From the IMG/VR virus record IMGVR_UViG_3300035181_001974: a stretch of DNA of 64,000 nucleotides; one strand, written 5' to 3'. This document shows positions 1 through 64,000 of the stretch, piece after piece. Made by a program: the position numbers and the translations under genes. The DNA comes from a virus. Under the pieces are notes generated by a model that had not been told where the DNA came from, did not search any database, and worked only from the letters and a program-made list of their open reading frames with translations. Position 1 is the first letter of the stretch; the number at the start of each line of letters is the position of its first letter.

Positions 1-713
1 CTGGTTCTGAGCTGTACCGAGAGTTTAGGCTCGTCAATTCGTTGATTAAGACGAAGGTGACGTCAGAGGCAGTCGCTGCTAACATCCTGAACGAGGCGCG
101 CTCGGCGGCCCGATCTCACGACATCCAGACTCTGGACCGCGAGAAGTCGCTGCTCATCAAGCACATCAACTACTCGATCAAAGATGACAACTTCTATGAT
201 CAACAGATCAATGAGTACAGGATGTATGCCACCGTGCAGACGCTGCTCAATGATTGGCGATCGACCGACAAGGACTTGTCGAGGATGGCGACCTACGAGG
301 ACCAGTTGGTCCAGTGGTTGGTGTCTGAACGACCAGAGGCTGATGATCATGTCATCAGTGAAGAGTCTAACGGAACTGCTCGCCTGTTGATGAAGGTCAT
401 GACAAAGAAGTTGAACGAGAAGTACGCTGGTGTCCTGAACGATGATCAGAAGTCACTCGTCAAGGCGTATGTCTTTTCGGCCGCTCACGATGATCCGACC
501 GTCATTCACAAGAAACTGGCAGAGATCAAGTCTGACCTGTTGCAACGAATGGACGAGTACACTGCAGCAAACGCTAACAAGTACGTCAATGAAAAGCTGA
601 ACGAGGCCCGAGAGCGCCTGATCTCCGAGACCCTCGATGTGGTCAATGATGAGACAGTGACTCGCTTCATGCTTTACACCAAGTTGAGTACCGAACTAAA
701 CGGTGAGGAGTGA
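1..713 (+). CDS. Hypothetical protein, 5'-truncated at the window edge. The frame is open from base 3. It lies just upstream of the prohead protease, so it may be a portal or prohead-core gene.
   Basis: The reading frame is open from the window start to a TGA at 711-713. The track's 'M' at 42 is a TTG inside the ORF. Position relative to the gp21-like gene. Confidence 0.5.
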   Translation, partial: GSELYREFRLVNSLIKTKVTSEAVAANILNEARSAARSHDIQTLDREKSLLIKHINYSIKDDNFYDQQINEYRMYATVQTLLNDWRSTDKDLSRMATYEDQLVQWLVSERPEADDHVISEESNGTARLLMKVMTKKLNEKYAGVLNDDQKSLVKAYVFSAAHDDPTVIHKKLAEIKSDLLQRMDEYTAANANKYVNEKLNEARERLISETLDVVNDETVTRFMLYTKLSTELNGEE

Positions 714-717
714 TGTC

Positions 718-1365
718 ATGAGCAACCAGAGGCTACTGAATACCTACGACATCTTTGACTACAAGCTGGTCACCGAGGTCGTCAAGCCTGAGACCATTAC
801 TGAAGATTCTCAGGGCAACGCTGTCAAGGTGCCCGCTGTCAAGAAGATCCTGATGAAGGGAATCCTGCAGAAGGCAGACACCCTAAACCAGAACGGCCGA
901 ATCTATCCGCTCCGTGTGTTGGAGCGCGAGGTCAGGAACTACCAGAAGTTCATCATTGAGAATCGTGCTCTTGGTGAGCTCGATCACCCTGATTCCTCGG
1001 TCATCAACCTGAAGAACGTTTCCCACATTGTCCGTGAGGCCTACCTCGAGAACGGAACAGTGATGGGAACCGTCGAGATCCTGAATACCCCCTCGGGTCA
1101 GATCCTGCAGTCGTTGGCCGAGAGCAACGTCAAGTTGGGTATCTCCTCGCGGGGCGTGGGGTCAACTCGGAAGGATGGCGACTACTACGTGGTTCAGGAT
1201 GACTTTCAGTTGATCTGTTGGGACTACGTTTCTGAGCCTTCAACGCCTGGTGCCTTCATGATTCCAGAAGGTCGCCAGCTAAGCGATGGCGAGCTGAAGC
1301 GGATCTTCAACCGCAGCGACCGGATTGACCGGGTTCTAAACGACATCCTGTCGTACAAGAGGTAA
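718..1365 (+). CDS. Prohead core protease (T4 gp21 / peptidase U9-like)
   Basis: LGELDHP and SSRGVGS motifs typical of T4-type prohead proteases. Sits just upstream of the scaffold and gp23-like capsid genes. ATG at 718 is preceded by GAGGAG; the track start at 703 is a GTG. Confidence 0.7.
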   Translation: MSNQRLLNTYDIFDYKLVTEVVKPETITEDSQGNAVKVPAVKKILMKGILQKADTLNQNGRIYPLRVLEREVRNYQKFIIENRALGELDHPDSSVINLKNVSHIVREAYLENGTVMGTVEILNTPSGQILQSLAESNVKLGISSRGVGSTRKDGDYYVVQDDFQLICWDYVSEPSTPGAFMIPEGRQLSDGELKRIFNRSDRIDRVLNDILSYKR

Positions 1366-1371
1366 TGCAAG

Positions 1372-1776
1372 ATGAGTCTCAACAACCCCAAAGGTGGCAT
1401 TGGTTACGCAGGAGAGTTTCAGTCTTCTGCGCTGCCTTTTGTCACGTCGTCTGTCGCACCTCAGGCAACTTCGGGTTGTTTGAGGATTGACCTGCCCAAG
1501 ATCAGCAGGACGCTGACAGTTTCAAACCTGGACGGCACCAACAAGCTCCGCGTCGGTTTCACTCGTAACGGTATCCTGGGTAGCAACTACTACCTGGTGG
1601 GCCCCAATGCGACGGTGACGCTGGAACTTCGAGTGACAGCAGTCTATTTTGCTGGCGACTCCAGCTCGCCAGCCTTTGCGTTCTGTGGTGGCCTGACAAA
1701 TATCGATGCTGTCGAAATGCCGCAGTTGAGTGGCACTCTGGGTGACGGCTCGGCGGGCTGGCAGGGAGTCGGTTGA
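1372..1776 (+). CDS. Hypothetical protein (134 aa)
   Basis: ORF tightly packed between the protease and deformylase genes, same strand, GC-rich codon usage. Confidence 0.5.
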   Translation: MSLNNPKGGIGYAGEFQSSALPFVTSSVAPQATSGCLRIDLPKISRTLTVSNLDGTNKLRVGFTRNGILGSNYYLVGPNATVTLELRVTAVYFAGDSSSPAFAFCGGLTNIDAVEMPQLSGTLGDGSAGWQGVG

Positions 1777-1778
1777 TC

Positions 1779-2276
1779 ATGCAGGTCGTTCTCTTCCCCG
1801 ACCAGGGCTTGCAGGCGACCTGCGACCGTGTCGATGACTTTGGGCCCGAGCTCAAGATCCAACTCGAGAAGATGGCCGAGACCATGTACGCCTCACGCGG
1901 CGTTGGCCTAGCCGCTCCACAGGTTGGCATCAATCAACGTTTGATTGTTGTCGATCCGTCAGCAGGTGAACAAGCTTGTGAGATGATCTTCATGGTCAAT
2001 CCCGTGATTGTCTGGTCTTCCAAGGAAGTCGAGTTCGGGCCAGAGGGTTGCCTGTCGATTCCTGGAGTTGCTGTCAATGTTGCTCGTTCGACGGAGATTG
2101 AAATCGAGTACCAGGACGTCTCCGGGCAGACTCAACACGCCTTCCTCAACGGTTTCTTGGCGCGAATTGTGCAGCACGAGGTCGACCACCTAAATGGTGT
2201 CTTGATGCTCGATCGTGCCTCCCCAATGGAGCGCAGGATGGCCCACAAAAATCTTTCGAAAAAGGCGATGGGGTAA
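1779..2276 (+). CDS. def: Peptide deformylase
   Basis: All three catalytic motifs are present: GVGLAAPQVG (motif 1), EGCLSIPG (motif 2), HEVDHLNG (motif 3). The ATG at 1779 overlaps the upstream stop. Confidence 0.9.
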   Translation: MQVVLFPDQGLQATCDRVDDFGPELKIQLEKMAETMYASRGVGLAAPQVGINQRLIVVDPSAGEQACEMIFMVNPVIVWSSKEVEFGPEGCLSIPGVAVNVARSTEIEIEYQDVSGQTQHAFLNGFLARIVQHEVDHLNGVLMLDRASPMERRMAHKNLSKKAMG

Positions 2277-2278
2277 TC

Positions 2279-2752
2279 ATGTCTGGAACAGGCAAAATGT
2301 CACGTCAGCAACTGAAGGCAATCGTCAAAGAGTGCCTCGTTGAGATCTTGCAGGAAGGCCTGGGATCGGGTGCTGGCGCTTCGATGGGAATGACGCTGCC
2401 CGTCACTGAATCTCGCGCTCCTCAGCGTCCGGTCGCTCGAGGAAAGTCGCCGCTTGACATGCAGACATTGCCCAACGGGCGACGCCCGACTGAGGCACTG
2501 GCTCAGGCCATCAAAGCTGAGGCACGCGGCAACGCGCTGATGGCAGACATTCTGGCAGACACCGCCATGACGACCTTGCCCAAGATGTTGGGCGCCGGAG
2601 ACTCAGCGGCTCGTCCGTCTGAAGGCACCCAGTCCCGCGTCGTGCAGGAAGAAAAGTTCGTTGGCTCACCTGAAGAGGTTTTTGGTGAAGAGGCGGCGTC
2701 AAAGTGGGCCAACCTGGCTTTCATGGATGCACCGGCCAAGAAAACCGCGTAA
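2279..2752 (+). CDS. Small protein with a CTS-like N-terminus (family member 1)
   Basis: N-terminus M(SGTGK)MSRQQLKAIVKE resembles the MKITxxQLRxIIRE family; the rest is low-complexity. Confidence 0.5.
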   Translation: MSGTGKMSRQQLKAIVKECLVEILQEGLGSGAGASMGMTLPVTESRAPQRPVARGKSPLDMQTLPNGRRPTEALAQAIKAEARGNALMADILADTAMTTLPKMLGAGDSAARPSEGTQSRVVQEEKFVGSPEEVFGEEAASKWANLAFMDAPAKKTA

Positions 2753-2806
2753 TCGCGGGGTGATGCCTATTTAGACGTAGCACTAAACGCAGGAGAGGGT
2801 GCATAG

Positions 2807-3058
2807 ATGAAGCTCACGTCAAAGCTACTCAAGAAGATCATTGAAGAAGAAGTCGGTAAGTTCGGGGACATGGAAGACCCGGAGAAGCGCGCCAAGGACA
2901 CCGACGAGGTGGATGCGGACGAGTATGCTGACGCTCTTGAGAAGAAGATCGACTACGCCAAGGCGTTGAAGGTCGAAGAGTTGCGCCTTCGCGCTCGTCT
3001 CAACAAGATCGTCGAGACCAGGGCCCGGGTTATGAAGTCGATCCGTAAGGGCGTCTGA
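2807..3058 (+). CDS. Small acidic protein with a CTS-like N-terminus (family member 2)
   Basis: N-terminus MKLTSKLLKKIIEEE. Strong RBS AGGAGAGGG. Highly charged 83-aa product. Confidence 0.6.
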   Translation: MKLTSKLLKKIIEEEVGKFGDMEDPEKRAKDTDEVDADEYADALEKKIDYAKALKVEELRLRARLNKIVETRARVMKSIRKGV

Positions 3059-3073
3059 TCAAGGAGAACGAAG

Positions 3074-3637
3074 ATGCCTGCTGGTAAGGGAAAGTACACG
3101 ACATACGTTCCGCCGAAGTCACCGCGGAGGACGTTTTTTGAGAACCTCTTCAAGGGGGACTCGACGACGTCGCCACCGTTCTACGGCGTGGACCAGGCCG
3201 ACGCCTACAAGTACGCGGCCAAGGAGGGTAACGACATCCTCCGTGCTGCCGCTACTTCAGGCATTCAGGCTGGCGATGCGCAGCACTTCCCGGATGGTGT
3301 TGATTTCACCTACGGTGGCGCCAAGGCATCGATTCAGGCTCCTGACACATCGAAGGGTGCTGATGACGCTTGGGTCAACGCAGGAGATCCTGCGAACTCC
3401 TACGTTCCTGACCTATCATCTCCTGGGCCGGGCAAGACAGACGGCGTCGACAAGTCGGCAAATCCGAAGATCAAGTCTTCTGATGTTAAGCCCACCTACG
3501 TGCCCGGCGGACCGAACACGGGAACTCGTTCCCCGACGGCCACGAGTGGCAAGGTCCATGATGCGAATACCCTGGGCGACGCAGGCACCATCACATCTAT
3601 GCCAGATCCCAAGTCGGGTCTGGAACAGTTCAAGTGA
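3074..3637 (+). CDS. Hypothetical low-complexity protein (187 aa)
   Basis: AAGGAG RBS 7 nt upstream of the ATG. The overlapping alternative frame 3138..3686 is Arg/Ser-rich and looks spurious. Confidence 0.5.
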   Translation: MPAGKGKYTTYVPPKSPRRTFFENLFKGDSTTSPPFYGVDQADAYKYAAKEGNDILRAAATSGIQAGDAQHFPDGVDFTYGGAKASIQAPDTSKGADDAWVNAGDPANSYVPDLSSPGPGKTDGVDKSANPKIKSSDVKPTYVPGGPNTGTRSPTATSGKVHDANTLGDAGTITSMPDPKSGLEQFK

Positions 3638-3658
3638 TGTGAAACTGCATCACGGGAT

Positions 3659-3667
3659 GATACTTAC
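3659..3667 (+). promoter_or_regulatory. GATACTTAC motif 21 nt upstream of the scaffold gene (candidate late-promoter element)
   Basis: Member of a recurrent NATAYTTAS motif seen upstream of many structural genes. Confidence 0.25.
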
Positions 3668-3687
3668 TGCAGCAGGGAAACGGTAGC

Positions 3688-5691
3688 ATGTCAAAGCAGC
3701 TGTACGAAGAGGCTCTAGCAGATGCCAAGCGATTGAAGGAAGTCGCTGAGGATAATGCTAGGCGTACCCTGATCGAGGCAGTGACCCCGAGGATTCGGGA
3801 TCTGATCGAGAAGGAGCTCCTCAAGGAGCACGGTGATTTCGATGATGACGATGATGTCGAAGTCGTTGAAATCGTTTCAGGTGCTCCGGGCACCCCGGAC
3901 AAGCCGGGCGACTTGGTCACTGACACTGCTCCCGTCGGCGCGGTTCCTGCAGCCGGCGATGGTGGCACGGCGGCGGCTGCCATCTCAGTCCCTGATGCAG
4001 AAGGAAAGGTCACGCTCGACCTTGATGCGTTGGCGACAGACCCCATCGGTGCAGCCGTCCCTGCACCTGTCTTTGGGCAGCCTACGTCAGTCGATGGAGA
4101 TGAATACGAGCTTAGCCTTGAATCCGTGGAAGCCTTGACGCCGGTCGCCAAGGCAACCAAGTCAGGAATCATCAAGGAACTCGAAGCCGGTCTCTACCGG
4201 CTCGGTGAGCAACTGCAAGCATTCAAGGCCGCCCATAAGGTGGTCAAGGAGTCTCGTGGTTACTCAGAGCAAATCACTCATATGATTTCACGAGTGGAGA
4301 ATATGTATGACTACGTGCAGGAGGCGGTAACGGATCCCGCACGGAAGAGTTCATACGAAGCGAAACTCGAAACGTACTTCAAAGAACTCAGCAAGCTCCA
4401 GGAGCAGAAGATGTCGAAGAAGAGCCTCAAAGATTTGATGAATGAAGGCGATGTGACGCTGAAGCTCACTGGCCTGCCCGATGAGATTGACCTTGATTCG
4501 GTCGGTGTTGACTTGATCACTGGCGAAGACGAAGACGGCGAGGGCGGTGAAGATCTTGACCTCGGCGCCGGCGAAGAAGGCGGCGAAGAAGGCGATGAAG
4601 AGGGTGGCGAGGACATGGATCTTGGCGACCTCGACATGGGCGGTGAGGACCAGGGTCAGGATGACCAGATGGAGTCACGCCGGCTCAGCGACGACACGAT
4701 TGTCGAAATTGACGAGAGCATGCTCCGCCGTGAGATTGCTCGGATGAAGTCCCTCCGCGAGGATGCGGTCCCGTCCACCAAGGGCGCCGGCGTTGACGCA
4801 GTCATTGATCAGTTCGGCGGCGGCAAGTCGGAAGGCGATCCCTGGCTCGACGGTGAGGTCACCACGGAGTCCGATGAGGGTGACGAGGATGACGACCAGC
4901 TCGACGAGATCGATGGCGAACTGACGATGGATGAAGGCGACGACGACCAGGACGATGACCAGCTTGATGAGACGGACTTCGGAATGGATCAGGCCGAGGA
5001 TTCTCGTGAGGCGGGCGGCAATGTCGCTCCGGCTTCGATGGGTCCGGGCGCTGAGTCTGGCAAGGAATCGCGCGAGCCAGGTGCAACGATGGAGGCGCTG
5101 AAGCGTCGCGTCGGCTTCGAGAAGCGCCTGCAGGAGAGGATTAAGACCCGCGCTGCTGCCTTGAAGAAGGAAGCCACTCGTGCGACGGCAAAGAAGGATT
5201 CACGTAAGGTTGCTGCCCTAAAGAAGGAGCACGCTGCCCTGCACGGCCGCTTCACCGAGTCGGTGATGCGTGTCAAGAAGATGACGAAGACGCTGGCGGA
5301 AGTCGCGTCTCGCAATGGTGCTCGCCTGAATGGCAGCCCGATCCGGCCCGCGGAAGGAAAGGCCGACGCAAACCTCCGCAACAAGTTGGCAGAAACGAAT
5401 CTGTTCAACGCGAAGCTGGTCTTCACGAACAAGTTGCTCCAGAACGAGGCACTCTCGCGCAAGCAGAAGGCTGAGATCATCGAGCGGCTCGATGAGGCGA
5501 AGAGCCTCCGTGAGGCCAAGCTCATCTACGAGAGCCTGACCAAGACTTTGGCAGGCACTTCCCGTCCTCTGGTAGAGTCCGCCGGCCGCAAGGTCATCGG
5601 TTCGGCCTCACGGGCAACTCGCCCCGCCTCGACTAAGCTCGATGAGGGCTACGAGACGGATCGATGGGCACGCCTCGCTGGCATCAAGTGA
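3688..5691 (+). CDS. Prohead scaffolding protein, extremely acidic with coiled-coil segments
   Basis: 667 aa with long D/E/G tandem repeats and K/E-rich helical segments. Lies between the protease and major capsid genes, as T4 gp22 does. Confidence 0.65.
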   Translation: MSKQLYEEALADAKRLKEVAEDNARRTLIEAVTPRIRDLIEKELLKEHGDFDDDDDVEVVEIVSGAPGTPDKPGDLVTDTAPVGAVPAAGDGGTAAAAISVPDAEGKVTLDLDALATDPIGAAVPAPVFGQPTSVDGDEYELSLESVEALTPVAKATKSGIIKELEAGLYRLGEQLQAFKAAHKVVKESRGYSEQITHMISRVENMYDYVQEAVTDPARKSSYEAKLETYFKELSKLQEQKMSKKSLKDLMNEGDVTLKLTGLPDEIDLDSVGVDLITGEDEDGEGGEDLDLGAGEEGGEEGDEEGGEDMDLGDLDMGGEDQGQDDQMESRRLSDDTIVEIDESMLRREIARMKSLREDAVPSTKGAGVDAVIDQFGGGKSEGDPWLDGEVTTESDEGDEDDDQLDEIDGELTMDEGDDDQDDDQLDETDFGMDQAEDSREAGGNVAPASMGPGAESGKESREPGATMEALKRRVGFEKRLQERIKTRAAALKKEATRATAKKDSRKVAALKKEHAALHGRFTESVMRVKKMTKTLAEVASRNGARLNGSPIRPAEGKADANLRNKLAETNLFNAKLVFTNKLLQNEALSRKQKAEIIERLDEAKSLREAKLIYESLTKTLAGTSRPLVESAGRKVIGSASRATRPASTKLDEGYETDRWARLAGIK

Positions 5692-5741
5692 TTGGTGCAT
5701 GAACGATATCTGATCAACTGAAAGTCACGGAGAAAAAGACA

Positions 5742-7643
5742 ATGTCTTCAAAGTTTTTTACACTGGACCAGCTGGCCCAGGGCATCCGCGAGAAGCACGT
5801 CGGTGCTGAGCGTGCCCGTCTTGTTGAGAAGTGGAGCCGTACTGGCTTGCTCCGCGGTCTCGACGGTTTCAAGCGCGAGACGATGGCGCAGCTCCTGGAG
5901 AACCAGGCTGCCCAGGTCCTGAAGGAGTCGAACTCCCTGTCCACTGGCGGCGGCGCTGTCGCTTCCTCGGGTCAGATCCAGGGCTTCTCGAACATCGCCT
6001 TCCCGATCGTCCGCCGCGTCTTCGGTGGCCTCGTTGCAAACGAGCTTGTCTCGATTCAGCCGATGAGCCTACCGTCTGGTCTGATCTTCTATCTCGATTA
6101 CACCTACGGCTCGAACGTTGGTGGTGATGCTGGCTCGCAGCTTAGTAACTCCTCGGCCTACGAGACTTACCAGCGTGGCCAGTCGATCTACAACAACCCG
6201 ACCGGCAAGGGCATCCAGTCTGGATCACTCGCCACGGGTGGTATGTACGACCTGGTGAATGTCGGTTACTCGAAGGTGCACTCGGCCTCGCTGGGTGTCT
6301 CGGGTTCGAACCTCGACCTTGGCGCATGGACCGGTGCCAACAACGCTTGGGCCGCCGGCGGCATCGTGGCCTCGAGCACGGACTTCTCGGGCACCAACGC
6401 CCGCATGTTGCAGTTCGATCCGCAGGTTGAGGTCGACCTGGGCAGCAACCTCCTGGATGTAACCTTCGTCCACCTCTCGGTCGCGGCAATCGCAGCCCAG
6501 ATCCCGAAGGGTGACTTCCTTGCTCCGGAGCAGATCGCTCTCTTCGGCTTCCAGGCGAACAACGGCGCCGTTGAGTGGGGTGACTCCTACCAGTCGGGCA
6601 AGGGCCTGCTGAACCTCCGTCGTCTGAACAAGCGCGGTGACTGGAACGGCTCGGTCTTCACGCCGAACCCGCTGAATGGTTCGCACATTCAGTTCGTGCT
6701 GAAGCTGTCGAACGGCGGCTCGGTTCCAACGCTGAACACGGCGACGCAGAAGGTTTCGATGGCGATCGCCGACGCCCTCATGGTCGATGGTGGCTCGGGC
6801 GCGACCTTGACTGTTCCCTCCTTCGAGACGGACTTCTCGGTGACCCCGGCTCCGGCCATCCCCGAGATCGATATCAAGATCGAGTCGATCGCAATCACCG
6901 CGACAACCCGCAGGCTCCGCGCTCGCTGGTCGCCTGAACTCGCACAGGACCTCAACGCGTACCACTCGATGGACGCTGAGGTCGAGCTGACGAGCATCCT
7001 TTCGGAGCAGATCGCTCTCGAGATCGACCGCGAGATCTTGAATGATCTCGTCTCTCAGGCCAACGGCGCGAACTTCTTCTGGTCGCGTTCGCCGGGCCGC
7101 TTCGTGAACAAGCTGACGGGTGACCGTCAGCAGCTGGCGAGCTCCTTGAGTATCGGCCCGCAATTCACGGGCACGGTCCGCGAGTGGTACGAGACGTTGA
7201 TCGAGACGATCATCGACGTGGCGAACACCATTCACCGTAAGACCCTTCGCGGCTCGGCCAACTTTATGGTCACCGGCCCGGACGTCTGCACCATCCTCGA
7301 GGCTTCCACGCTGTACAAGCCGAAGTTCTCGATCGATGGCGAGGGACAGGTTGGCTCTCCGTTTACCATTGGTGCGGAAGCGATCGGCACGGTGTCCAAC
7401 CGCTTCACGGTCTACAAGGACCCGTACTTCCCCCGCAACAAGATCCTGATCGGCTACAAGGGCGGCAGCTATCTCGAGACGGGTTACGTGTACGCCCCGT
7501 ACGTGCCACTGATCGTCACCCCGACGATTTTTGCGCCGGAAGACTTCACGCCGCGCAAGGGTGTCATGACCCGATACGGCAAGAAGATGGTCCGCACGGA
7601 CTTCTACGGGACCGTCACAGTGTTGGACATGAACGTCATCTGA
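5742..7643 (+). CDS. Major capsid protein (T4 gp23-like)
   Basis: Blocks shared with T4 gp23: ...WSPELAQDLNAYHSMDAEVELTSILSEQIALEIDREI..., IGYKGGSYLETGYVYAPYV..., ...MTRYG.... Followed by a terminator. Confidence 0.9.
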   Translation: MSSKFFTLDQLAQGIREKHVGAERARLVEKWSRTGLLRGLDGFKRETMAQLLENQAAQVLKESNSLSTGGGAVASSGQIQGFSNIAFPIVRRVFGGLVANELVSIQPMSLPSGLIFYLDYTYGSNVGGDAGSQLSNSSAYETYQRGQSIYNNPTGKGIQSGSLATGGMYDLVNVGYSKVHSASLGVSGSNLDLGAWTGANNAWAAGGIVASSTDFSGTNARMLQFDPQVEVDLGSNLLDVTFVHLSVAAIAAQIPKGDFLAPEQIALFGFQANNGAVEWGDSYQSGKGLLNLRRLNKRGDWNGSVFTPNPLNGSHIQFVLKLSNGGSVPTLNTATQKVSMAIADALMVDGGSGATLTVPSFETDFSVTPAPAIPEIDIKIESIAITATTRRLRARWSPELAQDLNAYHSMDAEVELTSILSEQIALEIDREILNDLVSQANGANFFWSRSPGRFVNKLTGDRQQLASSLSIGPQFTGTVREWYETLIETIIDVANTIHRKTLRGSANFMVTGPDVCTILEASTLYKPKFSIDGEGQVGSPFTIGAEAIGTVSNRFTVYKDPYFPRNKILIGYKGGSYLETGYVYAPYVPLIVTPTIFAPEDFTPRKGVMTRYGKKMVRTDFYGTVTVLDMNVI

Positions 7644-7672
7644 CGTTCACTAGGGAAATCCTAAGGCTTGAG

Positions 7673-7701
7673 GGCCCGCAAACGCGGGCCTTCGCCTGTT
7701 T
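7673..7701 (+). terminator. Rho-independent terminator after the major capsid gene
   Basis: 7-bp GC stem GGCCCGC / GCGGGCC with an AAAC loop, followed by TTCGCCTGTTT. Confidence 0.6.
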
Positions 7702-7715
7702 AAGCACTAACGATT

Positions 7716-8183
7716 GTGTACAGTGCAATTGCTCAGGACGCTGGAATACGATTGAACTGTATGTGGCTATTCACGTTGGACGGTTTTTACAGTGCCGTTC
7801 AGGACAAAAAGGACGAGCGCATCATCTGGGTTCGCACACGAGTGCGAGAAGATTTGGTGCGTCTCATTGAGACCTACGAGGTCAATTCATCTCCGATTGA
7901 GGAGGACTGCGGCACGGACTACAAGTACCGCGTCGCCGTGTGGCGCGAGGAGTGGTCCCGAGTCGTTGCAGAGTGTGCTCTCGAAATCGACTACACAAAC
8001 TTCAAGGCTGAAGTCAAGGAAACCTTGGGCAAGGAACGTGCCGACATTCTCGGAAACGTCTGGTGGCAACTCTTCCAGTTGCAGCTCGACGAGGCCGCCA
8101 AGTACCTCTATGGCTTTATTAGAAGGCCCCTAGAAAAATCTTCTGATAATCGGACGGTGTCTAACCCTGGCCGAGATGTGTGA
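7716..8183 (+). CDS. Hypothetical protein (155 aa); start uncertain (GTG 7716 or ATG 7761)
   Basis: ORF only; no recognisable motif. Confidence 0.4.
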   Translation: MYSAIAQDAGIRLNCMWLFTLDGFYSAVQDKKDERIIWVRTRVREDLVRLIETYEVNSSPIEEDCGTDYKYRVAVWREEWSRVVAECALEIDYTNFKAEVKETLGKERADILGNVWWQLFQLQLDEAAKYLYGFIRRPLEKSSDNRTVSNPGRDV

Positions 8184-8291
8184 ATAAATGATCCAAAGAT
8201 CTGAAATGATTTTGTGACGTGTACATGATCCACTTGGGCGGGTAATGTTCTACTACGGGCACGGAATCAACCTGCCTAAGGAGATTATCCC

Positions 8292-8549
8292 ATGAGCCGA
8301 TCCAACATCTCGACGAACCGCAACGCACGCATCAACAGCCGTGAGGACCGCAAGGGCAACATCCGGACCGAGACCGTCCTTCGTGACGAAGGTGCAATGT
8401 TGTTCGCGGCGTCGACCAACCCTCGCACGAACGCGACGTCGGTCTTCATCGACTTCCCGGAAGGTGCGCTGCGGTTGACGGGTGCCGAGGCGCGCACCAT
8501 GTACCGCCTCCTGCACAAGCACTACAGCGCGACCAACAAGTCGCGCTAA
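8292..8549 (+). CDS. Hypothetical basic protein (85 aa)
   Basis: AAGGAG RBS. A GC hairpin (8575-8600) follows. Confidence 0.5.
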   Translation: MSRSNISTNRNARINSREDRKGNIRTETVLRDEGAMLFAASTNPRTNATSVFIDFPEGALRLTGAEARTMYRLLHKHYSATNKSR

Positions 8550-8621
8550 TCCCGTAAGGGAAGTGCATTGCTGCGGCCGGGTGCCTACGGGTTCCCGGCC
8601 TTGCGGCGTTGAGAGGCAAAC

Positions 8622-9221
8622 ATGAGACTGACTAAGGTAGAGGCGCTCTTTTTGGCGAAGGTACTGTTTCACTACGAACAGACACGGTCGCTGGTTGAAT
8701 CGTCAACGATTACCGAGCGTGTTCGCAATCTTCGTGGTCGGCTCAACGACTTTATCCTTGATGTTGAAGATGATGTTGACGAGTGCGACCACGAGTGCAG
8801 CGATGATTGTCACGTTTCCGAAGAGCGCGTGCGCCTGAAGTCCAAGCCAAATGGCAGCCTCATCATGGACGATGAGGATGAGGACGAGGTCTACGAAGAC
8901 GTCGCCAAAGAGGCGGAAGATGATAGTTCCCTGCCTAACGTGGAAGAGACGATCTCGGCATCCGTGCTGCATGCACTGCCGGTCGTCAAGACCGACAACT
9001 CTCAGTCACTCGAATTTGAACACGTGGAAGGCGACCAGGTCGATGTAGTGCTCGACGGTTACACCGAGTACGAGGACGTGGGCTTCGTTCGACGTCATGG
9101 GAGATCGATTGATCTCTACGTTAATCACGACTGGATCACAGTCAACGTTCCCAAGTTCCCGAAGCAGTGGACGAAGCTCCTGACTGTCGACACGACATAC
9201 AGGCTCCAGGGCCGGAGCTGA
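8622..9221 (+). CDS. Hypothetical acidic protein with a CDHECSDDCH metal-binding-like cluster
   Basis: ORF with GC-rich codon usage. Confidence 0.5.
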   Translation: MRLTKVEALFLAKVLFHYEQTRSLVESSTITERVRNLRGRLNDFILDVEDDVDECDHECSDDCHVSEERVRLKSKPNGSLIMDDEDEDEVYEDVAKEAEDDSSLPNVEETISASVLHALPVVKTDNSQSLEFEHVEGDQVDVVLDGYTEYEDVGFVRRHGRSIDLYVNHDWITVNVPKFPKQWTKLLTVDTTYRLQGRS

Positions 9222-9224
9222 TTA

Positions 9225-9602
9225 ATGAAGTTGAATATTCACCCGAAAGAGTTCCTGGCCTTGTACAACTTACTGGTCCGGGCACTTGAGAGCGAATTGT
9301 CGGTGGCGGTAGGCTCAGATGAAGCAGCCTTGCGTGAGATTCACAATCGTCTACGGGCCTACATCATCTCCTCGCTGACGAGATCAGGCGCTGGCCCAAC
9401 AGACGATGAACTTTTCGATAGCTGGGAAAAGGTCCAGAAGGAGAAGATTACAGAGCTGGAGAAGAAGAACGAGGACCTGCGGCAGATGGCCCGGCCCGAG
9501 AACTTCTTGACGTTGGACGATGACGACCTTGAGGCGGGAACTTACCCGCGCAAGGGCGGGCACCCCAAACCGCCCGGTGGAAAACCTCGCGGTAAGAAGT
9601 GA
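9225..9602 (+). CDS. Hypothetical protein (125 aa)
   Basis: ORF packed against the upstream gene. Confidence 0.45.
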   Translation: MKLNIHPKEFLALYNLLVRALESELSVAVGSDEAALREIHNRLRAYIISSLTRSGAGPTDDELFDSWEKVQKEKITELEKKNEDLRQMARPENFLTLDDDDLEAGTYPRKGGHPKPPGGKPRGKK

Positions 9603-9664
9603 CGCTGTGAGGCCATAATTACGGCCATCGATCTTTGACAACTGAGCTGTTCGGTCAAATGCAC

Positions 9665-10036
9665 GGGGGCGACTAGGCTTCGACGTGGCATTGAGACTGT
9701 AGACTGCAGGCACTGGTGCACGAGGGACCAGTTCAAAACCCATGTGACGTATAAACGCCAACGACAATGGTGTTGCTCCTCTCGCCCTCGCGGCCTGAGG
9801 AATGGGGTCCTGGCGCCTAGAAACAGAAAGCCAGGGAAAACGTCGGGGAACCGGACGTTAAGCGGAACACGTCAAAGCACTGGACGTAAAACGTAGTGTC
9901 GAGTTGGTGACCAGCTCGCTAAATTTCGCGTCGCTAGACCCGTCCGGAGGTTGAGCAACAAGACGGACCAAGCCTGTGGATGAGGTCCTCAGAGGATCTG
10001 TTACGGACCCCGGTTCGATTCCGGGCGCCTCCACCA
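9665..10036 (+). ncRNA. ssrA: tmRNA (ssrA), one-piece, about 372 nt, with encoded CCA
   Basis: 5' GGGGGCGACUAGGCUUCGACGUGG matches the tmRNA consensus GGGGCUGAU..GGAUUCGACGGG. 3' end has a T-arm CCCGG/UUCGAUU/CCGGG, acceptor CGCCUCC and ACCA. The acceptor helix GGGGGCG/CGCCUCC carries a G3-U wobble, the Ala identity element. Internal tag ORF 9757-9795 GCC AAC GAC AAT GGT GTT GCT CCT CTC GCC CTC GCG GCC TGA encodes ANDNGVAPLALAA. Confidence 0.85.
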
Positions 10037-10246
10037 TGTTCTATTTTGATCACCTCCACGGAAATGACGTGTAGTTATTGTCATGTGACGATGTGATGAA
10101 TGTGAACTTCTCTTTGAGACTTTTCAAGCTAAAGCTAACCACGTGAGGTGGCAACATAAGCCCCAAGCGTATTCAAAGAAGGCCTTGAAAAGATCAAAGA
10201 GAACGCTCGCGCCTCCACTGCAAAGAGGTGCGGTGAAAAGACGCTC

Positions 10247-10822
10247 GTGACCGAAGAGCGCACGTGTGAGTGTGGCACTACTTTTCAGGTGTTGTTTTCA
10301 CCGGAACGAAAAGTGTACGTCAAGAAAACATGTTCCAAGGCGTGTGCAGCTCGTCGTAAGTTCACGCAAGAATCAAGTGAGAAGAAAAGTAACTCAATGA
10401 AACAACGTCTTGCTCAAGACGTTGAGCTACGGCATCGATTTCTTTTATCGAGAGTTGATAATCGTCATTCTTCCTTAAAAGCAGAACGCGCCTTGGCAGA
10501 ACTGCTGAGGTCTCGAGGATTCAAGAGACACAAGCAGGTGTCCATCGACGGTGTAATGTTCGATGTTGACATTGTGTCTGACGACGGTAAAGTTTGGGTC
10601 GAATCTGACGGTGAATGGCACTTCAGACAGGTGCACGCAGGTCATGATTTCGAGACGATGCAATTCAGAGATTGACTTGAGGAACGTGAGGCAGTGAAAC
10701 GCGGCATCCTTCTAATTCGAGTCAACAATCAAGAACTAGAGCTTGACGAGCAGGTCAAGTTCATCGATGCCACGATGGCGGCGTGGGACAGAACGACGGG
10801 AAAGGTCGTTAAGTCCTACTAG
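10247..10822 (+). pseudogene. Homing-endonuclease-like gene (Cys-rich zinc ribbon plus DUF559/Vsr-like nuclease domain) interrupted by an in-frame TGA at 10673-10675
   Basis: GTG start. Nuclease motif ...FDVDIVSDDGKVWVESDGEWH.... After the in-frame TGA the frame continues LEEREAVKRGILLIRV..., the conserved C-terminal part of this domain. Sits in a lower-GC island next to the tmRNA. Confidence 0.55.
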
Positions 10823-11097
10823 AGAATCACAGTTACAAACTGAAAGACAACAAATGCCAAACAGACCAGTTGTTGGGATTGGCGCGGCCAGGCACTGGCA
10901 TTTGCATACGTCAAGGTAAAATCAGCAGGATTCAAGCTCCGTGTGTCCACGTTGGACCATGTGCCCGCTGGTCTCGGGAAATCGTCCGTGGAAGGAGACG
11001 TTCTCGTCGATGTTGTCGATGGAACAATGACGAGAAGGTATAGATCCCAGTCCCTCCGCGCACGAATGGTGTAAGACAACCAAGGAGAGGAAAGTCC

Positions 11098-11277
11098 ATG
11101 TCAGCAACGTCAGAACTGCTAGCCGAGCAGATCAGGGACCTTGAGACCCAGATCAACGAAAAGACCAACCGCGGAGAAAACGTGGTGGCCCTCAAGGAAC
11201 AGCGAAACCTTCTGTTGAAGGAGCTCGCTCGGGCAAATCAGGCACTCAACGAAGGTAAGGGCGTCCTGAAGGGTTGA
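11098..11277 (+). CDS. Small coiled-coil protein (59 aa)
   Basis: Strong RBS AAGGAGAGGAAAG. Heptad-like sequence. Absent from the track only because it is shorter than 60 aa. Confidence 0.45.
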   Translation: MSATSELLAEQIRDLETQINEKTNRGENVVALKEQRNLLLKELARANQALNEGKGVLKG

Positions 11278-11280
11278 ACC

Positions 11281-11505
11281 ATGGAAGTCCAGAAGATCGA
11301 CCTCTATGCACCGATCATGGCGGCCCGTAAGGGCCCGCCACCCATCGCCTTGCGCGTCGGCGTTCAACCCGCTGACGTTCACACCGTCGGTGGTCCACTC
11401 GTCTCATCGGTCAAAGCTGAGACCTACGTTTTGTTGTCTGCGCTGCCGGAAGAGCTACGTCGCCGCGTAGAGACCGCAGTCCAGGCGCTGATCGCGGGGC
11501 AGTGA
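11281..11505 (+). CDS. Hypothetical protein (74 aa)
   Basis: ORF; its start overlaps the upstream stop region. Confidence 0.4.
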   Translation: MEVQKIDLYAPIMAARKGPPPIALRVGVQPADVHTVGGPLVSSVKAETYVLLSALPEELRRRVETAVQALIAGQ

Positions 11506-11792
11506 TGGGTCACAACGACAAGAAGGCGAAGCGGGTCCAGATGTCACCATTGGTGATCACTGGGTTCATTAAGAAAGAAAATGGCACGTACGTGCGTGCC
11601 ACACGGATCTATACGCGTGAGTGTGTGCCTGATAAGCCTGGAGATTCTGACAGGCCTCCCGGCATCCTCGTCACCCTGCAACGCATGATCATTCATGGAC
11701 GCTATGTGCCTGTCAAACGCCGTGAGAAGCACCAATGCGTTTGGTTCGATCCCAATGACATTAGGCCAACGTATCTGAGGCGGGTGGCGTGA
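11502..11792 (+). CDS. Hypothetical protein (96 aa)
   Basis: ORF with 4-nt overlaps at both ends (ATGA junctions). Confidence 0.45.
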   Translation: MMGHNDKKAKRVQMSPLVITGFIKKENGTYVRATRIYTRECVPDKPGDSDRPPGILVTLQRMIIHGRYVPVKRREKHQCVWFDPNDIRPTYLRRVA

Positions 11793-12391
11793 TGGCATAT
11801 CACGGGTATCTGCCGATGATGAAGAACTTCATTCATCGGTTGCCTCATCCTCCGTTTGTCATCGAGATCGGTGTCGATCGTGGCGTCTCGTTGTTTCCTT
11901 TGGCAGCCTTCATGGCGCGGGCCAAGGAACAGTTCGTCATGGTCGGTGTGGATATTCTGGTCCAAGAGCAGGTCACCATCATGTCGAGGAACCTAGACTT
12001 GAGCCCAAACCAGCAACTGTTCCTCATTCAGGGCAACAGCCTCGATGTCTTGCCCAAGTTGGTCGCGCAAGGCATGAAGTTCGATCTAGTGCTGTTGGAC
12101 GGCGATCACAACTTCCACACTGTTCAACAGGAGCTGCTGCACCTCGAGGACCTGTGTCATCCACACTCTCTGGTCATCATTGACGATTACGAGGGTCGGT
12201 GGTCTGACAAGGACCTCTGGTATGCTGAGCGGCCTGATTACAAGGACGTCAAGGACGCGACTGCCAAGATCGAGACGGAGAAGCACGGCGTCAAGCCTGC
12301 CGTCGATGAGTTCCTTGCTGCGTATCCCGAGTGGAAGACGGCCCGTCCGCTGGCCGGCGAACCCATCCTGCTCACTCGAGTCAATATTTAG
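11789..12391 (+). CDS. Class I SAM-dependent methyltransferase (Methyltransf_24 / CmcI-TylF-like O-methyltransferase fold)
   Basis: VIEIGVDRGVS (motif I-like) and FDLVLLDGDHNFH (typical DGDH acidic motif). Confidence 0.6.
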   Translation: MMAYHGYLPMMKNFIHRLPHPPFVIEIGVDRGVSLFPLAAFMARAKEQFVMVGVDILVQEQVTIMSRNLDLSPNQQLFLIQGNSLDVLPKLVAQGMKFDLVLLDGDHNFHTVQQELLHLEDLCHPHSLVIIDDYEGRWSDKDLWYAERPDYKDVKDATAKIETEKHGVKPAVDEFLAAYPEWKTARPLAGEPILLTRVNI

Positions 12392-12428
12392 CTCCAGTGG
12401 AGCGCTGCCGCGCTTTTGAGGAGATAAC

Positions 12429-13034
12429 ATGAGTGATTTTAAGTTGGACCGCGCTGCGCTAGAAGAGACCCTCGCGATTATGGCGGCTGAAAGAAACGAC
12501 GAAATCGTTGACTATGCGCGTCGGAAGAACGCCGGCGTCGGAACTTCATTGAAGGGAACCGACGATATCGCGGCACATCTGGTCTATGATGACAAGATGC
12601 TGGCTGAGGTCACCAAAGACTGCGCTTTCAACGACCCGCGGATGCACATCGATTCCTCTTTCAAGAGCATAAAGGATTGGCAGGTGAAGTCGGGTGAATC
12701 ATTCCGCGAAATTCGTGAGGATATGCACCTGACACGGGCCGTGCTCGACGAGCTAGCCGACATTGCGCACCTTCAGAAGGTGCAGTCAGAGTTGTGCGGC
12801 AATCTGATGGCTGAGTCCCAAGCTCGTGCAGCTGACAAGTGCATTCTCTTCGTCAATGTCACAAATGAGGATCTCCGTGAAGCAGGCAAGCGCATCGTCA
12901 AGTGCAGCCGTCGGTGGATGGACGGCCATGGTGATGTTGAACCCGTCGACCTGACAGGTGCTTTCGAGGGGACTGAGCCGCTGCCAGAAGATGAACTGAC
13001 GCCCGCGGAAGTGTCTGGCGCTTTGGGTCTGTGA
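12429..13034 (+). CDS. Hypothetical protein (201 aa)
   Basis: ORF. Upstream AATATTTAG motif and RBS GAGGAG. Confidence 0.5.
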   Translation: MSDFKLDRAALEETLAIMAAERNDEIVDYARRKNAGVGTSLKGTDDIAAHLVYDDKMLAEVTKDCAFNDPRMHIDSSFKSIKDWQVKSGESFREIREDMHLTRAVLDELADIAHLQKVQSELCGNLMAESQARAADKCILFVNVTNEDLREAGKRIVKCSRRWMDGHGDVEPVDLTGAFEGTEPLPEDELTPAEVSGALGL

Positions 13035-13100
13035 TAGTTATGCAGCATGAACGTGCTGCAACAAGATAGAAACCTTGAGTTGCTGCCGTGAGGTAACCAG

Positions 13101-13322
13101 ATGACCCACGGAAAAAACAAGAAAAAGCAAGTGAGGTTGCCAGAAGGCGTCTTTTCATATCAACCTGGTCCATCGAGGACAGGCATGATGAAGTCAGGCG
13201 CTGAGGACGTAGATGACAGCGAAGAACTGCTGAGTGACTCAGACAATCTGACTGAGCAGGTCAGAATTTCGCGGTTACTACGTTGGATCGTCATCAAATC
13301 ATTTCTGACAGTCCCGCGGTGA
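13101..13322 (+). CDS. Hypothetical protein (73 aa)
   Basis: ORF only. Confidence 0.3.
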   Translation: MTHGKNKKKQVRLPEGVFSYQPGPSRTGMMKSGAEDVDDSEELLSDSDNLTEQVRISRLLRWIVIKSFLTVPR

Positions 13323-13383
13323 GTCCGTCGGCCCCGGTCGTTCACGACAGGGTATATTTTCACGTTAGCAGGGACTGTGAAGG

Positions 13384-13842
13384 ATGACGGCATATCGGGT
13401 AGTAGATGACCACAGCGAGCTAGGAGGTGTAGGGACACTTACTCACGATCAGCTCGATCAGGTCGTCAATACGACACCATGGGTCATTGTCTCAGGCGTT
13501 GCTGGAACGCAGCCCCCGAGCGCTCGCAGGCTGGTTCAGGGCCCGGGCGTGACAATCACGGACGGGGGACCGGGCGGCGACCTGGTCATCTCTGCCACCG
13601 GAATGTTGACCGGGTCCACCACGATGTGGATGGAGCGACCGGTCGGCCTCAACGACGGCGTCAATCGAGATTTTGCGCTATCATTTGCTCCGACTCCTGG
13701 TTCAGCCTTGATGTTCTTCTACAACGGCATCCTACAGGAACAAGGGTCTGATTCCGACTACGTGTTGGTCTCTGGGTCAATCGTTCACATGCTACATCCT
13801 TACAGGTCGGGTAGCAATTTTCGAGCGACGTATCCGTACTGA
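13384..13842 (+). CDS. Hypothetical protein (152 aa), possibly structural
   Basis: ORF; G/T/S-rich, beta-like composition. Confidence 0.45.
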   Translation: MTAYRVVDDHSELGGVGTLTHDQLDQVVNTTPWVIVSGVAGTQPPSARRLVQGPGVTITDGGPGGDLVISATGMLTGSTTMWMERPVGLNDGVNRDFALSFAPTPGSALMFFYNGILQEQGSDSDYVLVSGSIVHMLHPYRSGSNFRATYPY

Positions 13843-13903
13843 ACGTTCTGATTCTTCCTCATCGATATTTAGTCTCGACCTTAGGTCATAGGAGACGCAA
13901 CCG

Positions 13904-15532
13904 ATGAGGACGTTTGTCGATCAGCCAACCCAGATCTTCAATTCAGACACGTACAATGACGCGTTGTTGGTTGGCGACGGCCTGCAGACCGGTTCTCTCA
14001 GCCTTGAGGATGACCTCAATGCGTTGAGGACTCAGATCAGGCAGCTGTTGTGGGCCGGCATGACAGGCAGCTGGTACGACATGGTGACGCAGGTGTCGGG
14101 CGGTTACGGCATCGTGCCTGCCCGAGGCGTCAACACGTTGGGCAGCGATCTTGCCGATCTTGAACAGCACCGCTTCCTGTTCCGCCGCCAGAACCTCACG
14201 CAGGTCAACATTGCGACGGGTTCAAACTTTGCATTGCTGTCAGTGTCCCTAGGAACGGCACCCGCCAGCCCGGCAGTCGTCGGCCTGGAGCCATATGCCA
14301 CGGGTACGTTGGTTGCCCTCGCAGGAACCTACGGTGCATTTAGCATCGAACAGGTCTCTGGCTCGTCGGCAATCACTCCCAAGAACCTGGTTATCGTCCG
14401 CGACGCTTGGACGCACTCTACCTTGACCACCTCCTTGGGCGGCGGGCAGGAGATCTTCGGCCTGATGCAGGCTGAACCGGGCGTTGCCACAGGCAACACG
14501 TTCGATGATGTCAGCAACCGTACTCAGATCTCGTTCATCTACGAGAAGATGATCAACGGCACCTCGTCGCTGGCACCGGTCCCTGCCTCTGACATCGGCG
14601 GTCGGACGATCAACTACGCCTACATCAGCAGGACGGACCTCAAGGACCTGCCTGAGGATGCGTACCTCTCCAACAACATCTTCATCGACATTCCGCAACC
14701 AATTACGGGTGGTTCTGTGGTCACCCTGGCAGACATCACCCTGCAGAGGGCGATCGACAACCAGGGTGCGACTGTTGTCGTCGACACCACGGGCACCAAC
14801 ATTCAGCTGGCGGCAGGCACGTCCTGGACCTTTTTGAGCGGCACGCAGCAGATGTGGTCGCTCTTCGCAGGTCCGACGTATACAGAGATGATCGTCAGCG
14901 CCACTTTGGCAACGTTTGTCAATGACGCTGTCAGCTTCAAGAGCGGCATCACTGTTGGCACGGGTTCTAACAACCCGATCGACATCGGTGCCTCGAACCC
15001 AGGCGTCATCAGCAGCGCCCTGAGCCTGTTCCTGCAGCCCAGCGTCAACTTGTCACTGAACCCAGGCGGTAACCTGCAGTTCAATGACCAGTACGGCACC
15101 GGTGCGCTGTCATCGAGCATCAACTTCTCGAACAGCATTGCGGAGTGGGATCAGTTTGGTGCACTCTTCGGCGCGGGAACTTCGATTCTCGGCGCGTTTG
15201 ATGCCCTGTCGAGCTCGATCTACACGGCAGTCTCGGGTGCACTACACCGCAAGCGGGCGCAGGCTGGCACCACAGGTGCTCAGTTCATCAACCCGAACGT
15301 CAACGTGACCTATCCGACGAACCTGGACGCGCCGTTGCTCAGCTACGTGGGCAGGGACTTTGCCAAGGATCTCAACATCTACCTGAATGGTATTCTGTTG
15401 GTCCCAGGCACCTCGGCAGGCAATGCCAACGACGTCTACCCGGGCACTTCTGCGGCTACGGGCGACCTCAAGTTCCCGATGAAGATCAGAAGTGGCTCGG
15501 TCATCACCATGGAGGTCTTCACCGGCGGGTGA
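13904..15532 (+). CDS. Putative virion structural protein (542 aa)
   Basis: Large ORF at the head of the structural/fiber gene run. RBS AGGAGA. GATATTTAG motif upstream. Confidence 0.55.
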   Translation: MRTFVDQPTQIFNSDTYNDALLVGDGLQTGSLSLEDDLNALRTQIRQLLWAGMTGSWYDMVTQVSGGYGIVPARGVNTLGSDLADLEQHRFLFRRQNLTQVNIATGSNFALLSVSLGTAPASPAVVGLEPYATGTLVALAGTYGAFSIEQVSGSSAITPKNLVIVRDAWTHSTLTTSLGGGQEIFGLMQAEPGVATGNTFDDVSNRTQISFIYEKMINGTSSLAPVPASDIGGRTINYAYISRTDLKDLPEDAYLSNNIFIDIPQPITGGSVVTLADITLQRAIDNQGATVVVDTTGTNIQLAAGTSWTFLSGTQQMWSLFAGPTYTEMIVSATLATFVNDAVSFKSGITVGTGSNNPIDIGASNPGVISSALSLFLQPSVNLSLNPGGNLQFNDQYGTGALSSSINFSNSIAEWDQFGALFGAGTSILGAFDALSSSIYTAVSGALHRKRAQAGTTGAQFINPNVNVTYPTNLDAPLLSYVGRDFAKDLNIYLNGILLVPGTSAGNANDVYPGTSAATGDLKFPMKIRSGSVITMEVFTGG

Positions 15533-15579
15533 TGATCTCTCACAGTTAACGTGACACTCATGCTCGGTACAATCCGGGC

Positions 15580-16098
15580 ATGAGTGATTTTCACGAGGGT
15601 AGGGTCGCTGCGACGTTTTCGATGGGCAGCCGGCTGGAAAATGCCAAGGAAGTCTACGAAGAAGAAGTCAAGCAGTTCAACGCCATGAAGACAGCCTTCG
15701 GGATGGCGGGGGCCCGTCTCGAGGAGTACAGAGGCAAGATCAAGGAAGACGTCACCACGGGCAAGCTGCCCCTCAAGGAAGGCGAACACGCCTTGTCGTA
15801 CGTCTCTGCGTGCATTGAACTGGTGAAGCAGTTGTTCACCGACACTGAGGCCCGTAGGCTGGCGTCTCATGGAGCGGCAGAGGCAATGAAGAAAGCTGTT
15901 GCTGATGCGAAGGCGGTTTGGGACTCTGAACGAGCTAAGCTCGCGGAAGTCGCCCAGTATGAATCGCAGGTGCCGCAGAACCTGAAAGAGCGACCCGTGG
16001 GTTACCTGCCTGAAGATCATCCGCTTGAAGCTGAACGTGTCGAAGAAGAACAAGCGGCCCCCAGCAAGAAGCAACGGAAGACCAGACCCCAGAAGTGA
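15580..16098 (+). CDS. Hypothetical helical protein (172 aa)
   Basis: ORF; K/E/A-rich. Confidence 0.45.
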   Translation: MSDFHEGRVAATFSMGSRLENAKEVYEEEVKQFNAMKTAFGMAGARLEEYRGKIKEDVTTGKLPLKEGEHALSYVSACIELVKQLFTDTEARRLASHGAAEAMKKAVADAKAVWDSERAKLAEVAQYESQVPQNLKERPVGYLPEDHPLEAERVEEEQAAPSKKQRKTRPQK

Positions 16099-16113
16099 TA
16101 GTTATGCTGCGGA

Positions 16114-16602
16114 ATGGGCGGAATCTTCGGCGGCGGTCGCACACCTGACGACTTTCCTGGTGAGCGGATCGATGAATCGATCCAGCTGCTGCTCGTTTCT
16201 GCCTCATTGCCGTCGACTGACGGCGAGATCTATTACGTTTCCGGATCAGTCTCTGGCAGCGGCTTCTTCTTTCACGAGGAAGGCGTCATTCGCAGGTTGG
16301 GACTCGATGAGCCGACCCACGAGGCGTTGAATTCTCTGGCGCATGATAATGCAGCGAATGGTTATGAGGAGCTGCAGTACAACACCATCGGTCTGACCAA
16401 CCTCACCATTTGGACGGACATCGCTAAGACCCAAAAGCTGCAGGACTACACAGTAGTCTATGGCCCGAACTACAGGTTTATCAATGCTATGACCAGCAGC
16501 GCTTACAATCCTGACGGTTCGTTGAAGGCCCAGGTCATTGAAGTACCTACCTACGACAGCCGCCGTCGCATTATCACTGTGACGCGGACGCGGGTGCTCT
16601 AA
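16114..16602 (+). CDS. Putative structural protein (162 aa)
   Basis: ORF preceded by the GTGATAGTTATGC motif. Confidence 0.45.
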   Translation: MGGIFGGGRTPDDFPGERIDESIQLLLVSASLPSTDGEIYYVSGSVSGSGFFFHEEGVIRRLGLDEPTHEALNSLAHDNAANGYEELQYNTIGLTNLTIWTDIAKTQKLQDYTVVYGPNYRFINAMTSSAYNPDGSLKAQVIEVPTYDSRRRIITVTRTRVL

Positions 16603-17288
16603 TGATGCATGTAGTCCAGGTCGTCATTGACGACTCGTCGAATAAGACGATCACTGGGATCTGGGAGTTCGATCGGACCCTGGGTGGCGTGCTGATCATT
16701 CCTTCAGGATCATCTTTTCCGGTTGTCTCGCAGCCCGGAGAAATCTTCTGGAATACCGCGAACAACATCCTCTATCGCCGAGACGACACAAATTCGTACT
16801 GGACGCCTGTCTCGTCATCAATGCATGGAGGAGGCGATCCTAATGCTGCCTACGCGCTGATCACGTTGACGGGTTCTTTGCCGAATGCTCGTAAGTTGAC
16901 GGGCTCTGCAGGCATCGACGTCACTGATACGGGTCCTGGCGGGCAGTACATCTTCAGTCAGAACGTTGCGTATAACTCTGCTTCACACGCGGCGATCAGG
17001 CAGCTGATTCACCTCGCTGATGGAGGCGGTGGCCCATATGAGACGTTCGGAACTACTTATTGTGATACCGGACCACAACCATTCCCAACGTCATCTATTT
17101 GGTATGCTGACGTGGGCCGGACGAAGAAGATCACAGAACAAATCGTGTCATACAACGCCAACAAGACCTTCTCAACAGTGCAGTGGAAGGTCTATGCACC
17201 TGACGGCATCACGCTGTTGGCAACAGCGACTGACACGATTACTTACTCTGGGATCTTTGAGACTTCTCGAACAAGAGTCATCACCTAA
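16602..17288 (+). CDS. Putative structural or fiber protein (228 aa)
   Basis: ORF overlapping the upstream gene at an ATGA junction. Confidence 0.45.
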   Translation: MMHVVQVVIDDSSNKTITGIWEFDRTLGGVLIIPSGSSFPVVSQPGEIFWNTANNILYRRDDTNSYWTPVSSSMHGGGDPNAAYALITLTGSLPNARKLTGSAGIDVTDTGPGGQYIFSQNVAYNSASHAAIRQLIHLADGGGGPYETFGTTYCDTGPQPFPTSSIWYADVGRTKKITEQIVSYNANKTFSTVQWKVYAPDGITLLATATDTITYSGIFETSRTRVIT

Positions 17289-17300
17289 GAGGCCAACGAT

Positions 17301-18278
17301 ATGGGAGTCACCAATCCGCTAGCAATTCTGTACGATGTCAACGGCAACCCGATCGGCGTCCCAACAAATCCATTGGCCGTCCAGACCTCGGGATCTGTTT
17401 CAATCTCTGGCAACATTTCTGCTGTCGGTCCGGTTCAGTCTGGCTCAACCACTACAGGATTCCCGCAGTTGGTCGGTGGCGCTGACTCCGGCGGCATCCT
17501 TCGCGGTTTCTTGACTGACACCTCAGGCAAGTTGTTCGTCACTGCCCAAGGTCTTTCAGTCTACACACAAGGCATTCAGGGCGTTTCAGGAACTGTCGGC
17601 GTCTCTGGCGGCGTCTCTGTCTTCACTCAGGGAGCTCAGCAGGTCACTGGCTCCGTCGCTGTCTATACCCAAGGCGCTCAGCAGGTCTCAGGCTCTGTCA
17701 GCATCACTGGTGGAGTTTCAGTCTTCACGCAGGGTGCCCAGCAGGTCTCCGGCACTGTCACCGTCGTTGGTCAGAACCAGTCAGGCTCGACTGCTACGGG
17801 TAATCCGGTCCTCATTGCGGGTGCTGACTCCGGCGGCATCGTTCGTGGTCTATTGACGGATGCTTCCGGTCGCCAGGTCGTCGTTGGTCCCGTCCTGTCG
17901 GGTTCAACTGCTAATAACGCAGCGCCGGTCATCATCGGCGGCGTCGACCCGCTCGGTGTCGTCAGGACCTTGCGCACCACGCCGGCTGGCTACTTGGCAT
18001 CTGATCCGGTGGCAAACACATCAACTACTTTGAGCGTTGCGTCCTCCACGACCAACGTCACGCTGTTGGCTGCCAACGTCAACCGCATCGGTGCGACGAT
18101 TTTCAATGACAGCAACCAGACGTTGTACGTCAAGTTGGGAGCCACTGCCTCGAACACCAGCTACACGGTGCAGCTCACGGCCCGAGGCTACTACGAGATT
18201 CCGTTTGGCTACGTGGGCCAGATCGATGGTCTTTGGAACAGCACCAACGGTGCTGCTCGAGTCACCGAATTGACGTGA
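17301..18278 (+). CDS. Tail-fiber-like protein with tandem ~13-aa repeats (VxTQGAQQVSGSV)
   Basis: G/S/T/V-rich composition. At least five tandem 39-nt coding repeats between about 17555 and 17770. Confidence 0.55.
   Translation: MGVTNPLAILYDVNGNPIGVPTNPLAVQTSGSVSISGNISAVGPVQSGSTTTGFPQLVGGADSGGILRGFLTDTSGKLFVTAQGLSVYTQGIQGVSGTVGVSGGVSVFTQGAQQVTGSVAVYTQGAQQVSGSVSITGGVSVFTQGAQQVSGTVTVVGQNQSGSTATGNPVLIAGADSGGIVRGLLTDASGRQVVVGPVLSGSTANNAAPVIIGGVDPLGVVRTLRTTPAGYLASDPVANTSTTLSVASSTTNVTLLAANVNRIGATIFNDSNQTLYVKLGATASNTSYTVQLTARGYYEIPFGYVGQIDGLWNSTNGAARVTELT
17555..17770 (+). repeat. Tandem 39-nt coding repeats inside the fiber-like gene
   Basis: Recurring ...ACNCAAGGNGCNCAGCAGGTCNCNGGC... units encoding (V/Y)TQGAQQV(S/T)G(S/T)V. 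Confidence 0.6.
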
Positions 18279-18309
18279 TGATGAGTTGACATTGCTCAGA
18301 AAGTGAACG

Positions 18310-19620
18310 ATGCCGCTACAGAGCCCGGTACAGACAGACATCAACGGCAACCCAATCGGCACCTCGACGAACCCCGTCTCGGCGCAGGTCACGGGTTCGT
18401 TCAAGTCTACGCTGGCCGACTCATTCGGCAGCAACATCCGCGCCACTGTTGCAGATGAGCTCCGCGTTGCAGGCCTATACCTGCTTGCGGACCTCACCAA
18501 CAAGTATGAGCTCGACACTCGCCTCTGGGACGTGCTGACGGCGTCTGCGGGTTCTGTGACTCACGTTCCCGCAGAGTCAGCACTTCGTGTAGCTGTCGTC
18601 GGCACCTCTGGTTCATCTGCAACGTTGAGGACCAACACGTACTACAAGTACCAGGCAGGTTACACTCAGCTGATCGGAATGTCAGTTATCAATTCTGACA
18701 CCGGCCAGGCAGGCCAGCTCAGGGACTGGGGCTACGTAGATGACAACAACGGATTGTTCTTTCGTCTCAATGGTACGTCCTTCAACATCGTCGAGAGGTC
18801 TGACGCGACGGGTGTAGTCGTCGAGACCGTCATCTCGCAGAGTGCCTTCAGCAAGGACCCGGTCAATGGCTTTGGCGCCAGTGGTCTTAACCTCAATGTC
18901 TCGAAGGGCAACCTATACGAGATCGAGGTGCAGTGGTTCGGCGTCGGCACCACACGTTATTTCATTGATGACATCTTGGTCCACGAGTCGAAGCACGCCA
19001 ACACCCTGACGCTGCCATACATGCGTACGGCTAAGTTGCCAGTGCAGGCCAAGGTGACGAATCTTGTGTCGTCGTCTGCTGGTTATCTCGATCTGATCTG
19101 CGCTCGTGTGGCGGCACAGGCTCAGACTGTTGAACCTGCACACTGGGTCTATGGCGTGGGCAACACAAATTCGGTGTTGATCACTCAGGTTGAAGCCCCT
19201 GTCCTCTCGATCAGGCCCAAGTCAACGTACAACGGCATCACCAATCGCAGCATCATTCAACCCAAGTCGTTGTCAATCAGCACACAAGGTTATCCGATTG
19301 CCTTCCGCATCATCGCTAATCCCGTGTTGACGGGCGCTTCATTCAACTCTTCGGGCAATACCAGTTTGGTGGATTACGATGTTGCTGCCACTGGATTCAC
19401 CGGTGGCGAGGTCTTGTACCGCGGCGTCGTCAATTCTGACCTTGGCGTGGTGACAATTGACATGCAGAAGTTCTTCCAAGTGTACGGTCGAATCATGCGC
19501 AACGCAGGTTTCTTGGGCATAGGAGTAAACGCCAACGACATCTTGACAGTTGTGGCCTCGAACTTGGGCGCGGGCAAGACGCAGGTCAAGGCTGACATGA
19601 CCTGGTTGGAGATCAGATGA
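18310..19620 (+). CDS. Putative tail fiber or structural protein (436 aa)
   Basis: Large ORF in the structural run; its N-terminus NGNPIGTSTNPV mirrors the previous gene's NGNPIGVPTNPL. Confidence 0.5.
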   Translation: MPLQSPVQTDINGNPIGTSTNPVSAQVTGSFKSTLADSFGSNIRATVADELRVAGLYLLADLTNKYELDTRLWDVLTASAGSVTHVPAESALRVAVVGTSGSSATLRTNTYYKYQAGYTQLIGMSVINSDTGQAGQLRDWGYVDDNNGLFFRLNGTSFNIVERSDATGVVVETVISQSAFSKDPVNGFGASGLNLNVSKGNLYEIEVQWFGVGTTRYFIDDILVHESKHANTLTLPYMRTAKLPVQAKVTNLVSSSAGYLDLICARVAAQAQTVEPAHWVYGVGNTNSVLITQVEAPVLSIRPKSTYNGITNRSIIQPKSLSISTQGYPIAFRIIANPVLTGASFNSSGNTSLVDYDVAATGFTGGEVLYRGVVNSDLGVVTIDMQKFFQVYGRIMRNAGFLGIGVNANDILTVVASNLGAGKTQVKADMTWLEIR

Positions 19621-21467
19621 GCACCGTGAAGGTTGAACAGGTACTGCTTAACAGTACGATCACCTCCAATGGATCGTACGTCTTCCGCGCCGGACCGGCG
19701 GGTGAGGTCGTCCTTGTCTACAACATCACCGGTGCTGTGACTGGTACTGCGCCCATCCTTCAATTCACGTTGTCTGAAATCGATCCGTCAAATGAGACAA
19801 CCGTCATTGATAAAGTGGTCGCGTCTGCCGAGATCACCGCGACGGGCACGTCGGGGGCTGTGACACTGTTGTTGTCGATCACTCCGACGGTGCTCGTCAG
19901 CTGGACAGTCGCGGGATCTTCGCCTTCGTTCGGTGGCGTTAACCTGGTTGTGTTCTCAAAGGACGCCGGCGTCTCTCAGGCCGATGCTGAAGGCGGTAGC
20001 TATCCAGACCCAAAGAATCTTGACATAAGAGTTCCAGCACCTCTTCTGGTTGACTCGGGTGGATCACTTCGGACACGTGGTCCGATACTAACGGATGAAG
20101 GATCCTTCCGCGACAACTTCATCAGCTCGTTGACGTTGCCACTTAGTGGCACTGTCACGTTCACGTCGGGTTCAACTTACGTCAATGGCATCGGATCACT
20201 GTTCGCGCGTCAACTTGACACGCAGCAGTACATTAAGAGGACTGTTGATCCTGATTCTGCTTGGACATTGGTCAGATCAATCAGCAACGATACTCAACTA
20301 GAACTGGTCTCGCCGTATCCGGGCACCACTGGCAATGGTGGCATTTACTCACAATGGATGTTGATGTCGTCTTCGGGCGGTAGCATTGCCAATGTCAACT
20401 CAAACATGACATTGTCCAACAGTTTGGGCAATGGCGCCATTGTCGCAGCTAATCGATTCGTCGACTACGGGCCGCTGGTCATCAATACTCGTGTAGCATG
20501 TACTTCTCGTGTGCCGAACCAGACACCGTGGTTTGGTCTTGTTGAGATCGTTGACGTGCCTTTGTCGGCATCCGGTCAACGCGCGGTCGTTATTTTTGAT
20601 CCGACGTTGGGAAACACGCAGGTTGTCTTTCGCACCGCTGCCGGTAACAACGTTACGCAGAGCACCACGGTCACCCTACCTGGTTCTGCGTTGACAACAG
20701 CAATAAACCAGTACCTGATCACCACGACAGGCGCTACAGTCACGTTGTCGATCAACGGTGTCACGGTTGCACAGCACACCAATGCGATCCCGGATAACTA
20801 CGTTCCGTTGAATGTCTCATTTCAGGTTGAGAACGCCGCGGTTGTGGGTGCCTCAGCGGTCTTGACGTCTAATGCGATGTGGGTGAATGACCTCAATCGA
20901 ATCGAGGTCGCCAATAGTTTTCCAGGCGAACCTCTATTCGTTAGGTTGACAGGCGTTGCATCTGGCAGCATGGTCCCTCAGCCCATTGCGGGCAGATATG
21001 TGCCGCAGTATGGCCCATCTGGTGTAGTGCTGCCCATCACTCTGTCGAGCTTGGGCTCGTCAGCAGCCCGCCAGAGCGCTGCAGTCGATAACACTGTCAG
21101 CCTCTATGAGGACGTGCTGCTATTCATCAAGTTCACCACCGCGACGACAGCAGTTTCTACCACAGGATACGTCAACGTCTACGGCTATGGCACTGTCGAT
21201 GGTGTCACTTATCCTGAAGGCCTGTCTGGTGTCGACGGCGCGGCGACCTTGTCAACACCTCCTAATCTAGTCTTGTTGGCGCAGCTCACTGCTAACGCTA
21301 ACCTGAAGACCTACACTGCGGGACCCATTTCATTCTGTCGCAACTACGGCGTCGATCGCTTGCCTGCTAAGTGGGGCATTGTCATCGTCAATCAGTCTGG
21401 CGCTGCCTTGAACGCCACGGGTAGCTACGGCGTCACCTACCAGGGCGTGAACGGCCAGCTGACCTGA
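19617..21467 (+). CDS. Putative tail fiber or spike protein (616 aa)
   Basis: Large T/S/G/V-rich ORF with overlapping ATGA junctions. Confidence 0.5.
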   Translation: MSTVKVEQVLLNSTITSNGSYVFRAGPAGEVVLVYNITGAVTGTAPILQFTLSEIDPSNETTVIDKVVASAEITATGTSGAVTLLLSITPTVLVSWTVAGSSPSFGGVNLVVFSKDAGVSQADAEGGSYPDPKNLDIRVPAPLLVDSGGSLRTRGPILTDEGSFRDNFISSLTLPLSGTVTFTSGSTYVNGIGSLFARQLDTQQYIKRTVDPDSAWTLVRSISNDTQLELVSPYPGTTGNGGIYSQWMLMSSSGGSIANVNSNMTLSNSLGNGAIVAANRFVDYGPLVINTRVACTSRVPNQTPWFGLVEIVDVPLSASGQRAVVIFDPTLGNTQVVFRTAAGNNVTQSTTVTLPGSALTTAINQYLITTTGATVTLSINGVTVAQHTNAIPDNYVPLNVSFQVENAAVVGASAVLTSNAMWVNDLNRIEVANSFPGEPLFVRLTGVASGSMVPQPIAGRYVPQYGPSGVVLPITLSSLGSSAARQSAAVDNTVSLYEDVLLFIKFTTATTAVSTTGYVNVYGYGTVDGVTYPEGLSGVDGAATLSTPPNLVLLAQLTANANLKTYTAGPISFCRNYGVDRLPAKWGIVIVNQSGAALNATGSYGVTYQGVNGQLT

Positions 21468-22129
21468 TGTCTGTATTCATTCCGAACACAGCTTCGTCAC
21501 GGCTCAACGCGGCGTGGACTGGCGCTGCAACACAGGATTTGACGATTGCTTGTTGGATCTGGATTCCGCCTGTGGTGACGGCCAACTATCGAGTCATCGT
21601 TGGCATTTCTCCCAATATTGAACTCGAGACGGCGACTGACGGTCTGACGATTGACTTCGGTACCACGTCTGCGGACCACAACGGTCCGCTGCTGGCAGTG
21701 TCAACGTGGTATCACATCGTCATGACGATCAGAAATGCGTCGACGACTAGCCGACAGATCAAAGGATACGTCAACGGCAAGCAGGTCGTTGATGTGGCAG
21801 ACACGACAACGTTCGTAGCATACACAGGCCTCGTCGTCGGCAACCTGCAGTCTCTTCCCACGACACATTACTTCAATGGAAACATCAGAGATCTGAGGAT
21901 CTGGACTCGTGAACTGAATGCCCTCAACGTCCAGGCGGAATACTTGTCACCGGCCCCAGTCAACACCGAAGGATTGATCGTGTGGTCGCCGTTTGATGAC
22001 GACATTTACACTGATCGATCAGGCAATGGTCGCGTCTGGACGCCAACTGGATCACCGGTCCTGCAATTTGGCAGCATAGTGGCGCGCCCGGCTTACGTAG
22101 CTCGTCGATTGCCGATGTTCAACAAATAG
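21467..22129 (+). CDS. LamG-like (concanavalin-type) domain protein, likely a receptor-binding or fiber accessory protein
   Basis: ...GYVNGKQV... and NGNIRDLRIWTRELNALNV match the LamG_3 signature (G.ID(E/D)(V/L)RI(Y/W).RALS..E(I/V)). Confidence 0.5.
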   Translation: MSVFIPNTASSRLNAAWTGAATQDLTIACWIWIPPVVTANYRVIVGISPNIELETATDGLTIDFGTTSADHNGPLLAVSTWYHIVMTIRNASTTSRQIKGYVNGKQVVDVADTTTFVAYTGLVVGNLQSLPTTHYFNGNIRDLRIWTRELNALNVQAEYLSPAPVNTEGLIVWSPFDDDIYTDRSGNGRVWTPTGSPVLQFGSIVARPAYVARRLPMFNK

Positions 22130-22140
22130 GTAAGATCACC

Positions 22141-23460
22141 ATGGCACAGATCACAGTCCTCAACGTCAACAGTCAGAACGATGGTTCATTCTCTGTCGCC
22201 GGCGTCTTTTGGTTGACAGCGCCCACGAGCAACATCGTCCCGCTGCCCAAGTTTGAGAGCGCAGTCCACGGGATCACGGGCGATGAGGATCTGCTTCTGC
22301 GCCGCGGGCTCGTCATCGAGAAGCCTTTCACCTCAGGTCTGTTCCCGGCCGGAACCTCGACGGAGGACGTCCAAAGCACGCTCCAATCGATGTTTTCCGA
22401 AGCACAGCTCGAGGTCGAAGCTGTACCTACGTCTCCATTCGTCGGCATGCAGTACGACGGGTCGAGTTGGATCACGTCTTCTGTCAGTCCCGCGTGGATC
22501 GCTGCCCAGGTGCCTCCCAAGACTGCCTCTGGATCACCTTTGATGACCATTGCGCAGATGCAGACCGACGGCACTCCCATGGTCGCCTTGGCGCCGACCG
22601 TCGGATCTGAACTTGTCGTTGTGTCACACAATCTGTGCGACCCCTGCACCTGGTTCGGCGATTCCGTTCGAGTCAATGACGAGACGTTGGTCGATTCCGG
22701 CGATGGATTGACGTTCAATTCGGCTCACCCGTTCTGGATTGACATGACATCCGGGCGGATGCACAACGAGGACAAGTGGATTGCTAAGCAACAGGCTGCA
22801 AATCCTGGCGATCCACACGGCTACGGTGTGGTCGTTAAGGTCAGTGGTTCGCTCAAGACAATGCGTGAACCTCTCGAGACGTCAGGAGGAGATTACGAGG
22901 TGTTGTATGCCTCGGGCAGCGTCAGGTTCTTTTCGCCTCCCGTAAGCCCACCAGTCGTCAGTTACTCCTATCAGAATGGATCAACGTTCTACGTTCAACC
23001 AGATCCTGGCAATTTGCTGCGAATCATCAAGGCCGAGGTCGACGTGTCTACCGACAGCGTCATGACTGACACCGTCGAGTACAACATCTATGCATTGGTT
23101 GATGTGGTGGCGCCTCAGTTGGTCGCTGGTGGATTCGTTCCTTCTGGCACGAAGATCATGATTGATCAGATAGTCTACAAGCGCATGGGTCAGATCGTTG
23201 CTGAAGCCCAAGGCGCTTATCCACCGGTCACTGCTTTGGGCGCCAATTCCGCAGACCTCACGTTGTCTCTTGAGGAATTTCGCCAGAAGTCGAGGGGCAC
23301 TCAGGCGCCAGTTCAAGGACTTCCATTCAATTATGAGACGACTCGCGATTTGCTCTCGTCAGCCGGCGCCGAGATCAGGATCAAACTACGTCATGATCGA
23401 CCATTCGTTGGTAGCACGGTCACCATTGCCCTTTACAGCGTCACTAAGTCTGATGCCTGA
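22141..23460 (+). CDS. Putative structural protein (439 aa)
   Basis: ORF in the structural run. Confidence 0.45.
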   Translation: MAQITVLNVNSQNDGSFSVAGVFWLTAPTSNIVPLPKFESAVHGITGDEDLLLRRGLVIEKPFTSGLFPAGTSTEDVQSTLQSMFSEAQLEVEAVPTSPFVGMQYDGSSWITSSVSPAWIAAQVPPKTASGSPLMTIAQMQTDGTPMVALAPTVGSELVVVSHNLCDPCTWFGDSVRVNDETLVDSGDGLTFNSAHPFWIDMTSGRMHNEDKWIAKQQAANPGDPHGYGVVVKVSGSLKTMREPLETSGGDYEVLYASGSVRFFSPPVSPPVVSYSYQNGSTFYVQPDPGNLLRIIKAEVDVSTDSVMTDTVEYNIYALVDVVAPQLVAGGFVPSGTKIMIDQIVYKRMGQIVAEAQGAYPPVTALGANSADLTLSLEEFRQKSRGTQAPVQGLPFNYETTRDLLSSAGAEIRIKLRHDRPFVGSTVTIALYSVTKSDA

Positions 23461-23472
23461 AGATACTTAGCC

Positions 23473-24360
23473 ATGAAGGAGTTGGGCACCATGCGAGCAC
23501 TTGTTCTGAGTGGTGGAGGCGTCAAGGGTGCCTTTCAGGTGGGCGTCCTGAAGAAGTGGATGGGCGAACAAGGCATCGATTATGACATCATCTGTGGTGT
23601 TTCAGTCGGCGCCTTGAACACTGCTGGCATCGGCATGACGCCCAAGGGTTCGCCGAAGGAGGCGGTTGCCTGGTTGGAAAACTTCTGGCGGACGCAGGTC
23701 AATCAGAAGAACATCTACAAGCGCTGGTTCCCGTTTGGACGCTTGCACTCACTGTGGGAGAAGTCAGTTTATGATTCGTCTCCTCTGATCAAGCTTGTCA
23801 GCGATAATCTACATCTCGAGAAGGTTGCCTCCAACGGTCGCATGCTGGCGGTCGGAGCTGTCTCGTTGGACACTGGAGAACACAGGTTTACCCGCGAGAG
23901 TGATCCCAATTTTACGAAGTGGGTTCTAGCCTCGGCATCTTTTCCAGTTTTCTTGCAGCCCATTGAGATCGAAGGCCAGTTGTGGTCAGACGGCGGCATC
24001 AAGAACGTGACTCCTTTGGGCGAGGCAATTAGGCTCGGAGCAACTGAGATTGACGTCATCATGTGTACCAACATCGAGGAGATGACTCGATGGGATTCAA
24101 CATCGAAGCGCGCGGTTCCTGACGCAGTGACTCGCGCCGTCGACCTCATGTCTGACCAGATCATTAAGAATGACATTGAGATGTGTGGCCTAAAGAACGA
24201 TCTCTCGGTCATCGATCCACAGTACCGCAAGGTGACGGTGAGGGTCGTGATGCCTGACGCGCCGTTGGTCCAAGATTCACTGACGTTTTCACCCGAAATT
24301 GTGTCAGGCTTGATCGACAAGGGCTATGCCTTTGCTGATCGAGCGGTGATGTACCATTGA
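23473..24360 (+). CDS. Patatin-like phospholipase
   Basis: LSGGGVKGAFQVG (GGGxK/RG oxyanion motif), GVSVGALN (GxSxG nucleophile) and WSDGGIKN (DGG catalytic Asp). Confidence 0.75.
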   Translation: MKELGTMRALVLSGGGVKGAFQVGVLKKWMGEQGIDYDIICGVSVGALNTAGIGMTPKGSPKEAVAWLENFWRTQVNQKNIYKRWFPFGRLHSLWEKSVYDSSPLIKLVSDNLHLEKVASNGRMLAVGAVSLDTGEHRFTRESDPNFTKWVLASASFPVFLQPIEIEGQLWSDGGIKNVTPLGEAIRLGATEIDVIMCTNIEEMTRWDSTSKRAVPDAVTRAVDLMSDQIIKNDIEMCGLKNDLSVIDPQYRKVTVRVVMPDAPLVQDSLTFSPEIVSGLIDKGYAFADRAVMYH

Positions 24361-24366
24361 GGTGAC

Positions 24367-24849
24367 ATGCCGCTGCAGCAGCTACGAAATGCTAACTTCG
24401 GACGATTGAAGGCCGACGCCACGGGTTCTTCGGGCGTGGGTTACACCCTGTTGGACATCTCTGGTTCTGCGGTCATGCCACGGACAACGACAGGCGTCTA
24501 CCAGACGGCGCCCGGGATTTACGCTGCCTACATCACCTTTCCCGACAACTTTCGTGGTCAACTTCTGTGGGATACCGGCACCGCGTTCTTGACAGCATCG
24601 TACGCCACTGAGCAGTACAACGTTGAAGAAAACAACCCGAAGGTGGACGACACCCTGCGAGCCGTGCTGCCGCTGGCCGCGCAGATTCAGCAGTTGTACG
24701 ACATTCAATACGGTCGCTGGCGTATCACCAACAATCAGATGATCTTCTACAAGGAAGATAACGCTACCGAGGTTGCGAGGTTTGACCTCTACGATGATAC
24801 TGGCAATCCGTCGATGGACGCAGTGTTCGATCGTGTTCGGGTGCCATGA
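24367..24849 (+). CDS. Hypothetical protein (160 aa)
   Basis: ORF. Confidence 0.4.
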   Translation: MPLQQLRNANFGRLKADATGSSGVGYTLLDISGSAVMPRTTTGVYQTAPGIYAAYITFPDNFRGQLLWDTGTAFLTASYATEQYNVEENNPKVDDTLRAVLPLAAQIQQLYDIQYGRWRITNNQMIFYKEDNATEVARFDLYDDTGNPSMDAVFDRVRVP

Positions 24850-25199
24850 GGCCGATCAACCGCATCGTCACGCGAGGAATGGGATCTTCGCGTGGCCTTG
24901 CGGGCCGCGCCGGTCTCGTTACTCAGGGCTACGGCGGTCCTCTGCATGAAGTCCTGCGACGCATTGTCAGAATTGGACAGTCGGGTGCGAAGCGAGCGCT
25001 CCGCGAGTTGGATGAGGTTATCGTCTGGGCAAAGATGATTAGGTTGAACGACGAGCCGCCGCCTGCCAAGGTCGAGGGCTTCGTCAGAGTGCGAGTCAAT
25101 CGCGCCTCGAGCTATGCTGTCTCTCTGATTGAACACGTTTCAACGCGAGTTCGAAAAGCCTGGGAAGACATTCGGATCTCTATCAAGCGCCTGAAGTGA
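24846..25199 (+). CDS. Hypothetical protein (117 aa)
   Basis: ORF with an ATGA overlap. Confidence 0.4.
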   Translation: MRPINRIVTRGMGSSRGLAGRAGLVTQGYGGPLHEVLRRIVRIGQSGAKRALRELDEVIVWAKMIRLNDEPPPAKVEGFVRVRVNRASSYAVSLIEHVSTRVRKAWEDIRISIKRLK

Positions 25200-25202
25200 C
25201 CC

Positions 25203-25931
25203 GTGGGGGATACTTACGAGACGATGGAACCCCTCGTTGAAACAGTCGATCTCGACATGGAGGAGAGCAATGAGCTTGCCTTCAAGATCAAGGTGGAGGG
25301 CGCAGCACCCGCTCCGGCCAAAGTCAGGCTCGTCTGCGAGGGCGGTGAGATGGCCTACATGTTCAATGGGCACGGCACGGGCGAGGACGGTGTCGTCCAG
25401 TTCGTGTTGCCGCAGATGAAGGACAAGTTGGCTGAAGGGCTCTACCAGGCGCGAGTCGAAGTGTTGATTGAGAATCGCTACTTCGCGCCCGTTCATTTTC
25501 AGATCAACTTCAAGAAGGCCATCAAGGTCGTTGCTGAGTCGATCAATGTCGTTTCGCGGCACGCTAAGCCCGAGATCAAGGTCTCGGCGGCGCCGATCGT
25601 CGTCAACAAGCCCAAGACGTCTCCTCAGCCGATCGTCGTAGAAGAGGCGTCTAAGTCTAAGTCTGCGGTAAAGGCACCACCTGTCGCACCGGTGATTGCA
25701 CCGCCCCCACGGAGGCCACCGCCTGATCCGAAGCCCAAGACGCCTGACGTCAATGAGAACATGCCGGTTGCCAGAGATGCTGCTAGCATGACGCTCCGCG
25801 AGCGATATGAGCAGAAACAGCGTGACGAGCAACCTGTCGTGGTCGCCAAGAAGCATCCTGTCAAGCAGCAGGACGAGGAGAGCCTGATCAGGGAACTAGC
25901 ACGTAGCTTCATCCGCGACAAGCGTCGTTGA
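25203..25931 (+). CDS. Hypothetical protein with a Pro-rich C-terminal half; start uncertain (GTG 25203 or ATG 25224)
   Basis: ORF; PPxxP-rich segment. Confidence 0.4.
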   Translation: MGDTYETMEPLVETVDLDMEESNELAFKIKVEGAAPAPAKVRLVCEGGEMAYMFNGHGTGEDGVVQFVLPQMKDKLAEGLYQARVEVLIENRYFAPVHFQINFKKAIKVVAESINVVSRHAKPEIKVSAAPIVVNKPKTSPQPIVVEEASKSKSAVKAPPVAPVIAPPPRRPPPDPKPKTPDVNENMPVARDAASMTLRERYEQKQRDEQPVVVAKKHPVKQQDEESLIRELARSFIRDKRR

Positions 25932-25973
25932 TTCCTCGGTTGAAGCCTTCCATACTTACGATCGGAAGGTCAC

Positions 25974-27158
25974 ATGCCGAGCTTTGTGCAAACCCTGCGC
26001 CCGACGCCGTTCGGGTTCTTCGATTCCGACCTGCAGTTTCAGCAGGAAGCCGACTCGATGGTCACCTTCGTCAAGCGTAAGCTGGGCGACGATGTCCTGT
26101 CTGTCGAGCTGACATCCAAAGAGATCTGGGCGTGTTTCGAGGAAGCGTGCTGTGAGTACGCTCGAAAGATTCACGAGATGAAGATCCAATCTGAACTGGC
26201 CAACGTTTTGGGCATGCCCACGGGATCCGCCAGCGATCTGACGAACAAGTACCCATTTCAGACGTTGGAGTTCCTGATGCGTCAGGCCTCGCCATACTCG
26301 ACGTACGCGGGCATGGGAGGCAACTATGACGCGACTCTGGGTTACTTCGACCTGCAGCCCGGCCGTCAGGACTACAACATCTACACAGAGCTGAAGGACG
26401 CAGTCTCGGGTTCAGTCATTTACCAGAACATGACGACCAAGAGCCCGATCCGCGTGATCGATGTCTTTCACTTCGAGCCATATGCTGCTCAGCAGTTCTT
26501 GATGAACGCTAGCAACATTACCAACTTCTTGGCCACTGAGTTCAACTACGAGAGCTACGTTAACTCGACGATCTTCTACGTGCTGCCAGTGTTCGAGGAC
26601 GTGTTGAGGAGGGGCATGTTGAATATGGCCTCCCGCGTTCGTCGATCAAATTACAGTTATGAGATCTTGGGCAGCAACGTCAGGATTTATCCCACGCCGA
26701 CGACGGACCTTGACACTGGCCGCATGTACCTGAAAGTTCAGGCTGGCATGCTCGATCCGTTGAACCCGTCTGCTCTTCAAGGTCAAGATCAGTCGATCTA
26801 TGGTGTTTCGGGTCCGCAGAACGTGCCTCTTGGTAACATTCCATTTAGCAGCATCACGCAGCCGGGTCGCCAGTGGATCAGGCAATACACTCTGGCCTTG
26901 GCCCGTGAGATCTTGGGCCTCAACAGGTCAAAGTTTCAGGGGATTCCGATCCCAAACGCAGACCTGCAGTTGAACGGCGAGTCGCTGATCACTCAGGCGC
27001 GGGAAGACCGCGACAAGCTTCAGACTCAGCTCAAGGAGTTCTTGGACAACCTGACGAACGCTAAGCTGATGGAACAGCAGGCTAACGTTGCAGAGAACAT
27101 GCAGAAGATGTTGAAGTACATCCCAATGCCGCTCGGCAAGAGCATCGTGATCGGGTGA
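25974..27158 (+). CDS. Putative structural protein (394 aa)
   Basis: ORF with CATACTTAC motif upstream. Confidence 0.45.
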   Translation: MPSFVQTLRPTPFGFFDSDLQFQQEADSMVTFVKRKLGDDVLSVELTSKEIWACFEEACCEYARKIHEMKIQSELANVLGMPTGSASDLTNKYPFQTLEFLMRQASPYSTYAGMGGNYDATLGYFDLQPGRQDYNIYTELKDAVSGSVIYQNMTTKSPIRVIDVFHFEPYAAQQFLMNASNITNFLATEFNYESYVNSTIFYVLPVFEDVLRRGMLNMASRVRRSNYSYEILGSNVRIYPTPTTDLDTGRMYLKVQAGMLDPLNPSALQGQDQSIYGVSGPQNVPLGNIPFSSITQPGRQWIRQYTLALAREILGLNRSKFQGIPIPNADLQLNGESLITQAREDRDKLQTQLKEFLDNLTNAKLMEQQANVAENMQKMLKYIPMPLGKSIVIG

Positions 27159-27161
27159 ACC

Positions 27162-27833
27162 ATGAGTAGGTTGTACATCACGCCTCGAGAGCTGAACTTC
27201 ATCTCCGACATCACCAAGGAGTTCATCAAGGATGTTGTCGGTCAGAAGATCTTCTACTACCCGGTCTCTGAGCTCAAGACTAAGACGCATGCGGTCTACA
27301 ATGAGGCCATCAAGAAGGTGGTCGACAATCCAATCGCCATCGATGCGTTGGTGGACAACAACTTTCAGACAGACACCAAGATCGATCAGTTTGGCGTCGA
27401 TCCGCAGTACAAGATCGAGGTCTACGTCCAGCACCGTGATCTGGTTGAAAAGGGGATCAACGTCTCCCTGGGTGATTACTTTTCATTCTCGGACATCTTC
27501 TATGAGATTTCAGACCGCGTCTTCATGCGTAACATCTATGGCCTGCCCGAACACAAGGACGGCGTCAAGTTGACGGGAACTAAGGCCCGTGAGAGCTTGT
27601 TTAAGGCGTTGACCTTGGGACCGACGGACATTTCGAGGCCTGAGCCTGATGCAGTGCAGACGACCTTCGTGCAACAGCGCGGGCAGTCTGAAAACAAAGA
27701 GGGACCGACGGCTGATCGACGTGCATTGCAGGACAACGGAGTCCTAGAAAAGCCGCTGTCAGGCCCCCGTGAGGTGTCACCCAAAGGCGATCCTGACAAG
27801 GTGGGTTCTGCATTCTATGGTGAGGATGACTGA
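27162..27833 (+). CDS. Putative structural protein (223 aa)
   Basis: ORF. Confidence 0.45.
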   Translation: MSRLYITPRELNFISDITKEFIKDVVGQKIFYYPVSELKTKTHAVYNEAIKKVVDNPIAIDALVDNNFQTDTKIDQFGVDPQYKIEVYVQHRDLVEKGINVSLGDYFSFSDIFYEISDRVFMRNIYGLPEHKDGVKLTGTKARESLFKALTLGPTDISRPEPDAVQTTFVQQRGQSENKEGPTADRRALQDNGVLEKPLSGPREVSPKGDPDKVGSAFYGEDD

Positions 27834-29128
27834 TGCCCAATCGCTTCAATGCTAAGCCCCGCGAGAACTACGGAATCGCACCTTTGCCCACGGGTTATCC
27901 GCAGGGCGGGCCCGTCTCTGACCTCGTCATCCCTGCGGTGGGGCTGGAGGACGTCGACGTGGCGTTCTTCAACTTGTTCGACAAGGAGATTCCACTCGTG
28001 GCTGGCGGTGAAGATGGGACGGATATGAGAAAAGTCCCCGTCATCTTTGCTGGCGGCGAAAAGTGGGCCATGTTGAAGCGCAATCGACCGATCCGCGATA
28101 AGACCAATTCGCTTGTCTTGCCTTTGATCACCGTGGGTCGTCCCTCGATCGGTCAGAGTAGCGCTGATGACATTACGGGTCGTGGCATCAACCAGCGCAC
28201 CGGTGAGATCACGATTCGTAGAAAACTCGATAAATCGGACCGTGGCTACCAAAACTTGATCAACAGGATTTTTCTGAAGCACCAGCAGGGGCTCGCAGTT
28301 GGACCCAACGATGCCGACCTAGGCCAGTTGACGACCCTAAGGGAGATAGGCGAGCTGGCAGACGATGCGACAGTGAATGATGGCGGGTTTTTGGCGGCTG
28401 ATCGAACGAACAATGTCTATGAAACGCTTGTCATTCCGAGCCCACAGTTTGTGACCCTCAACTACGAGGTCATCGTCTGGACCCAGTACACTCATCATAT
28501 GAACCAGATCATTGAGACGTTGCTATCGTCCTTCCTACCACAGACCCAGGGTTGGCGACTCGATACGCCCAAGGGTTACTGGTTCGTGGCGACAGTCGCG
28601 GATGACCTTTACAATGCTGAGACGAACTTCGAAGACATGTCGCAAGGCGAGCGTCTCATCAAGTACAAGTTCAACGTCAAGGTGCCGGCGTACATCCTCG
28701 CAAGTTCAGCACCTGGCGTGCCGATTCCTGTCAAGCGCTATATCTCGGCGCCTGACATCAAGTTCGAGACCGGCATTACAGTGTCTGAAGAGTCTGGCGT
28801 GGCTGGAGTTGATGATCCGTTCTTGGGTGCTGATGATCCGACACTGCCACTGGCAGACGGGGAAGTCAGGAACCGCGACCAACGCCGCGATGGACGTGGT
28901 CGGTTGTACAGACAATCATCTGAGATCGACCCGAACGATCCCGCCTTGTCAGGACTTCCGCGCTCGCGCCCGACGAATCGTTACAAGAAGGTCACGGTCA
29001 TTGATCAGAACGGCCGTCCCGCGACGCGGTACGTGAGAATTTTGTCTACGACACCGTCAGTCGGTGAGACTGTCTATTCGCCCTCGAGTGATCTCGGCGG
29101 CCTTGCGATCGTGGTCATTGACGACTGA
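27833..29128 (+). CDS. Putative structural protein (431 aa) immediately upstream of the sheath genes
   Basis: ORF. Confidence 0.45.
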   Translation: MPNRFNAKPRENYGIAPLPTGYPQGGPVSDLVIPAVGLEDVDVAFFNLFDKEIPLVAGGEDGTDMRKVPVIFAGGEKWAMLKRNRPIRDKTNSLVLPLITVGRPSIGQSSADDITGRGINQRTGEITIRRKLDKSDRGYQNLINRIFLKHQQGLAVGPNDADLGQLTTLREIGELADDATVNDGGFLAADRTNNVYETLVIPSPQFVTLNYEVIVWTQYTHHMNQIIETLLSSFLPQTQGWRLDTPKGYWFVATVADDLYNAETNFEDMSQGERLIKYKFNVKVPAYILASSAPGVPIPVKRYISAPDIKFETGITVSEESGVAGVDDPFLGADDPTLPLADGEVRNRDQRRDGRGRLYRQSSEIDPNDPALSGLPRSRPTNRYKKVTVIDQNGRPATRYVRILSTTPSVGETVYSPSSDLGGLAIVVIDD

Positions 29129-29156
29129 CCGATGTTGGTTTTCGACACGAGCGCTT

Positions 29157-29165
29157 GATACTTAT
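29157..29165 (+). promoter_or_regulatory. GATACTTAT motif upstream of sheath gene 1
   Basis: Recurrent motif; see findings. Confidence 0.25.
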
Positions 29166-29198
29166 CATAGCGATTCCACACCGTAGAGGAGAACGGTA

Positions 29199-32100
29199 AT
29201 GCCCGAGCAGACTTTCAGGTCGCCCAACTTTTTCGAGCGCGAGATTGACATTTCGACCCCGACACCCGTCGGTCCGGTCGGAACGCCTGCCGGCGTTGTC
29301 GGCACCGCAAACAGGGGACCTGCGTTCGTCCCTGTCACGGTCGGGAACTTCGATCAGTTCATTGCCACATTCGGCAACCTTGATCCAAAGCTCTTTGGTC
29401 CGTATGCGGTCAACGAGTTTCTAAAGCATCGCAGCGCATTGACCTATCTCAGGGTCCTGGGCGCGGGTGCCAACGCAACGCAGTCAGACATCGCCAACAC
29501 GTTGCAGACGGGTCGAGTTCTCTCGGCTGGCATGCACCTGGATGGCACTCCGGCCGTTGACGACAAGCTGGGCCGCCACAACGGCGCAATCCAGTTCTTG
29601 GCAGCTCAGCACACCTTGCAGAGCGATGAGGCCTATGGAATCCCGATGTTCACGGACAACGATTCCTACTCGGGATCGACCGTCAACCTGGTCCGCGGCA
29701 TGGTGATGCTGCCGACCACCGCGCGCCTCATGGTCCTGGATGGCAACGGCACCGCCGTCGGCGCCTTCAACGGCAGCAACGTTGACTCGGCCTTGATGGT
29801 TGGTGGCAAGTTCAAACTCGCGATTTCTTCGACCTTGGGCAATGCCTTCTGGAACACGGATGGCAACCCGGGCGTCAGGATCTTCACGGCCTCACTTAAT
29901 CCGACGAGCCCAGACTACTTCGCCAAGATCTTGAACACGGATCCTGACAAGTTCGTCCAGGAGCAGCACCTGGTCTATGCAGACTTCCCGGTCGATGATG
30001 AGCTCGCCACTGCGACTGTGGTCGGCGTCCTCTCGGGCTCCAACAACACCAGCAGCACCTCGGGTGACAAGACCCTTCCGATGAGGAAGGTCTTTGGAGC
30101 CTTCGACACGCGTTACCGTGCACCGTCCACGACGTACTTCATCTCGCAGCCATTCGGCACGACAGAGTACGACCTCTTCAAGTTCGAGGCATTGGACGAC
30201 GGCGAATACGCCAACAACCTCTTCAAGATCGCCATCACGGACCTCAAGGCTTCGCTGGACGATTCCAACCCGTACGGCACCTTCACCGTCCAGATCCGCG
30301 ATTGGAACGACACGGACACCAATCCGTTGGTCCTGGAGATGTTCCCAGGCTGTTCACTGGATCCGATGTCAGATCACTACATCGGCAAGTTGATCGGCGA
30401 TCGCAAGGTCAGCTATAACTTTGACACGACGTTGGACTCTGAACGCCGCGTGGTCGCCACAGGCAAGTACCCGAACGTCTCGCAGTATGTCCGCGTTGTC
30501 ATCGCGGACCAGGTTGAGCGTGCTTTGGTGCCTCAGAAGTCGCTACCCTTCGGCTTCCGCGGCGCGGTGGTCCCGAAGACCAACGACCTGTTGACCGACG
30601 CTTCACCGTCTTCCGCCACTGCACGGTTGGCTGGCGTCCTGGGCGTGGGTTCCGCGTCTTCCCTGTCGGGTTCGATCATCCCGCCCGTTCCTTTCCGCAC
30701 CAAGGTGACGAAGGGCGATGCTCCGGCCGGCGCAGCCTGGCTTGGCCAGCCCGGTTCGACTGAGCTGACACTCAGCCAGTTCTACTGGGGCGTCAAGTTT
30801 GAGCGCAACACTCTGCCGCTCAATCCCAACCTCATCAACGACAAGAACGGTCTGCTCGAGTCGTACACCAAGTTCATGGGCATTCCTAAGTTGGACGCCT
30901 TGGTCTCTGGCTCGGGCGCAGACCAACTGAACAACAACAAGTTCACGTTGGCGAAGGTTGCACTGTCCAATGGTGCCCTGACTGACATCACCTCGTCGGT
31001 TCAGGATCACATGAAGGAAGCAGCTTACATCCGTAACGGCAAGCTCGACCTGACCAACTACACCATCAAGGATCCGGTCCTCGGACCGCGTGTCACATTG
31101 GCCACCTTGTTGGCTCAAGGCAGCGCCTCGGACTTCAATCGCTTTTCGCAGTTCACCAAGTTCATCACCTTCATGGCTGGTGGCTGGGACGGCGTCAATG
31201 TTCTCGACCGCGATGCGAGGAGGATGAATGACAAGGCCTCGTCCTTCGACGCTGGCGGCGGTGCTGCGGTCGGTTACTCGGCGCCTGGTCTGGGTTACAA
31301 CCCGACCGGGACGGGTCAGCAGAATGCGACGGTCGCTTCCTACAAGACGGCAATCGACATCATGACTGATCCTCTGGTCGTCAACACGAACATCCTGGCG
31401 TTGCCGGGCATCCGCGAGAGCTTTATCACAGAGTATGCCCTCAACAAGGTCCGCGACTACGGTCTGGCCTACTACGTGATGGACATCCCATCCTACGATG
31501 ATTCCTCGAACCGTCTGTACGATGACTCGGCAGCACGGCCCTCGATCGATCAGACGGCAAACCAGTTCGATGCTCGAGCGTTGGACAATAACTACGCTGG
31601 CACGTACTACCCGGACGTCTTCGTTGACGATGCGACCAACCGCCGCCGCGTCAAGGTTCCGGCCTCGGTCGCCGCCATGGGTGCCTTGGCCTTCAACGAT
31701 CGCGTTGCCTACCCATGGTTCGCGCCTGCCGGCTTCAACCGCGCAGCGCTGGACTTTGTCACCAACGTCAGCGTGCGTCTCAATGTGCCCGATCGTGACA
31801 GGCTCTACGATTCACGAATCAACCCGATCGCAACCTTCCCGAGGCTAGGCTTCGTCATCTATGGCCAGAAGACGTTGCAGATCAACAAGTCGGCACTCGA
31901 CAGGGTCAACGTCCGTCGCCTCCTCCTGGAGGTCAAGCGCATCATCATGGGTATCGCTCAGAAGCTGGTCTTTGAGCAGAACACCCCCGAGGTGCGTAAC
32001 AAGTTCGTGGCCGACGCAATCCTGCAACTAGGTCTAATTCAGTCCCAGGCTGGCGTGGAAGCGTTCCAAGTTATCATGAACGAGACGAACAACACGCAGG

Positions 32101-32213
32101 AAGACATCGACCTCAACCGCCTCCGCGGTCGGATCGTCGTGGTGCCGACGAGGGTCATCGAGTATATCGCGATCGACTTCATCATCACTAACAGCGGCGT
32201 CCAGTTCGTGTGA
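29199..32213 (+). CDS. Tail sheath protein, paralog 1 (1004 aa)
   Basis: N-terminus ...FRSPNFFEREIDISTP...GTANRGPAFVPV...FG matches the T4 gp18 N-terminal pattern (SPGIELKET...GKFQWGPAF...FG). C-terminus GQKTLQ...DRVNVRRLL...NETNNTQEDIDLNRLRG...V.P.R matches the sheath C-terminal domain. Confidence 0.85.
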   Translation: MPEQTFRSPNFFEREIDISTPTPVGPVGTPAGVVGTANRGPAFVPVTVGNFDQFIATFGNLDPKLFGPYAVNEFLKHRSALTYLRVLGAGANATQSDIANTLQTGRVLSAGMHLDGTPAVDDKLGRHNGAIQFLAAQHTLQSDEAYGIPMFTDNDSYSGSTVNLVRGMVMLPTTARLMVLDGNGTAVGAFNGSNVDSALMVGGKFKLAISSTLGNAFWNTDGNPGVRIFTASLNPTSPDYFAKILNTDPDKFVQEQHLVYADFPVDDELATATVVGVLSGSNNTSSTSGDKTLPMRKVFGAFDTRYRAPSTTYFISQPFGTTEYDLFKFEALDDGEYANNLFKIAITDLKASLDDSNPYGTFTVQIRDWNDTDTNPLVLEMFPGCSLDPMSDHYIGKLIGDRKVSYNFDTTLDSERRVVATGKYPNVSQYVRVVIADQVERALVPQKSLPFGFRGAVVPKTNDLLTDASPSSATARLAGVLGVGSASSLSGSIIPPVPFRTKVTKGDAPAGAAWLGQPGSTELTLSQFYWGVKFERNTLPLNPNLINDKNGLLESYTKFMGIPKLDALVSGSGADQLNNNKFTLAKVALSNGALTDITSSVQDHMKEAAYIRNGKLDLTNYTIKDPVLGPRVTLATLLAQGSASDFNRFSQFTKFITFMAGGWDGVNVLDRDARRMNDKASSFDAGGGAAVGYSAPGLGYNPTGTGQQNATVASYKTAIDIMTDPLVVNTNILALPGIRESFITEYALNKVRDYGLAYYVMDIPSYDDSSNRLYDDSAARPSIDQTANQFDARALDNNYAGTYYPDVFVDDATNRRRVKVPASVAAMGALAFNDRVAYPWFAPAGFNRAALDFVTNVSVRLNVPDRDRLYDSRINPIATFPRLGFVIYGQKTLQINKSALDRVNVRRLLLEVKRIIMGIAQKLVFEQNTPEVRNKFVADAILQLGLIQSQAGVEAFQVIMNETNNTQEDIDLNRLRGRIVVVPTRVIEYIAIDFIITNSGVQFV

Positions 32214-32235
32214 TGAACAAATCCGAACTGTGAAA

Positions 32236-32282
32236 TGCGGCCCTAACTAGCAGCTTGGCTCTAGTTTAGGGCCGCTTTCTTT
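32236..32282 (+). terminator. Rho-independent terminator between the two sheath genes
   Basis: Long hairpin GCGGCCCTAACTAG ... CTAGTTTAGGGCCGC followed by TTTCTTTCG. Confidence 0.6.
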
Positions 32283-32307
32283 CGCGGTATGGATTGCAAA
32301 ACGATCT

Positions 32308-32316
32308 GATACTTAC
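32308..32316 (+). promoter_or_regulatory. GATACTTAC motif upstream of sheath gene 2, downstream of the inter-sheath terminator
   Basis: Recurrent motif; a terminator followed by this motif suggests an independent transcription start. Confidence 0.3.
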
Positions 32317-32336
32317 AACGCAGAGGCTACGAGAAG

Positions 32337-35300
32337 ATGGCACAGCTAAAGTTCGGAAGCGCTGGCGTGACGGCAAGGGAAATCGATCTTTCGGGTCCAG
32401 TGACCCAGGAACCAGTCGGTGTTCCCGCAGGCGTTATTGGCACGGCAGTGAAAGGACCTGCATTCATCCCGGTCACCGTCGGCACGATCGATGACTTCTA
32501 CGCCAAGTTCGGTAAGACCGACGGCAAGAAGTTCGGCCCGTTGGCTGTCACTGAGTGGATGCGCAAGGCGCAGGCAGTGACCTATCTCAGGGTCCTGGGC
32601 GCAGGCGATGGCCGCACGCGGAATGATGACGGCTCGGTCAACGGCGCTGGTTTCACTGTCGGACAGCAGTTGCCGCGCGCCTCAGATGGCACGCTGGACG
32701 GTAACCCGTACGCCAATTCGGGCGCTTTGGGTTCTCCTCTGGGTCGAGCCTACTTCCTCGGCGCGTTCATGTCAGAGTCTGCTGGTTCGACTATCTTCTC
32801 GTCGGCCGGCATCCAAGGATTGGGTTCAACGACTCCCGGTGCAGACACTGCCGCGGTCATCGTTCGAGGCATGCTGATGGCCCCCTCGGGCGTTATCCTC
32901 CGCGTGTCTTCTTCGACAGCCGGTAACTCTTCAGCCCCTCCGTCGAACCTCGTTGCTACCGATGGCACCGCTCACGGTGGCTTGGTCGGCACCGTCGTCC
33001 TGATGGACGCAGGTGTCGCAAAGTCGGACTTCGTGCTGCTGTTGAACGGTCACCAGGGAACGGACCCGCTGTACCCGAACGTTATCACGGCTTCGTTCGA
33101 CATGACGAGCCCGAACTACTTTGCCAACGTCCTGAACACGGATCCCTACAAGATTCAGCAGGCTGGTCACTTCCTGTATGCATCCTGGGACGTTCACCCT
33201 GCTACTGCAGTGGTCACCGGCTCGGGCCTCGTTTCCGCGCTGTCAGGTGCAGGTGCGGCCACGGCGCCCAAACCGGGTGCTGAAACTGCTGTCTTCCTGA
33301 CGACAGCTTCTCTTGCACGCAACGTTGGTTCGAGCACGGTCCCGAACTACGAGGCCTTCACTGATCGTTTCAGCCACGCTAAGTCCCCGTGGATCATCTC
33401 GCAGAAGTTTGGTGGCTCGCCTTCCAATCTCTTCCGGTTGCATGCTCTGGATGCCGGCGCCAATGTCTCGACGCTATACAAGATCTCGATCGAGAACATC
33501 ACCCCGTCGACGGACCCAGCCAACAAGTTTGGTTCCTTCGACCTGGTTCTCCGCGACTGGAACGACCGCGATGCTGCTCAGCAGCCGCTGGAACAGTTCC
33601 GCGGCGTCAACTTGGATCCGAGCTCGGATCGCTACATCGCCAAGATTGTCGGCGATGCTCACGTGTTCTTCGACTTCGACCGCGCCGAGCCGGCCCAGAA
33701 GATCGTCTTCGACGGCAACTACCCGGCACAGTCGAACCTCGTCCGCGTCGAGGTCGATCTTGGGGTTGAGAACGGCACCGTCGATCCGACGGCACTGCCC
33801 ATGGGCTTCCGCGGCGTCGAGCACCTCGTCACCTCTGGCTCTGCTCCTCTGACAAGCGTCACTGACGGCAGCTTGACTGCGGCCACCTACCTGAAGCGCG
33901 CAATCGAGCCGCCGCTGCCGATGCGTTCCAACATCACCGCAGGTTCTGGCGCCAAGGTCCAAGTCAACCCATTGCTCTACTGGGGCGTCCAGTTCGAGCA
34001 CGTGGCCAGCCTGGCGACTCCGAATGCATCGACCTTGAAGAACGCTTCGTTGAAGTCGTTTGCCAAGTACTTCCCGGACTTCTCGGAGATCAACCAGAAC
34101 GTGTCTGTCGGTGACAACACCGGCGCGGTCGACACCGGCGCGTGGGGCATCATTGATGCCGACAGGTTCTGCAACAACCTGTTCACCCTCGAGAACCTGC
34201 AGGTCGTCACGGCATCCACGACGTTGGCTGACCCGACGCAGTGGGTCTCAGCACAGTACGTGCGTGGTGGTGCGATCACGGCTAACGATGCCAACAAGAC
34301 GCGGGCCTTCAAGACAGACGATCTCGTCCAGGCCAACCGTCGGTTCGCCAAGTTCAGCTTCCTATTGCAAGGCGGCTTCGACGGAATCCTACTGTTCGAC
34401 AAGGACTCAGCAGAGATCAACAACGCAGCCATCACGGCTGACATGAACGCCACCAACCGTGGCAGGGACCAGGGCTCAAACGTCCGGACCTACGCCAAGG
34501 CGCTGGAAATCATGAAGAACGTGGTGAACACAGACATCCAGTTGCTGGCGATCCCTGGCATCCGTCACCCGATCGTCACCAACGCAGCGGCTGACGCGGT
34601 CAAGGAACGGTTTGATGCTCTCTACATCATGGACATCGAGCAGTTCGACAACACTGACACTGAGGTCTTCACTGATTCGCAGCTGCCGTCTGTCACCTAC
34701 ACCGCCAACTCGTTCGCCAACCGCGCGATGGACAACAACTTCGCCGCTGCCTACTTCCCAGACGTGGTGATGCCGGATCCTAACACCAAGACCAACGTCG
34801 TCGCGCCACCTTCTGTCGCGGTCCTCGGCGCCCTGGCCTTGAATGATGCGGTCGGTCACCCCTGGTTTGCTCCAGCCGGTGTCACCCGCGGTGCGTTGCC
34901 GACTGTCCTCGAGGCCCGTGTTCAGCTGTCGAAGCCTAACATGGACGCACTCTACGATGTCGCCATCAACCCATTGGTCGCCTTCCCGGGAACTGCCGTC
35001 GGTGGCACCAACCCGAAGGGCGGCGTGGTGGTTTGGGGTCAGAAGACCCTGCAGGCCGCGGCCTCGGCTCTCGATCGCGTCAACGTTCGCAGGTTGCTGA
35101 TCGAGATCCGCCGCCAGGTCCGCGACATCTCGCAGACGATCATTTTCGAGCCCAACAGGGCTGCCACCCTGGCCCGCTTCACGGCCGCGGTTACCCCGCG
35201 TCTGCAGCGCATCCAGGCTCAGGCGGGCCTCGAGCGGTTCAAGGTTATTATCGACTCCAGCACCACGACGCAGCAGGACATCGAGAACAACACGATCCGC

Positions 35301-35384
35301 GGTAAGATCTATGTCCAGCCGACCAAGTCGATCGAGTTCGTCTCCTTGGACTTCGTGGTCACCAACAACATCACCCAGCAGTGA
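32337..35384 (+). CDS. Tail sheath protein, paralog 2 (1015 aa)
   Basis: Same N-terminal (ITAREIDLSGP...GTAVKGPAFIPV...FG) and C-terminal (GQKTLQ...DRVNVRRLL...TTQQDIENNTIRG...V.P) sheath signatures as paralog 1. Both genes are preceded by GATACTTAC. Confidence 0.85.
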   Translation: MAQLKFGSAGVTAREIDLSGPVTQEPVGVPAGVIGTAVKGPAFIPVTVGTIDDFYAKFGKTDGKKFGPLAVTEWMRKAQAVTYLRVLGAGDGRTRNDDGSVNGAGFTVGQQLPRASDGTLDGNPYANSGALGSPLGRAYFLGAFMSESAGSTIFSSAGIQGLGSTTPGADTAAVIVRGMLMAPSGVILRVSSSTAGNSSAPPSNLVATDGTAHGGLVGTVVLMDAGVAKSDFVLLLNGHQGTDPLYPNVITASFDMTSPNYFANVLNTDPYKIQQAGHFLYASWDVHPATAVVTGSGLVSALSGAGAATAPKPGAETAVFLTTASLARNVGSSTVPNYEAFTDRFSHAKSPWIISQKFGGSPSNLFRLHALDAGANVSTLYKISIENITPSTDPANKFGSFDLVLRDWNDRDAAQQPLEQFRGVNLDPSSDRYIAKIVGDAHVFFDFDRAEPAQKIVFDGNYPAQSNLVRVEVDLGVENGTVDPTALPMGFRGVEHLVTSGSAPLTSVTDGSLTAATYLKRAIEPPLPMRSNITAGSGAKVQVNPLLYWGVQFEHVASLATPNASTLKNASLKSFAKYFPDFSEINQNVSVGDNTGAVDTGAWGIIDADRFCNNLFTLENLQVVTASTTLADPTQWVSAQYVRGGAITANDANKTRAFKTDDLVQANRRFAKFSFLLQGGFDGILLFDKDSAEINNAAITADMNATNRGRDQGSNVRTYAKALEIMKNVVNTDIQLLAIPGIRHPIVTNAAADAVKERFDALYIMDIEQFDNTDTEVFTDSQLPSVTYTANSFANRAMDNNFAAAYFPDVVMPDPNTKTNVVAPPSVAVLGALALNDAVGHPWFAPAGVTRGALPTVLEARVQLSKPNMDALYDVAINPLVAFPGTAVGGTNPKGGVVVWGQKTLQAAASALDRVNVRRLLIEIRRQVRDISQTIIFEPNRAATLARFTAAVTPRLQRIQAQAGLERFKVIIDSSTTTQQDIENNTIRGKIYVQPTKSIEFVSLDFVVTNNITQQ

Positions 35385-35397
35385 TTGAGAGCTGACA

Positions 35398-35610
35398 GTG
35401 AAGATCACTTCACAAAAGCTGCGTAAGATCATCAAGGAAGAAGCCGGCAGGGCTGAGTTGATCAGCACCCTGTCGGCCGCCTTCGCGGCCACGCTCAAGT
35501 CTCGCGTTTTGAACATGGTCAACAGGATGACGTTTGAGACTGCAGAAGCCCTGGGCGACGGGCCTTTCGAGCGTTCTCGATTTGAGGACATTGTCGCGCG
35601 CGCGCCCTGA
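35398..35610 (+). CDS. Small protein with a CTS-like N-terminus (family member 3), GTG start
   Basis: N-terminus VKITSQKLRKIIKEE. Confidence 0.45.
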   Translation: MKITSQKLRKIIKEEAGRAELISTLSAAFAATLKSRVLNMVNRMTFETAEALGDGPFERSRFEDIVARAP

Positions 35611-35636
35611 TGGTCAAATTCAGCGGGAAATAACAG

Positions 35637-35987
35637 ATGAAGATCACCCAAAAGCAGCTCCGTCAGATCATCCGTGAGACACTTGAAGAGCAGGAGCTCG
35701 ACGAGATCACGATGGAACAAGGCAAGGTCCAGGCTCCTCTGCAGGCGCTCCACGGGAGTCTATCGTCTGCTAAACAGGCGCTCGGCAAGGCGGGTGCCAA
35801 GAAGGCGATCTCTGAGTTGCTGCAGAATGCTGGCCCGGGCAGCGACGTCATGGACAAGGCGCAGAAGCTATTGAGGGCAATCACTCAGATCGAGTCCAAC
35901 ATCGATGCTGTGATGAAGTGGCTTGGCAATCCCCAAAGCACGGCCTTGACGAAGGATCCTTGGGCCCATGTTGGTAAGCACGGCTGA
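35637..35987 (+). CDS. Small protein with a CTS-like N-terminus (family member 4)
   Basis: N-terminus MKITQKQLRQIIRET. Confidence 0.55.
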   Translation: MKITQKQLRQIIRETLEEQELDEITMEQGKVQAPLQALHGSLSSAKQALGKAGAKKAISELLQNAGPGSDVMDKAQKLLRAITQIESNIDAVMKWLGNPQSTALTKDPWAHVGKHG

Positions 35988-36217
35988 TGCGACTCATTTC
36001 TCCGAATAGGCTCCGCGAGCTGATCAGAGAGGCAGCATTGCAGCTGCGTGATGAGGGGTTCGTGCCCACTGAGGTCGTACCGCTCGCTGAGTCTGTGTCC
36101 GACCCGCGTGTATCTCGCATTACCGAACAGGAGCTACACCGTCTAGTAAAAGAAGAATTTTCGAGGGCCATTCTTGGGTCTCAAGTCGGGCTTCTGAAGC
36201 CGAGCAAGAGCGGTTGA
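35987..36217 (+). CDS. Small protein with a CTS-like N-terminus (family member 5)
   Basis: N-terminus MRLISPNRLRELIREA. Confidence 0.5.
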   Translation: MRLISPNRLRELIREAALQLRDEGFVPTEVVPLAESVSDPRVSRITEQELHRLVKEEFSRAILGSQVGLLKPSKSG

Positions 36218-36218
36218 G

Positions 36219-36350
36219 ATGAAGGCAACCATTGGACAGATCAGAAGGATCATTCGCGAAAAACTTGAGGCCGGTCGACAGGACTTTGCCGGCGCCCTCG
36301 ATGCCGTGATGGACAATGTCACAGGCAGCTTGAGATCGCTCACCAGCTAG
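36219..36350 (+). CDS. Small protein with a CTS-like N-terminus (family member 6, 43 aa)
   Basis: N-terminus MKATIGQIRRIIREK. Missing from the track because it is shorter than 60 aa. Confidence 0.4.
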   Translation: MKATIGQIRRIIREKLEAGRQDFAGALDAVMDNVTGSLRSLTS

Positions 36351-36504
36351 CACCTGAAGGCGCGGCCCGTGTTGTCATCATGTGTCTACACAGCGACCCA
36401 TTCAACAAGACGGCAGAAGTTCGTGGTTGTGTTTCCAAGCTGAAGGCGACGTCCAAAAGAACGAGTCGCGCACTCTACGTCATAGAGGATGAATTGACAA
36501 GGTC

Positions 36505-36514
36505 GAATATTTAG
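36505..36514 (+). promoter_or_regulatory. GAATATTTAG motif upstream of the tail tube gene
   Basis: Variant of the recurrent motif (also at 12382-12391 and 13863-13872). Confidence 0.2.
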
Positions 36515-36535
36515 AGTTGGTGACAGGAGAATACC

Positions 36536-37027
36536 ATGCCAGCTGAGACACTTGACGTTACATCGATGCTGCCCAACAAGTTCGAGCCGAAGCGCAAGAA
36601 CCGTTGGGTCCTCATGATCGAAGGCCTCGACGCCTACATCATCAAGACGACCTCACGACCGACGGTGGCCACCGAAGAGGTCGAGATTCCATTCATCAAT
36701 TCACGCCGCTACCTGGCCGGCAAGACGACGTTCAACACCATTCCGGTGACGTTGCACGATCCGATTGCACCGTCCGGCGCGCAGCAGGTGATGGAGTGGA
36801 TCCGTACGTGCTACGAGAGCGTCTCGGGCCGTGCTGGTTACGCTGACTTCTACAAGCGTGACGTCCAGTTGAAGCTGCTGGATCCCGTGGGCACCGTCGT
36901 GGAACTTTGGGACATCAAGGGTGCATTCTGCACCGAGGTCAACTTCGGTGAACTGACGTATGAAGACGGCGGCCCGGCTGAGATCAGCCTAACACTGCGC
37001 TTCGACAACGCGTGCCTGCAATTCTAA
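36536..37027 (+). CDS. Tail tube protein
   Basis: 163 aa. Lies immediately downstream of the sheath genes. Strong RBS GGAGA. Size and composition fit tube proteins. Confidence 0.6.
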   Translation: MPAETLDVTSMLPNKFEPKRKNRWVLMIEGLDAYIIKTTSRPTVATEEVEIPFINSRRYLAGKTTFNTIPVTLHDPIAPSGAQQVMEWIRTCYESVSGRAGYADFYKRDVQLKLLDPVGTVVELWDIKGAFCTEVNFGELTYEDGGPAEISLTLRFDNACLQF

Positions 37028-37084
37028 ATCGCTTTCGACTTCTGTCGAAGATACAGGTTATGGGTCCATGGTACAATGCTGCCG

Positions 37085-37225
37085 ATGGACCCTTCCTCGT
37101 TTAAGTGTCCTAAGTGCGCGGATTATGAAATCGACAACCTCGATTCACTTCGAATCCATTGCCAAAAGAAACACAAACTTACGTCGCGTGATCTTTATGT
37201 TGCTCTCTTTTGCAAGAACGTGTAG
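37085..37225 (+). CDS. Mini-ORF (46 aa) with a C2H2-type zinc-finger-like motif
   Basis: MDPSSFKCPKCADYEIDNLDSLRIHCQKKHKL... gives C-x2-C-x13-H-x4-H. Lies in a lower-GC island. No clear RBS. Confidence 0.25.
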   Translation: MDPSSFKCPKCADYEIDNLDSLRIHCQKKHKLTSRDLYVALFCKNV

Positions 37226-37585
37226 CCAGAGTGCGCTTGTGGGTGCGGTCAAATTCCTAAATTCTGGACGTTGCAGACCGGTTTCGCTAAGTATGTCCAT
37301 GGTCATCATTCACGAGTGAAGAATAATTGGGGGCACAACCAAGGAACGCTTTGTGGAGGTTCTCCAGAAAGCCCGGGAGATCTTGGGCGATGTGACGGAA
37401 GACTTCGTAACCCATCAAGCTTACGTCCATTGGGTTGCTGATTATCATGCTGCCCATGAGGTCTCCGGCATCGTCCTGAGTTCCGACTGTCATGAGCTGG
37501 CACATCACCATAGTTAAAGACATCAGGGATCGTCGATTCTCCTGTCACCGCAAAGGCGACGATCTTTCTGGCGAGGGCTCCTATA

Positions 37586-37891
37586 TTGGGGGCCTTCGTG
37601 CTATTTACGATCATGCTGCGCTTCAGACACCTCATCAAGGCACTGGTCAAGGAACACCTCGCGAGCGTACCGCGGAAGATGCCTTACGATGAGATGGCAC
37701 CAATCCTCGACGATCTAGCCGTGCGATACCAGTCGGGTGAACTGTCACAGCACGAGTACGACAGGGAGTATGAGGAAGTCCTGCGGGCCTCTGGTTGGTC
37801 GCCCCTCGAGTTTGAGCAGGAAATTGACAGGCGGTGGGACTTTGTCGACCAGCTCAAGGCCGTCCCGCCAAAGGTACGTTACCGCAACTGA
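37586..37891 (+). CDS. Hypothetical protein (101 aa)
   Basis: ORF with a plausible hydrophobic N-terminus. Confidence 0.4.
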   Translation: MGAFVLFTIMLRFRHLIKALVKEHLASVPRKMPYDEMAPILDDLAVRYQSGELSQHEYDREYEEVLRASGWSPLEFEQEIDRRWDFVDQLKAVPPKVRYRN

Positions 37892-37916
37892 CCGTATGTA
37901 AGCCCGCGGGCGGGAG

Positions 37917-38261
37917 GTGTACCATGAACTCATGGATCAAGGTCGAGCAGAGCTGCACGGCATGGGGAGCCTGAAAATGCCAACTTGGGTTAAAAGGCAC
38001 ATCGGGCCGACACCTCAAGAGGTGGCAGGAAAAATCATCAGATACTTCCACAAGGTATCCCGCCCCGTCTATTTGGGTGAAATCTCGCTCGAGATCGGCT
38101 TCAATCTTCCTCGAACTGAGTCATACGTTGACGACCTGGTCCACGAGGGCCTCATTCGCCGGGCGACCAAAGAAGAGATTGCGAGGGTCGATGGAGTGAC
38201 GGGCGCCAACGTCTTTGTCTTGATCGGTCCGTCGTCCGTCAAATTGGCTCACATGCCATAG
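37917..38261 (+). CDS. Hypothetical protein, possible winged-helix; start uncertain
   Basis: ORF; GGGAGGTG sits just upstream. Confidence 0.4.
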   Translation: MYHELMDQGRAELHGMGSLKMPTWVKRHIGPTPQEVAGKIIRYFHKVSRPVYLGEISLEIGFNLPRTESYVDDLVHEGLIRRATKEEIARVDGVTGANVFVLIGPSSVKLAHMP

Positions 38262-38337
38262 ACGGCCGACACGTGTGCCAGGTCCCTATTTACGCAGTGG
38301 TGACAGGAGGGTAAGATCACCACACAAGGGACCACAA

Positions 38338-39201
38338 ATGTCAGAACAGCGTGAACAGCGAAACGAAATCTTCAAGGGCGCCGCCGGCGTTGATCCTCGG
38401 ATTCCCCAGACAACGACACAGGCTCAGGCTAAACAAGACTTTGGCCTAGAGATCCCAGTCGAGACCGTCCCGCTGCCGTCAAACGGCGCGACCTACCCCG
38501 TTGATTCTCCATTGCACGGTCTTGAGACTGTCGAGATTCGTGCCATGACGGCCCGTGAGGAGGACATCCTGACGAGCAAGGCTCTGTTGAAGAAGGGCAC
38601 CGTCATCACGGAACTGATCAAGTCGTGCTTGATCGACAAGCGCATCGATCCCCGTGATCTGTTGATCGGTGACCGCAATGCGCTGATGGTTGCCGTCCGC
38701 ATCACCGGTTACGGTGCTGAATACGACGCCGAGATCGAGTGTCCGGAGTGTCAGACCAAGGCACCTCACCAGTTCAACTTGGCGGCGCTGCCTCTACGTC
38801 GTCTAGAGATCGAACCCGTTGCCGAAGGCATGAATCTCTTCGAGTTCACGTTGCCCTACAGCAAGAAGACTGTTCGTTTCCGCTTCCTGTCAGGCCGCGA
38901 TGAGGAAGAGATGCTGTCGACTGCTGAGAAGCAGAAGAAGTTGGGCCTGTCGACCGAGGCCGGCGTGACGACGAACTTGCTGTACAGCATTGTTTCGATC
39001 GACGGAGTCGAAGACCGCGCCAAGATCGCGGCCTTCGTTCGCATGATGCCGGCTCGTGATTCGCTAGCACTGCGTAACTACATTCGCGACAATGAACCTG
39101 GCATCGTGATGAAGCAGGAGACCTCGTGTCCTTCGTGCGGTCACTCCGAGGAGGTCGGGATGCCGCTGGGTGTGACGTTTCTTTGGCCTGCAGCCAAGTG
39201 A
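38338..39201 (+). CDS. Hypothetical protein with two CxxC pairs (CPEC...CPSC), putative zinc-binding
   Basis: ATG 38338 preceded by RBS GGAGGG. CTATTTAC motif upstream. Confidence 0.55.
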   Translation: MSEQREQRNEIFKGAAGVDPRIPQTTTQAQAKQDFGLEIPVETVPLPSNGATYPVDSPLHGLETVEIRAMTAREEDILTSKALLKKGTVITELIKSCLIDKRIDPRDLLIGDRNALMVAVRITGYGAEYDAEIECPECQTKAPHQFNLAALPLRRLEIEPVAEGMNLFEFTLPYSKKTVRFRFLSGRDEEEMLSTAEKQKKLGLSTEAGVTTNLLYSIVSIDGVEDRAKIAAFVRMMPARDSLALRNYIRDNEPGIVMKQETSCPSCGHSEEVGMPLGVTFLWPAAK

Positions 39202-39232
39202 CAAAGTCCAGCTCATCCTAGAGCCGACGTTC

Positions 39233-39463
39233 TTGTTGATGTACTACGGGGGCTTCCTCTATCGGGAGGTCTATGACCTCCCGGTGGCGTACAAGCGCTG
39301 GTTCATCGAGAGGATCGTCAAAGAGTTGAACAAGGGGAACACAGACGGCAGCGACAACCCGCAACCGTTGACCAAGGCCTTGCATCAGAACACGCCTGAG
39401 ATCAGGTCAATGCAGAACAAGGCGCGAAGTCAGGTGCCCTCGAGACTGAGGCGATTCACCTGA
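39233..39463 (+). CDS. Hypothetical protein (76 aa)
   Basis: ORF. Confidence 0.35.
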   Translation: MLMYYGGFLYREVYDLPVAYKRWFIERIVKELNKGNTDGSDNPQPLTKALHQNTPEIRSMQNKARSQVPSRLRRFT

Positions 39464-39481
39464 ACGTGCCTACTTACAACC

Positions 39482-40195
39482 ATGCCGAAGGACAAGTGGA
39501 CATCTGCTGGCGGTGTGGTTCTTGACAACATGGAAGAGCCTTATCGGGTCTTCGTTTGTAAACCCTCAAACAACTACGGCCCTTGGTGCTTTCCCAAGGG
39601 CCGAGTTGACCCCGGCGAGGGAATCGAGGCAACGGCACTCCGCGAGGTCCAAGAAGAGGCCGGAGTTCCGGCTAAGTTGCTGCCGAATGGCAACTTGGGA
39701 ACAGGTATTGGATCGTACAGCATCACGCACTACTTCATGATGGTCAGGACGGGCCCGGTGGGAGGTCACGACTACGAGATGGAGGAAGTGCGCGCTGTCA
39801 CGTTTGAAGAGGCTGAACAGCTCTTTTTGAGCGAAGGCAACTCTCGCGATATTGGGATCCTAAATCGCGCTCGGGACTACCTAGCTAAGCACGCCCCCAA
39901 ATCCGTGACGATTGAATCAAAGCAGCCGATCAACGAACTTCACACCAACCTGCTTGGGAAGATCTTCTTCACCACGCTGGGCGCCTGGCTTGTCGGTAAG
40001 GCTGTCAACACTAAGATCCGCGGGACCGTCGAACAAGTACGCGCGGTCAGCAATGCAATGCTGGCTAGCCGAAACTTTCAGGAAGAACTACGCCGCCCAG
40101 GCGCCACCGTCGAGAGCGTGATGCAGAAGCTCGGCGTCAAGCACATGACAGCGTCTGAGTTCGAGCGCATTCTCGGCGTGCCTTGGCCCCTCTGA
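39482..40195 (+). CDS. Nudix hydrolase
   Basis: Nudix box GRVDPGEGIEATALREVQEEAGV (G-x5-E-x7-REUxEExGU). Confidence 0.8.
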   Translation: MPKDKWTSAGGVVLDNMEEPYRVFVCKPSNNYGPWCFPKGRVDPGEGIEATALREVQEEAGVPAKLLPNGNLGTGIGSYSITHYFMMVRTGPVGGHDYEMEEVRAVTFEEAEQLFLSEGNSRDIGILNRARDYLAKHAPKSVTIESKQPINELHTNLLGKIFFTTLGAWLVGKAVNTKIRGTVEQVRAVSNAMLASRNFQEELRRPGATVESVMQKLGVKHMTASEFERILGVPWPL

Positions 40196-40203
40196 GGTGA
40201 TCC

Positions 40204-43200
40204 ATGGCAGGGCCTATTGACAAAGAACAACTAGACATCGCGACAAAGATGGCGGCCCTGATGGACCGCATGGCCGCGGCGTCTAACAAGATCGACGATG
40301 CTCAGGCGACTCAGGTTGAGTCGATGAAGCAGCTCGCGGCGGCCATGGGCACGCTCGATGTCAGAGAGACTGTCAACCAGCTGAACCAGGTCACTCAGAG
40401 TCTCAAGATCCTGATTGACAAGATGGGTGATCTGTCCAAGACGCAGCAGGCGACCCTGGATGAACTGGGTAAGAAGGCGGCCACTGCTGGGACCTCCGTT
40501 CAGGCCTTGACTGGCCGCATGAAAGAAACGCAACAGGCCGCGCAGGGAGTCAACCAGACGAAAATGGATGATTTCTTGAGGGCCCTCGAGGAGCCCGGTG
40601 GGGTCTCCAAGTTGCTGCTCAAGCAGCTGCAGAAGTTGGGCGACTACCTGTCCAAGAAGTTCCCAACATCTTGGGCGATCTCGGCCGCCGCGATCTCGGG
40701 ATTCAAACAGGGCATCAAGAACGTCATGGCCATCGGCAAGGGCCTGATGGGCTTCTTGGGAGGCCTACTCGATTCGTTGGTTAACATCGCGGGCGCGATC
40801 ATCGCGATTCCATTCAAGATGTTCAAGGGCCTGGTCGACATCGCCAACAATGCGGCGGGCGGCTCTAATGAGCTGCTACAGGCCATCGAGAACATTCGTA
40901 AGGAGTTTGGAGCCCTCGATCAGACGGGGCCCAAGGCCATCTTTGCGATGGCAACAGAATTGAAGGGTTTCTCTGACACGGGCCTGTCAGCCTGGCGCGT
41001 CTTCGGCGACATGGCTCACCGCCTCGAGGAATTCCTGAAGCTGTCGCAGGAGATGGGCCCGACCTTTGAGAACTTCGCACAGGAGTTCCACGATAATGGT
41101 GGTGCCTTGCTGGCCTGGCAGAAAGGCCTCGGTCTCAGCGGCGAGATGATGGGAACCATCGGCGCTCGTGCCAAGATCTTTGGTACCACGATGGCAGACC
41201 AGTTGATGCCCATCCAGAAGCAGGCGATGGACCTGGGCAAGCAGTTTGGCATTGCTTCGAAGCACATCTCACGGGACATGGTCAAGGCCATGAACGACGT
41301 GAAGCACTTTGCGGGTGCCACCGTCAAGGAGATCGGTCAAGCATCGGTCTATGCCCGCAAGCTGGGCCTCGAGCTCGACAAGATCACCGGCATACTTGAT
41401 GCCTTCGAGACGTTCGACTCAGCGGCTGAAAATGCTGCCAAGCTGTCGCAAGCCTTTGGCATTTCCGTCGATGCTTTCAAGTTGATGGAGGCACAGGATC
41501 CCGCGACGCAGATCGAGATGCTCCGCAAGCAGTTCGCTGCCGCCGGTGTTGATGCATCCCAATTCAATCGTCAGCAGAAGAAGTTGTTGGCCTCGACCAC
41601 GGGCCTCGATGAGAAGACAGCGCAGATGGCCTTCTCGATGAAGAACCAAGGCGCGTCCCTGGATGACATCAAGAAGAAGAGCGAGCAGGCCGAGAAGAAG
41701 CAGTTGAGCCAGGCCGAAGCCATGGAGAAGTTGGCCGACTCGATTGAGCGCATCGTGATGGCAGGCGGCTCCAGCATGCAGGGGGGCTTCTTCGATAGAT
41801 TCTTCCATGGGTTCTTGGGTGGCATTCAGGCCTCCAAGGAGTTCCGTGATATCATCTGGAACATCAAACGTGGCATGTTGTTGGTCGAACAGGCTGGCGT
41901 CAGGCTAGGGAAGGCCTTCGTTGAGGCCTTCCCTGGCGTCAAGGATATTCTTGGTGGAATCGCGGAGCTCTTCAGTCCGAAGAAGTTCGGCGCACTGTTC
42001 AATGGAATCACTGATGAGCTGATCAAGTTCTTCAAGGGCTTCACCAAGGGCGAATACTCGTTCTCGAAGTTGATGGACAACCTCAAAGAGAAGTTCTTCG
42101 ATTTCTTCAACAAGAGTGAGGGCGCTGGCAAGCGGGTGCTCAACGGCTTCAAGGAGTTCTTCCTCACGATTAGCAAGATGCTGGGTGAGGCCATCAAGTG
42201 GATCTCCGACAAGATGAAGGACGTCATCGTCTGGATCACTGACGTCATCACGGGCAAGGTCGAGTTGGGCGTGCCCGGGGGCTCTGGCGCTTTGGGATTC
42301 CTGGGAGACCTGTTGGCACCCATCGCGGAAGGCCTAAAGCACGCGTGGAAGGTCCTAGCACCTGCAATTTGGGACCTGCTCAAAGTATTGGGTGGCAAGG
42401 TCCTTAACTTCCTCCAGAACACTGTTCTACCAGCCGTCAAGCCGTTCATTCCAATGTTGGCGGGAACGCTGTTTGGACCTGCACTGACGCGAGCCGCGCT
42501 GGCCGCATTGACCACCGCACTGGGTAAGGGCTTCATCGCAGGTGCGGGTGCTATCTTCAAGAAGTTCGGTCCGAAGATCGCGGAGGCAGCCGGCACAGTC
42601 AAGTCAGCGCCTGAGGCCCCAGGTTCACCGCTACCCAGCGCAGGCAAGTCAGAAGAGATCATCAAGGCCGGTCAGGCAGCTGAAAAAGGTGGCACTGGCA
42701 TCAACTGGGCCAAGGTCAAAACGTTCTTGTTGGCAGTTGCCGGCGTTATCCTCATCGGCATGGTCGCCGTCTTCGCCGCGATCATTCTCATTCGTAAGTT
42801 CAACATCAAAGACGCTGAATTGATCGAAGGCCTGAAGACAGTGGGCCTTGCTGCGTTGGCTATGGTTCCAGCAGCACTTGCGTTGAAGATCGTCTCGAAG
42901 GTCAATGTTGATGCCAACACGGGCAGCGGTCTGCTTGCGGTGGGTCTAGCTTTGCTTGCGATGGTTGGCATTATGGGCCTCGTCTATTTGGCTCTCAAGG
43001 GCGTTGACATCAATCGCATGAAGAATGTCGTCGACGTCTTGTGGGAACTGTCGAAGGTGTTCCTGGCTGTCAGCCTCGTCACCCTCGCTGCCATGGGCAT
43101 CGGTGCTATCATCATGTCAACATCGGGCCTCGGCGCGATTGCGTTGGCCGCTGGCATGACAGCGTTGGTCGCGGCAGTAGCTGTCATGGGTGAAGCCGCT

Positions 43201-45246
43201 ATCGAGATCATGAAGAAGCTCAATGAGGTGCCAATGGGCCAGGGCTTCAAGGAGAAGGTCGACGCCTTCACCAAGATCATGGACTCGATCACCAACTTTG
43301 GCAAGAACATCGCTGCCATTTTGGAGGCCGTCAAGCCGTCGTTCATCACGTTGCTCAGTGGCAAGGATGACACCGTCGAGCGAATCCATAGCGTCACTGA
43401 GATGATGAAGGCGATGATCGGCCAACCTGGCGGGTCCGGCATCATCGGCATCATTGAGACGATCACCAAGACGTTGCAGGCTCTAGTCTCTGGCGGCCCT
43501 GAGATGCTCGAGGCTGCCAAGGCATTTGCTGAGATCTTGAACGCAATGGGCAGCCTGGCAAACGCCATGAAGCCACCTGACAAGCTGTTCGAGTCCGTCG
43601 ACAGCATGTGGACAACCGGCGAGGACGTGCACAAGGCCATCGATAAGGTGACGCAGTACGCAGGTGACACGGCAAAGAACGTTGAACGTCTGATTAACGT
43701 TTTCGTCGAAAAGGTCATGCCTCTCGTGCAAGGTGGACTCAACGAGAGTCAACTCAAGGCCTCGGCGGCTGTGGGTCAGTTGCTGGGTTCAGTGGTGTCA
43801 ATTGCACAGGCCATGTCACCTTCACCCAACGCCATCGAGGCGTTGAAGGATGTCACTGGTAACATCATTGCACACGGTGACGACAAGAACCTGAAGCCTG
43901 AAAACATGCAGGCCCTGGGTGCCTACGTTACTCAAATTTCTGACGGTTTGTCAAAGGTGATTCCTGCTATCATCAGTGCCATCGAACCCCTGCTGCAGAC
44001 AATGTCGAGTTGGCACTTTAGTGATTCTGACGCCGCTGCCACGAAGTTTATCGGCCCGCTGTTGCAGCAGATGTTCATCATGGTCCAGGCGATCACGGCG
44101 CAGAGCTCGCAACTAGCACAGGCCAAGGTGCCCAACCTCAACGTGGTTACTTTCATTGACAAGATTGGTGACATCGTTCCAAAGATCTTCACCTCGATCA
44201 ACGAGAAGATGCCCTTCCTGTTCGATAGCCTCAAAATGGGCATCGAAAATCTTCAGAAGGGTACCAAGCCCGAGTCCTTGAAACAAGGCATCGATGTCTT
44301 CAAGTCATTGATGGACATCGTAGGTATGATTCCCGGCATCATCACGTCATTGACGGGTGATGCCAAAGGCGGCGACATCCACGGCAAGGGCTTTGCCATG
44401 GCTGAAGTCATCAACGAAGTTGCTTGGTTCTTTGAGAAGATCTTCAAGAGCGGCGTCGGCGCCGGCATCGCGCCGATGGAGCTGATTTCTTACGTCTTGG
44501 GATTGCCCATCATCAAGACATTGGCAGGACAGAAGTCGGAAATCGATAGCCTAAAGTTGCTGTTCGGCCTCATTAATGATGTCATGAAGGTCATCAAGGA
44601 CGTCAACTCACTGGTGTCGGGCGGCACGCAGATCGCCGGCATTGGTTTCAAGATGGCACTCATCATGAATGAAATTGGTTGGTTCTTCGAGAAGATCACC
44701 AAGAGCGGCGTCGGACAAGGCGACGCCCCACTGAAGTTGATCTCCGATTCACTGGCTGATCCGATCATCGGCAAGATCGCTGGTCAGAAGGCAGCCCTCG
44801 AGAACCTCAAGAAGGCCTTTGGCAACTTCACAGACATTCTGAAGAGTGGTAGCGACCTTGAGGCCATCTCCAAGAGCATGACGAAGGACGGCATCGGCAC
44901 CGCGTTGATTGCAATCAACGACATGGTCACTAAGGCCCAGAGTCTGAATGATGCCTTGGGCAAGCTCCCGGATTTGAAGTTGGACGCCAAGTTGAAGACG
45001 CTAGCCAACGGCATGGGTTTGGGCGGCAAGTTCAATTACGAGATCAAGGCGAAAGACGTCGTCATCAACATGACCGTCAAGATCGAGATGAGTGCTTCTG
45101 ACGTTGAGAAAGCGATCGTCCTGCGTAAGGACTCGGTCATCAGGGACCGCATCAACTTTGCGACGGGCTCGCCCGACAAGACTGCTTCGACCACACTGCC
45201 CGATACAGCAACGGGTTACACGTATACTCCCGTGACGGCCAAGTGA
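40204..45246 (+). CDS. Tail tape measure protein (1680 aa)
   Basis: Very long helical protein with a central block of hydrophobic transmembrane segments and internal ~60-aa tandem repeats (...WFFEKI(F/T)KSGVG...). Lies downstream of the tube. Confidence 0.8.
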   Translation: MAGPIDKEQLDIATKMAALMDRMAAASNKIDDAQATQVESMKQLAAAMGTLDVRETVNQLNQVTQSLKILIDKMGDLSKTQQATLDELGKKAATAGTSVQALTGRMKETQQAAQGVNQTKMDDFLRALEEPGGVSKLLLKQLQKLGDYLSKKFPTSWAISAAAISGFKQGIKNVMAIGKGLMGFLGGLLDSLVNIAGAIIAIPFKMFKGLVDIANNAAGGSNELLQAIENIRKEFGALDQTGPKAIFAMATELKGFSDTGLSAWRVFGDMAHRLEEFLKLSQEMGPTFENFAQEFHDNGGALLAWQKGLGLSGEMMGTIGARAKIFGTTMADQLMPIQKQAMDLGKQFGIASKHISRDMVKAMNDVKHFAGATVKEIGQASVYARKLGLELDKITGILDAFETFDSAAENAAKLSQAFGISVDAFKLMEAQDPATQIEMLRKQFAAAGVDASQFNRQQKKLLASTTGLDEKTAQMAFSMKNQGASLDDIKKKSEQAEKKQLSQAEAMEKLADSIERIVMAGGSSMQGGFFDRFFHGFLGGIQASKEFRDIIWNIKRGMLLVEQAGVRLGKAFVEAFPGVKDILGGIAELFSPKKFGALFNGITDELIKFFKGFTKGEYSFSKLMDNLKEKFFDFFNKSEGAGKRVLNGFKEFFLTISKMLGEAIKWISDKMKDVIVWITDVITGKVELGVPGGSGALGFLGDLLAPIAEGLKHAWKVLAPAIWDLLKVLGGKVLNFLQNTVLPAVKPFIPMLAGTLFGPALTRAALAALTTALGKGFIAGAGAIFKKFGPKIAEAAGTVKSAPEAPGSPLPSAGKSEEIIKAGQAAEKGGTGINWAKVKTFLLAVAGVILIGMVAVFAAIILIRKFNIKDAELIEGLKTVGLAALAMVPAALALKIVSKVNVDANTGSGLLAVGLALLAMVGIMGLVYLALKGVDINRMKNVVDVLWELSKVFLAVSLVTLAAMGIGAIIMSTSGLGAIALAAGMTALVAAVAVMGEAAIEIMKKLNEVPMGQGFKEKVDAFTKIMDSITNFGKNIAAILEAVKPSFITLLSGKDDTVERIHSVTEMMKAMIGQPGGSGIIGIIETITKTLQALVSGGPEMLEAAKAFAEILNAMGSLANAMKPPDKLFESVDSMWTTGEDVHKAIDKVTQYAGDTAKNVERLINVFVEKVMPLVQGGLNESQLKASAAVGQLLGSVVSIAQAMSPSPNAIEALKDVTGNIIAHGDDKNLKPENMQALGAYVTQISDGLSKVIPAIISAIEPLLQTMSSWHFSDSDAAATKFIGPLLQQMFIMVQAITAQSSQLAQAKVPNLNVVTFIDKIGDIVPKIFTSINEKMPFLFDSLKMGIENLQKGTKPESLKQGIDVFKSLMDIVGMIPGIITSLTGDAKGGDIHGKGFAMAEVINEVAWFFEKIFKSGVGAGIAPMELISYVLGLPIIKTLAGQKSEIDSLKLLFGLINDVMKVIKDVNSLVSGGTQIAGIGFKMALIMNEIGWFFEKITKSGVGQGDAPLKLISDSLADPIIGKIAGQKAALENLKKAFGNFTDILKSGSDLEAISKSMTKDGIGTALIAINDMVTKAQSLNDALGKLPDLKLDAKLKTLANGMGLGGKFNYEIKAKDVVINMTVKIEMSASDVEKAIVLRKDSVIRDRINFATGSPDKTASTTLPDTATGYTYTPVTAK

Positions 45247-45249
45247 TGA

Positions 45250-45275
45250 CCCACGAATAATCGTGGGAATTGTGG
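45250..45275 (+). terminator. Hairpin, possibly a terminator, after the tape measure gene
   Basis: CCCACGA-ATAA-TCGTGGG 7-bp stem followed by an A/T-rich stretch. Confidence 0.35.
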
Positions 45276-45289
45276 AGTAGGATATTGCC

Positions 45290-45550
45290 ATGCGCACGAA
45301 GCAGCAAATTCGAGACTTGCTAGTCAACGATCCTCTCTATCGGCGAGCGATCCTCGCGGGCACTGAAGAGGATCGCAAGAAGATCCAGGCGATGTTGGAA
45401 CCGTTGTTCGTCAACCTGATTTCGCAGATGGACGAATTTGCCGAGAAAGTCGTAGCCGACCCAGAGGCGTGTGCCGAACTGATCAGGGGTCTCACCGGAG
45501 ACAGGGAAGTAGTTAACAGTGAGAGCGCGACTTCGGGCTCCACAGGGTAG
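45290..45550 (+). CDS. Hypothetical protein (86 aa)
   Basis: ORF. Confidence 0.4.
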   Translation: MRTKQQIRDLLVNDPLYRRAILAGTEEDRKKIQAMLEPLFVNLISQMDEFAEKVVADPEACAELIRGLTGDREVVNSESATSGSTG

Positions 45551-45552
45551 AG

Positions 45553-48500
45553 ATGGGCACCAACACAGGCACTCCTGGATTCGACATTGACGGTCAGTCG
45601 TACACCTACGATGTTGGCGACCCGAGTGCACCGCCTGCGCCTGGTTACCCGCTGACGACAGACAAAGGCGACTTGACGGTTGACAAGAACGACCCGCCCA
45701 AGAAGGACCTCAGCAACACCACCAAGAAGACGCTGGCAGACTACTTGGGTAAGAAGACGCAGATCAACTACTACCCCGTCGATGGCACGGCATCTGATGC
45801 CAGTACTTCCGCGCCTAACAATCAGACGCCCGCTATTCCAGCGCCCGATCACACCACCGAAAATTCTACCTTCTTCACGAAAGGCAAGAGCATCATCGGC
45901 GGCACTTCATCCACATCAAATTTGAAGGGATGGATGACGGGCGCGCAAACTGACGATAAGAAGTACACCGCGCCTGATCCGGCGATCGTCAAGCTCAAGA
46001 AAGGCAAAGAGTTGGGCTCGCCGCCCGATGCGATTGACGGCAATCATTTGCTGCCCGACGTGCCCGACGGGTCAGTCGACGGCACGACGGTCGGCAACTA
46101 CACCAAGTCTGTGTTGGCCAACAATCGCTTTACGTCTGACGCTCCCTATGGGGCCAGTGATAATCCGACATTGTACTCACCCAAGTTTGGTCGATTTTCG
46201 ACCAAACGAATGGCACAGGTCGGCGTTGCCTTGTCGGTGCGTGCATCCCGCGAGCTGAACTCCGCAAAGGAAGGTCTGAATCCCAGCTCCGGCGGCATGG
46301 AAGCCAAGGCGATCTTGCCGTCATTCAACCAACTGGGAACGACCAAGATTGACCTGTCGATGTTGGAGGCGCAAGACGTCCTCCGGACCATCAGCGCTGA
46401 CGAGATTCCCGACCAAGGCCTGGTGTCGATCGCCAATGGCTCGTGGGGATCTATGAACAACACATACGATACCTACTCAGGAATCACGTCATTGGGCATG
46501 ATCGCCCTGTCGACTGCCTTGACAGCAGGAGTTCAGTTGCTGTTCGAGGGCCTGGCCTCATTGTTGTCATTGATCAAAGGAACGCCAGAAGACAAGAAGA
46601 CGAGAGACGGTCGCTTCATCTTGGGATCTTCAACAAAGGCTAAGCTGGCTGATCCCAATGCATTCCCACCGAACTTTCCGTTGGACATCGGCGCCCTCTT
46701 GGGAATCAGGCCCACATTGCATAGGTTTTCGGACTGCCTCAAGGTCGGGACGCTGGCATTCTTTGGCATTTCTAGTGATGGCACCGCTGGTGCCCTGGTC
46801 ACGATCGATGCCACAGCCATCACGTCTGCGCCGGGCTACAACTCTGTCGTTGCACGTGCTGTCATCCGTTCAATCTCTAGCATCATCGAGTCAATCAAGA
46901 AGATCTTTCAGAGCAACAACCTGGTGTCTGGCGTTAAGAACCTGCTGTCGATGCTCGATGTGTTGAGGCATTCAAAGTTGGTCTCAGCCTTGAACGTGTT
47001 TTCAACGTTGGGCGACAAGATCTTGACCGACAGTGACTTTGACAACATCAGCGCCCCGGGTGAGCCCGTCAGGCGCTCGAGCATCGACAAGCTGCCCGAT
47101 GACGTTCCGTCAAATGTCATCGGCAAGAACCGAATGGGCGATGGCAAGAATCTCAAGCTGGCGTGGAGCTCTAACAGAGCACCTGCGTTGTACCTGCTGC
47201 CGAATGCCACGCTAGCGCTGCAGGCCACGACTGATAACTTGGGTAGCTTCCAATCAGGCATTGCCTCAGAAGACGCAGACACTCGAGCGCAGTACTACCT
47301 GTTGTCGAACGATGCCAGCAAGAAGAACGGCAATCGTATCCCGGTCGGCAAGGGCTCTGATAACGACAACGATGTCACGTTGCGGAACATGGAACGTGCT
47401 CTCGATGCTGAGTACATCCCGTTCTATTTTCACGATGTGAGGACCAACGAGATTATTGCCTTCCACGCCTTCCTGTCGTCATTGTCTGACGATTACACGG
47501 CCAACTATGAATCATCTGATGGCTTCGGGCGTGTAGAGCCCGTCAAGATCTACAAGAGCACCGTCCGCAAGATCGGCCTCAGCTTCTACGTGGCCGCCAC
47601 GAGCCCGGCTGATTTCAAGGACATGTGGGTCAAAATCAACAAGCTGACGACTCTCATCTATCCACAGTACAGCGAAGGTCGTTGGTTGTCAGACAAGGAC
47701 AACAACTACGCCTTCACCCAACCGTTTAGCCAGATGATTGCAGCATCACCGTTGGTTCGATTGAGGCTGGGCAACCTGTTGTCGACCAACTACTCACGAT
47801 TCGCGTTGGCCAGGCTCTTTGGAGCCACGTTGGGTGGTGATTCGGTGGCACAGTTCGGTGATAGTTCTGGCCTTGACTTTGATGCAGGTAACCAGTTTAA
47901 GGTACCGCCGGAGATCATCAAGTCACGAACCACGCCGTCAGAAAAGACTTGGTTCGTGACTCCGGGTCAGATCTACGATTCCGCGTCCGACGCAGGCAAG
48001 AGCAATCCGCTGCCTAGCAATCAGGTGCCGTCGGCCCCTCGGTGGAAGGTCGATGCCTATGCTGACATGATTCCTGTCAATGTTGTCTCAACGACAGACG
48101 ATGCAGATGTTGTAGCAGTCCAGGTCAAGATGCCCGACGCTGCGTTCTTCAACTCGCAAGGAATCACTGATCCTGCTCGACAGGCCGCGCTTACTCGGGC
48201 CATCACAAATTTGTACAATAATGACAAAGATCCTCTGAACAAGATCATCAATCAGAAGTTCCTCGTCAAGTCTTCGGAATTGCGTCCGACGCAGAGCACA
48301 TTGAAGGCAATCAACCAGGCTTCAGGCGCCAAGGTCACATCGCTCGATTCGTTGAGCAACTTCCTTGATCCTGAGAAGAACGCACTTGTCAAGTCGTTCA
48401 AGTCAGCAGGCGGCCGGGGCTTGGCGGGTTTCATCGATTCCATGAACTTTGACTGGTACGACAAGGTCAATTGGGACGACAGGCCTGGTCACAAGGCACC

Positions 48501-48639
48501 GATGATGTGCAAGGTCACCATCTCATTCACGCCCATCCACGACATCTCGCCTGGTCTCGATTCGCAGGGGTACAATCGGGCTCCCATTTATCCGGTGGGT
48601 TACTTTGCTCCATCGACTGATACTGACGACAAGAAGTGA
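45553..48639 (+). CDS. Large tail/baseplate protein (1028 aa), possibly a distal-tail or gpD/DNA-circulation-like protein
   Basis: Lies directly after the tape measure. Large T/S/G-rich ORF. Confidence 0.5.
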   Translation: MGTNTGTPGFDIDGQSYTYDVGDPSAPPAPGYPLTTDKGDLTVDKNDPPKKDLSNTTKKTLADYLGKKTQINYYPVDGTASDASTSAPNNQTPAIPAPDHTTENSTFFTKGKSIIGGTSSTSNLKGWMTGAQTDDKKYTAPDPAIVKLKKGKELGSPPDAIDGNHLLPDVPDGSVDGTTVGNYTKSVLANNRFTSDAPYGASDNPTLYSPKFGRFSTKRMAQVGVALSVRASRELNSAKEGLNPSSGGMEAKAILPSFNQLGTTKIDLSMLEAQDVLRTISADEIPDQGLVSIANGSWGSMNNTYDTYSGITSLGMIALSTALTAGVQLLFEGLASLLSLIKGTPEDKKTRDGRFILGSSTKAKLADPNAFPPNFPLDIGALLGIRPTLHRFSDCLKVGTLAFFGISSDGTAGALVTIDATAITSAPGYNSVVARAVIRSISSIIESIKKIFQSNNLVSGVKNLLSMLDVLRHSKLVSALNVFSTLGDKILTDSDFDNISAPGEPVRRSSIDKLPDDVPSNVIGKNRMGDGKNLKLAWSSNRAPALYLLPNATLALQATTDNLGSFQSGIASEDADTRAQYYLLSNDASKKNGNRIPVGKGSDNDNDVTLRNMERALDAEYIPFYFHDVRTNEIIAFHAFLSSLSDDYTANYESSDGFGRVEPVKIYKSTVRKIGLSFYVAATSPADFKDMWVKINKLTTLIYPQYSEGRWLSDKDNNYAFTQPFSQMIAASPLVRLRLGNLLSTNYSRFALARLFGATLGGDSVAQFGDSSGLDFDAGNQFKVPPEIIKSRTTPSEKTWFVTPGQIYDSASDAGKSNPLPSNQVPSAPRWKVDAYADMIPVNVVSTTDDADVVAVQVKMPDAAFFNSQGITDPARQAALTRAITNLYNNDKDPLNKIINQKFLVKSSELRPTQSTLKAINQASGAKVTSLDSLSNFLDPEKNALVKSFKSAGGRGLAGFIDSMNFDWYDKVNWDDRPGHKAPMMCKVTISFTPIHDISPGLDSQGYNRAPIYPVGYFAPSTDTDDKK

Positions 48640-48642
48640 GCC

Positions 48643-48936
48643 ATGGCAGCATCTCGATACGCTCGCACACCCATCCTTGATTTTGGTCGACAGTACGGTA
48701 CGACTGAGTCGATCAATAACCTGCGTGCTGCGATCAAGGCAGGCACGGTGCCGACCAAGACCCTGTTGCTACGCGGTGTCGAGCGACTTGATACGCTGGC
48801 CGGAACTATCTACGGCGACTCACGGTACTGGTGGGTCTTGGCTGCTGCCAGCGACATTGGCTGGGGAATGCAGGTTCCCGCTGGGACCGTCATCCGGATC
48901 CCGGATCTAGGCGCTGTCGTAGGAATCACGGGGTGA
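48643..48936 (+). CDS. LysM-like tail protein (P2 gpX-like 'tail protein X')
   Basis: ...LDTLAGTIYGDSRYWWVLAAASDIGWGMQVPAGTVIRIPDL matches the LysM/Phage_tail_X signature. Confidence 0.7.
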   Translation: MAASRYARTPILDFGRQYGTTESINNLRAAIKAGTVPTKTLLLRGVERLDTLAGTIYGDSRYWWVLAAASDIGWGMQVPAGTVIRIPDLGAVVGITG

Positions 48937-48939
48937 TGC

Positions 48940-51900
48940 ATGACAGGTGATTTTGGTAGCCTCGAGAGTATCTTTCAAATGCTGCAGCCCGCAGATCTGT
49001 TGGCTGCGCAGAAGGTCAGTCTAGGTAGTGATGCCACGAACCGTAATTCTGTCCTACGTCAGCTGCAAAGGCTGATGCTCGAAGGTGGCAATGGTGGCGT
49101 CTATGATGCTGCCACGATGTTGGCCAAAATGCAAGAACTGTCGACCAAGTCGACGGGTGCGGAAGACCTTAAGTTGTTCAATCGGTTGATCAACTTTTAC
49201 ACGACTGCAGGCGCTGGCAAGCTGTCGGACGTGACATATCCGTACATCTATCAAGACGCTGACGGTAAGACGGTCAAGGATGACATCAGCGTTGACAAGA
49301 TCGTCGGATTTAAAGATCCCGACAAGATTCGCGGTGATCGCGATTTGAGCATCTTCGTCTCGCGGTCGCCCTTCATCACGCCAATGGCCCGTGATGCGCA
49401 GAAGGTCGAACTGTTCTTGAATTTCCTGCCGACGACGGTGATCTCGCGGTGCGTTCCGTACCTAGAGCTCGAGTTTGAGTTCGACCGCGGTATCAGTAAA
49501 GGCGACGACAAGGCCTTGACGTTGACCACCGCTGGCATGCTCAAGTTCCTATTGGGCGGCGACAAGCTACAGGCTGACACGCCTAACGCGGCAATGTTCG
49601 GCGCTAGGACGACGGTCGGCGAGGACAAAGACTCACAGCGCATGAAGTCGACGGCGGGAATGGAACTGTTCACAGCTCCTCAGACGTTGATCAACATGGA
49701 CCCGGTGACCGCCAAGCAAGGCAAGCGCTACGTTGACGTCATCGATCCAACACGGCCTTTTGCGTCCCTGGAGAACGTCACCATCAACGTGGCACCCACC
49801 GTGGGCATCATGTCCTACAAGAAGGCCACGGCGGTCATCAAGCTGCACGATCGCTCTAGGCTAGCTGAGTTGGCCGACCTGATTCAGCCCACGACCTACA
49901 CACGCACCACAGTGTGGCTGACGTACGGCTGGCGACATCCATACGAGCCAGCATCTGACACAAAGTCGACGCAGACGTACGCTGACTTCATCAACAACAA
50001 CATGTTGATCCGCGAGGCGTACGGCGTCATGAACGCAGGCTTTGCGTTCGACCAGGTCGGTCAAGTGACGATCACCTTGGAGTTGTTCACCAAGTCAGTC
50101 TCTGAGATGCGCGACATCAAGGTCACTGATGATCCAGAGGAAGGTTTCAAGCAGATCTCGCAGAAGATTGAGGACCTTGCTCGACAGATCGGTGAACTTC
50201 GCCGTGCCTACAACCTCAATCCACCTACTGGTCTCAACAAGGAGATCCGCGGGTTCATGGTCCTCGATACCGCTGAACAAGGCGGATTTCCAAATCTGAA
50301 GCCCAACGAGGTGTTGGACGCGATCACTGCGCTCGAGACGGCACTGCGAAACTCAGGCAAGATTGGCGCAGGTACATCAGATCCATTGATCGCCAAGCTG
50401 AAGCAACTGTACGCTTCAGCGGGCGGTGCCAATAAGGACGTCTTTGATTACCAGCAGCAGTACAAGAACATTGCGTCTTCATACGTAGCGCGGAAGTTTG
50501 AGGAACTGTCGAGGGGGCCAGATCCATTCTTGCCTTTCAGGGTCAAGGATGACAAGCGTAAGGCTGAGGCGGGACCCGATGATTCGCATCCGCTGCTGAA
50601 GGAGATGGAGACGTACCTGAAATCAGATCCCTTGAGCGACGATCTGAAGAAGGACGGCCTGAAGAAAGGCTACTGCTCGTTCGGCAAGCTCTTCAGCGTC
50701 TTTATGGGCCCGGCCTTGTTCACCGTCAAGAGCGTCGACGAATTTCAACTGTTGTTCTACACCTTGAACGACAAGTGCGGTCCGGCCTCAGCCATCAGCA
50801 TCGCCGAGTTTCCAATCGACCTTCCCGTCTTTTTGCGACAGTACAAGGAAGTTATCGAATCCCGTGGCACCACGACGATGACGATTGAACAGTTTGTCAA
50901 GTTGGCCATCGACGCTCAGCTGCAGGATCCTCGCGCCATCGGGTATGGATTCAAGTCAGCGCAGGTCTTCAAACCTTGGGATCCTAAAGGCCGCGATCCA
51001 GCATTCAAGGACAATGCAACGGCATCACAGTACGACCAGTTGATCTGGTCGGTCAACGGCCAGCGCGGCGCATTTCAGATGCCACAGATCGAGGTCTACA
51101 TTGAGACGACGCACGCCAAGGCGTCATCTAGTGATGCCACCAAGGACGTGCCGACTGACCTACTGCGTTACTACGAGGGTTCACCGTCAAAGCCGGGCTC
51201 AGCGGGTTTCTCAAAGATCAAGAAGATCGTCCGCGTTCACATCTATGACAAGACCGTTAACCCGTACCGCGCTGCCGGCGCGCTGCTGCGGGCCGACACG
51301 CCTTTGGGCTCTGCCTCGTCGATCTATGAAGTCGATGCAAATTCCTGGGTTAAGGCATACCACGGGGATGACGAGAAGACGGTCACCACGGCGGGACCGC
51401 TGAAGACCAAGATTGCATCTAAGACTGCGACAGCGAGCGACTCAAATGACAGCCCGATTCACGTGAAGCTGATCGAGGTCACTGAGGTCTCTAGCAACCA
51501 GAGCATCAAGCACCTGGTCTCCAAGATGGTGCCCAGCCTCGTCTATGGCATGAATGCCTCGGGAATCATCGATGCATCGGTTCAGACGAAGCACGATGCT
51601 AACCTGACCGCAGCGCAGCTGTTGGGCCTCAATTCGGGCAAGAAGGTCCAGGCGACTCCACAGGGCGGCGGCATGGGTGGACTGCCTTTGAAGGTGATTC
51701 CTGCAGCATTGACGCTGCGGACGATAGGTTGTCCGTTGTTGAACTACTCGCAACTGTTCTTTATTGACTTCAACACCGGCACCACGTTGGACAACATCTA
51801 CGGCATCTCTGGTTTGACGCACACTCTGGCACCGGGCAAGTTCGAATCGAGCCTAACAATGGCCTTCTATGATGCCTATGGCAAATATGAAGGCGCGCCG

Positions 51901-51948
51901 CAGCTCGTTGACAAGATTAAGTCACATCCCTTGGTCCTCGATAAGTGA
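48940..51948 (+). CDS. Large baseplate/tail protein (1002 aa)
   Basis: ATGA-coupled to the protein X-like gene. Large ORF. Confidence 0.5.
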   Translation: MTGDFGSLESIFQMLQPADLLAAQKVSLGSDATNRNSVLRQLQRLMLEGGNGGVYDAATMLAKMQELSTKSTGAEDLKLFNRLINFYTTAGAGKLSDVTYPYIYQDADGKTVKDDISVDKIVGFKDPDKIRGDRDLSIFVSRSPFITPMARDAQKVELFLNFLPTTVISRCVPYLELEFEFDRGISKGDDKALTLTTAGMLKFLLGGDKLQADTPNAAMFGARTTVGEDKDSQRMKSTAGMELFTAPQTLINMDPVTAKQGKRYVDVIDPTRPFASLENVTINVAPTVGIMSYKKATAVIKLHDRSRLAELADLIQPTTYTRTTVWLTYGWRHPYEPASDTKSTQTYADFINNNMLIREAYGVMNAGFAFDQVGQVTITLELFTKSVSEMRDIKVTDDPEEGFKQISQKIEDLARQIGELRRAYNLNPPTGLNKEIRGFMVLDTAEQGGFPNLKPNEVLDAITALETALRNSGKIGAGTSDPLIAKLKQLYASAGGANKDVFDYQQQYKNIASSYVARKFEELSRGPDPFLPFRVKDDKRKAEAGPDDSHPLLKEMETYLKSDPLSDDLKKDGLKKGYCSFGKLFSVFMGPALFTVKSVDEFQLLFYTLNDKCGPASAISIAEFPIDLPVFLRQYKEVIESRGTTTMTIEQFVKLAIDAQLQDPRAIGYGFKSAQVFKPWDPKGRDPAFKDNATASQYDQLIWSVNGQRGAFQMPQIEVYIETTHAKASSSDATKDVPTDLLRYYEGSPSKPGSAGFSKIKKIVRVHIYDKTVNPYRAAGALLRADTPLGSASSIYEVDANSWVKAYHGDDEKTVTTAGPLKTKIASKTATASDSNDSPIHVKLIEVTEVSSNQSIKHLVSKMVPSLVYGMNASGIIDASVQTKHDANLTAAQLLGLNSGKKVQATPQGGGMGGLPLKVIPAALTLRTIGCPLLNYSQLFFIDFNTGTTLDNIYGISGLTHTLAPGKFESSLTMAFYDAYGKYEGAPQLVDKIKSHPLVLDK

Positions 51949-51980
51949 CCGTGTAATCGTGGCCTTTTGCGAGTTACGAT

Positions 51981-53207
51981 TTGCTCGTGACAGAACCTTT
52001 TTGCATTGACTCGCGGTTGATGGGCACGGAACGTCACCTGTACGTCGACACGGGTTACCGCTGGGTCGACGATGTGCCTTTGGGCGTCTGGCACCTGTCG
52101 GGCCAGGTGAAGCTGCGTTCTGACAGGTGCCTGGACACTGTGATGCGTCTAGCGGGCAAGGAGATTTCCTCTCGACCACCCGAGAGATTCATCAATGCAA
52201 TGAACCTGTTGATGTCGGGTTCTAACGTGCAGCCGCCGTGGTCACAGGTGATGCCAGAAAGGGAACACCGCGGCCTCGTAAAAAGCCTCATAAATGAGGC
52301 CACTGTTGCCTTGGACACCCTATCACGAGATTATTACGTGAACACGTGGGTTCCCCAATCGGCCGTCCTCAGGTCGTTGCAACCTGCACGTGTTGACAAG
52401 GCTCGGTACCTAGAGCTGCGGGCGTCCGCGGGAAACAATGCTAAGGTGATTGAGAGCTTTCAACCTGACAGCGACGGCATGGCAACCATCGTTGACTATG
52501 ATCGCTTCGGAACACGCACTGGGCGCTTGACGACCGCAAGCGGGCCCGCGATCCTTAGCTTGAAGCGAGAGTTCCGCGACATGGTAGTACCCGTCGAGGA
52601 AGGTGGTGCCATTGCCTACGTTGACTTCGCGGCATTGGAGGCCCGTGTCCTGCTGTACGAGGCCGGTGGTCGTTGCGAAGACGCTGACATGTACACGTTC
52701 ATTTCCCGTGAGTTGTTTGCTGGGACCGCCTCACGGAACGCCATCAAGCAGGCCGTTATCTCTGAGCTCTACGGATCTGGCAAGCATTCATTGGGTGAGG
52801 TGCTCGGGATCGAAGGCAAGGAACTCAACGACTTCGTTGGCAAGGTCAAGCGATTCTTTCGTACCAAGGAACTGTTGAAGCGTGTCAAGGACGAGTTCAT
52901 CAAGACAGGCCACGTCACCAATCGCTATGGCAGGTCGCTGTTGATCGAGGAACCGCTTGATCACATCCTCATCAATACGTATGCCCAGTCGACCGGTGTT
53001 GACGTTAGCCTCCTCGGGTTTTCAGAGCTCGTCAACCAGTTCTCGGGATTGCCCGGCGTCAGGCCCATCTTTGTGCTGCACGATGCGCTACTGCTCGATG
53101 TGGCGCCTGATTGCATTGACATCGTCAAATCAATTGACAAGGTGCGAGTTCCGGGCTACGTCAATTATTTTCCATTGAAGTGCGAGTTCATTACTTGTAC
53201 ACGGTGA
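51981..53207 (+). CDS. Family A DNA polymerase, polymerase domain only (408 aa, no 3'-5' exonuclease domain)
   Basis: TGRLTTASGPAILSL matches the pre-motif-A signature TGRLSS.PNLQN. DFAALEARVL is motif A. RNAIKQAVISELYG is motif B. VLHDALLL is motif C with Ala in place of the usual Glu. Confidence 0.75.
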   Translation: MLVTEPFCIDSRLMGTERHLYVDTGYRWVDDVPLGVWHLSGQVKLRSDRCLDTVMRLAGKEISSRPPERFINAMNLLMSGSNVQPPWSQVMPEREHRGLVKSLINEATVALDTLSRDYYVNTWVPQSAVLRSLQPARVDKARYLELRASAGNNAKVIESFQPDSDGMATIVDYDRFGTRTGRLTTASGPAILSLKREFRDMVVPVEEGGAIAYVDFAALEARVLLYEAGGRCEDADMYTFISRELFAGTASRNAIKQAVISELYGSGKHSLGEVLGIEGKELNDFVGKVKRFFRTKELLKRVKDEFIKTGHVTNRYGRSLLIEEPLDHILINTYAQSTGVDVSLLGFSELVNQFSGLPGVRPIFVLHDALLLDVAPDCIDIVKSIDKVRVPGYVNYFPLKCEFITCTR

Positions 53208-53229
53208 ACGTGAAGGGTACGATTCTTAC

Positions 53230-53817
53230 ATGTCGCTGACAGCAGAAGAGATTGAGAAGAGCTTCAACAAGTACCGCGCATTGTGCGAAAAGCTCGGCCC
53301 GCGCTCCACTGATGCCCTAGCCTTGGTTGACGGCCTGGGTGAGCGCCTAGCACTGTGTCCTGCCTCGGGTAAGAAGGATTATCACAACGCCTTTCCGGGC
53401 GGGTTGGTGGACCATTCGTTGCGCGTCCTTGGCAATGCCATGACGTATGTGAAGTCGATGGGGTGGACGGTCCCGAAGGACTCGCTCATCATCAGCTGCC
53501 TTTTCCACGATCTGGGCAAGGTCGGCGACCATGAGAAGGACTACTACGTCCTTGCCGAAGACTGGCAGGCGAAGCGCGGTGAGCTCTATTCGTACAACCG
53601 CGAGATCGATCACATGTCGGTGCCTCATCGCGGCGTCTTCCTCTGCAATCACTACGGTCTGAAGTTGACGCGGGATGAGACGCTGGCCATCCTCTTGAAC
53701 GACGGTTGGGTCGTCGAAGAGAACAAACAGTACTGCCTCAAGGAACCGTTGCTGGCTCACGTTGTCATGACCGCAGACTACGTCTCGACGATGCAGGAGA
53801 AGGGTCGCTTTCCCTGA
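53230..53817 (+). CDS. HD-domain phosphohydrolase
   Basis: H..FPGGLVDHSL ... LFHDLGK (HD motif). Confidence 0.65.
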   Translation: MSLTAEEIEKSFNKYRALCEKLGPRSTDALALVDGLGERLALCPASGKKDYHNAFPGGLVDHSLRVLGNAMTYVKSMGWTVPKDSLIISCLFHDLGKVGDHEKDYYVLAEDWQAKRGELYSYNREIDHMSVPHRGVFLCNHYGLKLTRDETLAILLNDGWVVEENKQYCLKEPLLAHVVMTADYVSTMQEKGRFP

Positions 53818-53876
53818 AAAGTGACCCGCTGCGTCGCTGAGTTCAACAAATCCGGCTCGTGGTCATACTTATTAGT

Positions 53877-54119
53877 ATGGGCAAGACATTGCTCGTGCGG
53901 TATGTTAGGATGGTCCTCGAGTCGGCCAGGGATGCTCGCGTTCCAAACCAGCTCATTGAACCGGACACGGGATCGGAAGACGGAAAGAAGCGTGATGAGG
54001 TTGAAGACGTCAATGAGTTTTCGGGTGTTGGAGCCGTCGCTGGGTACACCGCGCCGCTGGGTGCGAACCCTGACGCCATGGGTCGCAGGAAGAACGCCGG
54101 CAAAAAGCGCCGGAAGTGA
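53877..54119 (+). CDS. Hypothetical small basic protein
   Basis: Charged ORF. The alternative overlapping frame 53821..54192 is Ser/Arg-rich and was rejected. Confidence 0.3.
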   Translation: MGKTLLVRYVRMVLESARDARVPNQLIEPDTGSEDGKKRDEVEDVNEFSGVGAVAGYTAPLGANPDAMGRRKNAGKKRRK

Positions 54120-54275
54120 CAGCGCTCCACCGACGAAATCTGGCCACCACATCGATTGTGATGGTAGGACGTTTTGTCTCTTGAACTTGTGAAAGCTTGA
54201 TCTGTAAGATGGTATGAGCCGCATGGTGCGGTCCATTCCGTCGATTCATGGAATACGGAAAAGGTAGAGGAAATC

Positions 54276-55178
54276 ATGGCAGTAGATCTCGAGGCGATTC
54301 GTCGCCGCATGGCAGAACTCAATGGCACGAAGAAGACGTCGTCGGTCCAACTCTGGAAGCCGGGCGTCGGTGAGTACAGGATCCGTTGTCTTCCATGGAA
54401 GAACAACTCTTCAGAGAATCCGTTCATGGAGCGTTGGTTCTACTACATCGGCACCAACGCCGGCATTCTGTCTCCCAAGCAGTTCAACAAGCCCGATCCG
54501 ATTGACGATCTGATCAAGAAGCTCTTCAGCAGCGGTAAGCCTGACGACAGGCTCTTGGCAAAGAAGTTGCTCCCAAAGATGCGTGCCTATGCTCCGGTCA
54601 TCGTTCGCGGTCAGGAAGACAAGGGCGTGATGGTTTGGAGCTTCGGCAAGATCGTCTATCAGCAGCTACTGGGTTTTTTCCTCGATGAGGACTATGGCGA
54701 CATCCTGGACCCGAACGAAGGGTTCGACCTCAAGGTCGTTATCTCCCAGGCGCCTGGCAAGCAGTTCCAGGACACCGCCGTCTCTTGCAAGCCGAAGGCC
54801 AGCAAGCTGCATGATGATTCGAAGCAGGCGCAGTCCTGGCTCGACGCAGTCCCCAACCTTGATGACATGTATCGCCTGAAGTCCAAGGAAGAGATCGAGT
54901 CGATCCTTAGCACCTGGCTCTCGGGCGGCGAGAGCTCCTCGGGTGACGAGGGCACTCAGCGTGGTTCTGCCGCTCCTAAGGACCAGCTCGACGAGCTGGT
55001 GAAGGACGTGCGCGGCGCCAAAGCCCATGATGAACCTGCGGCTCCCAAGGCTGAGGCAGTGAAGCCGGCGAAGGCTTCGCCTCGCAAGCCCAAGGTTGAT
55101 GATGACGATGCTTCGGCCGCACCGGTGAAGAAGCAGACGCTTGACGAGGCGTTCGACGAGTTGATGGACAACGAATAA
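54276..55178 (+). CDS. Single-stranded DNA-binding protein (T4 gp32-like)
   Basis: MAELNGTKKTSS...IRCLPWKNN..ENPF parallels T4 gp32 AKLNGNKGFSS...IRFLPSKNDEQAPF. Acidic C-terminal tail DEAFDELMDNE. Confidence 0.75.
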   Translation: MAVDLEAIRRRMAELNGTKKTSSVQLWKPGVGEYRIRCLPWKNNSSENPFMERWFYYIGTNAGILSPKQFNKPDPIDDLIKKLFSSGKPDDRLLAKKLLPKMRAYAPVIVRGQEDKGVMVWSFGKIVYQQLLGFFLDEDYGDILDPNEGFDLKVVISQAPGKQFQDTAVSCKPKASKLHDDSKQAQSWLDAVPNLDDMYRLKSKEEIESILSTWLSGGESSSGDEGTQRGSAAPKDQLDELVKDVRGAKAHDEPAAPKAEAVKPAKASPRKPKVDDDDASAAPVKKQTLDEAFDELMDNE

Positions 55179-55188
55179 GTGAGGCGAC

Positions 55189-56433
55189 ATGGCGAGGGCA
55201 GCTAAGGCAGCCCCCAACGTCGATTCCGAGAAGACGTCTAAGAAGAAGCCGGGGGATGAGATCGATGATCTCACCTCCGACCTCATCAAGGCGCTCAACA
55301 AGGAGTTCGGCGTCCGGGTGGCGTACAATCTGAGTGAGGACGAAGCACCGACGGTTGTTAAGCGGTGGATCGACACAGGGTCGATCCAACTGAACTACGC
55401 GATTCGAAATGCTCTCGGGGGCGGTTATCCCGAGGGACGCATCATCGAGATCTCTGGCCTGCCTTCATCGGGCAAGTCACACCTTGCATACCATGCAGCA
55501 GCAGTCGTCCAGTCGATGGGCGGTCTCGTTGTTTACGTAGACACTGAGAACGCGACGCCGCTTGATAAGCTGCGGCACATGGGCATCAACGTGGCGAAGA
55601 AATTCGTCTATTGCGATACCCACTGCACCGAGGAGGTCTTCGCCATCGTGGAGTCCACGATCAACAAGGCGAAGCAGATCGTCGACAAAAACATCCCGAT
55701 CCTCGTGATTTGGGACTCCGTCGCTGCCACCTCGCCGAAGGCAGAGCTCGACGGCGACTACGACCAGAACACGGTCGGTCTGCAGGCCCGCGTCATCAGC
55801 AAGGGTATGCGCAAGATCACTGGCGTCATCGGTCAGAATAACGTGACGTTCATCTGCATCAACCAGCTCCGCGAAAAGATCGGGGTGATGCACGGTGATC
55901 CGATGACGACCCCGGGTGGCAAGGCCATTCCGTTCCACGCCTCGCTGCGGATTCGATTGGGCTCAGGCAGCCCCATCAAGGACAAGGCAGGCAACATCAT
56001 CGGCATTCACGTGACCGTCTCTATCAAGAAGAACAAGGTCGCGGCGCCTTTCCGAAAGTGTGAGTTCGACATTCACTTCGGCAAAGGCATTGTGGAACAC
56101 ACCTTCATCTTCGATGAGTGTCGCTCATGGTGCGATAAGAACAAGGTCTTTGCCGATTACACGGACTCCAAGGGGAACGTGAAGAAGGTGGAGATCAAGA
56201 TTTCAGGTACCCAGGCCTGGAAGGAACTGCTCGTCAGCGATGCTGAGACGGGTGAAGTCCTGATCGAGAAGAAGTTCTACAAGGACGACTTCGGTGATTT
56301 GATGAAGGACGAGGTCTTCAAGCCTTTCATCGACAAGGTCATTGACGCAGCATTGACCGTTCACGGTGGCGAGGTGGCGGGAGAAGGCGAAACGCCTGAC
56401 TCTGATGACGATGAGGTCGTGGGCGATGACTGA
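55189..56433 (+). CDS. RecA-family recombinase (UvsX-like)
   Basis: Walker A GLPSSGKSH, Walker B ILVIWDSVAA, and RecA-like core blocks. Confidence 0.75.
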   Translation: MARAAKAAPNVDSEKTSKKKPGDEIDDLTSDLIKALNKEFGVRVAYNLSEDEAPTVVKRWIDTGSIQLNYAIRNALGGGYPEGRIIEISGLPSSGKSHLAYHAAAVVQSMGGLVVYVDTENATPLDKLRHMGINVAKKFVYCDTHCTEEVFAIVESTINKAKQIVDKNIPILVIWDSVAATSPKAELDGDYDQNTVGLQARVISKGMRKITGVIGQNNVTFICINQLREKIGVMHGDPMTTPGGKAIPFHASLRIRLGSGSPIKDKAGNIIGIHVTVSIKKNKVAAPFRKCEFDIHFGKGIVEHTFIFDECRSWCDKNKVFADYTDSKGNVKKVEIKISGTQAWKELLVSDAETGEVLIEKKFYKDDFGDLMKDEVFKPFIDKVIDAALTVHGGEVAGEGETPDSDDDEVVGDD

Positions 56434-56875
56434 CAAGGACTACTTCGTCACCAAGGTCACCATCAAGTTTCGCGGTCCCAATGCGCCGGCCTATCAAACG
56501 GCCGGCGCGGCGGGCTGTGACATCATTGCTGACGAGGACAAGGAAGTCAGGGCGCATGGCCAGGCACTGATCTCGACGGGATTGTTCCTCGAAATTCCGC
56601 CTGGGTACGAGGGACAGGTTCGATCGCGGTCAGGTCTGGCTGCAAAGCATGGAATCTCCGTGTTGAACTCACCAGGAACCATTGATTCTGACTACCGAGG
56701 CGAGGTGAAGGTCATCCTGCGCAATTCTTCGAACACTCACTTCTATGTTCGAAAAGGCGACAGGATTGCCCAATTGGTGATTGCGCCAGTTATTCAGGCG
56801 GTCTTCGAGGGCTCGGAAGAGCTATCGTTGACTGATCGCGGACAGGGCGGCTTCGGTAGCACGGGGAGGCAGTGA
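56426..56875 (+). CDS. dut: dUTP diphosphatase
   Basis: GAAGCDI, RSGLAAKHG, GTIDSDYRGE, GDRIAQLV and RGQGGFGSTG match dUTPase motifs 1-5. The start overlaps the recombinase stop by 8 nt. Confidence 0.9.
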   Translation: MTDKDYFVTKVTIKFRGPNAPAYQTAGAAGCDIIADEDKEVRAHGQALISTGLFLEIPPGYEGQVRSRSGLAAKHGISVLNSPGTIDSDYRGEVKVILRNSSNTHFYVRKGDRIAQLVIAPVIQAVFEGSEELSLTDRGQGGFGSTGRQ

Positions 56876-56976
56876 CGGATGGACGTCAGGCTGCAGTGGA
56901 AGATTGATGACACGATAGCCTTGAGATTCAGCGACGTGACGTTTTACAGCGTCTCGTTCCCAGATCTCTGAAGCCA

Positions 56977-57838
56977 TCACATCACGGTATGCGTCGTGGT
57001 GTGTGTGGCCTCGTAGATCCGTGAGTTAAGGTGCCAATAGTTCCCATTGACTTCGATGAACGTCTTGATCGATGGGATGAAGATGTCGAAGACGTACGTG
57101 GTGTCATTGACAGTGAGCCAACGTGAGTGTTGAGCGTCTGGAAAGACGGTGAGCGCTTGATCGTAGATACGTTTTTCGAGCTTACTACGCATTACAGAAC
57201 CGTCGCCGTATGAAAATTTGCCATTTGCACACATGCGCTTGGTATTTTCACTATGTTTTTGACATTCATGTGCAGGAATGATGCGATCTAAGTGCGAGGG
57301 CTCACCACCCAGTTCAAAAAAGCGTTTTTGCTTTACGCATCTTTTGCCACGCCTCATCTGACATTTTCTTACCACGCATCGGTGTGTGTTCCTTCGTCTA
57401 CTCAGAATGACGCTGTGAATGAAACTGAAAGTAGCCGTTCTTACGCTTGGTTTGTACGGCCTTCTTCATAGCCTCAATGTGTTTTTCTTTCGACCAGGTG
57501 CCACGCTCGAAGCGTGTGCGTGATGCTTCGCTGATCTTAGCTTTTGTCTCTTCTAATCGTTTCTTTCCTCGATTTGCATCAGCGATTTTAGCGTTCCACT
57601 TCGGAGTTCGGTTTTGTTTGCGCCCACGCCGTTTGTCAGCAGATTTTACAGCACAACCGGCGATGATCTTCTGAGCATATGTCGTGTATTCCTCGCCCAG
57701 AGCGTTTTGAAGGGTAGCAGTGACCTTGTTCCGTGAGAGACCGTACTTTAGCATGAGCTCTGGGATGCTGGCGCCAGAACAGAACAAATTACGCATCTCA
57801 TTGATGTTCTCTGGCGGTATGACGATCTTGGTAGGCAT
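56977..57838 (-). pseudogene. Homing-endonuclease-like gene, frameshifted into two ORFs: an N-terminal NUMOD3-like DNA-binding part (57398-57838) and a C-terminal Cys-rich plus DUF559/Vsr-like nuclease part (56977-57375)
   Basis: GKKRLEETKAKISEA is a NUMOD3-like motif. ...YVFDIFIPSIKTFIEVNGNYWH is nuclease motif paralogous to the 10247 gene. The downstream frame stays open across the junction (57376-57450). The only minus-strand genes in the window, in a lower-GC island. Confidence 0.55.
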
Positions 57839-57872
57839 GGTATAGATCCTGTATTGGGTAGGCGGTATTGAA

Positions 57873-58850
57873 ATGCAAAATAACGTACAAAGACCTGTCC
57901 TTATTGTGGATAGTATGAACCTCTTCGTACGTAGCTACAGTGCGTACCCCTCGATGAGCGCCCATGGCTACCAAATGGGCGGTTGCATCGGATTCCTGAA
58001 GACGCTTCAACGTCTCGTCAACGAGATCGGACCTTCGGCGGTCTACATCGCTTGGGAGGGCGGAGGCTCACAGAGGCGTCGAGCCCTCTATTCCGAGTAC
58101 AAGCTCAACCGAAAACCCGGGAAGCTAAACCGCTTCTATGAGGACGACATCCCAGACACAGAAGAGAATCGTCAGCACCAGATCATCGCGTTGCTCGGCA
58201 TGCTGAAGTGTTGCCCGGTTTGTCAGATCTACGTTTCGGACTGTGAGGGTGACGATGTCATCGCCTACCTAGCTCGTGGTCCCTTCAAGGCTGTCCCCAA
58301 GGTCATCGCTTCCAGCGACAAGGACATGTACCAGTTGCTAGACGAGAACACTCGAGTCTACAATTTGCACAAGAAGACCTACATCGTCCCGGAAGACGTT
58401 GTCAAGGACTTCCGAGTGCAGCCTCACAACTTCGCCTTGGCCAAGGCACTGTGTGGTGACCCGAGCGACAACATTCCGGGCGTCAAAGGTTTAGGCTTCA
58501 AGACTGTCGCTCGCGTGCTGCCTTTCTTGTCTCTAGAAGAGGAAGTGTTGCTCGAGGACGTGCTCAAGTTTTGTCACTCTCATGCTGACGAGAGCGTGCT
58601 CTATCAACGTATCGTTGATCATGAGGAAGAGGTCAAGCGTAACTGGAAGTTGGTGTTCCTCGATGGTTCAATGCTATCAGCGCACCAGGCTTCGAAGGTT
58701 GACCACCTGATCAGTACATTTAGACCCCGCATCGATAGGATGGGGCTGATCAAGGCCCTTATCAAAGAGGGCGTCAATGACTTTGATGCAGAAGGTTTCT
58801 TCTACGCGTTCAACGGCATCGACAACCTAGGCAACAAATCAGAGGAATGA
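57873..58850 (+). CDS. 5'-3' exonuclease / RNase H (FEN family, T4 rnh-like)
   Basis: LIVDSMNLFVRSY, SSDKDMYQLL and GDPSDNIPGVKGLGFKTVARVL (helix-3-turn-helix region). Confidence 0.8.
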   Translation: MQNNVQRPVLIVDSMNLFVRSYSAYPSMSAHGYQMGGCIGFLKTLQRLVNEIGPSAVYIAWEGGGSQRRRALYSEYKLNRKPGKLNRFYEDDIPDTEENRQHQIIALLGMLKCCPVCQIYVSDCEGDDVIAYLARGPFKAVPKVIASSDKDMYQLLDENTRVYNLHKKTYIVPEDVVKDFRVQPHNFALAKALCGDPSDNIPGVKGLGFKTVARVLPFLSLEEEVLLEDVLKFCHSHADESVLYQRIVDHEEEVKRNWKLVFLDGSMLSAHQASKVDHLISTFRPRIDRMGLIKALIKEGVNDFDAEGFFYAFNGIDNLGNKSEE

Positions 58851-60310
58851 TGAGCGACGACAGGATCACCACCAAGGCAACATTCGGAACGTACGGAAAG
58901 TCATTTCAGGAGAAGTTCGTCCAGGCCTTGTTGGTCGACAGGCAGTTTGCCGAGCAGATGCTCGAGGTTTTTGACAATGGGTATCTAGAACTGAAGTACC
59001 TCGCCTTCTTGGCTGATCGTTATTTCGGTTACGCAAAGAAATACAAGGTCTTTCCGACCCTGCAACTACTCATCACCATCATCCGTGATGAGTTGAAGGT
59101 GGGCACAGACACGGTGCTCCGTGATCAGATCATCGACTACCTGCAGCGTATGCGGGCTAACCCTGACCCGGGTGACCTCCAGTACGTCAAGGAAAAGTCG
59201 CTGGACTTCTGTCGCAAGCAGGCCCTCAAGGCCGCGCTGGAGAGTGCGGTCGATGACATGCAGGCCGAGAAATACGAGTCAATTGTCGAAGGCATCAAGA
59301 AGGCAGTGATGGTGGGCACTGCCCCACAATTGGGCCATGATTTCTTTAATGACTTCGAGGCGCGCTTCACCCAACTTCAACGCAACTGCGTGGCCACGGG
59401 ACTAGACGAGCTCGACAAGAAGGACATTCTCAACGGTGGCCTGGGTAGCGGCGAGATCGGCGTCATCGTTGCTCCCACCGGCGTGGGCAAGAGCCACATG
59501 TTGACGTTCCTGGGCGCCAACGCACTGCGCAATCAGGTCGACGTTCTTCACTACACGTTTGAGCTCTCTGAGGCGGCCGTCGGCCGCCGCTATGATTCAA
59601 ACCTCTGTGACATCGACTCTAACCACGTCATTGACAACAAAGAGAAAGTCCTCGACAACTACAAAGGCATGAAGTTGGGTCGCCTCATCATCAAGGAGTT
59701 CCCGACCAACACGGCCAGTATCTACACCCTTCGCAATCACATCGAGCGGTTGGACGTCAAGGGCTTCAGGCCTGGCCTCATCATCATCGACTACGCTGAC
59801 ATCATGCGATCGACGCGGCAGTACGATTCGCTGCGTCATGAGTTGAAGCTGATCTACGAGGAACTTCGCGGTTTCTCAGCGGAGAAGAGCATCCCAATCT
59901 GGACCGCATCGCAGTCCAACAAGGAAGGCTCCAACAGCGACATTGTTGACCTTGGCAACATGAGTGAGGCCTATGGCAAGGCGATGGTCGCTGACGTGGT
60001 GTTGAGCATCTCGAGACGCGCTCACGAGAAGGCTACGGGATTTGGTCGCCTCTACGTCGCCAAGAACCGTGCGGGCCGTGATGGCCTCGTCTATTCGGTA
60101 AAAATCGATACCTCGAAAAGCAAGTTCGAGATCGTTGGCAACGCCGGTTCGTTGGACGCAGCCGTCAAGGAAGACGAGGATGAAGTGAAGCGCGCCCTTC
60201 GCGTGAAGTGGAAGGAGCTTCGCAATGACCCCCTGCTCGGCGACAAGATGAAAAAGTCCGGCTTTGGCGACGGAGGGAGCGAAGGTTCGGGCAGTTCAGG
60301 GCTGAGCTGA
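58847..60310 (+). CDS. DnaB-family replicative helicase (T4 gp41-like)
   Basis: Walker A VIVAPTGVGKSH, Walker B LIIIDYADIM, and H3 motif TASQSNKEG. Confidence 0.8.
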   Translation: MMSDDRITTKATFGTYGKSFQEKFVQALLVDRQFAEQMLEVFDNGYLELKYLAFLADRYFGYAKKYKVFPTLQLLITIIRDELKVGTDTVLRDQIIDYLQRMRANPDPGDLQYVKEKSLDFCRKQALKAALESAVDDMQAEKYESIVEGIKKAVMVGTAPQLGHDFFNDFEARFTQLQRNCVATGLDELDKKDILNGGLGSGEIGVIVAPTGVGKSHMLTFLGANALRNQVDVLHYTFELSEAAVGRRYDSNLCDIDSNHVIDNKEKVLDNYKGMKLGRLIIKEFPTNTASIYTLRNHIERLDVKGFRPGLIIIDYADIMRSTRQYDSLRHELKLIYEELRGFSAEKSIPIWTASQSNKEGSNSDIVDLGNMSEAYGKAMVADVVLSISRRAHEKATGFGRLYVAKNRAGRDGLVYSVKIDTSKSKFEIVGNAGSLDAAVKEDEDEVKRALRVKWKELRNDPLLGDKMKKSGFGDGGSEGSGSSGLS

Positions 60311-60392
60311 ATCTCGGTATAGTTATGTCTGCTCAATGGGCTGCTTCGCTTGGCCGGCGAAAACCATCTTCAATGCCATGGAGAATAACTGA

Positions 60393-63300
60393 ATGAGGAC
60401 TTTCACGTATCAGCACGTTCGCGATGCGTCGATCGAGTATTTTCGTGGAGATGAGCTGGCGGGTGAGGTCTTTGCAGGCAAGTATGCGCTGCAGGATCTT
60501 AAGGGAAACATTTACGAGGCTACCCCTGACGACATGCACCGGCGCGAGGCGCGGGAGTTTGCTCGCATCGAGACACGGTATCCGAACGCCATGTCAGAGC
60601 AAGAGATCTATGAGCTCTTCTCTTCATGGGACGTGGTCCCACAGGGATCACCCATGTCGGCAGTTGGCAATCCGTACCAGTTTCAGTCGTTGAGCAACTG
60701 CTTCGTTATCGAGAGCCCTTATGATTCCTATGGCGGCATCCTAAAGACTGACCAGGAACAGGCGCAGATCATGAAGCGTCGCGGCGGCGTGGGTTTTGAC
60801 ATCTCGACGATTCGCCCGAAGGGTATCGAGACTGCCAACGCTGCCCGCACCACCGATGGCCTGGGCATCTTCATGGAGCGCTACAGTAATACCTGTCGCG
60901 AGGTGGCCCAAGGCGGCCGCCGAGGCGCGCTGATGTTGACAGTGTCGGTGCACCACCCGGAGATTCGCACCTTCATCAACATCAAGAAGAACAAGAAGAA
61001 GGTCACGGGCGCCAACATATCGATTCGTTTGACAGACGAGTTCATGAACGCCGTTAAGGCGGGTACGCAGGTTCAACTGCGGTTTCCAGTTGACAAAGAC
61101 GTTCCTCACATCGTCGAGGAACAGGTAGACGCTCGCCAACTGTGGCATGAGATCATCCAGGCAGCATGGGAATCTGCTGAACCCGGTTTGCTGTTCTGGG
61201 ACACTGTCCTGCGCCGCGGGCCAGCAGATGCCTACGCTGCGTTTGGTTACGGCTCGACGAGCACCAACCCGTGCATTACGGGAGAAACTCTTATCGCCGT
61301 CGCTGACGGAAGGGGTTACGTGCCCATCAAGCAGCTAGCTGACGAAGGCAAGGACTTGCCGGTCTATTGTTACCAGGAGGCCACAGGAAAAATTGGCATC
61401 CGCCTGATGAGGAATCCTAGGCTTACCGGTAAGGGAGTTCCTGTGTTCAAGGTGACCATTGAGGGAGGTCACACTTTTAAGGCCACCGGAAACCACACGA
61501 TGATCATGCGTGACGGATCCCGGAAGCGAGTCGACGAGCTGTTGAATGGCGATCAACTTTGGGTTGCTCATAAAGTCGCTGGCAAGTTTGCTGAATATTC
61601 GGCGAAGATGAGCGAGAGCGTCGGTGGGGCCAACAATCCGCGTGCCTATGACAACGTCACCAATGATGACATCCGCCAACACGTGCTGGGGTTGACCCGG
61701 TCGCTCGGCCGCCGCGTTTCACTGAACGAGTGGTACGCTTACGCTAAACAACGGTCGCTGCCGATGTCGTTTTCGGCCTGGCGTCGCAGCGAGCTGGGAA
61801 GCTTCTACGACCTGTCGTGCTGGGCGGCTCGAGAGGTCGACATCTCAACACCAGAACTCGACACGAGGATTCAACGTACGTACGTTCAGGCCCTTGAAGA
61901 AGGTTATGATGTCGATGTGATCGACGGTGAGCTGTACGTCAACCGGACGTGTGAGTGGTGCAACGAAATGTTCGCGCTGCCGTACTGCCGACGTGAACAG
62001 GCATTCTGCTCACATTCGTGTTCCAACCTCTACGCAAACAGGAAGGCCAATAAGAACGTTGCACGGGCAGAGAACCTGAAGAAGCTTCACGCTGATCGTG
62101 CAGAAGTAACGCGAAAACAGCAACTTGACGCCTTTACCTCACTTAGGTTTACGTTGGGTAGAGAGCCCTTGGGAAGAGAGTGGGTTGCCGAATGTCGACG
62201 CTTGGATGTGCCGGCACGAATCGGTACCAAAAACGGTTTTGCGTCCTGGTCTGCCCTGAAAGAGGCCGCGGCATTGCACAATCACCGCGTGATCAGCGTT
62301 GAACCCGCGGGTGTCGAAGACGTGTACAACGGCACTGTCGACGGAGAGCACACACTGTGCATGTATGTTGGTGACGAAAAGCTTGTACAGTTCCAAAATC
62401 AAGCAAACGTAATAATCGCTAGCGAACAATGCGGTGAGATTACGCTGTCGCCTTACGATTCATGTCGTTTGCTTCTCGTCAACCTCGCTCGCTTCGTCAG
62501 AGATCCATTTACTCCTCACGCCAGTTTTGACTTCGTGCGCTTCAACGATGTTGTTAAGAAGGCGCAGAAGTTGATGGACGATCTCGTCGACCTGGAGCTC
62601 GAGGCCATTGATCGAATCATGCAGAAGATCGAGAATGACCCTGAGCCCGCTGACGTGAAGCGGCCCGAAATCGAGCTATGGACCAAGATCCGCAACACTG
62701 CAATCAATGGTCGTCGCACCGGCTTGGGCATCACTGCCTTGGGCGATGCCTTGGCCTACCTCAACATCAAGTACGGTTCGGACGAGTCTATCAACGTCAC
62801 TGAGCAGATCTATAAGGGCCTCGCGTTGGGTGCCTACCGCTCGACTGTTGAGATGGCACGTGATCGTGGTCCCTTCCCGATTTTTTCCCACAAGGTGGAA
62901 GAGGGACATCCTTTCATTGAACAAGTGATGGACGCTGATCATGAGCTCCGTGATCAGTATCGTCTCTATGGACGTCGCAACATCGCCTTGACGACGACAG
63001 CGCCAGCTGGCTCTGTCTCCATCTTGACCCAGACTACATCTGGCTGCGAGCCCGCCTTCCTCCTGAGCTACAAGCGAAGGAAGAAGATCAATCCGAATGA
63101 CTTGGATGCTCGTGTCGACTTCGTTGACGCCATGGGCGACAAGTGGCAGGAGTACACGGTCTATCACCACGGATTCAAGAAGTGGATGGACGTCACTGGT
63201 GAGACCGACGTGGAAAAGTCGCCTTACTTCGGTGCCACGTCGAATGACATCGACTGGGTCAAGAAGATCGACGTCCAGGCCGCAGCTCAGAAGTGGGTCT

Positions 63301-64000
63301 GTCACTCCATCTCGAACACCACCAACATTCCGAGTGACACGCCGGTCGATGTGGTGAAGCAGATCTACATGCGCGGTTGGGAGACTGGTTGCAAGGGCGT
63401 CACCATCTATCGAGATGGTTCTCGTGATGGCGTCCTCATCAAGGACGAGAAGAAGACAGCGGCGGACCAACCCAAGAATATCGCCGAGTCTCACTCTCTG
63501 AAGCGTCCGAAGGAGCTGGAGTGTGACATTCACCACGTTTCGATCAAGGGTGAGAAGTACCTGGTCTTCGTGGGCCTCATGAACGGCAAGCCTTACGAGC
63601 TGTTCGCCGGACTGTCAGAACAGGTTGAAGTCCCGAGGAAGGCCAAGAAGGGCGTCCTCATCAAGAACGGCAAGAACGCTGACGGGGTGTCCACGTACAA
63701 CCTCCGCGTCGACCTGGACGACAATTTCCTTCTCTATAAGGACATTGTCAACCTCTTCGACAATCCGTTGTACGGAGCGCACACTCGAACCTTGTCGATG
63801 ACACTTCGACATGGAGTACCAGTTCACCTTGTCGTCGAGCAGCTCCGCAAGGACAAGCACAGCGATCTGTTCTCGTTCTCGACGGTTATCGCGCGAACGT
63901 TGAGCAAGCACTACATCGTGGATGGGACCAAGGCAACGCAGGAAAAGTGTTGCCCGATCTGTGCCTCGACGTCGCTCGCCTATCAGCAGGGATGCGTTAC
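60393..64000 (+). CDS. Ribonucleotide reductase, class II (NrdJ-like), interrupted by an intein; 3'-truncated at the window end
   Basis: N-terminal region ...GEVFAGKYALQD.... Active-site motif TNP|C...|CGEITLSPYDSC(R/N)L is split by a 386-aa insertion. The frame stays open to base 64000. Confidence 0.75.
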   Translation, partial: MRTFTYQHVRDASIEYFRGDELAGEVFAGKYALQDLKGNIYEATPDDMHRREAREFARIETRYPNAMSEQEIYELFSSWDVVPQGSPMSAVGNPYQFQSLSNCFVIESPYDSYGGILKTDQEQAQIMKRRGGVGFDISTIRPKGIETANAARTTDGLGIFMERYSNTCREVAQGGRRGALMLTVSVHHPEIRTFINIKKNKKKVTGANISIRLTDEFMNAVKAGTQVQLRFPVDKDVPHIVEEQVDARQLWHEIIQAAWESAEPGLLFWDTVLRRGPADAYAAFGYGSTSTNPCITGETLIAVADGRGYVPIKQLADEGKDLPVYCYQEATGKIGIRLMRNPRLTGKGVPVFKVTIEGGHTFKATGNHTMIMRDGSRKRVDELLNGDQLWVAHKVAGKFAEYSAKMSESVGGANNPRAYDNVTNDDIRQHVLGLTRSLGRRVSLNEWYAYAKQRSLPMSFSAWRRSELGSFYDLSCWAAREVDISTPELDTRIQRTYVQALEEGYDVDVIDGELYVNRTCEWCNEMFALPYCRREQAFCSHSCSNLYANRKANKNVARAENLKKLHADRAEVTRKQQLDAFTSLRFTLGREPLGREWVAECRRLDVPARIGTKNGFASWSALKEAAALHNHRVISVEPAGVEDVYNGTVDGEHTLCMYVGDEKLVQFQNQANVIIASEQCGEITLSPYDSCRLLLVNLARFVRDPFTPHASFDFVRFNDVVKKAQKLMDDLVDLELEAIDRIMQKIENDPEPADVKRPEIELWTKIRNTAINGRRTGLGITALGDALAYLNIKYGSDESINVTEQIYKGLALGAYRSTVEMARDRGPFPIFSHKVEEGHPFIEQVMDADHELRDQYRLYGRRNIALTTTAPAGSVSILTQTTSGCEPAFLLSYKRRKKINPNDLDARVDFVDAMGDKWQEYTVYHHGFKKWMDVTGETDVEKSPYFGATSNDIDWVKKIDVQAAAQKWVCHSISNTTNIPSDTPVDVVKQIYMRGWETGCKGVTIYRDGSRDGVLIKDEKKTAADQPKNIAESHSLKRPKELECDIHHVSIKGEKYLVFVGLMNGKPYELFAGLSEQVEVPRKAKKGVLIKNGKNADGVSTYNLRVDLDDNFLLYKDIVNLFDNPLYGAHTRTLSMTLRHGVPVHLVVEQLRKDKHSDLFSFSTVIARTLSKHYIVDGTKATQEKCCPICASTSLAYQQGCV
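61272..62429 (+). mobile_element. Intein (386 aa) inserted at the NPC/GEI radical-Cys motif of the RNR
   Basis: Block A CITGETLIAVADG. Block B GHTFKATGNHTMIM. Block F ...VEDVYNGTVDGEHTL.... A Cys-rich CEWC...C..C...C central domain. Ends ...IIASEQ before the extein Cys, i.e. a C-terminal Gln variant. Confidence 0.7.

Follow-up and report, generated by a model that had tools for sequence, protein, structure and literature searches.

Why would a phage encode its tail sheath twice? Nearly all work on sheath structure and mechanism assumes one repeating subunit, and T4 and all the cultured T4-like phages that we retrieved have one sheath gene, whereas the phage considered here has two. They lie side by side in a stretch of 64,000 nucleotides of viral DNA (IMG/VR record IMGVR_UViG_3300035181_001974), referred to here as the window. 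A sequence-only reading had described the pair as tandem, divergent sheath paralogs of about 1000 amino acids, and had left open whether they form a heteromeric sheath, serve as condition-dependent variants or include one copy with a non-sheath function. The heteromeric sheath is the best fit to the data described below, and a non-sheath role is unlikely, since both proteins keep the N-terminal segment and the C-terminal core, evolve at equal rates and have a capsid-like codon bias.

Two sheath genes in a T4-like tail module

Paralog A (29199..32213, + strand) encodes 1004 amino acids and paralog B (32337..35384, + strand) 1015. The two proteins align over their full length with 36% identity (BLASTP, 539 bits, E 7e-180), a likeness far beyond chance, and the open reading frames, profile matches and Foldseek results bear out the tandem pair that had been read from the sequence; the pairwise alignment proposed as a check runs from end to end. 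Both match the PHROG tail sheath profile phrog_23 (E 6.5e-53 for A and 1.3e-55 for B). In Pfam, PF17482 (Phage_sheath_1C) is matched by B with 35.0 bits and by A with 20.4 bits, the latter below the cut-off of 26.9, PF22671 (Gp18_domIII_N) is sub-threshold in both (17.7 bits in A and 16.7 in B, cut-off 27), and no domain is found in residues 90-790. T4 gp18 is matched by the family profile with E 1e-38 (PDB sequence profiles), residues 797-1002 of A corresponding to gp18 445-650, and residues 5-87 of A match gp18 2-84 weakly (2.4 bits); against KVP40 gp18, only about 204 C-terminal columns of the profile align (hhalign). The signature motifs quoted in the sequence-only reading were found as given at the N-terminus of A (RSPNFFEREIDIS...GPAFVPV...FG) and at the C-terminus of both proteins (GQKTLQ..DRVNVRRLL..NTQEDIDLN/TTQQDIENN..RG); the N-terminal motif of B is also present, but reads VTAREIDLS, not ITAREIDLS.

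Structure prediction, also proposed as a check, agrees. The AF2 models of A (pLDDT 81, pTM 0.78) and B (pLDDT 80, pTM 0.78) both have a sheath fold and T4 gp18 as their best Foldseek match (E 8e-15 for A, against 9mkb, and 4e-17 for B, each with a probability of 1.00), followed at lower ranks by other phage, archaeal, pyocin, AFP, PVC and CIS sheaths. TM-scores against solved sheaths, normalised by target length, are 0.39-0.50, modest values in line with the additional domains of these multi-domain models, and confidence is low in residues 1-26 of A and 1-24 of B, as expected for N-terminal arms that fold only within the lattice. T4 gp18 (Straboviridae; PDB 9mkb, 3j2m) is therefore the best match of A and B by sequence profile as well as by structure. 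As had been estimated, the two proteins are about 50% longer than the 659 amino acids of gp18 (1.52x for A and 1.54x for B), and this surplus of about 350 amino acids lies mid-protein (residues 88-796 of A) and corresponds to the outer domains. The homology searches assign both copies to the sheath. Judged by profiles and predicted models, A and B are T4 gp18-type tail sheath proteins, with polymerisation around the tube and contraction as their putative function. More than 120 homologs of A were found at 65-81% identity and at least 120 of B, one of them 100% identical on a contig of 309,481 bp and the others listed at 66-83% identity; the genome of the source phage is at least 309 kb. A 425-aa open reading frame on the minus strand (34476-35753) overlaps the 3' end of B and is a presumed shadow ORF of this G+C-rich, strongly codon-biased gene.

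The pair sits in a tail module of T4 type. Upstream lie a gp13-like neck or head-tail adaptor gene (25974..27158, +; phrog_211, E 1e-11), whose orthologs in the related loci L001 and L003 carry PF26809 (Phage_T4_gp13), an unassigned ORF at the gp14 position and, directly 5' of A, a gp15-like tail sheath stabiliser or tail terminator gene (27833..29128, +; phrog_227), which matches PF16724 (T4-gp15_tss) with 27.2 bits (cut-off 25) and is found in the same position in relatives. Downstream of B follow a gp19-like tail tube gene (36536..37027, +; phrog_4542, E 2e-28), slightly below the PF06841 (Phage_T4_gp19) cut-off of 28.2 with 27.6 bits, and a baseplate hub gene (38275..39201, +; phrog_150, E 3e-21), whose orthologs carry PF12322 (T4_baseplate). 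The synteny is matched in L001 and L003, and a gp23-type capsid gene lies in the same window, in which the tube gene is the sole one found and no third sheath paralog is present. In three related loci (L049, L068 and L072), an ORF of about 1100 amino acids 3' of B was considered as a third paralog (BLAST identity to B about 23%); it was not counted as a sheath gene, since the copies in L049 and L068, the two that were scanned, have no sheath PHROG match.

Sheath paralogs are also known from extracellular contractile injection systems (eCIS), namely Pvc2/Pvc3/Pvc4 of the Photorhabdus PVC and Afp2/Afp3/Afp4 of the Serratia AFP, whose chains A and B match structurally. These subunits have 350-470 amino acids and come as three paralogs including a dedicated initiator, whereas the source phage has two of about 1000 amino acids; moreover, eCIS are not phages and are without T4-type neck and baseplate genes. 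Measured against the features of an eCIS locus (Afp/Pvc-type baseplate, cap, AAA+ ATPase and toxin cargo), the A/B locus is not of this type: its gp23 capsid, gp13- and gp15-like neck and gp19-like tube genes form a T4-like virion module.

Ancestry and constraint of the pair

About 45 related metagenomic loci have the same tandem, with B following A on one strand, at identities as low as about 40%, and the relatives that carry it are uncultured jumbo phages from many environments, with contigs of 277-369 kb. In a simple distance tree (neighbour joining, Kimura-corrected distances, 100 bootstraps), the A clade has 100% support, the B clade 94% and A+B 93%, with deep nodes at 71-93%; within the T4-like sheaths, A and B are closest to each other, and their sister clade, with 100% support, is made up of loci that encode only one sheath protein, also of about 1000 amino acids. 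A and B also diverge at equal rates: among the 32 genomes in which both genes are complete, pairwise identity averages 50.6% in A and 50.8% in B, is correlated between the two (r = 0.92) and has its minimum at 41% in each. Conservation runs along the full length of both proteins; between A and B, likeness is greatest in the N-terminal 90 and C-terminal 200 residues and least in the middle, outer domains. At 185 positions, 54 of them in the C-terminal 200 amino acids, the same residue is at least 90% conserved in both families, while at 65 others each family has a conserved residue of its own, among them positions 3, 5, 7 and 9 in the N-terminal arm. The ends are likewise family-specific: the N-end motif is MxEQTFxSPxF in A and Mx..F.SxGV in B, and the C end is ancestral in A (..SGVxF) and derived and variable in B. 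Against the single-copy outgroup, A scores consistently above B.

Codon bias is strong in both genes (CAI 0.619 and ENC 40.1 for A, 0.630 and 39.4 for B, with A and B left out of the CAI reference set). The capsid (0.724 / 34.2) and tube (0.671 / 42.0) genes rank first within the window, followed by A and B, and the other genes are mostly near 0.5 / 48. Such codon bias and equal conservation are signs of abundant, constrained proteins rather than of co-assembly. A and B are neither a recent nor a decaying duplicate.

Among cultured phages, the pair has no close counterpart. When the 6.2-kb region was compared by blastn with 50,697 phage records, the only match was a 188-nt patch with 69% identity to cyanophage sheath genes. 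No cultured phage with the pair came up in tblastn searches with A, B and the capsid protein, and the nearest database phages, Phosso (469 kb), Mel-JY01, immuto and KVP40, have one sheath gene each. Scanning 185,579 species genomes gave only four close matches, all of them phage contigs binned in MAGs of unrelated taxa, so that no host can be assigned. The uncultured 484-kb phage LR756508, whose capsid protein is the closest to that of the window in the phage collection (48% identity), also has two sheath genes on the same strand, each of 824 amino acids and with a phrog_23 match. These copies share 29% identity, lie about 1 kb apart and are not sisters in the tree, copy 2 grouping with Microcystis phage Mel-JY01 (97% support) and copy 1 lying beside the A+B clade; the LR756508 pair is thus not orthologous to A and B in any simple way.

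The only described phage precedent for two sheath paralogs that we found in the literature is the Pseudomonas jumbo phage PaBG (PMC7412058, PMC9230969). Its gp76 and gp213 are sheath paralogs of similar size with 38% identity, derived from a duplication that was placed inside the Lu11/PaBG lineage (PMC7412058), and both are in the virion proteome according to Kurochkina et al. (2018, Virology 515:46), as cited in PMC7412058. PaBG thus resembles the source phage as a jumbo myovirus with two full-length, duplication-derived sheath paralogs in one genome, but its proteins have about 530-550 amino acids and, judging by the gene numbers 76 and 213, are not encoded next to each other, whereas A and B have about 1000 and are strictly tandem. 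The A/B duplication is independent of that in PaBG/Lu11, since the tree pairs A with B inside the T4-like sheaths, structural alignment shows only a remote likeness to the PaBG sheath (13% identity) and the PaBG event lies within its own lineage.

The spacer and the upstream motif

The genes are separated by a hairpin resembling an intrinsic terminator (32237..32283, + strand), which starts 24 nt past the stop codon of A and consists of a stem-loop (32237-32275), its G+C-rich stem of 14 bp interrupted by one bulge, and the TTTCTTTC that follows. The strength ascribed to it by the sequence-only reading holds up: the fold of 32230-32290 has -31.3 kcal/mol (z = -5.6; none of 200 shuffles was as stable) and the hairpin was flagged by a terminator scan too. 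The motif reported 3' of it is also present (GATACTTAC at 32308-32316). The spacer has no Rfam match to a known RNA family, and the hairpin is not a dispersed repeat, as no second copy occurs within the window. Related A-B spacers are short, 20-50 nt without a hairpin in most relatives (median 41 nt), and only 6 of 51 have one, with unrelated stem sequences, which rules out the terminator as a conserved part of the arrangement; the A-B hairpin is lineage-specific. In the source genome, it probably ends or stabilises an abundant A transcript, and B would be transcribed from its own promoter-like motif, likewise a lineage-specific detail. Independent expression, as had been proposed, is supported only in part: in this one genome it has the terminator-like hairpin after A and the promoter-like motif before B in its favour, but the hairpin is absent from most related spacers. 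The hairpin could also make B less strongly expressed than A, as would suit a minor role of B.

The conserved upstream feature is instead ATAnTTA before each gene. In the window, it takes the form GATACTTA, at 29157..29164 (+), 35 nt 5' of the A start codon, and at 32308..32315 (+), 22 nt 5' of the B start codon. These two copies are identical, and other structural genes are preceded by motifs of this class; where 0.28 copies would be expected, the window has five, each on the + strand. Of 40 related loci, 28 have ATAnTTA in the 60 nt before A and 23 have it in the 60 nt before B (0.9 expected in each case). It is possibly a late promoter, which makes ATAnTTA, as a by-product of this analysis, a candidate late-promoter motif for the clade.

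A probable sheath of two subunits

Homology, fold, tail-module context, the conserved tandem, equal selection, equally strong codon bias and the shared motifs together lead us to infer, with somewhat better than even confidence, that the sheath is heteromeric and has both A and B as major subunits, co-assembled in a single lattice. One ancient duplication of a gp18-type gene that already encoded about 1000 amino acids would have given rise to A and B, both kept as major structural subunits polymerising together around the single gp19-like tube. In solved sheaths, the N and C ends form a strand-exchange 'handshake' between subunits, and the family-specific conserved ends of A and B, given this role, suggest that the two occupy non-equivalent, ordered positions. 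A precedent is PlPVC1, in whose sheath Pvc2 and Pvc3 lie in alternate layers and differ by an outer 'knob' domain, sheath paralogs of eCIS forming one lattice through conserved strand-exchange handshakes (PMC12546770). By analogy with Pvc2/Pvc3, alternating hexameric rings are the most likely arrangement; alternating protofilaments (A3B3 rings) would be equally allowed. The tail surface would then show two different sets of outer domains, as the middle domains are where A and B differ most.

An unequal division of labour, with A building the trunk and B limited to a single ring or a few, at the baseplate or neck, in the manner of the initiators Pvc4/Afp4, is unlikely on balance. T4-like baseplates already supply a sheath initiator (gp25), and B is as long and as conserved throughout as A, outer domains included, with a capsid-like codon bias as strong as that of A, which would be unexpected for a protein of 6-12 copies when the trunk subunit has more than 100. 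Such a minor subunit does have a model in eCIS, where a dedicated paralog is the sheath initiator, but known initiators are structurally unlike trunk subunits (PMC12546770). The derived, variable C end of B and the closer score of A to the single-copy outgroup would agree with it, as would the hairpin of the source genome if it cuts read-through into B, although most relatives have a gap of about 40 nt without one.

It is highly improbable that only one copy is a true sheath while the other lies outside the lattice, as an outer decoration, a second layer or an intracellular or assembly structure. Jumbo phage tails can bear extra structures, such as the coiled outer structure of phage G (reviewed in PMC13282480), and A and B diverge most in their middle, outer domains; however, the segments that they conserve best, the N-terminal 90 and C-terminal 200 residues, are those that define a polymerising sheath subunit and that a decoration would not need, and the alignment of each model with its top match, gp18, spans the whole model. 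We give very little credence to alternative sheaths, in which host or conditions would decide whether a tail carries A or B. Separate transcription of the genes would be consistent with the promoter-like motif before each and, in the source genome, the terminator-like hairpin between them, but nothing in the identical GATACTTA motifs, of the class used by other structural genes, suggests that the two are controlled differently, most relatives have 20-50 nt between the genes, and a sheath without contact to the host receptor would gain no evident benefit. No phage is known to switch between alternative sheaths. The possibility that one copy is redundant and being lost has nothing in its favour beyond the duplication itself and is refuted: both genes are intact in the roughly 45 loci at identities down to about 41%, and they are equally conserved, with no rate asymmetry and the 185 near-invariant positions kept in both.

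For annotation, adjacent 'sheath' genes of about 1000 amino acids in this clade are real pairs, not an assembly artefact, and thousands of natural A/B sequence pairs can be used for co-evolution analysis of the sheath handshake. We put at about even the chance that a widespread uncultured clade of T4-like jumbo phages has an obligately heteromeric sheath of two such subunits, with partner-specific handshake arms and a patterned tail surface. If true, the sheath would have a doubled helical repeat (alternating rings) or three-fold symmetry (A3B3 rings), and would be a natural system in which to study how a contractile lattice encodes subunit order. PaBG, the single published phage exception to the one-subunit sheath, was called 'unique'. 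Here, an arrangement with two sheath genes has a separate origin and has persisted in fixed tandem, under equal constraint and through deep divergence, in a large and widespread uncultured clade; given this independent origin and retention, heteromeric sheaths may be recurrent in very large myoviruses rather than an oddity.

Two long sheath proteins in a T4-like virion module

The two open reading frames that the sequence-only reading had placed in tandem are recovered by ORF calling, with sheath paralog A (29199-32213, plus strand) encoding 1004 aa and sheath paralog B (32337-35384, plus strand) 1015 aa. Their proposed paralogy holds, as an alignment with 36% identity spans both proteins from residue 1 to their last residues (539 bits, E 7e-180), and homology searches place both copies among sheaths, each matching the PHROG family phrog_23 (tail sheath; A E 6.5e-53, B E 1.3e-55). 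Pfam Phage_sheath_1C is matched by B above the curated cut-off and by A below threshold. The terminal motifs quoted for the two proteins are present except for one letter, B reading VTAREIDLS. The A/B family profile also matches T4 gp18 (E 1e-38); in this alignment gp18 445-650 corresponds to A 797-1002 and gp18 2-84, weakly, to A 5-87. The roughly 350 residues beyond the 659 aa of gp18 therefore lie mid-protein, and the middle of gp18 forms its outward-facing domains. AlphaFold2 models of A (pLDDT 81.2, pTM 0.78) and B (pLDDT 79.9, pTM 0.78) are confident and have their secondary-structure elements in the same order. T4 gp18 is the best Foldseek match of both (A E 8e-15, B E 4e-17); next come sheaths of further phages, a haloarchaeal virus, pyocin, AFP, PVC and a Streptomyces CIS. 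Predicted viral structures include many sheaths of 800-1280 aa, so the size of A and B is by itself not unusual. A minus-strand open frame of 425 aa (34476-35753), antisense to the 3' end of B and extending further, is likely to be a shadow ORF in a codon-biased gene rich in G+C.

A and B belong to a virion module of T4-like type. Upstream of A lie a gp13-like adaptor gene (25974-27158, plus strand), an ORF occupying the gp14 position and a gp15-like sheath stabiliser gene (27833-29128, plus strand), and small ORFs separate B from a gp19-like tube gene (36536-37027, plus strand), which is followed by a baseplate hub gene (38275-39201, plus strand). The window also carries a gp23-type capsid gene (5742-7643, Pfam E 1e-74) and, further along, RecA, DnaB-like and PolA-like genes. 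A 309,481-bp JGI contig encodes a protein 100% identical to B, and the window is thus a piece of a jumbo phage. Sequencing runs whose samples contain this phage include SRR11727740 and SRR11723144. No close cultured phage was found in a collection of 50,697 phage records, and the matches in a scan of species genomes were phage contigs binned into unrelated MAGs and nothing else. Four contigs of the clade are deposited inside MAGs (JBAYGC010000019.1, DQKQ01000203.1, PBIO01000013.1 and NHDW01000006.1, one of them 305 kb), and their labels (Patescibacteria, Flavobacteriales, Halobacteriovorax and Methylococcaceae; compare the name given to the B homolog P0186) most likely stem from mistaken binning and do not assign a host. 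A phage-encoded tmRNA gene (9665-10036, plus strand) matches the full-length Rfam model RF00023 with 93.1 bits (gathering score 47) and has, according to ARAGORN, the tag peptide ANDNGVAPLALAA; no tRNA genes were found in the 64-kb window. In the 357-kb relative (locus L001), the virion-gene region includes, ahead of the neck genes, a gene for a patatin-like phospholipase (PF01734; 2378-3244 of that locus).

Age and conservation of the pair

Each protein has more than 2,400 homologs, and among the matches listed more than 120 for each are about 1000 aa long and share 65-83% identity; many A and B homologs come from the same contigs and their identities track each other (81/83, 79/80, 72/74 and 65/68% for A/B). 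The order gp13-like, gp15-like, A, B is kept in relatives on 357-kb and 277-kb contigs. Classification of all sheath-like ORFs in 86 loci showed the A-then-B tandem, with both genes on one strand, in about 45 loci, everywhere the contig extent permits, and it persists in relatives whose proteins are as little as about 40% identical to those of the window. The two-sheath arrangement is conserved across a large clade of uncultured jumbo phages. In a bootstrapped neighbour-joining tree, A (100% support) and B (94%) form separate clades that join each other (93%), and their sister clade (100%) consists of loci with one sheath gene, about 1000 aa long, so a sheath gene that was already long was duplicated once, at the base of a large clade. 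Across the 32 genomes in which both copies are complete, pairwise comparison gives a mean identity of 50.6% within A and 50.8% within B (r = 0.92), and the lowest value is 41% in either family. The whole length is conserved in each; 185 positions have the same residue in both families at a conservation of at least 90%, and 65 are conserved within families yet differ between A and B.

Some relatives depart from this pattern. The tandem sheaths of an A+T-rich relative (locus L048, 5693-8533 and 8589-11528) pair together outside the A and B clades, with weak support (61% for the enclosing clade); a separate duplication, gene conversion or a long-branch effect could each account for this. A few divergent relatives have an extra ORF of about 1100 aa after B (L049 8062-11376, L068 3150-6377 and L072 3166-5889). 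It shows a weak BLAST match to B (22-24% identity, about 140 bits), has no sheath PHROG match in L049 and L068, the two scanned, and may share only the outer domains with B.

Expression signals around the two genes

The motif GATACTTA occurs five times in the window, always on the plus strand (3659, 23462, 25209, 29157 and 32308; 0.28 expected). It precedes the start codons of A and B by 35 and 22 nt, respectively, and stands ahead of three other ORFs as well. The looser form ATASTTA has 12 occurrences (1.75 expected), 11 of them on the plus strand and nearly all intergenic, with further positions at 13034, 16098, 25952, 37510, 53865 and 60319, and ATATTTAG variants precede the tube gene and the ORFs at 2807 and 13904. 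Overall, ATA(C/G/T)TTA is found 4-35 nt upstream of many structural-gene starts, strand-specific and mostly intergenic. Relatives with a G+C content between 0.34 and 0.60 carry ATAnTTA in the 60 nt ahead of A at 28 of 40 loci and ahead of B at 23 of 40, with 0.9 expected from the background. The T4 late promoter is TATAAATA, and on this likeness we propose ATAnTTA as the candidate late promoter element of the clade.

Codon usage was compared with a reference of the capsid and tube genes, leaving out A and B. Among ORFs of more than 100 aa, A (CAI 0.619, ENC 40.1) and B (0.630, 39.4) rank on CAI immediately behind capsid (0.724, 34.2) and tube (0.671, 42.0), with most other genes near 0.5 and 48.

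The terminator described between the copies is real but incidental. The 123-nt spacer contains a stem-loop with a G+C-rich stem of 14 bp (32237-32275) and, after it, TTTCTTTC; the segment 32230-32290 folds with -31.3 kcal/mol (z = -5.6, none of 200 shuffles as good), a terminator scan also flags the hairpin, and the motif noticed after it is present as GATACTTAC at 32308-32316. The 51 A-B spacers are between -1 and 756 nt long (median 41 nt), and only six of them (the window, L007, L028, L032, L036 and L065) combine a strong hairpin with a run of T. The stem sequences are unrelated, and we reject the hairpin as a conserved piece of the arrangement. The capsid gene is likewise trailed by a G+C-rich hairpin (7670-7697, plus strand; 7641-7720 folds with -33.6 kcal/mol, z -4.3), and we read both as likely to end or to stabilise late transcripts made in very large amounts.

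Proposed arrangement of the two subunits in the tail

All that we say on the assembly of A and B we infer from their genes. The two look like genes for abundant virion proteins under identical constraint, and both retain the segments by which a polymerising sheath subunit is defined. The simplest reading, and the one we consider probable, is that they build one heteromeric sheath on a single tube. The protein ends differ between A and B and are conserved within each family: those of A (N-terminal MxEQTFxSPxF, C-terminal ..SGVxF) resemble those of the single-copy outgroup (F-I/V-SPGVF ... TNxGASFED), and B begins with Mx..F.SxGV and has a derived, variable C-terminal end. Sheath ends are swapped between subunits in solved structures. 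In PVC, too, they are exchanged between subunits (PMC12546770). Family-specific ends would thus place A and B in non-equivalent, ordered positions of the lattice. Alternating A and B rings are the obvious model by analogy with PlPVC1, in which Pvc2 and Pvc3 alternate (PMC12546770); A3B3 rings would be an alternative. Divergence between A and B is greatest in the middle, outer part, and some lineages have large insertions, above all in B, with proteins of up to 1478-1630 aa, so the outer part tolerates several hundred extra residues; the tail surface would then carry two kinds of outer domains. Long sheaths are found in L049 (2547-7439, 1630 aa) and L058 (12205-16632, 1475 aa), in L062 both copies are long (A 8340-12248, 1302 aa; B 12274-16710, 1478 aa), and B has about 1150-1176 aa in L022, L031 and L050.

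The derived end of B and, in the window genome, the hairpin after A would also suit one bulk subunit with a minor specialised ring, which we consider unlikely given the codon bias of B and its full-length conservation at a size equal to that of A. That one copy has a role outside the lattice is improbable, as the arm and core segments are conserved in both, and alternative sheaths are about as improbable, for they would lack a regulatory basis when the upstream motifs are identical and the genes usually just about 40 nt apart. A decaying duplicate is refuted by the equal conservation of A and B in the 32 genomes and the 185 shared near-invariant positions.

A heteromeric sheath would have precedents. 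In the Pseudomonas jumbo phage PaBG, 'two tail sheath proteins' with 38% identity arose by duplication and both are in the virion proteome (PMC7412058, citing Kurochkina et al.), and three sheath paralogs occur in AFP and in PVC particles (PVC: PMC12546770). An uncultured 484-kb phage (LR756508.1) has two 824-aa sheath genes about 1 kb apart (5029-7503 and 8518-10992 of locus L006), 29% identical and non-sister in the tree, the second grouping with Microcystis phage Mel-JY01, and is a second, separate two-sheath huge phage. A and B are not orthologous to any of these; they arose by independent duplication within the T4-like lineage, their subunits are far larger and they are strictly tandem. 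We found no description of the clade or its sheath pair in the literature searched. As read from the genes, A and B are an independent instance of a two-component sheath. Specialists would find this little surprising, but an oddity once called 'unique' becomes a design that recurs, and the clade offers rich comparative data.

What the first reader, a model, noticed from the sequence alone, without database searches (positions are those of the whole stretch)
51981..53207. Stand-alone 408-aa family-A DNA polymerase domain without an exonuclease, with HDA in motif C, inside a T4-like replisome gene set
The protein has the PolA pre-motif-A signature (TGRLTTASGP), motif A (DFAALEARV), motif B (RNAIKQAVISELYG) and motif C (LHDALLL; canonical HDE). 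It lacks any 3'-5' or 5'-3' exonuclease domain. The flanking genes are tail proteins upstream and an HD hydrolase downstream, so no adjacent exonuclease half is present. The surrounding replication genes (gp32-like SSB, UvsX-like, gp41-like helicase, RNase H) are T4-type, where a family-B polymerase would be expected. This may be a split polymerase with the exonuclease encoded elsewhere, a translesion or primer-extension enzyme, or an inactivated domain.
Basis: partly seen in the sequence, partly recalled or inferred. Interest (0 to 1): 0.6.

Follow-up and report, generated by a model that had tools for sequence, protein, structure and literature searches.

The report
Exonuclease-less PolA heading a huge-phage replication operon
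This gene encodes a compact DNA polymerase I-type enzyme with no proofreading domain; it always comes first in the replication gene block of a large group of uncultured huge phages, beside a nuclease-like HD protein, and resembles a little-studied "second polymerase" described in related phages in 2024.

Summary

It is not a frameshifted or dead gene. At least 542 clusters (50% identity) share the same stand-alone architecture with conserved catalytic residues.

In about 80 related phage contigs the gene order is fixed: tail genes, PolA, HD, SSB, RecA, dUTPase, FEN, DnaB, RNR.

The cultured phages immuto and Mel-JY01 carry the same block. It is headed by "divPolA1" (Virol J 2024), and our family is a sister of it. 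Both phages also encode a regular polymerase elsewhere.

Most likely this is an active accessory replisome polymerase of Pol I type, not the sole replicase. I could not read the rest of the ~309-kb genome, so that point stays open.

Verdict: a new variant of a known kind, of moderate interest.

The parts
51981..53207 (+). Stand-alone family-A DNA polymerase domain (408 aa from TTG 51981; public gene aa from ATG 52020)
52497..52565 (+). TGR / pre-motif A region: YDRFGTRTGRLTTASGPAILSLK
   Evidence: Invariant Y..RF.T.TGR in the 20-sequence alignment; TGRL in 163 of 168 family members
52620..52661 (+). Motif A, VDFAALEARVLLYE. It holds the catalytic Asp (Klenow D705 equivalent) and the steric-gate Glu (E710 equivalent)
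   Evidence: Aligned to DYSQIELRVL of Bst Pol I; D, A, L and E invariant
52734..52775 (+). Motif B, RNAIKQAVISELYG. R, K, Y and G are kept; position B3 (Klenow F762) is Ile
   Evidence: B3 is Ile in 143 and Leu in 24 of 168 members
52980..53006 (+). YAQSTGVDV, equivalent to Klenow Q849 (PMQGTAAD)
53073..53102 (+). Motif C, VLHDALLLDV. His and the catalytic Asp (D882 equivalent) are kept; Ala replaces Glu883
   Evidence: family-wide LHDA 145, LHDG 11, LHDS 4, LHDE 3, LHDT 1
53230..53817 (+). HD-domain protein of 195 aa, YhaM-like catalytic domain without an OB fold; candidate 3'-5' ssDNA exonuclease. Next conserved gene after PolA in every related locus that contains both genes
53859..54119 (+). 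Small conserved ORF (80-86 aa) between HD and SSB, with the motif FSGVG.AGYTAPLGA
   Evidence: Called as a gene in public contigs; conserved in relatives
54276..55178 (+). Single-stranded DNA-binding protein
   Evidence: phrog_1192 2.1e-20; 39% identical to the Mel-JY01 homologue (unannotated there) and 36% to the immuto SSB
55189..56433 (+). RecA-type recombinase
   Evidence: Pfam RecA 214 bits
56366..56875 (+). dUTPase
   Evidence: phrog_135 4e-56
57873..58850 (+). Pol I-type 5'-3' exonuclease / flap endonuclease, encoded separately
   Evidence: Pfam 5_3_exonuc_N 93.5 bits and 5_3_exonuc 38.2 bits
58847..60310 (+). DnaB-type replicative helicase
   Evidence: Pfam DnaB_C 67 bits; phrog_19 4.5e-63
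60393..64000 (+). Ribonucleotide reductase large subunit with an intein; runs off the window (1213 aa in full)
48940..51948 (+). Upstream boundary: 1002-aa conserved protein, last gene of the tail/baseplate module. It is not an exonuclease
   Evidence: No Pfam, PHROG, NCBIfam or PDB-profile hit; conserved upstream of PolA in every related locus that reaches that far; immuto has tail genes at the equivalent place

Best explanation
The gene encodes an active, compact family-A DNA polymerase (palm, short thumb, fingers) with no exonuclease of its own. It is the conserved first gene of a replication-recombination operon: PolA, YhaM-like HD, SSB, RecA, dUTPase, FEN, DnaB, RNR. This operon occurs in a large clade of uncultured huge phages with T4-like virions. 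The family is a sister of the 'divPolA1' polymerases of Immutovirus-like phages.

Most likely mechanism (inferred). It works as a Pol I-like accessory polymerase of the phage replisome. It would extend RNA primers or invading 3' ends made by the RecA-type recombinase and fill gaps, while the separately encoded FEN removes primers. High-fidelity bulk synthesis would be done by a second, 'regular' polymerase encoded elsewhere in the ~309-kb genome, as in the two cultured relatives. The adjacent HD protein probably trims 3' ends.

Shown: the ORF, the fold, conservation of the catalytic residues, the breadth of the family, the fixed synteny, and the homology and position shared with divPolA1. Inferred: catalytic activity, the accessory role, the existence of a second polymerase in this genome, and nuclease activity of the HD protein.
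For: Fold and motifs.

Purifying conservation: 542 clusters at 50% identity with E<=1e-30. The best 150 are single-domain; full-length ones are about 370-430 aa and none carries an extra N-terminal domain. Catalytic Asp residues, TGR, motif B R/K/Y/G and the steric-gate Glu are kept.

Fixed gene order: the same order wherever a related locus reaches, in all ~80 IMG/VR loci.

Same block in cultured relatives. Flavobacterium phage immuto has a 441-aa 'DNA polymerase family A' followed by SSB, RecA, FEN, DnaB and RNR, directly after its tail genes. Microcystis phage Mel-JY01 has the same block.

Homology to divPolA1. The Mel-JY01 408-aa protein matches the divPolA1 profile at E 6e-34 and our profile at E 4e-7. 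hhalign of our family against divPolA1 plus Mel-JY01 gives probability 92%, E 6e-7, over 270 columns.

Both relatives have a second polymerase. Immuto has a 777-aa PolA next to GroES/EL. Mel-JY01 has an 848-aa PolB with a clamp loader. The 2024 paper reports a regular polymerase in all 14 divPolA1 phages and argues from context that divPolA1 takes part in replication (PMC11348598).

A Pol I-type 5' nuclease is a separate gene in the same operon. An engineered Klenow sub-fragment without the exonuclease domain folds and was characterised catalytically (HoLaMa, PMC6457538; abstract as listed).

From my own knowledge: exonuclease-deficient PolAs make roughly 1e-5 to 1e-4 errors per base. That is too many for sole replication of 3e5 bp.
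Against: No second polymerase was actually found for this clade. None occurs in the 52 kb upstream in the window, nor within +37 kb downstream in relatives. About 70% of the genome could not be read.

That result is uninformative, not negative.

Motif C lacks the Glu found in canonical PolAs, so catalytic rate could be low.

The strict placement at the head of the replisome operon, next to helicase and SSB, would fit a main replicase equally well.
Confidence: 0.5

Rival explanations
1. It is the main, perhaps only, replicative polymerase of these phages. The adjacent YhaM-like HD protein supplies 3'-5' proofreading in trans, so an HD-fold nuclease replaces the usual DEDD exonuclease domain.
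Against: Relatives with the same block carry a regular polymerase. In immuto the HD homologue lies 77 kb away from divPolA1, and Mel-JY01 has no detectable homologue, so the pairing is not obligatory in the wider group. YhaM's OB fold is missing. I did not check whether YhaM's second His pair (H250/H251) is kept: no alignment covered that region. No complex prediction or assay was possible.
Confidence: 0.2
2. It is half of a split polymerase whose classical DEDD 3'-5' exonuclease half is encoded elsewhere in the genome. The precedent is the split exo/pol genes of S-SBP1-like T7-type phages.
For: Splitting of PolA into separate exo and pol genes is documented (PMC10201439). Most of the genome is unread.
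Against: In the known case the two halves are adjacent and arose by a recent frameshift. Here no DEDD gene is adjacent in any of the ~80 related loci, and none was found in the window ORFs scanned. The stand-alone form is ancient, spanning hundreds of 50%-identity clusters.
Confidence: 0.08
3. It is a specialised lesion-bypass polymerase, or one tolerant of modified nucleotides. Its relaxed active site would suit an unusual nucleotide pool.
For: There is no proofreading, position B3 is Ile or Leu instead of Phe or Tyr, and the motif C Glu is lost. The neighbourhood is rich in nucleotide-pool genes: two dUTPase-type genes, ThyX, Tmk, NT5C and a phosphoribosyltransferase. Position B3 is known to modulate nucleotide discrimination (PMC10201439).
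Confidence: 0.1
4. It is a primase-polymerase like the truncated PolA CCPol of staphylococcal SCCmec elements. It would make primers for the DnaB helicase encoded in the same operon.
For: CCPol is an exonuclease-truncated PolA that primes together with a small partner protein and works with a helicase (PMC10201439). No DnaG-type primase was seen in the window or in +37 kb. A small conserved ORF lies just downstream of HD.
Against: Immuto has a separate DnaG primase, so the clade probably does too. There is no similarity to the MP partner or to Cch2. No CCPol chain was among the PDB sequence or fold hits listed.
Confidence: 0.05
5. It is a decayed, catalytically dead polymerase domain, or a sequencing or frameshift artefact.
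For: Motif C reads HDA instead of HDE, and public records carry no functional annotation.
Against: Identical architecture in hundreds of divergent clusters with conserved catalytic residues. The identical protein occurs on six independent contigs. The model is high-confidence.
Confidence: 0.02

Closest known systems
divPolA1, the divergent PolA of Immutovirus-like phages (DNA polymerase swapping in Caudoviricetes bacteriophages, Virol J 2024, PMC11348598)
   Same: Same genomic position: first gene after the tail module, heading SSB, RecA, FEN, DnaB and RNR. No working exonuclease. Motif C lacks the Glu (HDA here, YDA there). Detectable homology through the Mel-JY01 protein. Related virion genes: MCP 43% identical over the matched stretches, covering 71% of the query.
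   Different: It is a distinct sequence family. HMMER with our profile does not hit the immuto protein, and hhalign against the immuto-type alignment alone gives only 36% probability. Ours is shorter (395-408 aa against 441) and has no degenerate exonuclease remnant. It keeps the steric-gate Glu and a canonical TGR motif, where divPolA1 has His and TSR. It occurs in larger genomes (related contigs of 200-370 kb). It is followed by a YhaM-like HD gene, which immuto encodes 77 kb away and which was not detected in Mel-JY01. Whether a regular polymerase coexists is unknown here.
Klenow-type polymerase domains of bacterial Pol I and T7 gp5 (PF00476)
   Different: There is no 3'-5' exonuclease domain and no fused 5' nuclease. 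The thumb appears short (judged from the model's secondary structure, not measured). Glu883 is replaced by Ala. B3 is Ile. Identity is only 15-20%.
Split exo/pol PolA of S-SBP1-like T7-type phages, and the truncated CCPol of SCCmec (Czernecki et al., NAR 2023, PMC10201439)
   Same: These are natural PolAs whose polymerase domain is a separate protein without proofreading.
   Different: S-SBP1 has the DEDD exonuclease as the adjacent gene, produced by a recent frameshift. CCPol keeps three exonuclease helices, binds the MP protein and acts as a primase. None of these features is seen here.
YhaM / Cbf1, an HD-domain 3'-5' exonuclease (PDB 9h3f; NAR 2025, PMC12107432). This comparison concerns the neighbouring gene.
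   Different: It has no N-terminal OB domain (195 aa against about 314). Sequence similarity is marginal (E 0.05-0.08). The second His pair of YhaM was not checked. Activity is untested.

Membership tests
Family A DNA polymerase, polymerase domain (Pfam PF00476) | Profile match above the curated cutoff | tested here: met
   40.7 bits against cutoff 34.3, covering profile positions 110-352 of 381
Family A DNA polymerase, polymerase domain (Pfam PF00476) | Klenow-type palm, thumb and fingers fold | tested here: met
Family A DNA polymerase, polymerase domain (Pfam PF00476) | Two metal-binding Asp residues (motif A and motif C), the TGR motif, and motif B R..K...Y.G | tested here: met
   All are in register with Bst Pol I and conserved in the family
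Family A DNA polymerase, polymerase domain (Pfam PF00476) | Glu following the motif C Asp (HDE) | tested here: not met
   Ala here. Across the family: A 145, G 11, S 4, E 3, T 1
divPolA1 (Virol J 2024) | Sequence homology to divPolA1 proteins | tested here: inconclusive
   Direct comparison is weak: hhalign against the immuto-type alignment gives E 3.8e-4, probability 36%, and HMMER gives no hit to immuto. Through Mel-JY01 the link is supported: A5 E 6e-34 and A1 E 4e-7 on the same protein; A1 against A6 gives probability 92%. All PolAs are homologous, so this shows a sister relation, not membership.
divPolA1 (Virol J 2024) | Conserved position upstream of a block of replication genes (seen here as SSB, RecA, FEN, DnaB, RNR) | tested here: met
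divPolA1 (Virol J 2024) | Degenerate (inactivated) 3'-5' exonuclease domain retained at the N-terminus | tested here: not met
   R of the TGR motif lies at residue 169 of 395, about the length of a polymerase-domain N-terminus. Nearly the whole chain aligns to polymerase domains.
divPolA1 (Virol J 2024) | Coexists with a regular family A, B or C polymerase in the same genome | not testable with these tools
   Only about -52 to +37 kb around the gene could be read, and no second polymerase lies there. The source contig was not retrievable.
Split exo/pol T7-like PolA (S-SBP1 type) | An adjacent gene encoding the matching DEDD 3'-5' exonuclease | tested here: not met
   The neighbours are a tail protein and an HD protein, and none of the ~80 related loci has a DEDD gene next to PolA
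CCPol-MP primase-polymerase (SCCmec) | Remnant of three exonuclease helices that bind the small MP partner, plus a Cch2 helicase | not tested
   No partner homologue was looked for beyond Pfam. The helicase here is DnaB-type.
YhaM-type HD 3'-5' exonuclease (neighbouring gene 53230..53817) | HD catalytic domain with the YhaM fold and H...HD...D metal ligands | tested here: met
YhaM-type HD 3'-5' exonuclease (neighbouring gene 53230..53817) | N-terminal OB-fold nucleic-acid-binding domain | tested here: not met
   The protein is 195 aa and consists of the HD domain only
DatZ-type dNTP triphosphohydrolase of Z-genome phages (considered for the HD gene) | Close similarity to DatZ and a linked purZ gene | tested here: not met

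The most novel reading that the evidence does not exclude
These 200-370 kb phages replicate with a two-gene polymerase. A minimal exonuclease-less PolA would be proofread in trans by an HD-fold (YhaM-like) 3' exonuclease, a non-homologous replacement of the DEDD proofreading domain. No other DNA polymerase would be present in the genome.
Probability: 0.1. Interest if true: 0.85.

Novelty: new variant of a known kind. Interest (0 to 1): 0.5.

Why it matters
A very large family of phage polymerases is invisible to annotation. It has at least 542 clusters at 50% identity, and every source name seen for it in public records is 'hypothetical protein'. Even the cultured phage Mel-JY01 lists its copy as hypothetical.

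The family extends the recently described divPolA1 idea: a constant, proofreading-less PolA sits at the head of the replisome operon, while the regular polymerase is swapped among families A, B and C. Here this is extended to huge phages.

It also poses a concrete question: why do these phages keep two polymerases, and what does the constant one do?

The conserved pairing with a YhaM-like HD nuclease is a testable candidate for trans-acting 3'-end editing by a fold not known to serve polymerases.

A naturally minimal 400-aa PolA may also be of practical use as an enzyme scaffold.

Tried and rejected
1. Frameshift or fusion with an upstream exonuclease: rejected. The upstream gene is a conserved tail-module protein in another frame, and a profile search against the PDB found nothing.

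2. Near-identical known phage: none in the INPHARED collection by megablast or tblastn.

3. PolB motif search (YGDTDS, SLYPS) over 84 loci: nothing.

4. Retrieval of the 309-kb source contig: the look-up returns only small sibling contigs, and two look-ups failed on start-codon mismatch.

5. Search for a regular polymerase using GroEL as an anchor, as in immuto: the 80 loci returned were all immuto-like, with no overlap with our contigs.

6. Walking downstream via RlaP, a methylase ORF and exact DNA strings. This reached +37 kb and found only nucleotide-metabolism, RNA-repair and auxiliary genes. Two exact-string scans were wasted because the collection is stored in fixed, non-overlapping blocks.

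7. Mel-JY01 PolB as query, using contig length as a fingerprint: the list was saturated by Mel-JY01-like phages, so it was uninformative.

8. BFVD fold search, looking for a divPolA1 twin: only generic PolAs came back.

9. GTDB genomes: no member, so there is no sign of prophages.

10. HD as a DatZ, dNTPase or Ap4A hydrolase: structurally much weaker than YhaM.

11. HD homologue neighbourhoods. In Lak phage there is no PolA nearby, though the Lak code differs. In Dp-1 the HD protein sits after the clamp loader. This is suggestive only.

12. Promoter and terminator scan of 51-58 kb: nothing above shuffled expectation.

It was redone with database homologues.
Full report
THE OBSERVATION

Window 51981..53207 (+) is an open frame of 408 codons starting at TTG.

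Pfam DNA_pol_A scores 40.7 bits against a gathering cutoff of 34.3 and covers profile positions 110-352 of 381. PHROG_17 'DNA polymerase' gives 3.6e-17. A profile of 20 family members finds Bst, Taq and Klenow Pol I chains in the PDB at E about 1e-9. The printed alignment puts DFAALEAR on DYSQIELR, R..K...I...YG on R..K...F...YG, QSTGVD on QGSAAD and LHDAL on VHDEL.

Public gene calls start at ATG 52020 (395 aa, P0001).

NOT AN ARTEFACT AND NOT DEAD

The identical protein is on six independent contigs, the longest 309,481 bp. The word-indexed search lists 120 relatives of 44-69% identity, nearly all 390-420 aa.

An exhaustive HMMER search of 1.84 billion representatives finds 542 clusters at E<=1e-30. 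The best 150 are single-domain. The full-length ones match end to end at about 370-430 aa, and none carries an extra N-terminal domain.

Among 168 non-redundant members, TGRL is present in 163 and motif C is L-H-D-x in 164: A 145, G 11, S 4, E 3, T 1. Position B3 (Klenow F762) is Ile in 143 and Leu in 24. The steric-gate Glu of motif A and R, K, Y and G of motif B are invariant in the alignment.

This is the pattern of an enzyme under selection. Only the Glu after the catalytic Asp has been given up by the family as a whole. The upstream gene ends 33 nt earlier in another frame and is conserved in its own right without any nuclease or polymerase similarity. The frameshift scenario is therefore rejected.

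CONTEXT IN THE WINDOW

The first 52 kb are a T4-like virion module:
- prohead protease, peptide deformylase and Gp23 capsid protein;
- a virion protein, a head-tail adaptor and two tandem ~1000-aa sheath paralogues;
- gp19 tube protein, a T4 baseplate protein and a NUDIX gene;
- three large unannotated proteins of 1680, 1028 and 1002 aa.

Then follow, all on the + strand:
- PolA;
- an HD protein after 22 nt;
- an 80-aa ORF;
- an SSB (PHROG only);
- a RecA-type recombinase (Pfam RecA, 214 bits);
- a dUTPase;
- a Pol I-type 5'-3' exonuclease (FEN);
- a DnaB-type helicase;
- an intein-containing ribonucleotide reductase that runs off the window.

Every window ORF of 120 aa or more judged likely to be a gene was scanned against Pfam, PHROGs or both. 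No second polymerase and no DEDD exonuclease was found in the window. The virion is T4-like. The replication genes, by contrast, are of generic bacterial types (RecA, Pol I-type FEN, DnaB), so a PolA does not clash with them.

CONSERVATION OF THE NEIGHBOURHOOD

A scan of IMG/VR gave 128 relatives, and 80 loci were read. Clustering their ORFs shows one fixed order wherever the contig reaches: p1680, p1028, p1002, PolA, HD, SSB, RecA, dUTPase, FEN, DnaB, RNR.

HD is the next conserved gene after PolA in 81 of 81 loci. The median spacer is 41 nt, and 48 loci have 100 nt or less. In 27 loci the spacer exceeds 300 nt; a few of these carry an inserted GIY-YIG-like ORF.

Contigs reach 369 kb. No member occurs in GTDB bacterial or archaeal genomes or in the GenBank phage collection.

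RELATION TO KNOWN THINGS

The capsid protein's best annotated matches include Flavobacterium phage immuto and Microcystis phage Mel-JY01.

Immuto starts its record with a 441-aa 'DNA polymerase family A'. It is followed by two small genes, SSB, RecA, FEN, DnaB and RNR, and preceded across the record ends by sheath, tape measure and hub genes. This protein is 'divPolA1' of Virol J 2024 (PMC11348598). That paper found it in 14 phages of 155-190 kb, all of which also encode a regular family A, B or C polymerase near chaperonin genes. It modelled divPolA1 with an intact palm, a truncated thumb and an inactivated exonuclease domain.

Immuto's regular PolA (777 aa) sits next to GroES/EL, 38 kb downstream.

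Mel-JY01 has the same block. Its 408-aa 'hypothetical protein' matches the divPolA1 profile at E 6e-34 and our profile at E 4e-7. Mel-JY01 also has an 848-aa PolB with a clamp loader, 22 kb further on.

Profile-profile comparison of our family with immuto-type divPolA1 alone is weak: E 3.8e-4, probability 36%. With Mel-JY01 added it rises to probability 92%, E 6e-7, over 270 columns. Both groups lack the motif C Glu (HDA here, YDA there).

Our family is therefore the positional counterpart and a sister of divPolA1. It is not a member in the strict sense, for three reasons:
- it has no exonuclease remnant;
- it keeps a canonical TGR motif and the steric-gate Glu;
- it is about as close to ordinary PolAs as it is to divPolA1.

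The systematic PolA classification of 2023 lists only two exonuclease-less situations: split exo/pol genes in S-SBP1-like phages, and CCPol (PMC10201439). Neither fits here.

THE HD NEIGHBOUR

Profile search against the PDB gives YhaM only at E 0.05-0.08. However, the alignment shows a shared signature beyond the generic HD motif: PA[AS]..H..F.GGL..H and HDLGKV.

YhaM is a 3'-deoxyribonuclease that degrades ssDNA 3' overhangs. Its catalytic HD domain (the resolved residues 103-314, with an extended HD motif) is the part matched here. Its N-terminal OB domain is absent from the phage protein (PMC12107432).

Homologues exist in immuto (34% identity, but 77 kb from divPolA1) and in the replication module of Streptococcus phage Dp-1. 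None is detectable in Mel-JY01.

I infer a 3'-end-trimming nuclease linked to replication. Whether it edits for PolA is untested.

WHAT IT MOST LIKELY DOES

The following is shown:
- an intact PolA catalytic core without proofreading;
- strong conservation across the family;
- a fixed place at the head of an operon with helicase, SSB, recombinase and a separately encoded Pol I-type 5' nuclease.

Both cultured relatives, and all 14 published divPolA1 genomes, have a second, regular polymerase. Its family varies, while the divergent PolA stays constant. From general knowledge, exonuclease-less PolAs are too error-prone to copy 3e5 bp alone.

I therefore favour (confidence 0.5) a Pol I-like accessory role at the fork or at recombination intermediates. 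In that role the enzyme would extend primers and invading 3' ends and fill gaps together with FEN, while another polymerase does bulk synthesis.

The main rival (0.2) is that it is the replicase, with the YhaM-like HD as a trans proofreader. The strict PolA-HD pairing supports this, as does my failure to find any other polymerase from -52 to +37 kb. But about 70% of the genome is unseen.

Lesser rivals are:
- a DEDD exonuclease half encoded elsewhere (0.08);
- a lesion-tolerant or modified-nucleotide polymerase (0.1);
- a CCPol-like primase (0.05);
- a dead domain (0.02).

LIMITS

The source contig could not be fetched, and walking was slow. The last protein search, with the Mel-JY01 PolB, was saturated by Mel-JY01-like phages. 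No multimer prediction and no model coordinates were available. Thumb length and a PolA-HD interface therefore remain unmeasured.

VERDICT

The finding is real and correctly read at the sequence level. It is not categorically new: a divergent, proofreading-less PolA heading this very operon was described in 2024. It does define a much larger, unannotated sister family in huge phages, with a cleaner minimal architecture and a new, strictly conserved YhaM-like HD partner. Interest 0.5; new variant of a known kind.

Noticed in passing
window 29199..32213 and 32337..35384 (+): Two tandem tail-sheath paralogues of about 1000 aa each. Both match PHROG_23 'tail sheath' only in their C-terminal thirds; the N-terminal ~680 aa have no match.
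   Followed up: no
window 60393..>64000 (+); full gene in L084 3711..7352: The ribonucleotide reductase large subunit (1213 aa) is interrupted by an intein: Intein_splicing hit at aa 305-653, between two RNR barrel segments.
   Followed up: partly
window 53859..54119 (+): A small ORF (80-86 aa) between HD and SSB is conserved across the clade. It is Lys/Glu-rich with the motif FSGVG.AGYTAPLGA, and it has no family hit.
   Followed up: no
L006 1950..4106 (+) (IMGVR_UViG_3300016474_001138): In this relative, PolA, HD and the small ORF lie in one uninterrupted 719-codon frame: both intervening stop codons are missing. It could be a real fusion or an assembly error. It is the only such case among about 80 loci.
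   Followed up: partly
L061 11205..12152, and L040, L042, L075, L077 between PolA and HD: A GIY-YIG-like ORF of about 300 aa, probably a homing endonuclease, is inserted between PolA and HD in several relatives. It stretches the spacer to 1-1.8 kb.
   Followed up: partly
L260 8590..9816 (Microcystis phage Mel-JY01, WWT39333.1): This protein is annotated 'hypothetical protein' but is a clear divPolA1 homologue (E 6e-34). In the same record, the gene annotated 'DNA polymerase I' (346 aa) is the FEN / 5' nuclease.
   Followed up: yes
window 1773..2276 (+) and 39482..40195 (+): A peptide deformylase gene sits inside the head module, and a NUDIX hydrolase gene sits between the baseplate protein and the 1680-aa tape-measure-like protein. 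These are unusual places for metabolic genes.
   Followed up: no
window 10247..10675 (+) and 11789..12391 (+): A weak DUF559 / restriction-endonuclease-like ORF and a class I methyltransferase (Methyltransf_24, 52 bits) are embedded among head genes.
   Followed up: no
window 52020 versus 51981: Public gene calls for this protein start at ATG 52020 and cut off 13 residues that include the family-conserved 'CID' motif. The same may be true of other members listed at 390-395 aa.
   Followed up: partly
L084 8726..13628; L252 12044..20232: Downstream of the RNR gene the clade carries ThyX, thymidylate kinase, a second dUTPase-type gene, an RlaP nucleotidyltransferase, PNKP, NT5C, a phosphoribosyltransferase, an RNA ligase and a metallophosphatase. 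This looks like an RNA-repair and nucleotide-pool island.
   Followed up: partly
window 56366..56875 against 55189..56433: The mechanically called dUTPase ORF (GTG start) overlaps the end of the RecA gene by 68 nt. The real start is probably further downstream, since the PHROG match begins at aa 30.
   Followed up: no

What the first reader, a model, noticed from the sequence alone, without database searches (positions are those of the whole stretch)
61272..62429. Intein inserted at the radical-cysteine NPC|GEI motif of a class II ribonucleotide reductase, with a Gln C-terminus
The RNR active-site motif is split as TNP-[CITGETLIAVADG ... VIIASEQ]-CGEITLSPYDSC. The insert starts with Cys and contains Hint blocks A and B (TGNH), block F (VYNGTVDGEHTL), and a Cys-rich central domain (CEWC..C..C...C) that may be a degenerate or zinc-type endonuclease. 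The C-terminal residue appears to be Gln rather than Asn, an uncommon splicing variant.
Basis: partly seen in the sequence, partly recalled or inferred. Interest (0 to 1): 0.55.

Follow-up and report, generated by a model that had tools for sequence, protein, structure and literature searches.

The report
Endonuclease-less Gln-ending intein in phage NrdJ
A phage B12-dependent ribonucleotide reductase gene is interrupted, just before its radical-forming cysteine, by a self-splicing protein element (intein) that ends in glutamine and has lost its DNA-cutting module. This is a correct but fairly ordinary find, because the site, the glutamine ending and the intein family all have many precedents.

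Summary
Window 61272-62429 (+) is a 386-aa in-frame insert in a class II RNR gene (nrdJ, 60393 to beyond 64000), read as TNP|CITGE...ASEQ|CGEITL.

- **Junction.** With the insert removed, the protein aligns without gaps to T. maritima NrdJ. It also matches 78-79% identical phage NrdJ genes with an empty site, which read ...GYGSTSTNPCGEITLSPYDSCRL.
- **Intein identity.** The insert has a Hint fold. Cys1, block B T72-x-x-H75, block F VYNGTVD..H360, terminal Gln386 and Cys+1 are all present.
- **Family.** It belongs to a large, mostly uncultured intein family at this same site: 601 clusters at E<=1e-30, in phages, bacteria and archaea. C-terminal Gln is the majority state (106 Gln, 71 Asn among 177 unique inteins). 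No other terminal residue occurs, and none has a penultimate His.
- **Closest relatives.** They are 480-483 aa, up to 65% identical, and several end in the same ...IASEQ.
- **Lost endonuclease.** Those relatives carry an HNH_3 endonuclease. The window copy lacks exactly 96 codons containing it, deleted between short direct repeats. It keeps the accessory modules, including a four-Cys zinc ribbon.

Verdict: a probably splicing-competent, homing-dead class 1 intein, and a new member of a known kind.

The parts
60393..61271 (+). N-extein of class II ribonucleotide reductase NrdJ (293 aa), ending ...GYGSTSTNP
   Evidence: ORF and translation. Pfam Ribonuc_red_lgN and lgC. Aligns to T. maritima NrdJ, including the Cys in LSNCFV. 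The gene call on the identical contig L001 starts at the same ATG.
61272..62429 (+). Intein, 386 aa, Cys1 to Gln386
   Evidence: Absent from NrdJ genes 78-79% identical to the exteins. 65% identical to the 480-aa intein in L004.
61272..61571 (+). Hint N-lobe (residues 1-100), with block A (C1) and block B (T72-G-N-H75)
   Evidence: Residues 2-110 align to Ssp DnaB intein residues 4-109. AF2 pLDDT is about 80-90. C1, T72, N74 and H75 are invariant in alignments A2 and A3.
61584..61595 (+). Deletion scar K105-F-A-E108 (AAG TTT GCT GAA), where 96 codons carrying the HNH core are missing relative to full-length relatives
   Evidence: Alignment A3. The codon-level comparison shows the motif (K/R)F(A/T/N)E on both sides of the missing block in L004, L007 and L008. 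HNH_3 hits at residues 136-177 and 136-178 of L004 and L007 fall inside the missing block 107-202.
61596..61949 (+). Retained accessory region: NUMOD3-like GGANNPRAY motif and a helical HTH-like module (residues 109-226)
   Evidence: Conserved with the HNH-bearing relatives. Weak NUMOD3 hit (E=0.011, below the cutoff) in relative P0002 at the aligned motif, and weak HTH_25 hit in the window. AF2 predicts helices at 131-209. A DNA-binding role is inferred, not shown.
61950..62021 (+). Four-Cys zinc-ribbon-like module C227-x2-C230-x15-C246-x3-C250 (CEWC...FCSHSC)
   Evidence: C227, C230, C246 and C250 are invariant in clade alignment A3. A matching motif is found in 91 of 120 family inteins. AF2 predicts a small beta-sheet at 214-237. 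Metal binding and function are inferred.
62022..62279 (+). Long helix plus a second HTH-like module (residues 251-336; ...GTKNGFASWSALKEAA)
   Evidence: AF2 predicts helices at 248-295, 301-310 and 326-336. Conserved in the clade.
62322..62357 (+). Block F, V351-Y-N-G-T-V-D-G-E-H360-T-L. Asn353 sits where most inteins have the F-block Asp, and His360 is the F-block His.
   Evidence: Aligns to Ssp DnaB block F. V351-V356 and H360 are invariant in the family.
62358..62411 (+). Family-specific extension between blocks F and G (residues 363-380). It is variable in sequence.
   Evidence: From the F-block His to Cys+1 there are 17-36 residues, median 25, in the family, versus about 10 in Ssp DnaB (recalled sequence). 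AF2 pLDDT is below 50 here.
62412..62429 (+). Block G, V-I-I-A-S-E-Q386. The terminal residue is Gln (CAA) and the penultimate residue is Glu rather than His.
   Evidence...IASEQ is shared by L004, L007, L008, L010 and L011, and Q386 is invariant in A3.
62430..62432 (+). Cys+1 codon (TGC). It is the C-extein nucleophile and also the thiyl-radical cysteine of the TNPCGEI active-site loop.
   Evidence: Aligns to the Cys of T. maritima NrdJ STNPCGEIGLSDYEAC. PMC2677866 describes this position as the thiyl-radical active site.
62430..64000 (+). C-extein of NrdJ. It continues 34 nt beyond the window end; the full precursor is 1213 aa.
   Evidence: L001 and L002 are identical over the whole gene and give the C-terminus ...CCPICASTSLAYQQGCVTCMNCGNSKCG*.

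Best explanation
This is a class 1 (standard four-step) intein embedded in a myovirus-like phage's B12-dependent ribonucleotide reductase NrdJ, directly before the thiyl-radical cysteine.

After translation of the 1213-aa precursor, the following steps are proposed (inferred from the conserved residues):
1. Cys1 performs the N-S acyl shift, assisted by block B Thr72 and His75.
2. Cys+1, the future radical cysteine, attacks the thioester to form the branched intermediate.
3. The terminal Gln386 cyclises to a glutarimide, assisted by F-block His360, and releases the intein.
4. An S-N shift restores TNP-CGEI and hence an active RNR.

The intein belongs to a large family dedicated to this site. 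In that family Gln and Asn alternate at the C-terminus and the penultimate His is never present.

The ancestor of this copy carried an HNH_3 homing endonuclease with NUMOD3-like, HTH-like and zinc-ribbon accessory modules. This copy lost exactly the 96 codons holding the HNH core, through a deletion between short direct repeats. It should therefore still splice but can no longer cut DNA and home by itself.

The sequence data show the identity, the boundaries, the family, the Gln terminus and the HNH loss. The chemistry and the actual splicing are inferred.
For: **Insert and junction**
- In-frame 386-aa insert.
- Hint homology to the Ssp DnaB intein at E=1.1e-8, and Foldseek hits exclusively to inteins.
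- Gap-free junction against T. maritima NrdJ and against empty-site viral NrdJ 78-79% identical to the exteins.

**Family**
- The profile search found 601 clusters at E<=1e-30.
- There are 281 relatives in IMG/VR and 269 in GTDB species genomes from many phyla.

**Terminal residue**
- Among 177 unique family inteins, 106 end in Gln and 71 in Asn. The same holds in cellular genomes, 43 Gln and 35 Asn.
- No other terminal residue was seen, although the pattern allowed any residue.
- No penultimate His occurs in any member.
- Restriction to the two amide residues argues for selection on cyclisation.
- The closest clade (52-65% identity) keeps Gln invariantly, and most members keep ...ASEQ.

**Catalytic residues**
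- C1, T72, H75, N353, H360 and Cys+1 are all retained.
- The extein keeps the RNR catalytic Asn, Cys and Glu and both redox cysteines, so the host gene appears to be under selection and needs splicing.

**HNH loss**
- No HNH_3 hit in the window intein, while P0001, P0002, L004 and L007 score above the gathering threshold.
- A family-specific HNH HMM finds nothing in any frame of the 64 kb, against a positive control of 7e-21.
- The gap is exactly 96 codons and is flanked by TTTGCTGA-type repeats.

**Literature**
- Inteins with C-terminal Gln, and inteins without a penultimate His, do splice. The CIV RNR intein splices better with its native Gln than with Asn (PMC4031507).
Against: - Splicing was not and cannot be tested here.
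- The window intein's Pfam Intein_splicing score (30.1 bits) is below the gathering score.
- AF2 confidence is below 50 for residues 359-380, the stretch leading into the C-terminal splice junction, so the active-site geometry around Gln386 is unmodelled.
- The penultimate residue is Glu, which is rare even within the family (1 of 143 representative-search members and 1 of 78 genome members, plus the ASEQ clade).
- Loss of the endonuclease shows the element is in the decay phase of the homing cycle, so loss of splicing cannot be excluded.
- The three available copies of this phage's gene are identical, so there is no polymorphism from which to measure selection.
Confidence: 0.8

Rival explanations
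1. The intein is a decaying, splicing-defective remnant, and this phage's nrdJ is effectively a pseudogene or is tolerated as non-functional.
For: The endonuclease core is already deleted. The penultimate Glu and the A-S-E-Q block G deviate from the family's commonest N-N-L-Q/N ending. The Pfam intein score is below threshold. [quoted passage not shown]
Against: The 1213-codon reading frame is intact. All catalytic intein residues and all RNR catalytic residues are retained. The exact ...IASEQ|CGEI terminus is conserved in relatives only 53-65% identical, which still carry an intact HNH and so appear to be active mobile elements. The deletion is precisely in frame and removes one module only.
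Confidence: 0.12
2. The 386-aa segment is a native insertion domain of this RNR lineage and not a mobile, excised element.
For: None beyond its in-frame position. The central region has no strong Pfam match.
Against: NrdJ genes 78-79% identical lack the insert entirely and read straight through TNPCGEI. The ends of the insert are a Hint domain. An insert here would split the catalytic loop that holds the radical Cys. Homologous inserts sit at the same site in unrelated RNR lineages, both monomeric and dimeric class II. GC3 is 0.61 in the insert versus 0.69 and 0.71 in the flanks.
Confidence: 0.01
3. The intein splices, and the endonuclease-less copy is still mobilised in trans by an endonuclease encoded elsewhere, or simply by recombination during co-infection with related phages.
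For: Trans-homing of a defunct homing endonuclease element by a free-standing HNH enzyme is documented for T4 mobE and I-TevIII (PMC2790892, listed). The retained DNA-binding-like modules and zinc ribbon are still conserved. The family shows mosaic exchange of C-terminal tails: L008 and L016 differ at only 11% of aligned positions in the splicing core but have unrelated tails.
Against: No HNH of this type is present anywhere in the 64-kb window, and none is called in the 6 kb downstream. The rest of the genome was not available.
Confidence: 0.07

Closest known systems
Contiguous inteins at the RNR thiyl-radical-Cys site, as described by Dassa et al. 2009 (PMC2677866)
   Same: Identical insertion point, directly N-terminal to the radical Cys, which serves as the +1 nucleophile. 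[quoted passage not shown]
   Different: This copy sits in an uncultured myovirus-like phage and lacks an endonuclease.
Chilo iridescent virus RNR intein, and Pyrococcus abyssi and Methanoculleus marisnigri Pol II inteins (inteins with C-terminal Gln)
   Same: The C-terminal residue is Gln instead of Asn. All were shown experimentally to splice, and the CIV RNR intein splices better with its native Gln than with Asn (PMC4031507). CIV is also an RNR intein in a virus.
   Different: These are treated in the literature as isolated exceptions. Here Gln is the majority state of a family with hundreds of clusters. Sequence relatedness to the CIV intein was not tested.
Ssp and Npu DnaB mini-inteins (PDB 1mi8, 4o1r)
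   Same: These are the best sequence and structure matches for the splicing domain: about 35% identity over 95-101 aligned residues. The Hint fold, Cys1, block B TxxH and the block F His are the same.
   Different: The DnaB inteins end in canonical His-Asn, have Asp at the F-block position (Asn353 here) and have no 14-residue F-to-G extension (recalled DnaB sequence compared). They sit in a different host protein.
HNH_3 (PF13392) homing endonucleases with NUMOD-type accessory modules
   Same: Full-length relatives (P0001, P0002, L004, L007) score above the Pfam threshold for HNH_3. A weak NUMOD3-like motif (E=0.011, below the cutoff) follows in P0002, with the aligned NNPRAY motif in the clade members.
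   Different: The window copy has no HNH core at all. Only the accessory modules and the zinc ribbon remain.
NrdJ-1 split intein (PDB 8ubs; Dassa 2009)
   Same: It is also in phage-like class II RNR, has a Hint fold, and gives a Foldseek hit at 1.5e-5.
   Different: NrdJ-1 is split and sits one residue further C-terminal (PMC2677866). Sequence similarity is only marginal, E=0.28.

Membership tests
Intein (class 1, Hint superfamily) | In-frame insertion in a conserved host protein, absent from orthologs, whose removal restores the host sequence exactly | tested here: met
   Empty-site NrdJ in L083-L087 (184-187 of 237 identical, no gap) reads STNPCGEITLSPYDSCRL. The spliced protein aligns without gaps to T. 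maritima NrdJ.
Intein (class 1, Hint superfamily) | Hint fold and sequence homology to characterised inteins | tested here: met
   phmmer hit to 1mi8 at E=1.1e-8. The top 17 Foldseek hits are all inteins. Pfam Intein_splicing is E=4.9e-7 but below the gathering score, whereas relatives P0001 and P0002 are above it at 52 bits.
Intein (class 1, Hint superfamily) | N-terminal nucleophile (Cys or Ser at position 1) and block B Thr-x-x-His | tested here: met
   C1, T72 and H75 are present and invariant in the family alignments.
Intein (class 1, Hint superfamily) | C-terminal cyclising residue (Asn, rarely Gln or Asp) followed by a Cys, Ser or Thr at +1 | tested here: met
   Gln386 (CAA) followed by Cys (TGC). 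Every family member examined ends in Gln or Asn, 106 and 71 of 177 unique inteins.
Intein (class 1, Hint superfamily) | Penultimate His in block G. This is common but not obligatory. | tested here: not met
   The penultimate residue is Glu385. There is no penultimate His in 143 + 78 family members. Functional inteins without it are documented (PMC4031507).
Intein (class 1, Hint superfamily) | Actual protein splicing | not testable with these tools
   Requires expression and SDS-PAGE or mass spectrometry.
Class 3 inteins (WCT motif, no N-terminal nucleophile) | Absence of Cys1 or Ser1, with a block F Cys as the first nucleophile | tested here: not met
   Cys1 is present and the F-block position is Asn353, not Cys. 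The element is therefore not class 3.
HNH_3 homing-endonuclease-containing intein | HNH (beta-beta-alpha-metal) catalytic motif between the Hint lobes | tested here: not met
   No HNH_3 hit at E<=1 in the window intein. The family-specific HNH HMM finds nothing in six frames of the window, against a control of 7e-21. The 96-codon gap covers the HNH_3 hits of L004 and L007.
HNH_3 homing-endonuclease-containing intein | Descent from HNH-bearing members, shown by shared accessory modules and splicing domain | tested here: met
   65% identity to the L004 intein outside the gap. The NUMOD3-like motif, helical modules and four-Cys ribbon are collinear.
Class II (adenosylcobalamin) ribonucleotide reductase NrdJ (host protein) | RNR ten-stranded barrel with the Asn-x-Cys-x-Glu radical loop and redox cysteine pair. 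Closest solved homolog is a B12-dependent RNR. | tested here: met
   Ribonuc_red_lgC at 2.4e-86. The best PDB hit is the T. maritima B12-dependent RNR at 3.8e-60, with the loop and cysteines aligned. Cobalamin use itself was not tested.

The most novel reading that the evidence does not exclude
The window's intein may be one member of a very large, mostly uncultured intein family that has gone largely undescribed as such. The family is dedicated to the RNR radical-Cys site and occurs in phages, many bacterial phyla and some archaea.

Its features are:
- C-terminal Gln is the majority state, about 60%.
- Gln and Asn swap repeatedly even between close relatives, although the codon change (CAA to AAT) needs two substitutions through Lys or His.
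- The penultimate His is universally absent.
- Asn replaces the usual F-block Asp.
- A 17-36-residue spacing, including an extension loop, separates the F-block His from Cys+1.

If so, the family would be a naturally optimised active-site architecture for glutarimide-forming (Gln) splicing. It would be a distinct mechanistic subclass rather than a set of sporadic, sub-optimal variants, which is how Gln inteins are usually portrayed.
Probability: 0.3. Interest if true: 0.45.

Novelty: new member of a known kind. Interest (0 to 1): 0.27.

Why it matters
For annotation, this nrdJ should be read as one intein-containing gene of 1213 codons encoding a functional RNR, not as a fusion or a pseudogene. 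The intein is an endonuclease-deleted copy with an identifiable deletion scar, which is a clear snapshot of the decay phase of the homing cycle.

The family-level by-product may be more useful than the single case. Hundreds of natural inteins with Cys+1 and no penultimate His end interchangeably in Gln or Asn. That gives a ready comparative data set for asking what makes Gln cyclisation efficient. It also provides candidates such as the 146-170-aa mini-inteins P0008, P0011 and P0013, or the copy in cultured Deinococcus frigens DSM 12807, for protein-engineering tools. None of this overturns current understanding of inteins.

Tried and rejected
- **Megablast of the gene against INPHARED phages:** no match. 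The phage has no sequenced close relative in that collection.
- **Word-indexed homolog search with the intein:** only 13 hits, which first suggested a tiny family. The exhaustive profile search showed that was a sensitivity artefact, with 601 clusters at 1e-30.
- **tblastn of the intein against cultured phages:** only distant N-lobe hits in Dickeya, Salmonella, Thermus and Bacillus phage RNR inteins, at 25-35% query coverage. The family is essentially uncultured among phages.
- **AF2 model from the 8-sequence alignment:** the Hint N-lobe and helical modules are usable, but residues 101-124 and 359-380 are below pLDDT 50. No conclusion about the geometry of Gln386 was possible.
- **Polymorphism between copies of the same phage, to estimate selection:** the three copies are identical.
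- **Tree-based test of whether Gln and Asn are clade-specific:** Fitch changes were 51 against 55 for shuffles. The tree rests on about 123 residues and is poorly resolved, so I rely instead on specific close pairs with homologous tails (L026/L040, L027/L030, L054/L064). I do not claim a rate.
- **The idea that the true C-terminus is the internal ...FQNQ:** I rejected it. The window tail is the same length as that of P0001 and aligns end to end with the clade's ...IASEQ, and Ala cannot serve as a +1 nucleophile.
- **The Amitai et al. 2004 paper on Gln and Asp inteins:** not held in the library, so the relationship to the CIV intein remains untested.
- **GC3 of the intein:** 0.61 versus 0.69 and 0.71 in the flanks. 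It falls only in the lowest 6% of same-size windows, which is suggestive of foreign origin but not decisive.
Full report
**1. What is in the sequence**

Frame +3 of the window carries one long ORF. It starts at ATG 60393 and runs off the window end. On contigs from two other samples that are identical over this gene, the gene is 3642 nt and 1213 codons. Pfam finds the RNR barrel domain (Ribonuc_red_lgC, 2.4e-86) in two pieces flanking a 386-aa insert. The insert is window 61272-62429.

**2. The boundaries are exact**

With the 386 codons removed, the protein aligns without a gap across the junction to the Thermotoga maritima B12-dependent RNR (1xjk, E=3.8e-60). The aligned loops are STNPCGEIGLSDYEAC and STNPCGEITLSPYDSC.

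Closer evidence comes from IMG/VR. Viral NrdJ genes L083-L087 are 184-187 of 237 identical to the spliced sequence with no gap. They read ...GYGSTSTNPCGEITLSPYDSCRLLLVNL straight through the site. The segment is therefore an insertion, not a native RNR domain. The +1 residue is the Cys of the N-x-C-x-E radical loop.

**3. It is an intein**

- Residues 2-110 match the Ssp DnaB mini-intein at E=1.1e-8, and a second stretch matches block F.
- The AF2 model (mean pLDDT 71.6) hits only inteins at the top of a Foldseek search of the PDB: Ssp and Npu DnaB, NrdJ-1, Npu DnaE and Mtu RecA, from 1.2e-6.
- The catalytic positions are all present. These are Cys1, block B T72-G-N-H75, block F V351-Y-N-G-T-V-D-G-E-H360, terminal Gln386 (codon CAA) and Cys+1 (TGC).
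- Three features deviate from the textbook consensus. There is no penultimate His (Glu385). Asn353 sits where most inteins have the F-block Asp. There are 26 residues, not about 10, between the F-block His and the +1 Cys.

**4. It is a typical member of a large family**

A word-indexed search returned only 13 relatives. An exhaustive profile search with the alignment of these (A2) found 7183 proteins at E<=1e-3 and 601 clusters (50% identity) at E<=1e-30. Pattern scans found 281 relatives in IMG/VR viral contigs. They found 269 in GTDB species genomes, spanning Bacteroidota, Chloroflexota, Eremiobacterota, Acidobacteriota, Patescibacteria, Deinococcus (including cultured D. frigens DSM 12807), cable bacteria and Asgard archaea.

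Nearly every member with a readable junction sits at the same (T)NP|CGE site of class II RNRs, in both the dimeric and the monomeric type.

The terminal residue was left unconstrained in the search pattern. The counts are:

| Collection | Inteins with readable C-terminus | Gln | Asn | Other |
|---|---|---|---|---|
| Protein searches (150 profile representatives + 13 homolog hits) | 143 | 85 | 58 | 0 |
| IMG/VR viral contigs | 66 | 44 | 22 | 0 |
| GTDB genomes | 78 | 43 | 35 | 0 |
| Unique full-length inteins from the first two collections plus the window | 177 | 106 | 71 | 0 |

No member has a penultimate His. Restriction to the two amide-bearing residues is what selection for side-chain cyclisation would produce. 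It argues that these inteins, Gln-ending ones included, splice.

**5. The closest clade**

The nearest relatives are inteins in IMG/VR NrdJ genes: L004 (65% identity), then L007, L008, L010, L006, L005 and L003 (52-56%). Gln386 is invariant among them. L004, L007, L008, L010 and L011 end in the same ...IASEQ|CGEI. The Gln, and the unusual Ser-Glu before it, are therefore old and conserved features and not a recent lesion or a sequencing error.

**6. The central domain**

Full-length clade members are 480-483 aa. They score above the Pfam threshold for HNH_3 at residues 136-178, as do the more distant P0001 and P0002. In total 99 of 120 family inteins have an HNH motif.

The window intein aligns collinearly with them except for one gap of exactly 96 codons, residues 107-202 of L004 and L007. 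That gap removes the whole HNH core. In the full-length relatives the missing block is bracketed by a short direct repeat, (K/R)-F-(A/T/N)-E. Examples are L004 left CGG TTT GCT GAG and L007 right AGA TTT GCT GAA. The window has a single copy, AAG TTT GCT GAA, at 61584-61595. A microhomology or slippage deletion is the simplest reading, and this is an inference.

An HMM built from the 99 family HNH segments finds nothing in any reading frame of the 64-kb window (best E=1.3). It scores 7e-21 on the positive control.

Several parts are retained and conserved:
- a NUMOD3-like GGANNPRAY motif;
- helical HTH-like modules;
- a four-Cys ribbon, C227-x2-C230-x15-C246-x3-C250.
- a long helix.

The Cys-rich segment is thus an accessory module of an HNH homing endonuclease, presumably for DNA binding or spacing. 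It is not a zinc-type nuclease. L003 (406 aa) lost its HNH through a different deletion, and shorter derivatives down to 146-aa mini-inteins exist. This is the usual homing-cycle decay.

**7. Mechanism**

The most likely mechanism is standard class 1 splicing with Gln cyclisation, as laid out in the best explanation. The radical Cys doubles as the +1 nucleophile, so RNR activity depends strictly on splicing. The copy can no longer home by itself.

The literature supports feasibility. Inteins with C-terminal Gln (CIV RNR, Pab and Mma Pol II) and inteins without a penultimate His splice. The CIV RNR intein splices better with Gln than with Asn (PMC4031507).

The main rival is a splicing-dead remnant in a decaying gene, which I rate at about 0.12. 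The reasons are the intact frame, the retained catalytic residues of both intein and RNR, and the conservation of the exact terminus in relatives that still carry an endonuclease.

**8. Comparison with what is known, and novelty**

[quoted passage not shown] Gln termini and HNH-type intein endonucleases are also known.

The family-level picture seems less appreciated. Gln is the majority state. The penultimate His is universally absent. Asn/Gln switches occur between close relatives with homologous tails: L026/L040 ...FLNNKN versus ...FLNNRQ, L027/L030, and Deinococcus L219 versus L228. C-terminal tails are also exchanged as mosaics: L008 and L016 differ at only 11% of aligned positions in the core but have unrelated tails. 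The terminal codons are mostly CAA and AAT, two substitutions apart.

I could not establish from the available literature whether this has been described. My tree-based test is weak. I therefore offer it only as the novel case, at probability about 0.3.

**9. Context**

The window is a myovirus-like phage genome with all large ORFs on the + strand. It encodes a gp23-type capsid protein, two adjacent sheath-like proteins of about 1000 aa, RecA, a 5'-3' exonuclease and a DnaB-type helicase directly upstream of nrdJ. Downstream lie ThyX, thymidylate kinase and other nucleotide-metabolism genes. The intein's GC3 (0.61) is lower than that of its exteins (0.69 and 0.71). It falls in the lowest 6% of same-size windows, which is mildly consistent with foreign origin.

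Noticed in passing
L003:3001-4218 (IMG/VR UViG_3300015608_002261): A 406-aa relative of the window intein has lost its HNH core through a different, independent deletion (…SKSWRAEHR|EVSGICNPHAY…). Endonuclease loss is therefore recurrent within this one clade.
   Followed up: partly
L008 vs L016; L026 vs L040; L027 vs L030; L219 vs L228: Within the family, close relatives differ in the terminal residue (Asn versus Gln) while keeping homologous tails. One pair differs at only 11% of aligned positions in the splicing core but has completely unrelated C-terminal tails. This suggests both point switches and modular tail exchange.
   Followed up: partly
window 29199-32213 and 32337-35384 (+): Two adjacent ORFs of about 1000 aa both match phage tail-sheath domains only at their C-termini (Phage_sheath_1C). 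They look like tandem sheath paralogs with large unexplained N-terminal regions.
   Followed up: no
window 40204-45246, 45553-48639, 48940-51948 (+): Three very large ORFs (1680, 1028 and 1002 aa) have no Pfam match at E<=1e-3.
   Followed up: no
window 5742-7643 (+): The gp23-type major capsid protein is 633 aa. The Pfam Gp23 profile matches in two stretches, the best being residues 371-624 to profile positions 129-356, which implies a large extra segment in the N-terminal half.
   Followed up: no
phage record MT774385.1 / NC_055878.1 (uncultured crAss-like phage cr108_1), 73819-76878: Its B12-dependent RNR matches the spliced query in two pieces spanning 3060 nt. It is annotated as two RNR genes plus a hypothetical protein, so it is another interrupted nrdJ (intron, intein or homing-endonuclease gene).
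   Followed up: no
L001:7366-13628 (continuation of the window's contig beyond 64000): Downstream of nrdJ lie four small unknown ORFs. They are followed by ThyX, thymidylate kinase, a faint dUTPase_2 match, an RlaP-family protein and a protein with Zeta_toxin, AAA_33 and HAD_PNKP hits. Together they form a nucleotide-metabolism block.
   Followed up: no
P0135 (1482 aa), around residues 1060-1380: One top profile hit has an N-terminal lobe of this family but sits after ...ADLER| rather than TNP|. It ends in a canonical ...GIVVHN|C, so a relative of the family exists at a different site with a standard His-Asn terminus.
   Followed up: no
L219 (Deinococcus frigens DSM 12807, NZ_JNIW01000016.1:66089-68683): A cultured organism carries a family member (ending ...YVNTQN|CGEIPL), while a Deinococcus MAG (L228) has ...YVNTVQ|CGEIPL. 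This is a convenient natural Asn/Gln pair for experiments.
   Followed up: no
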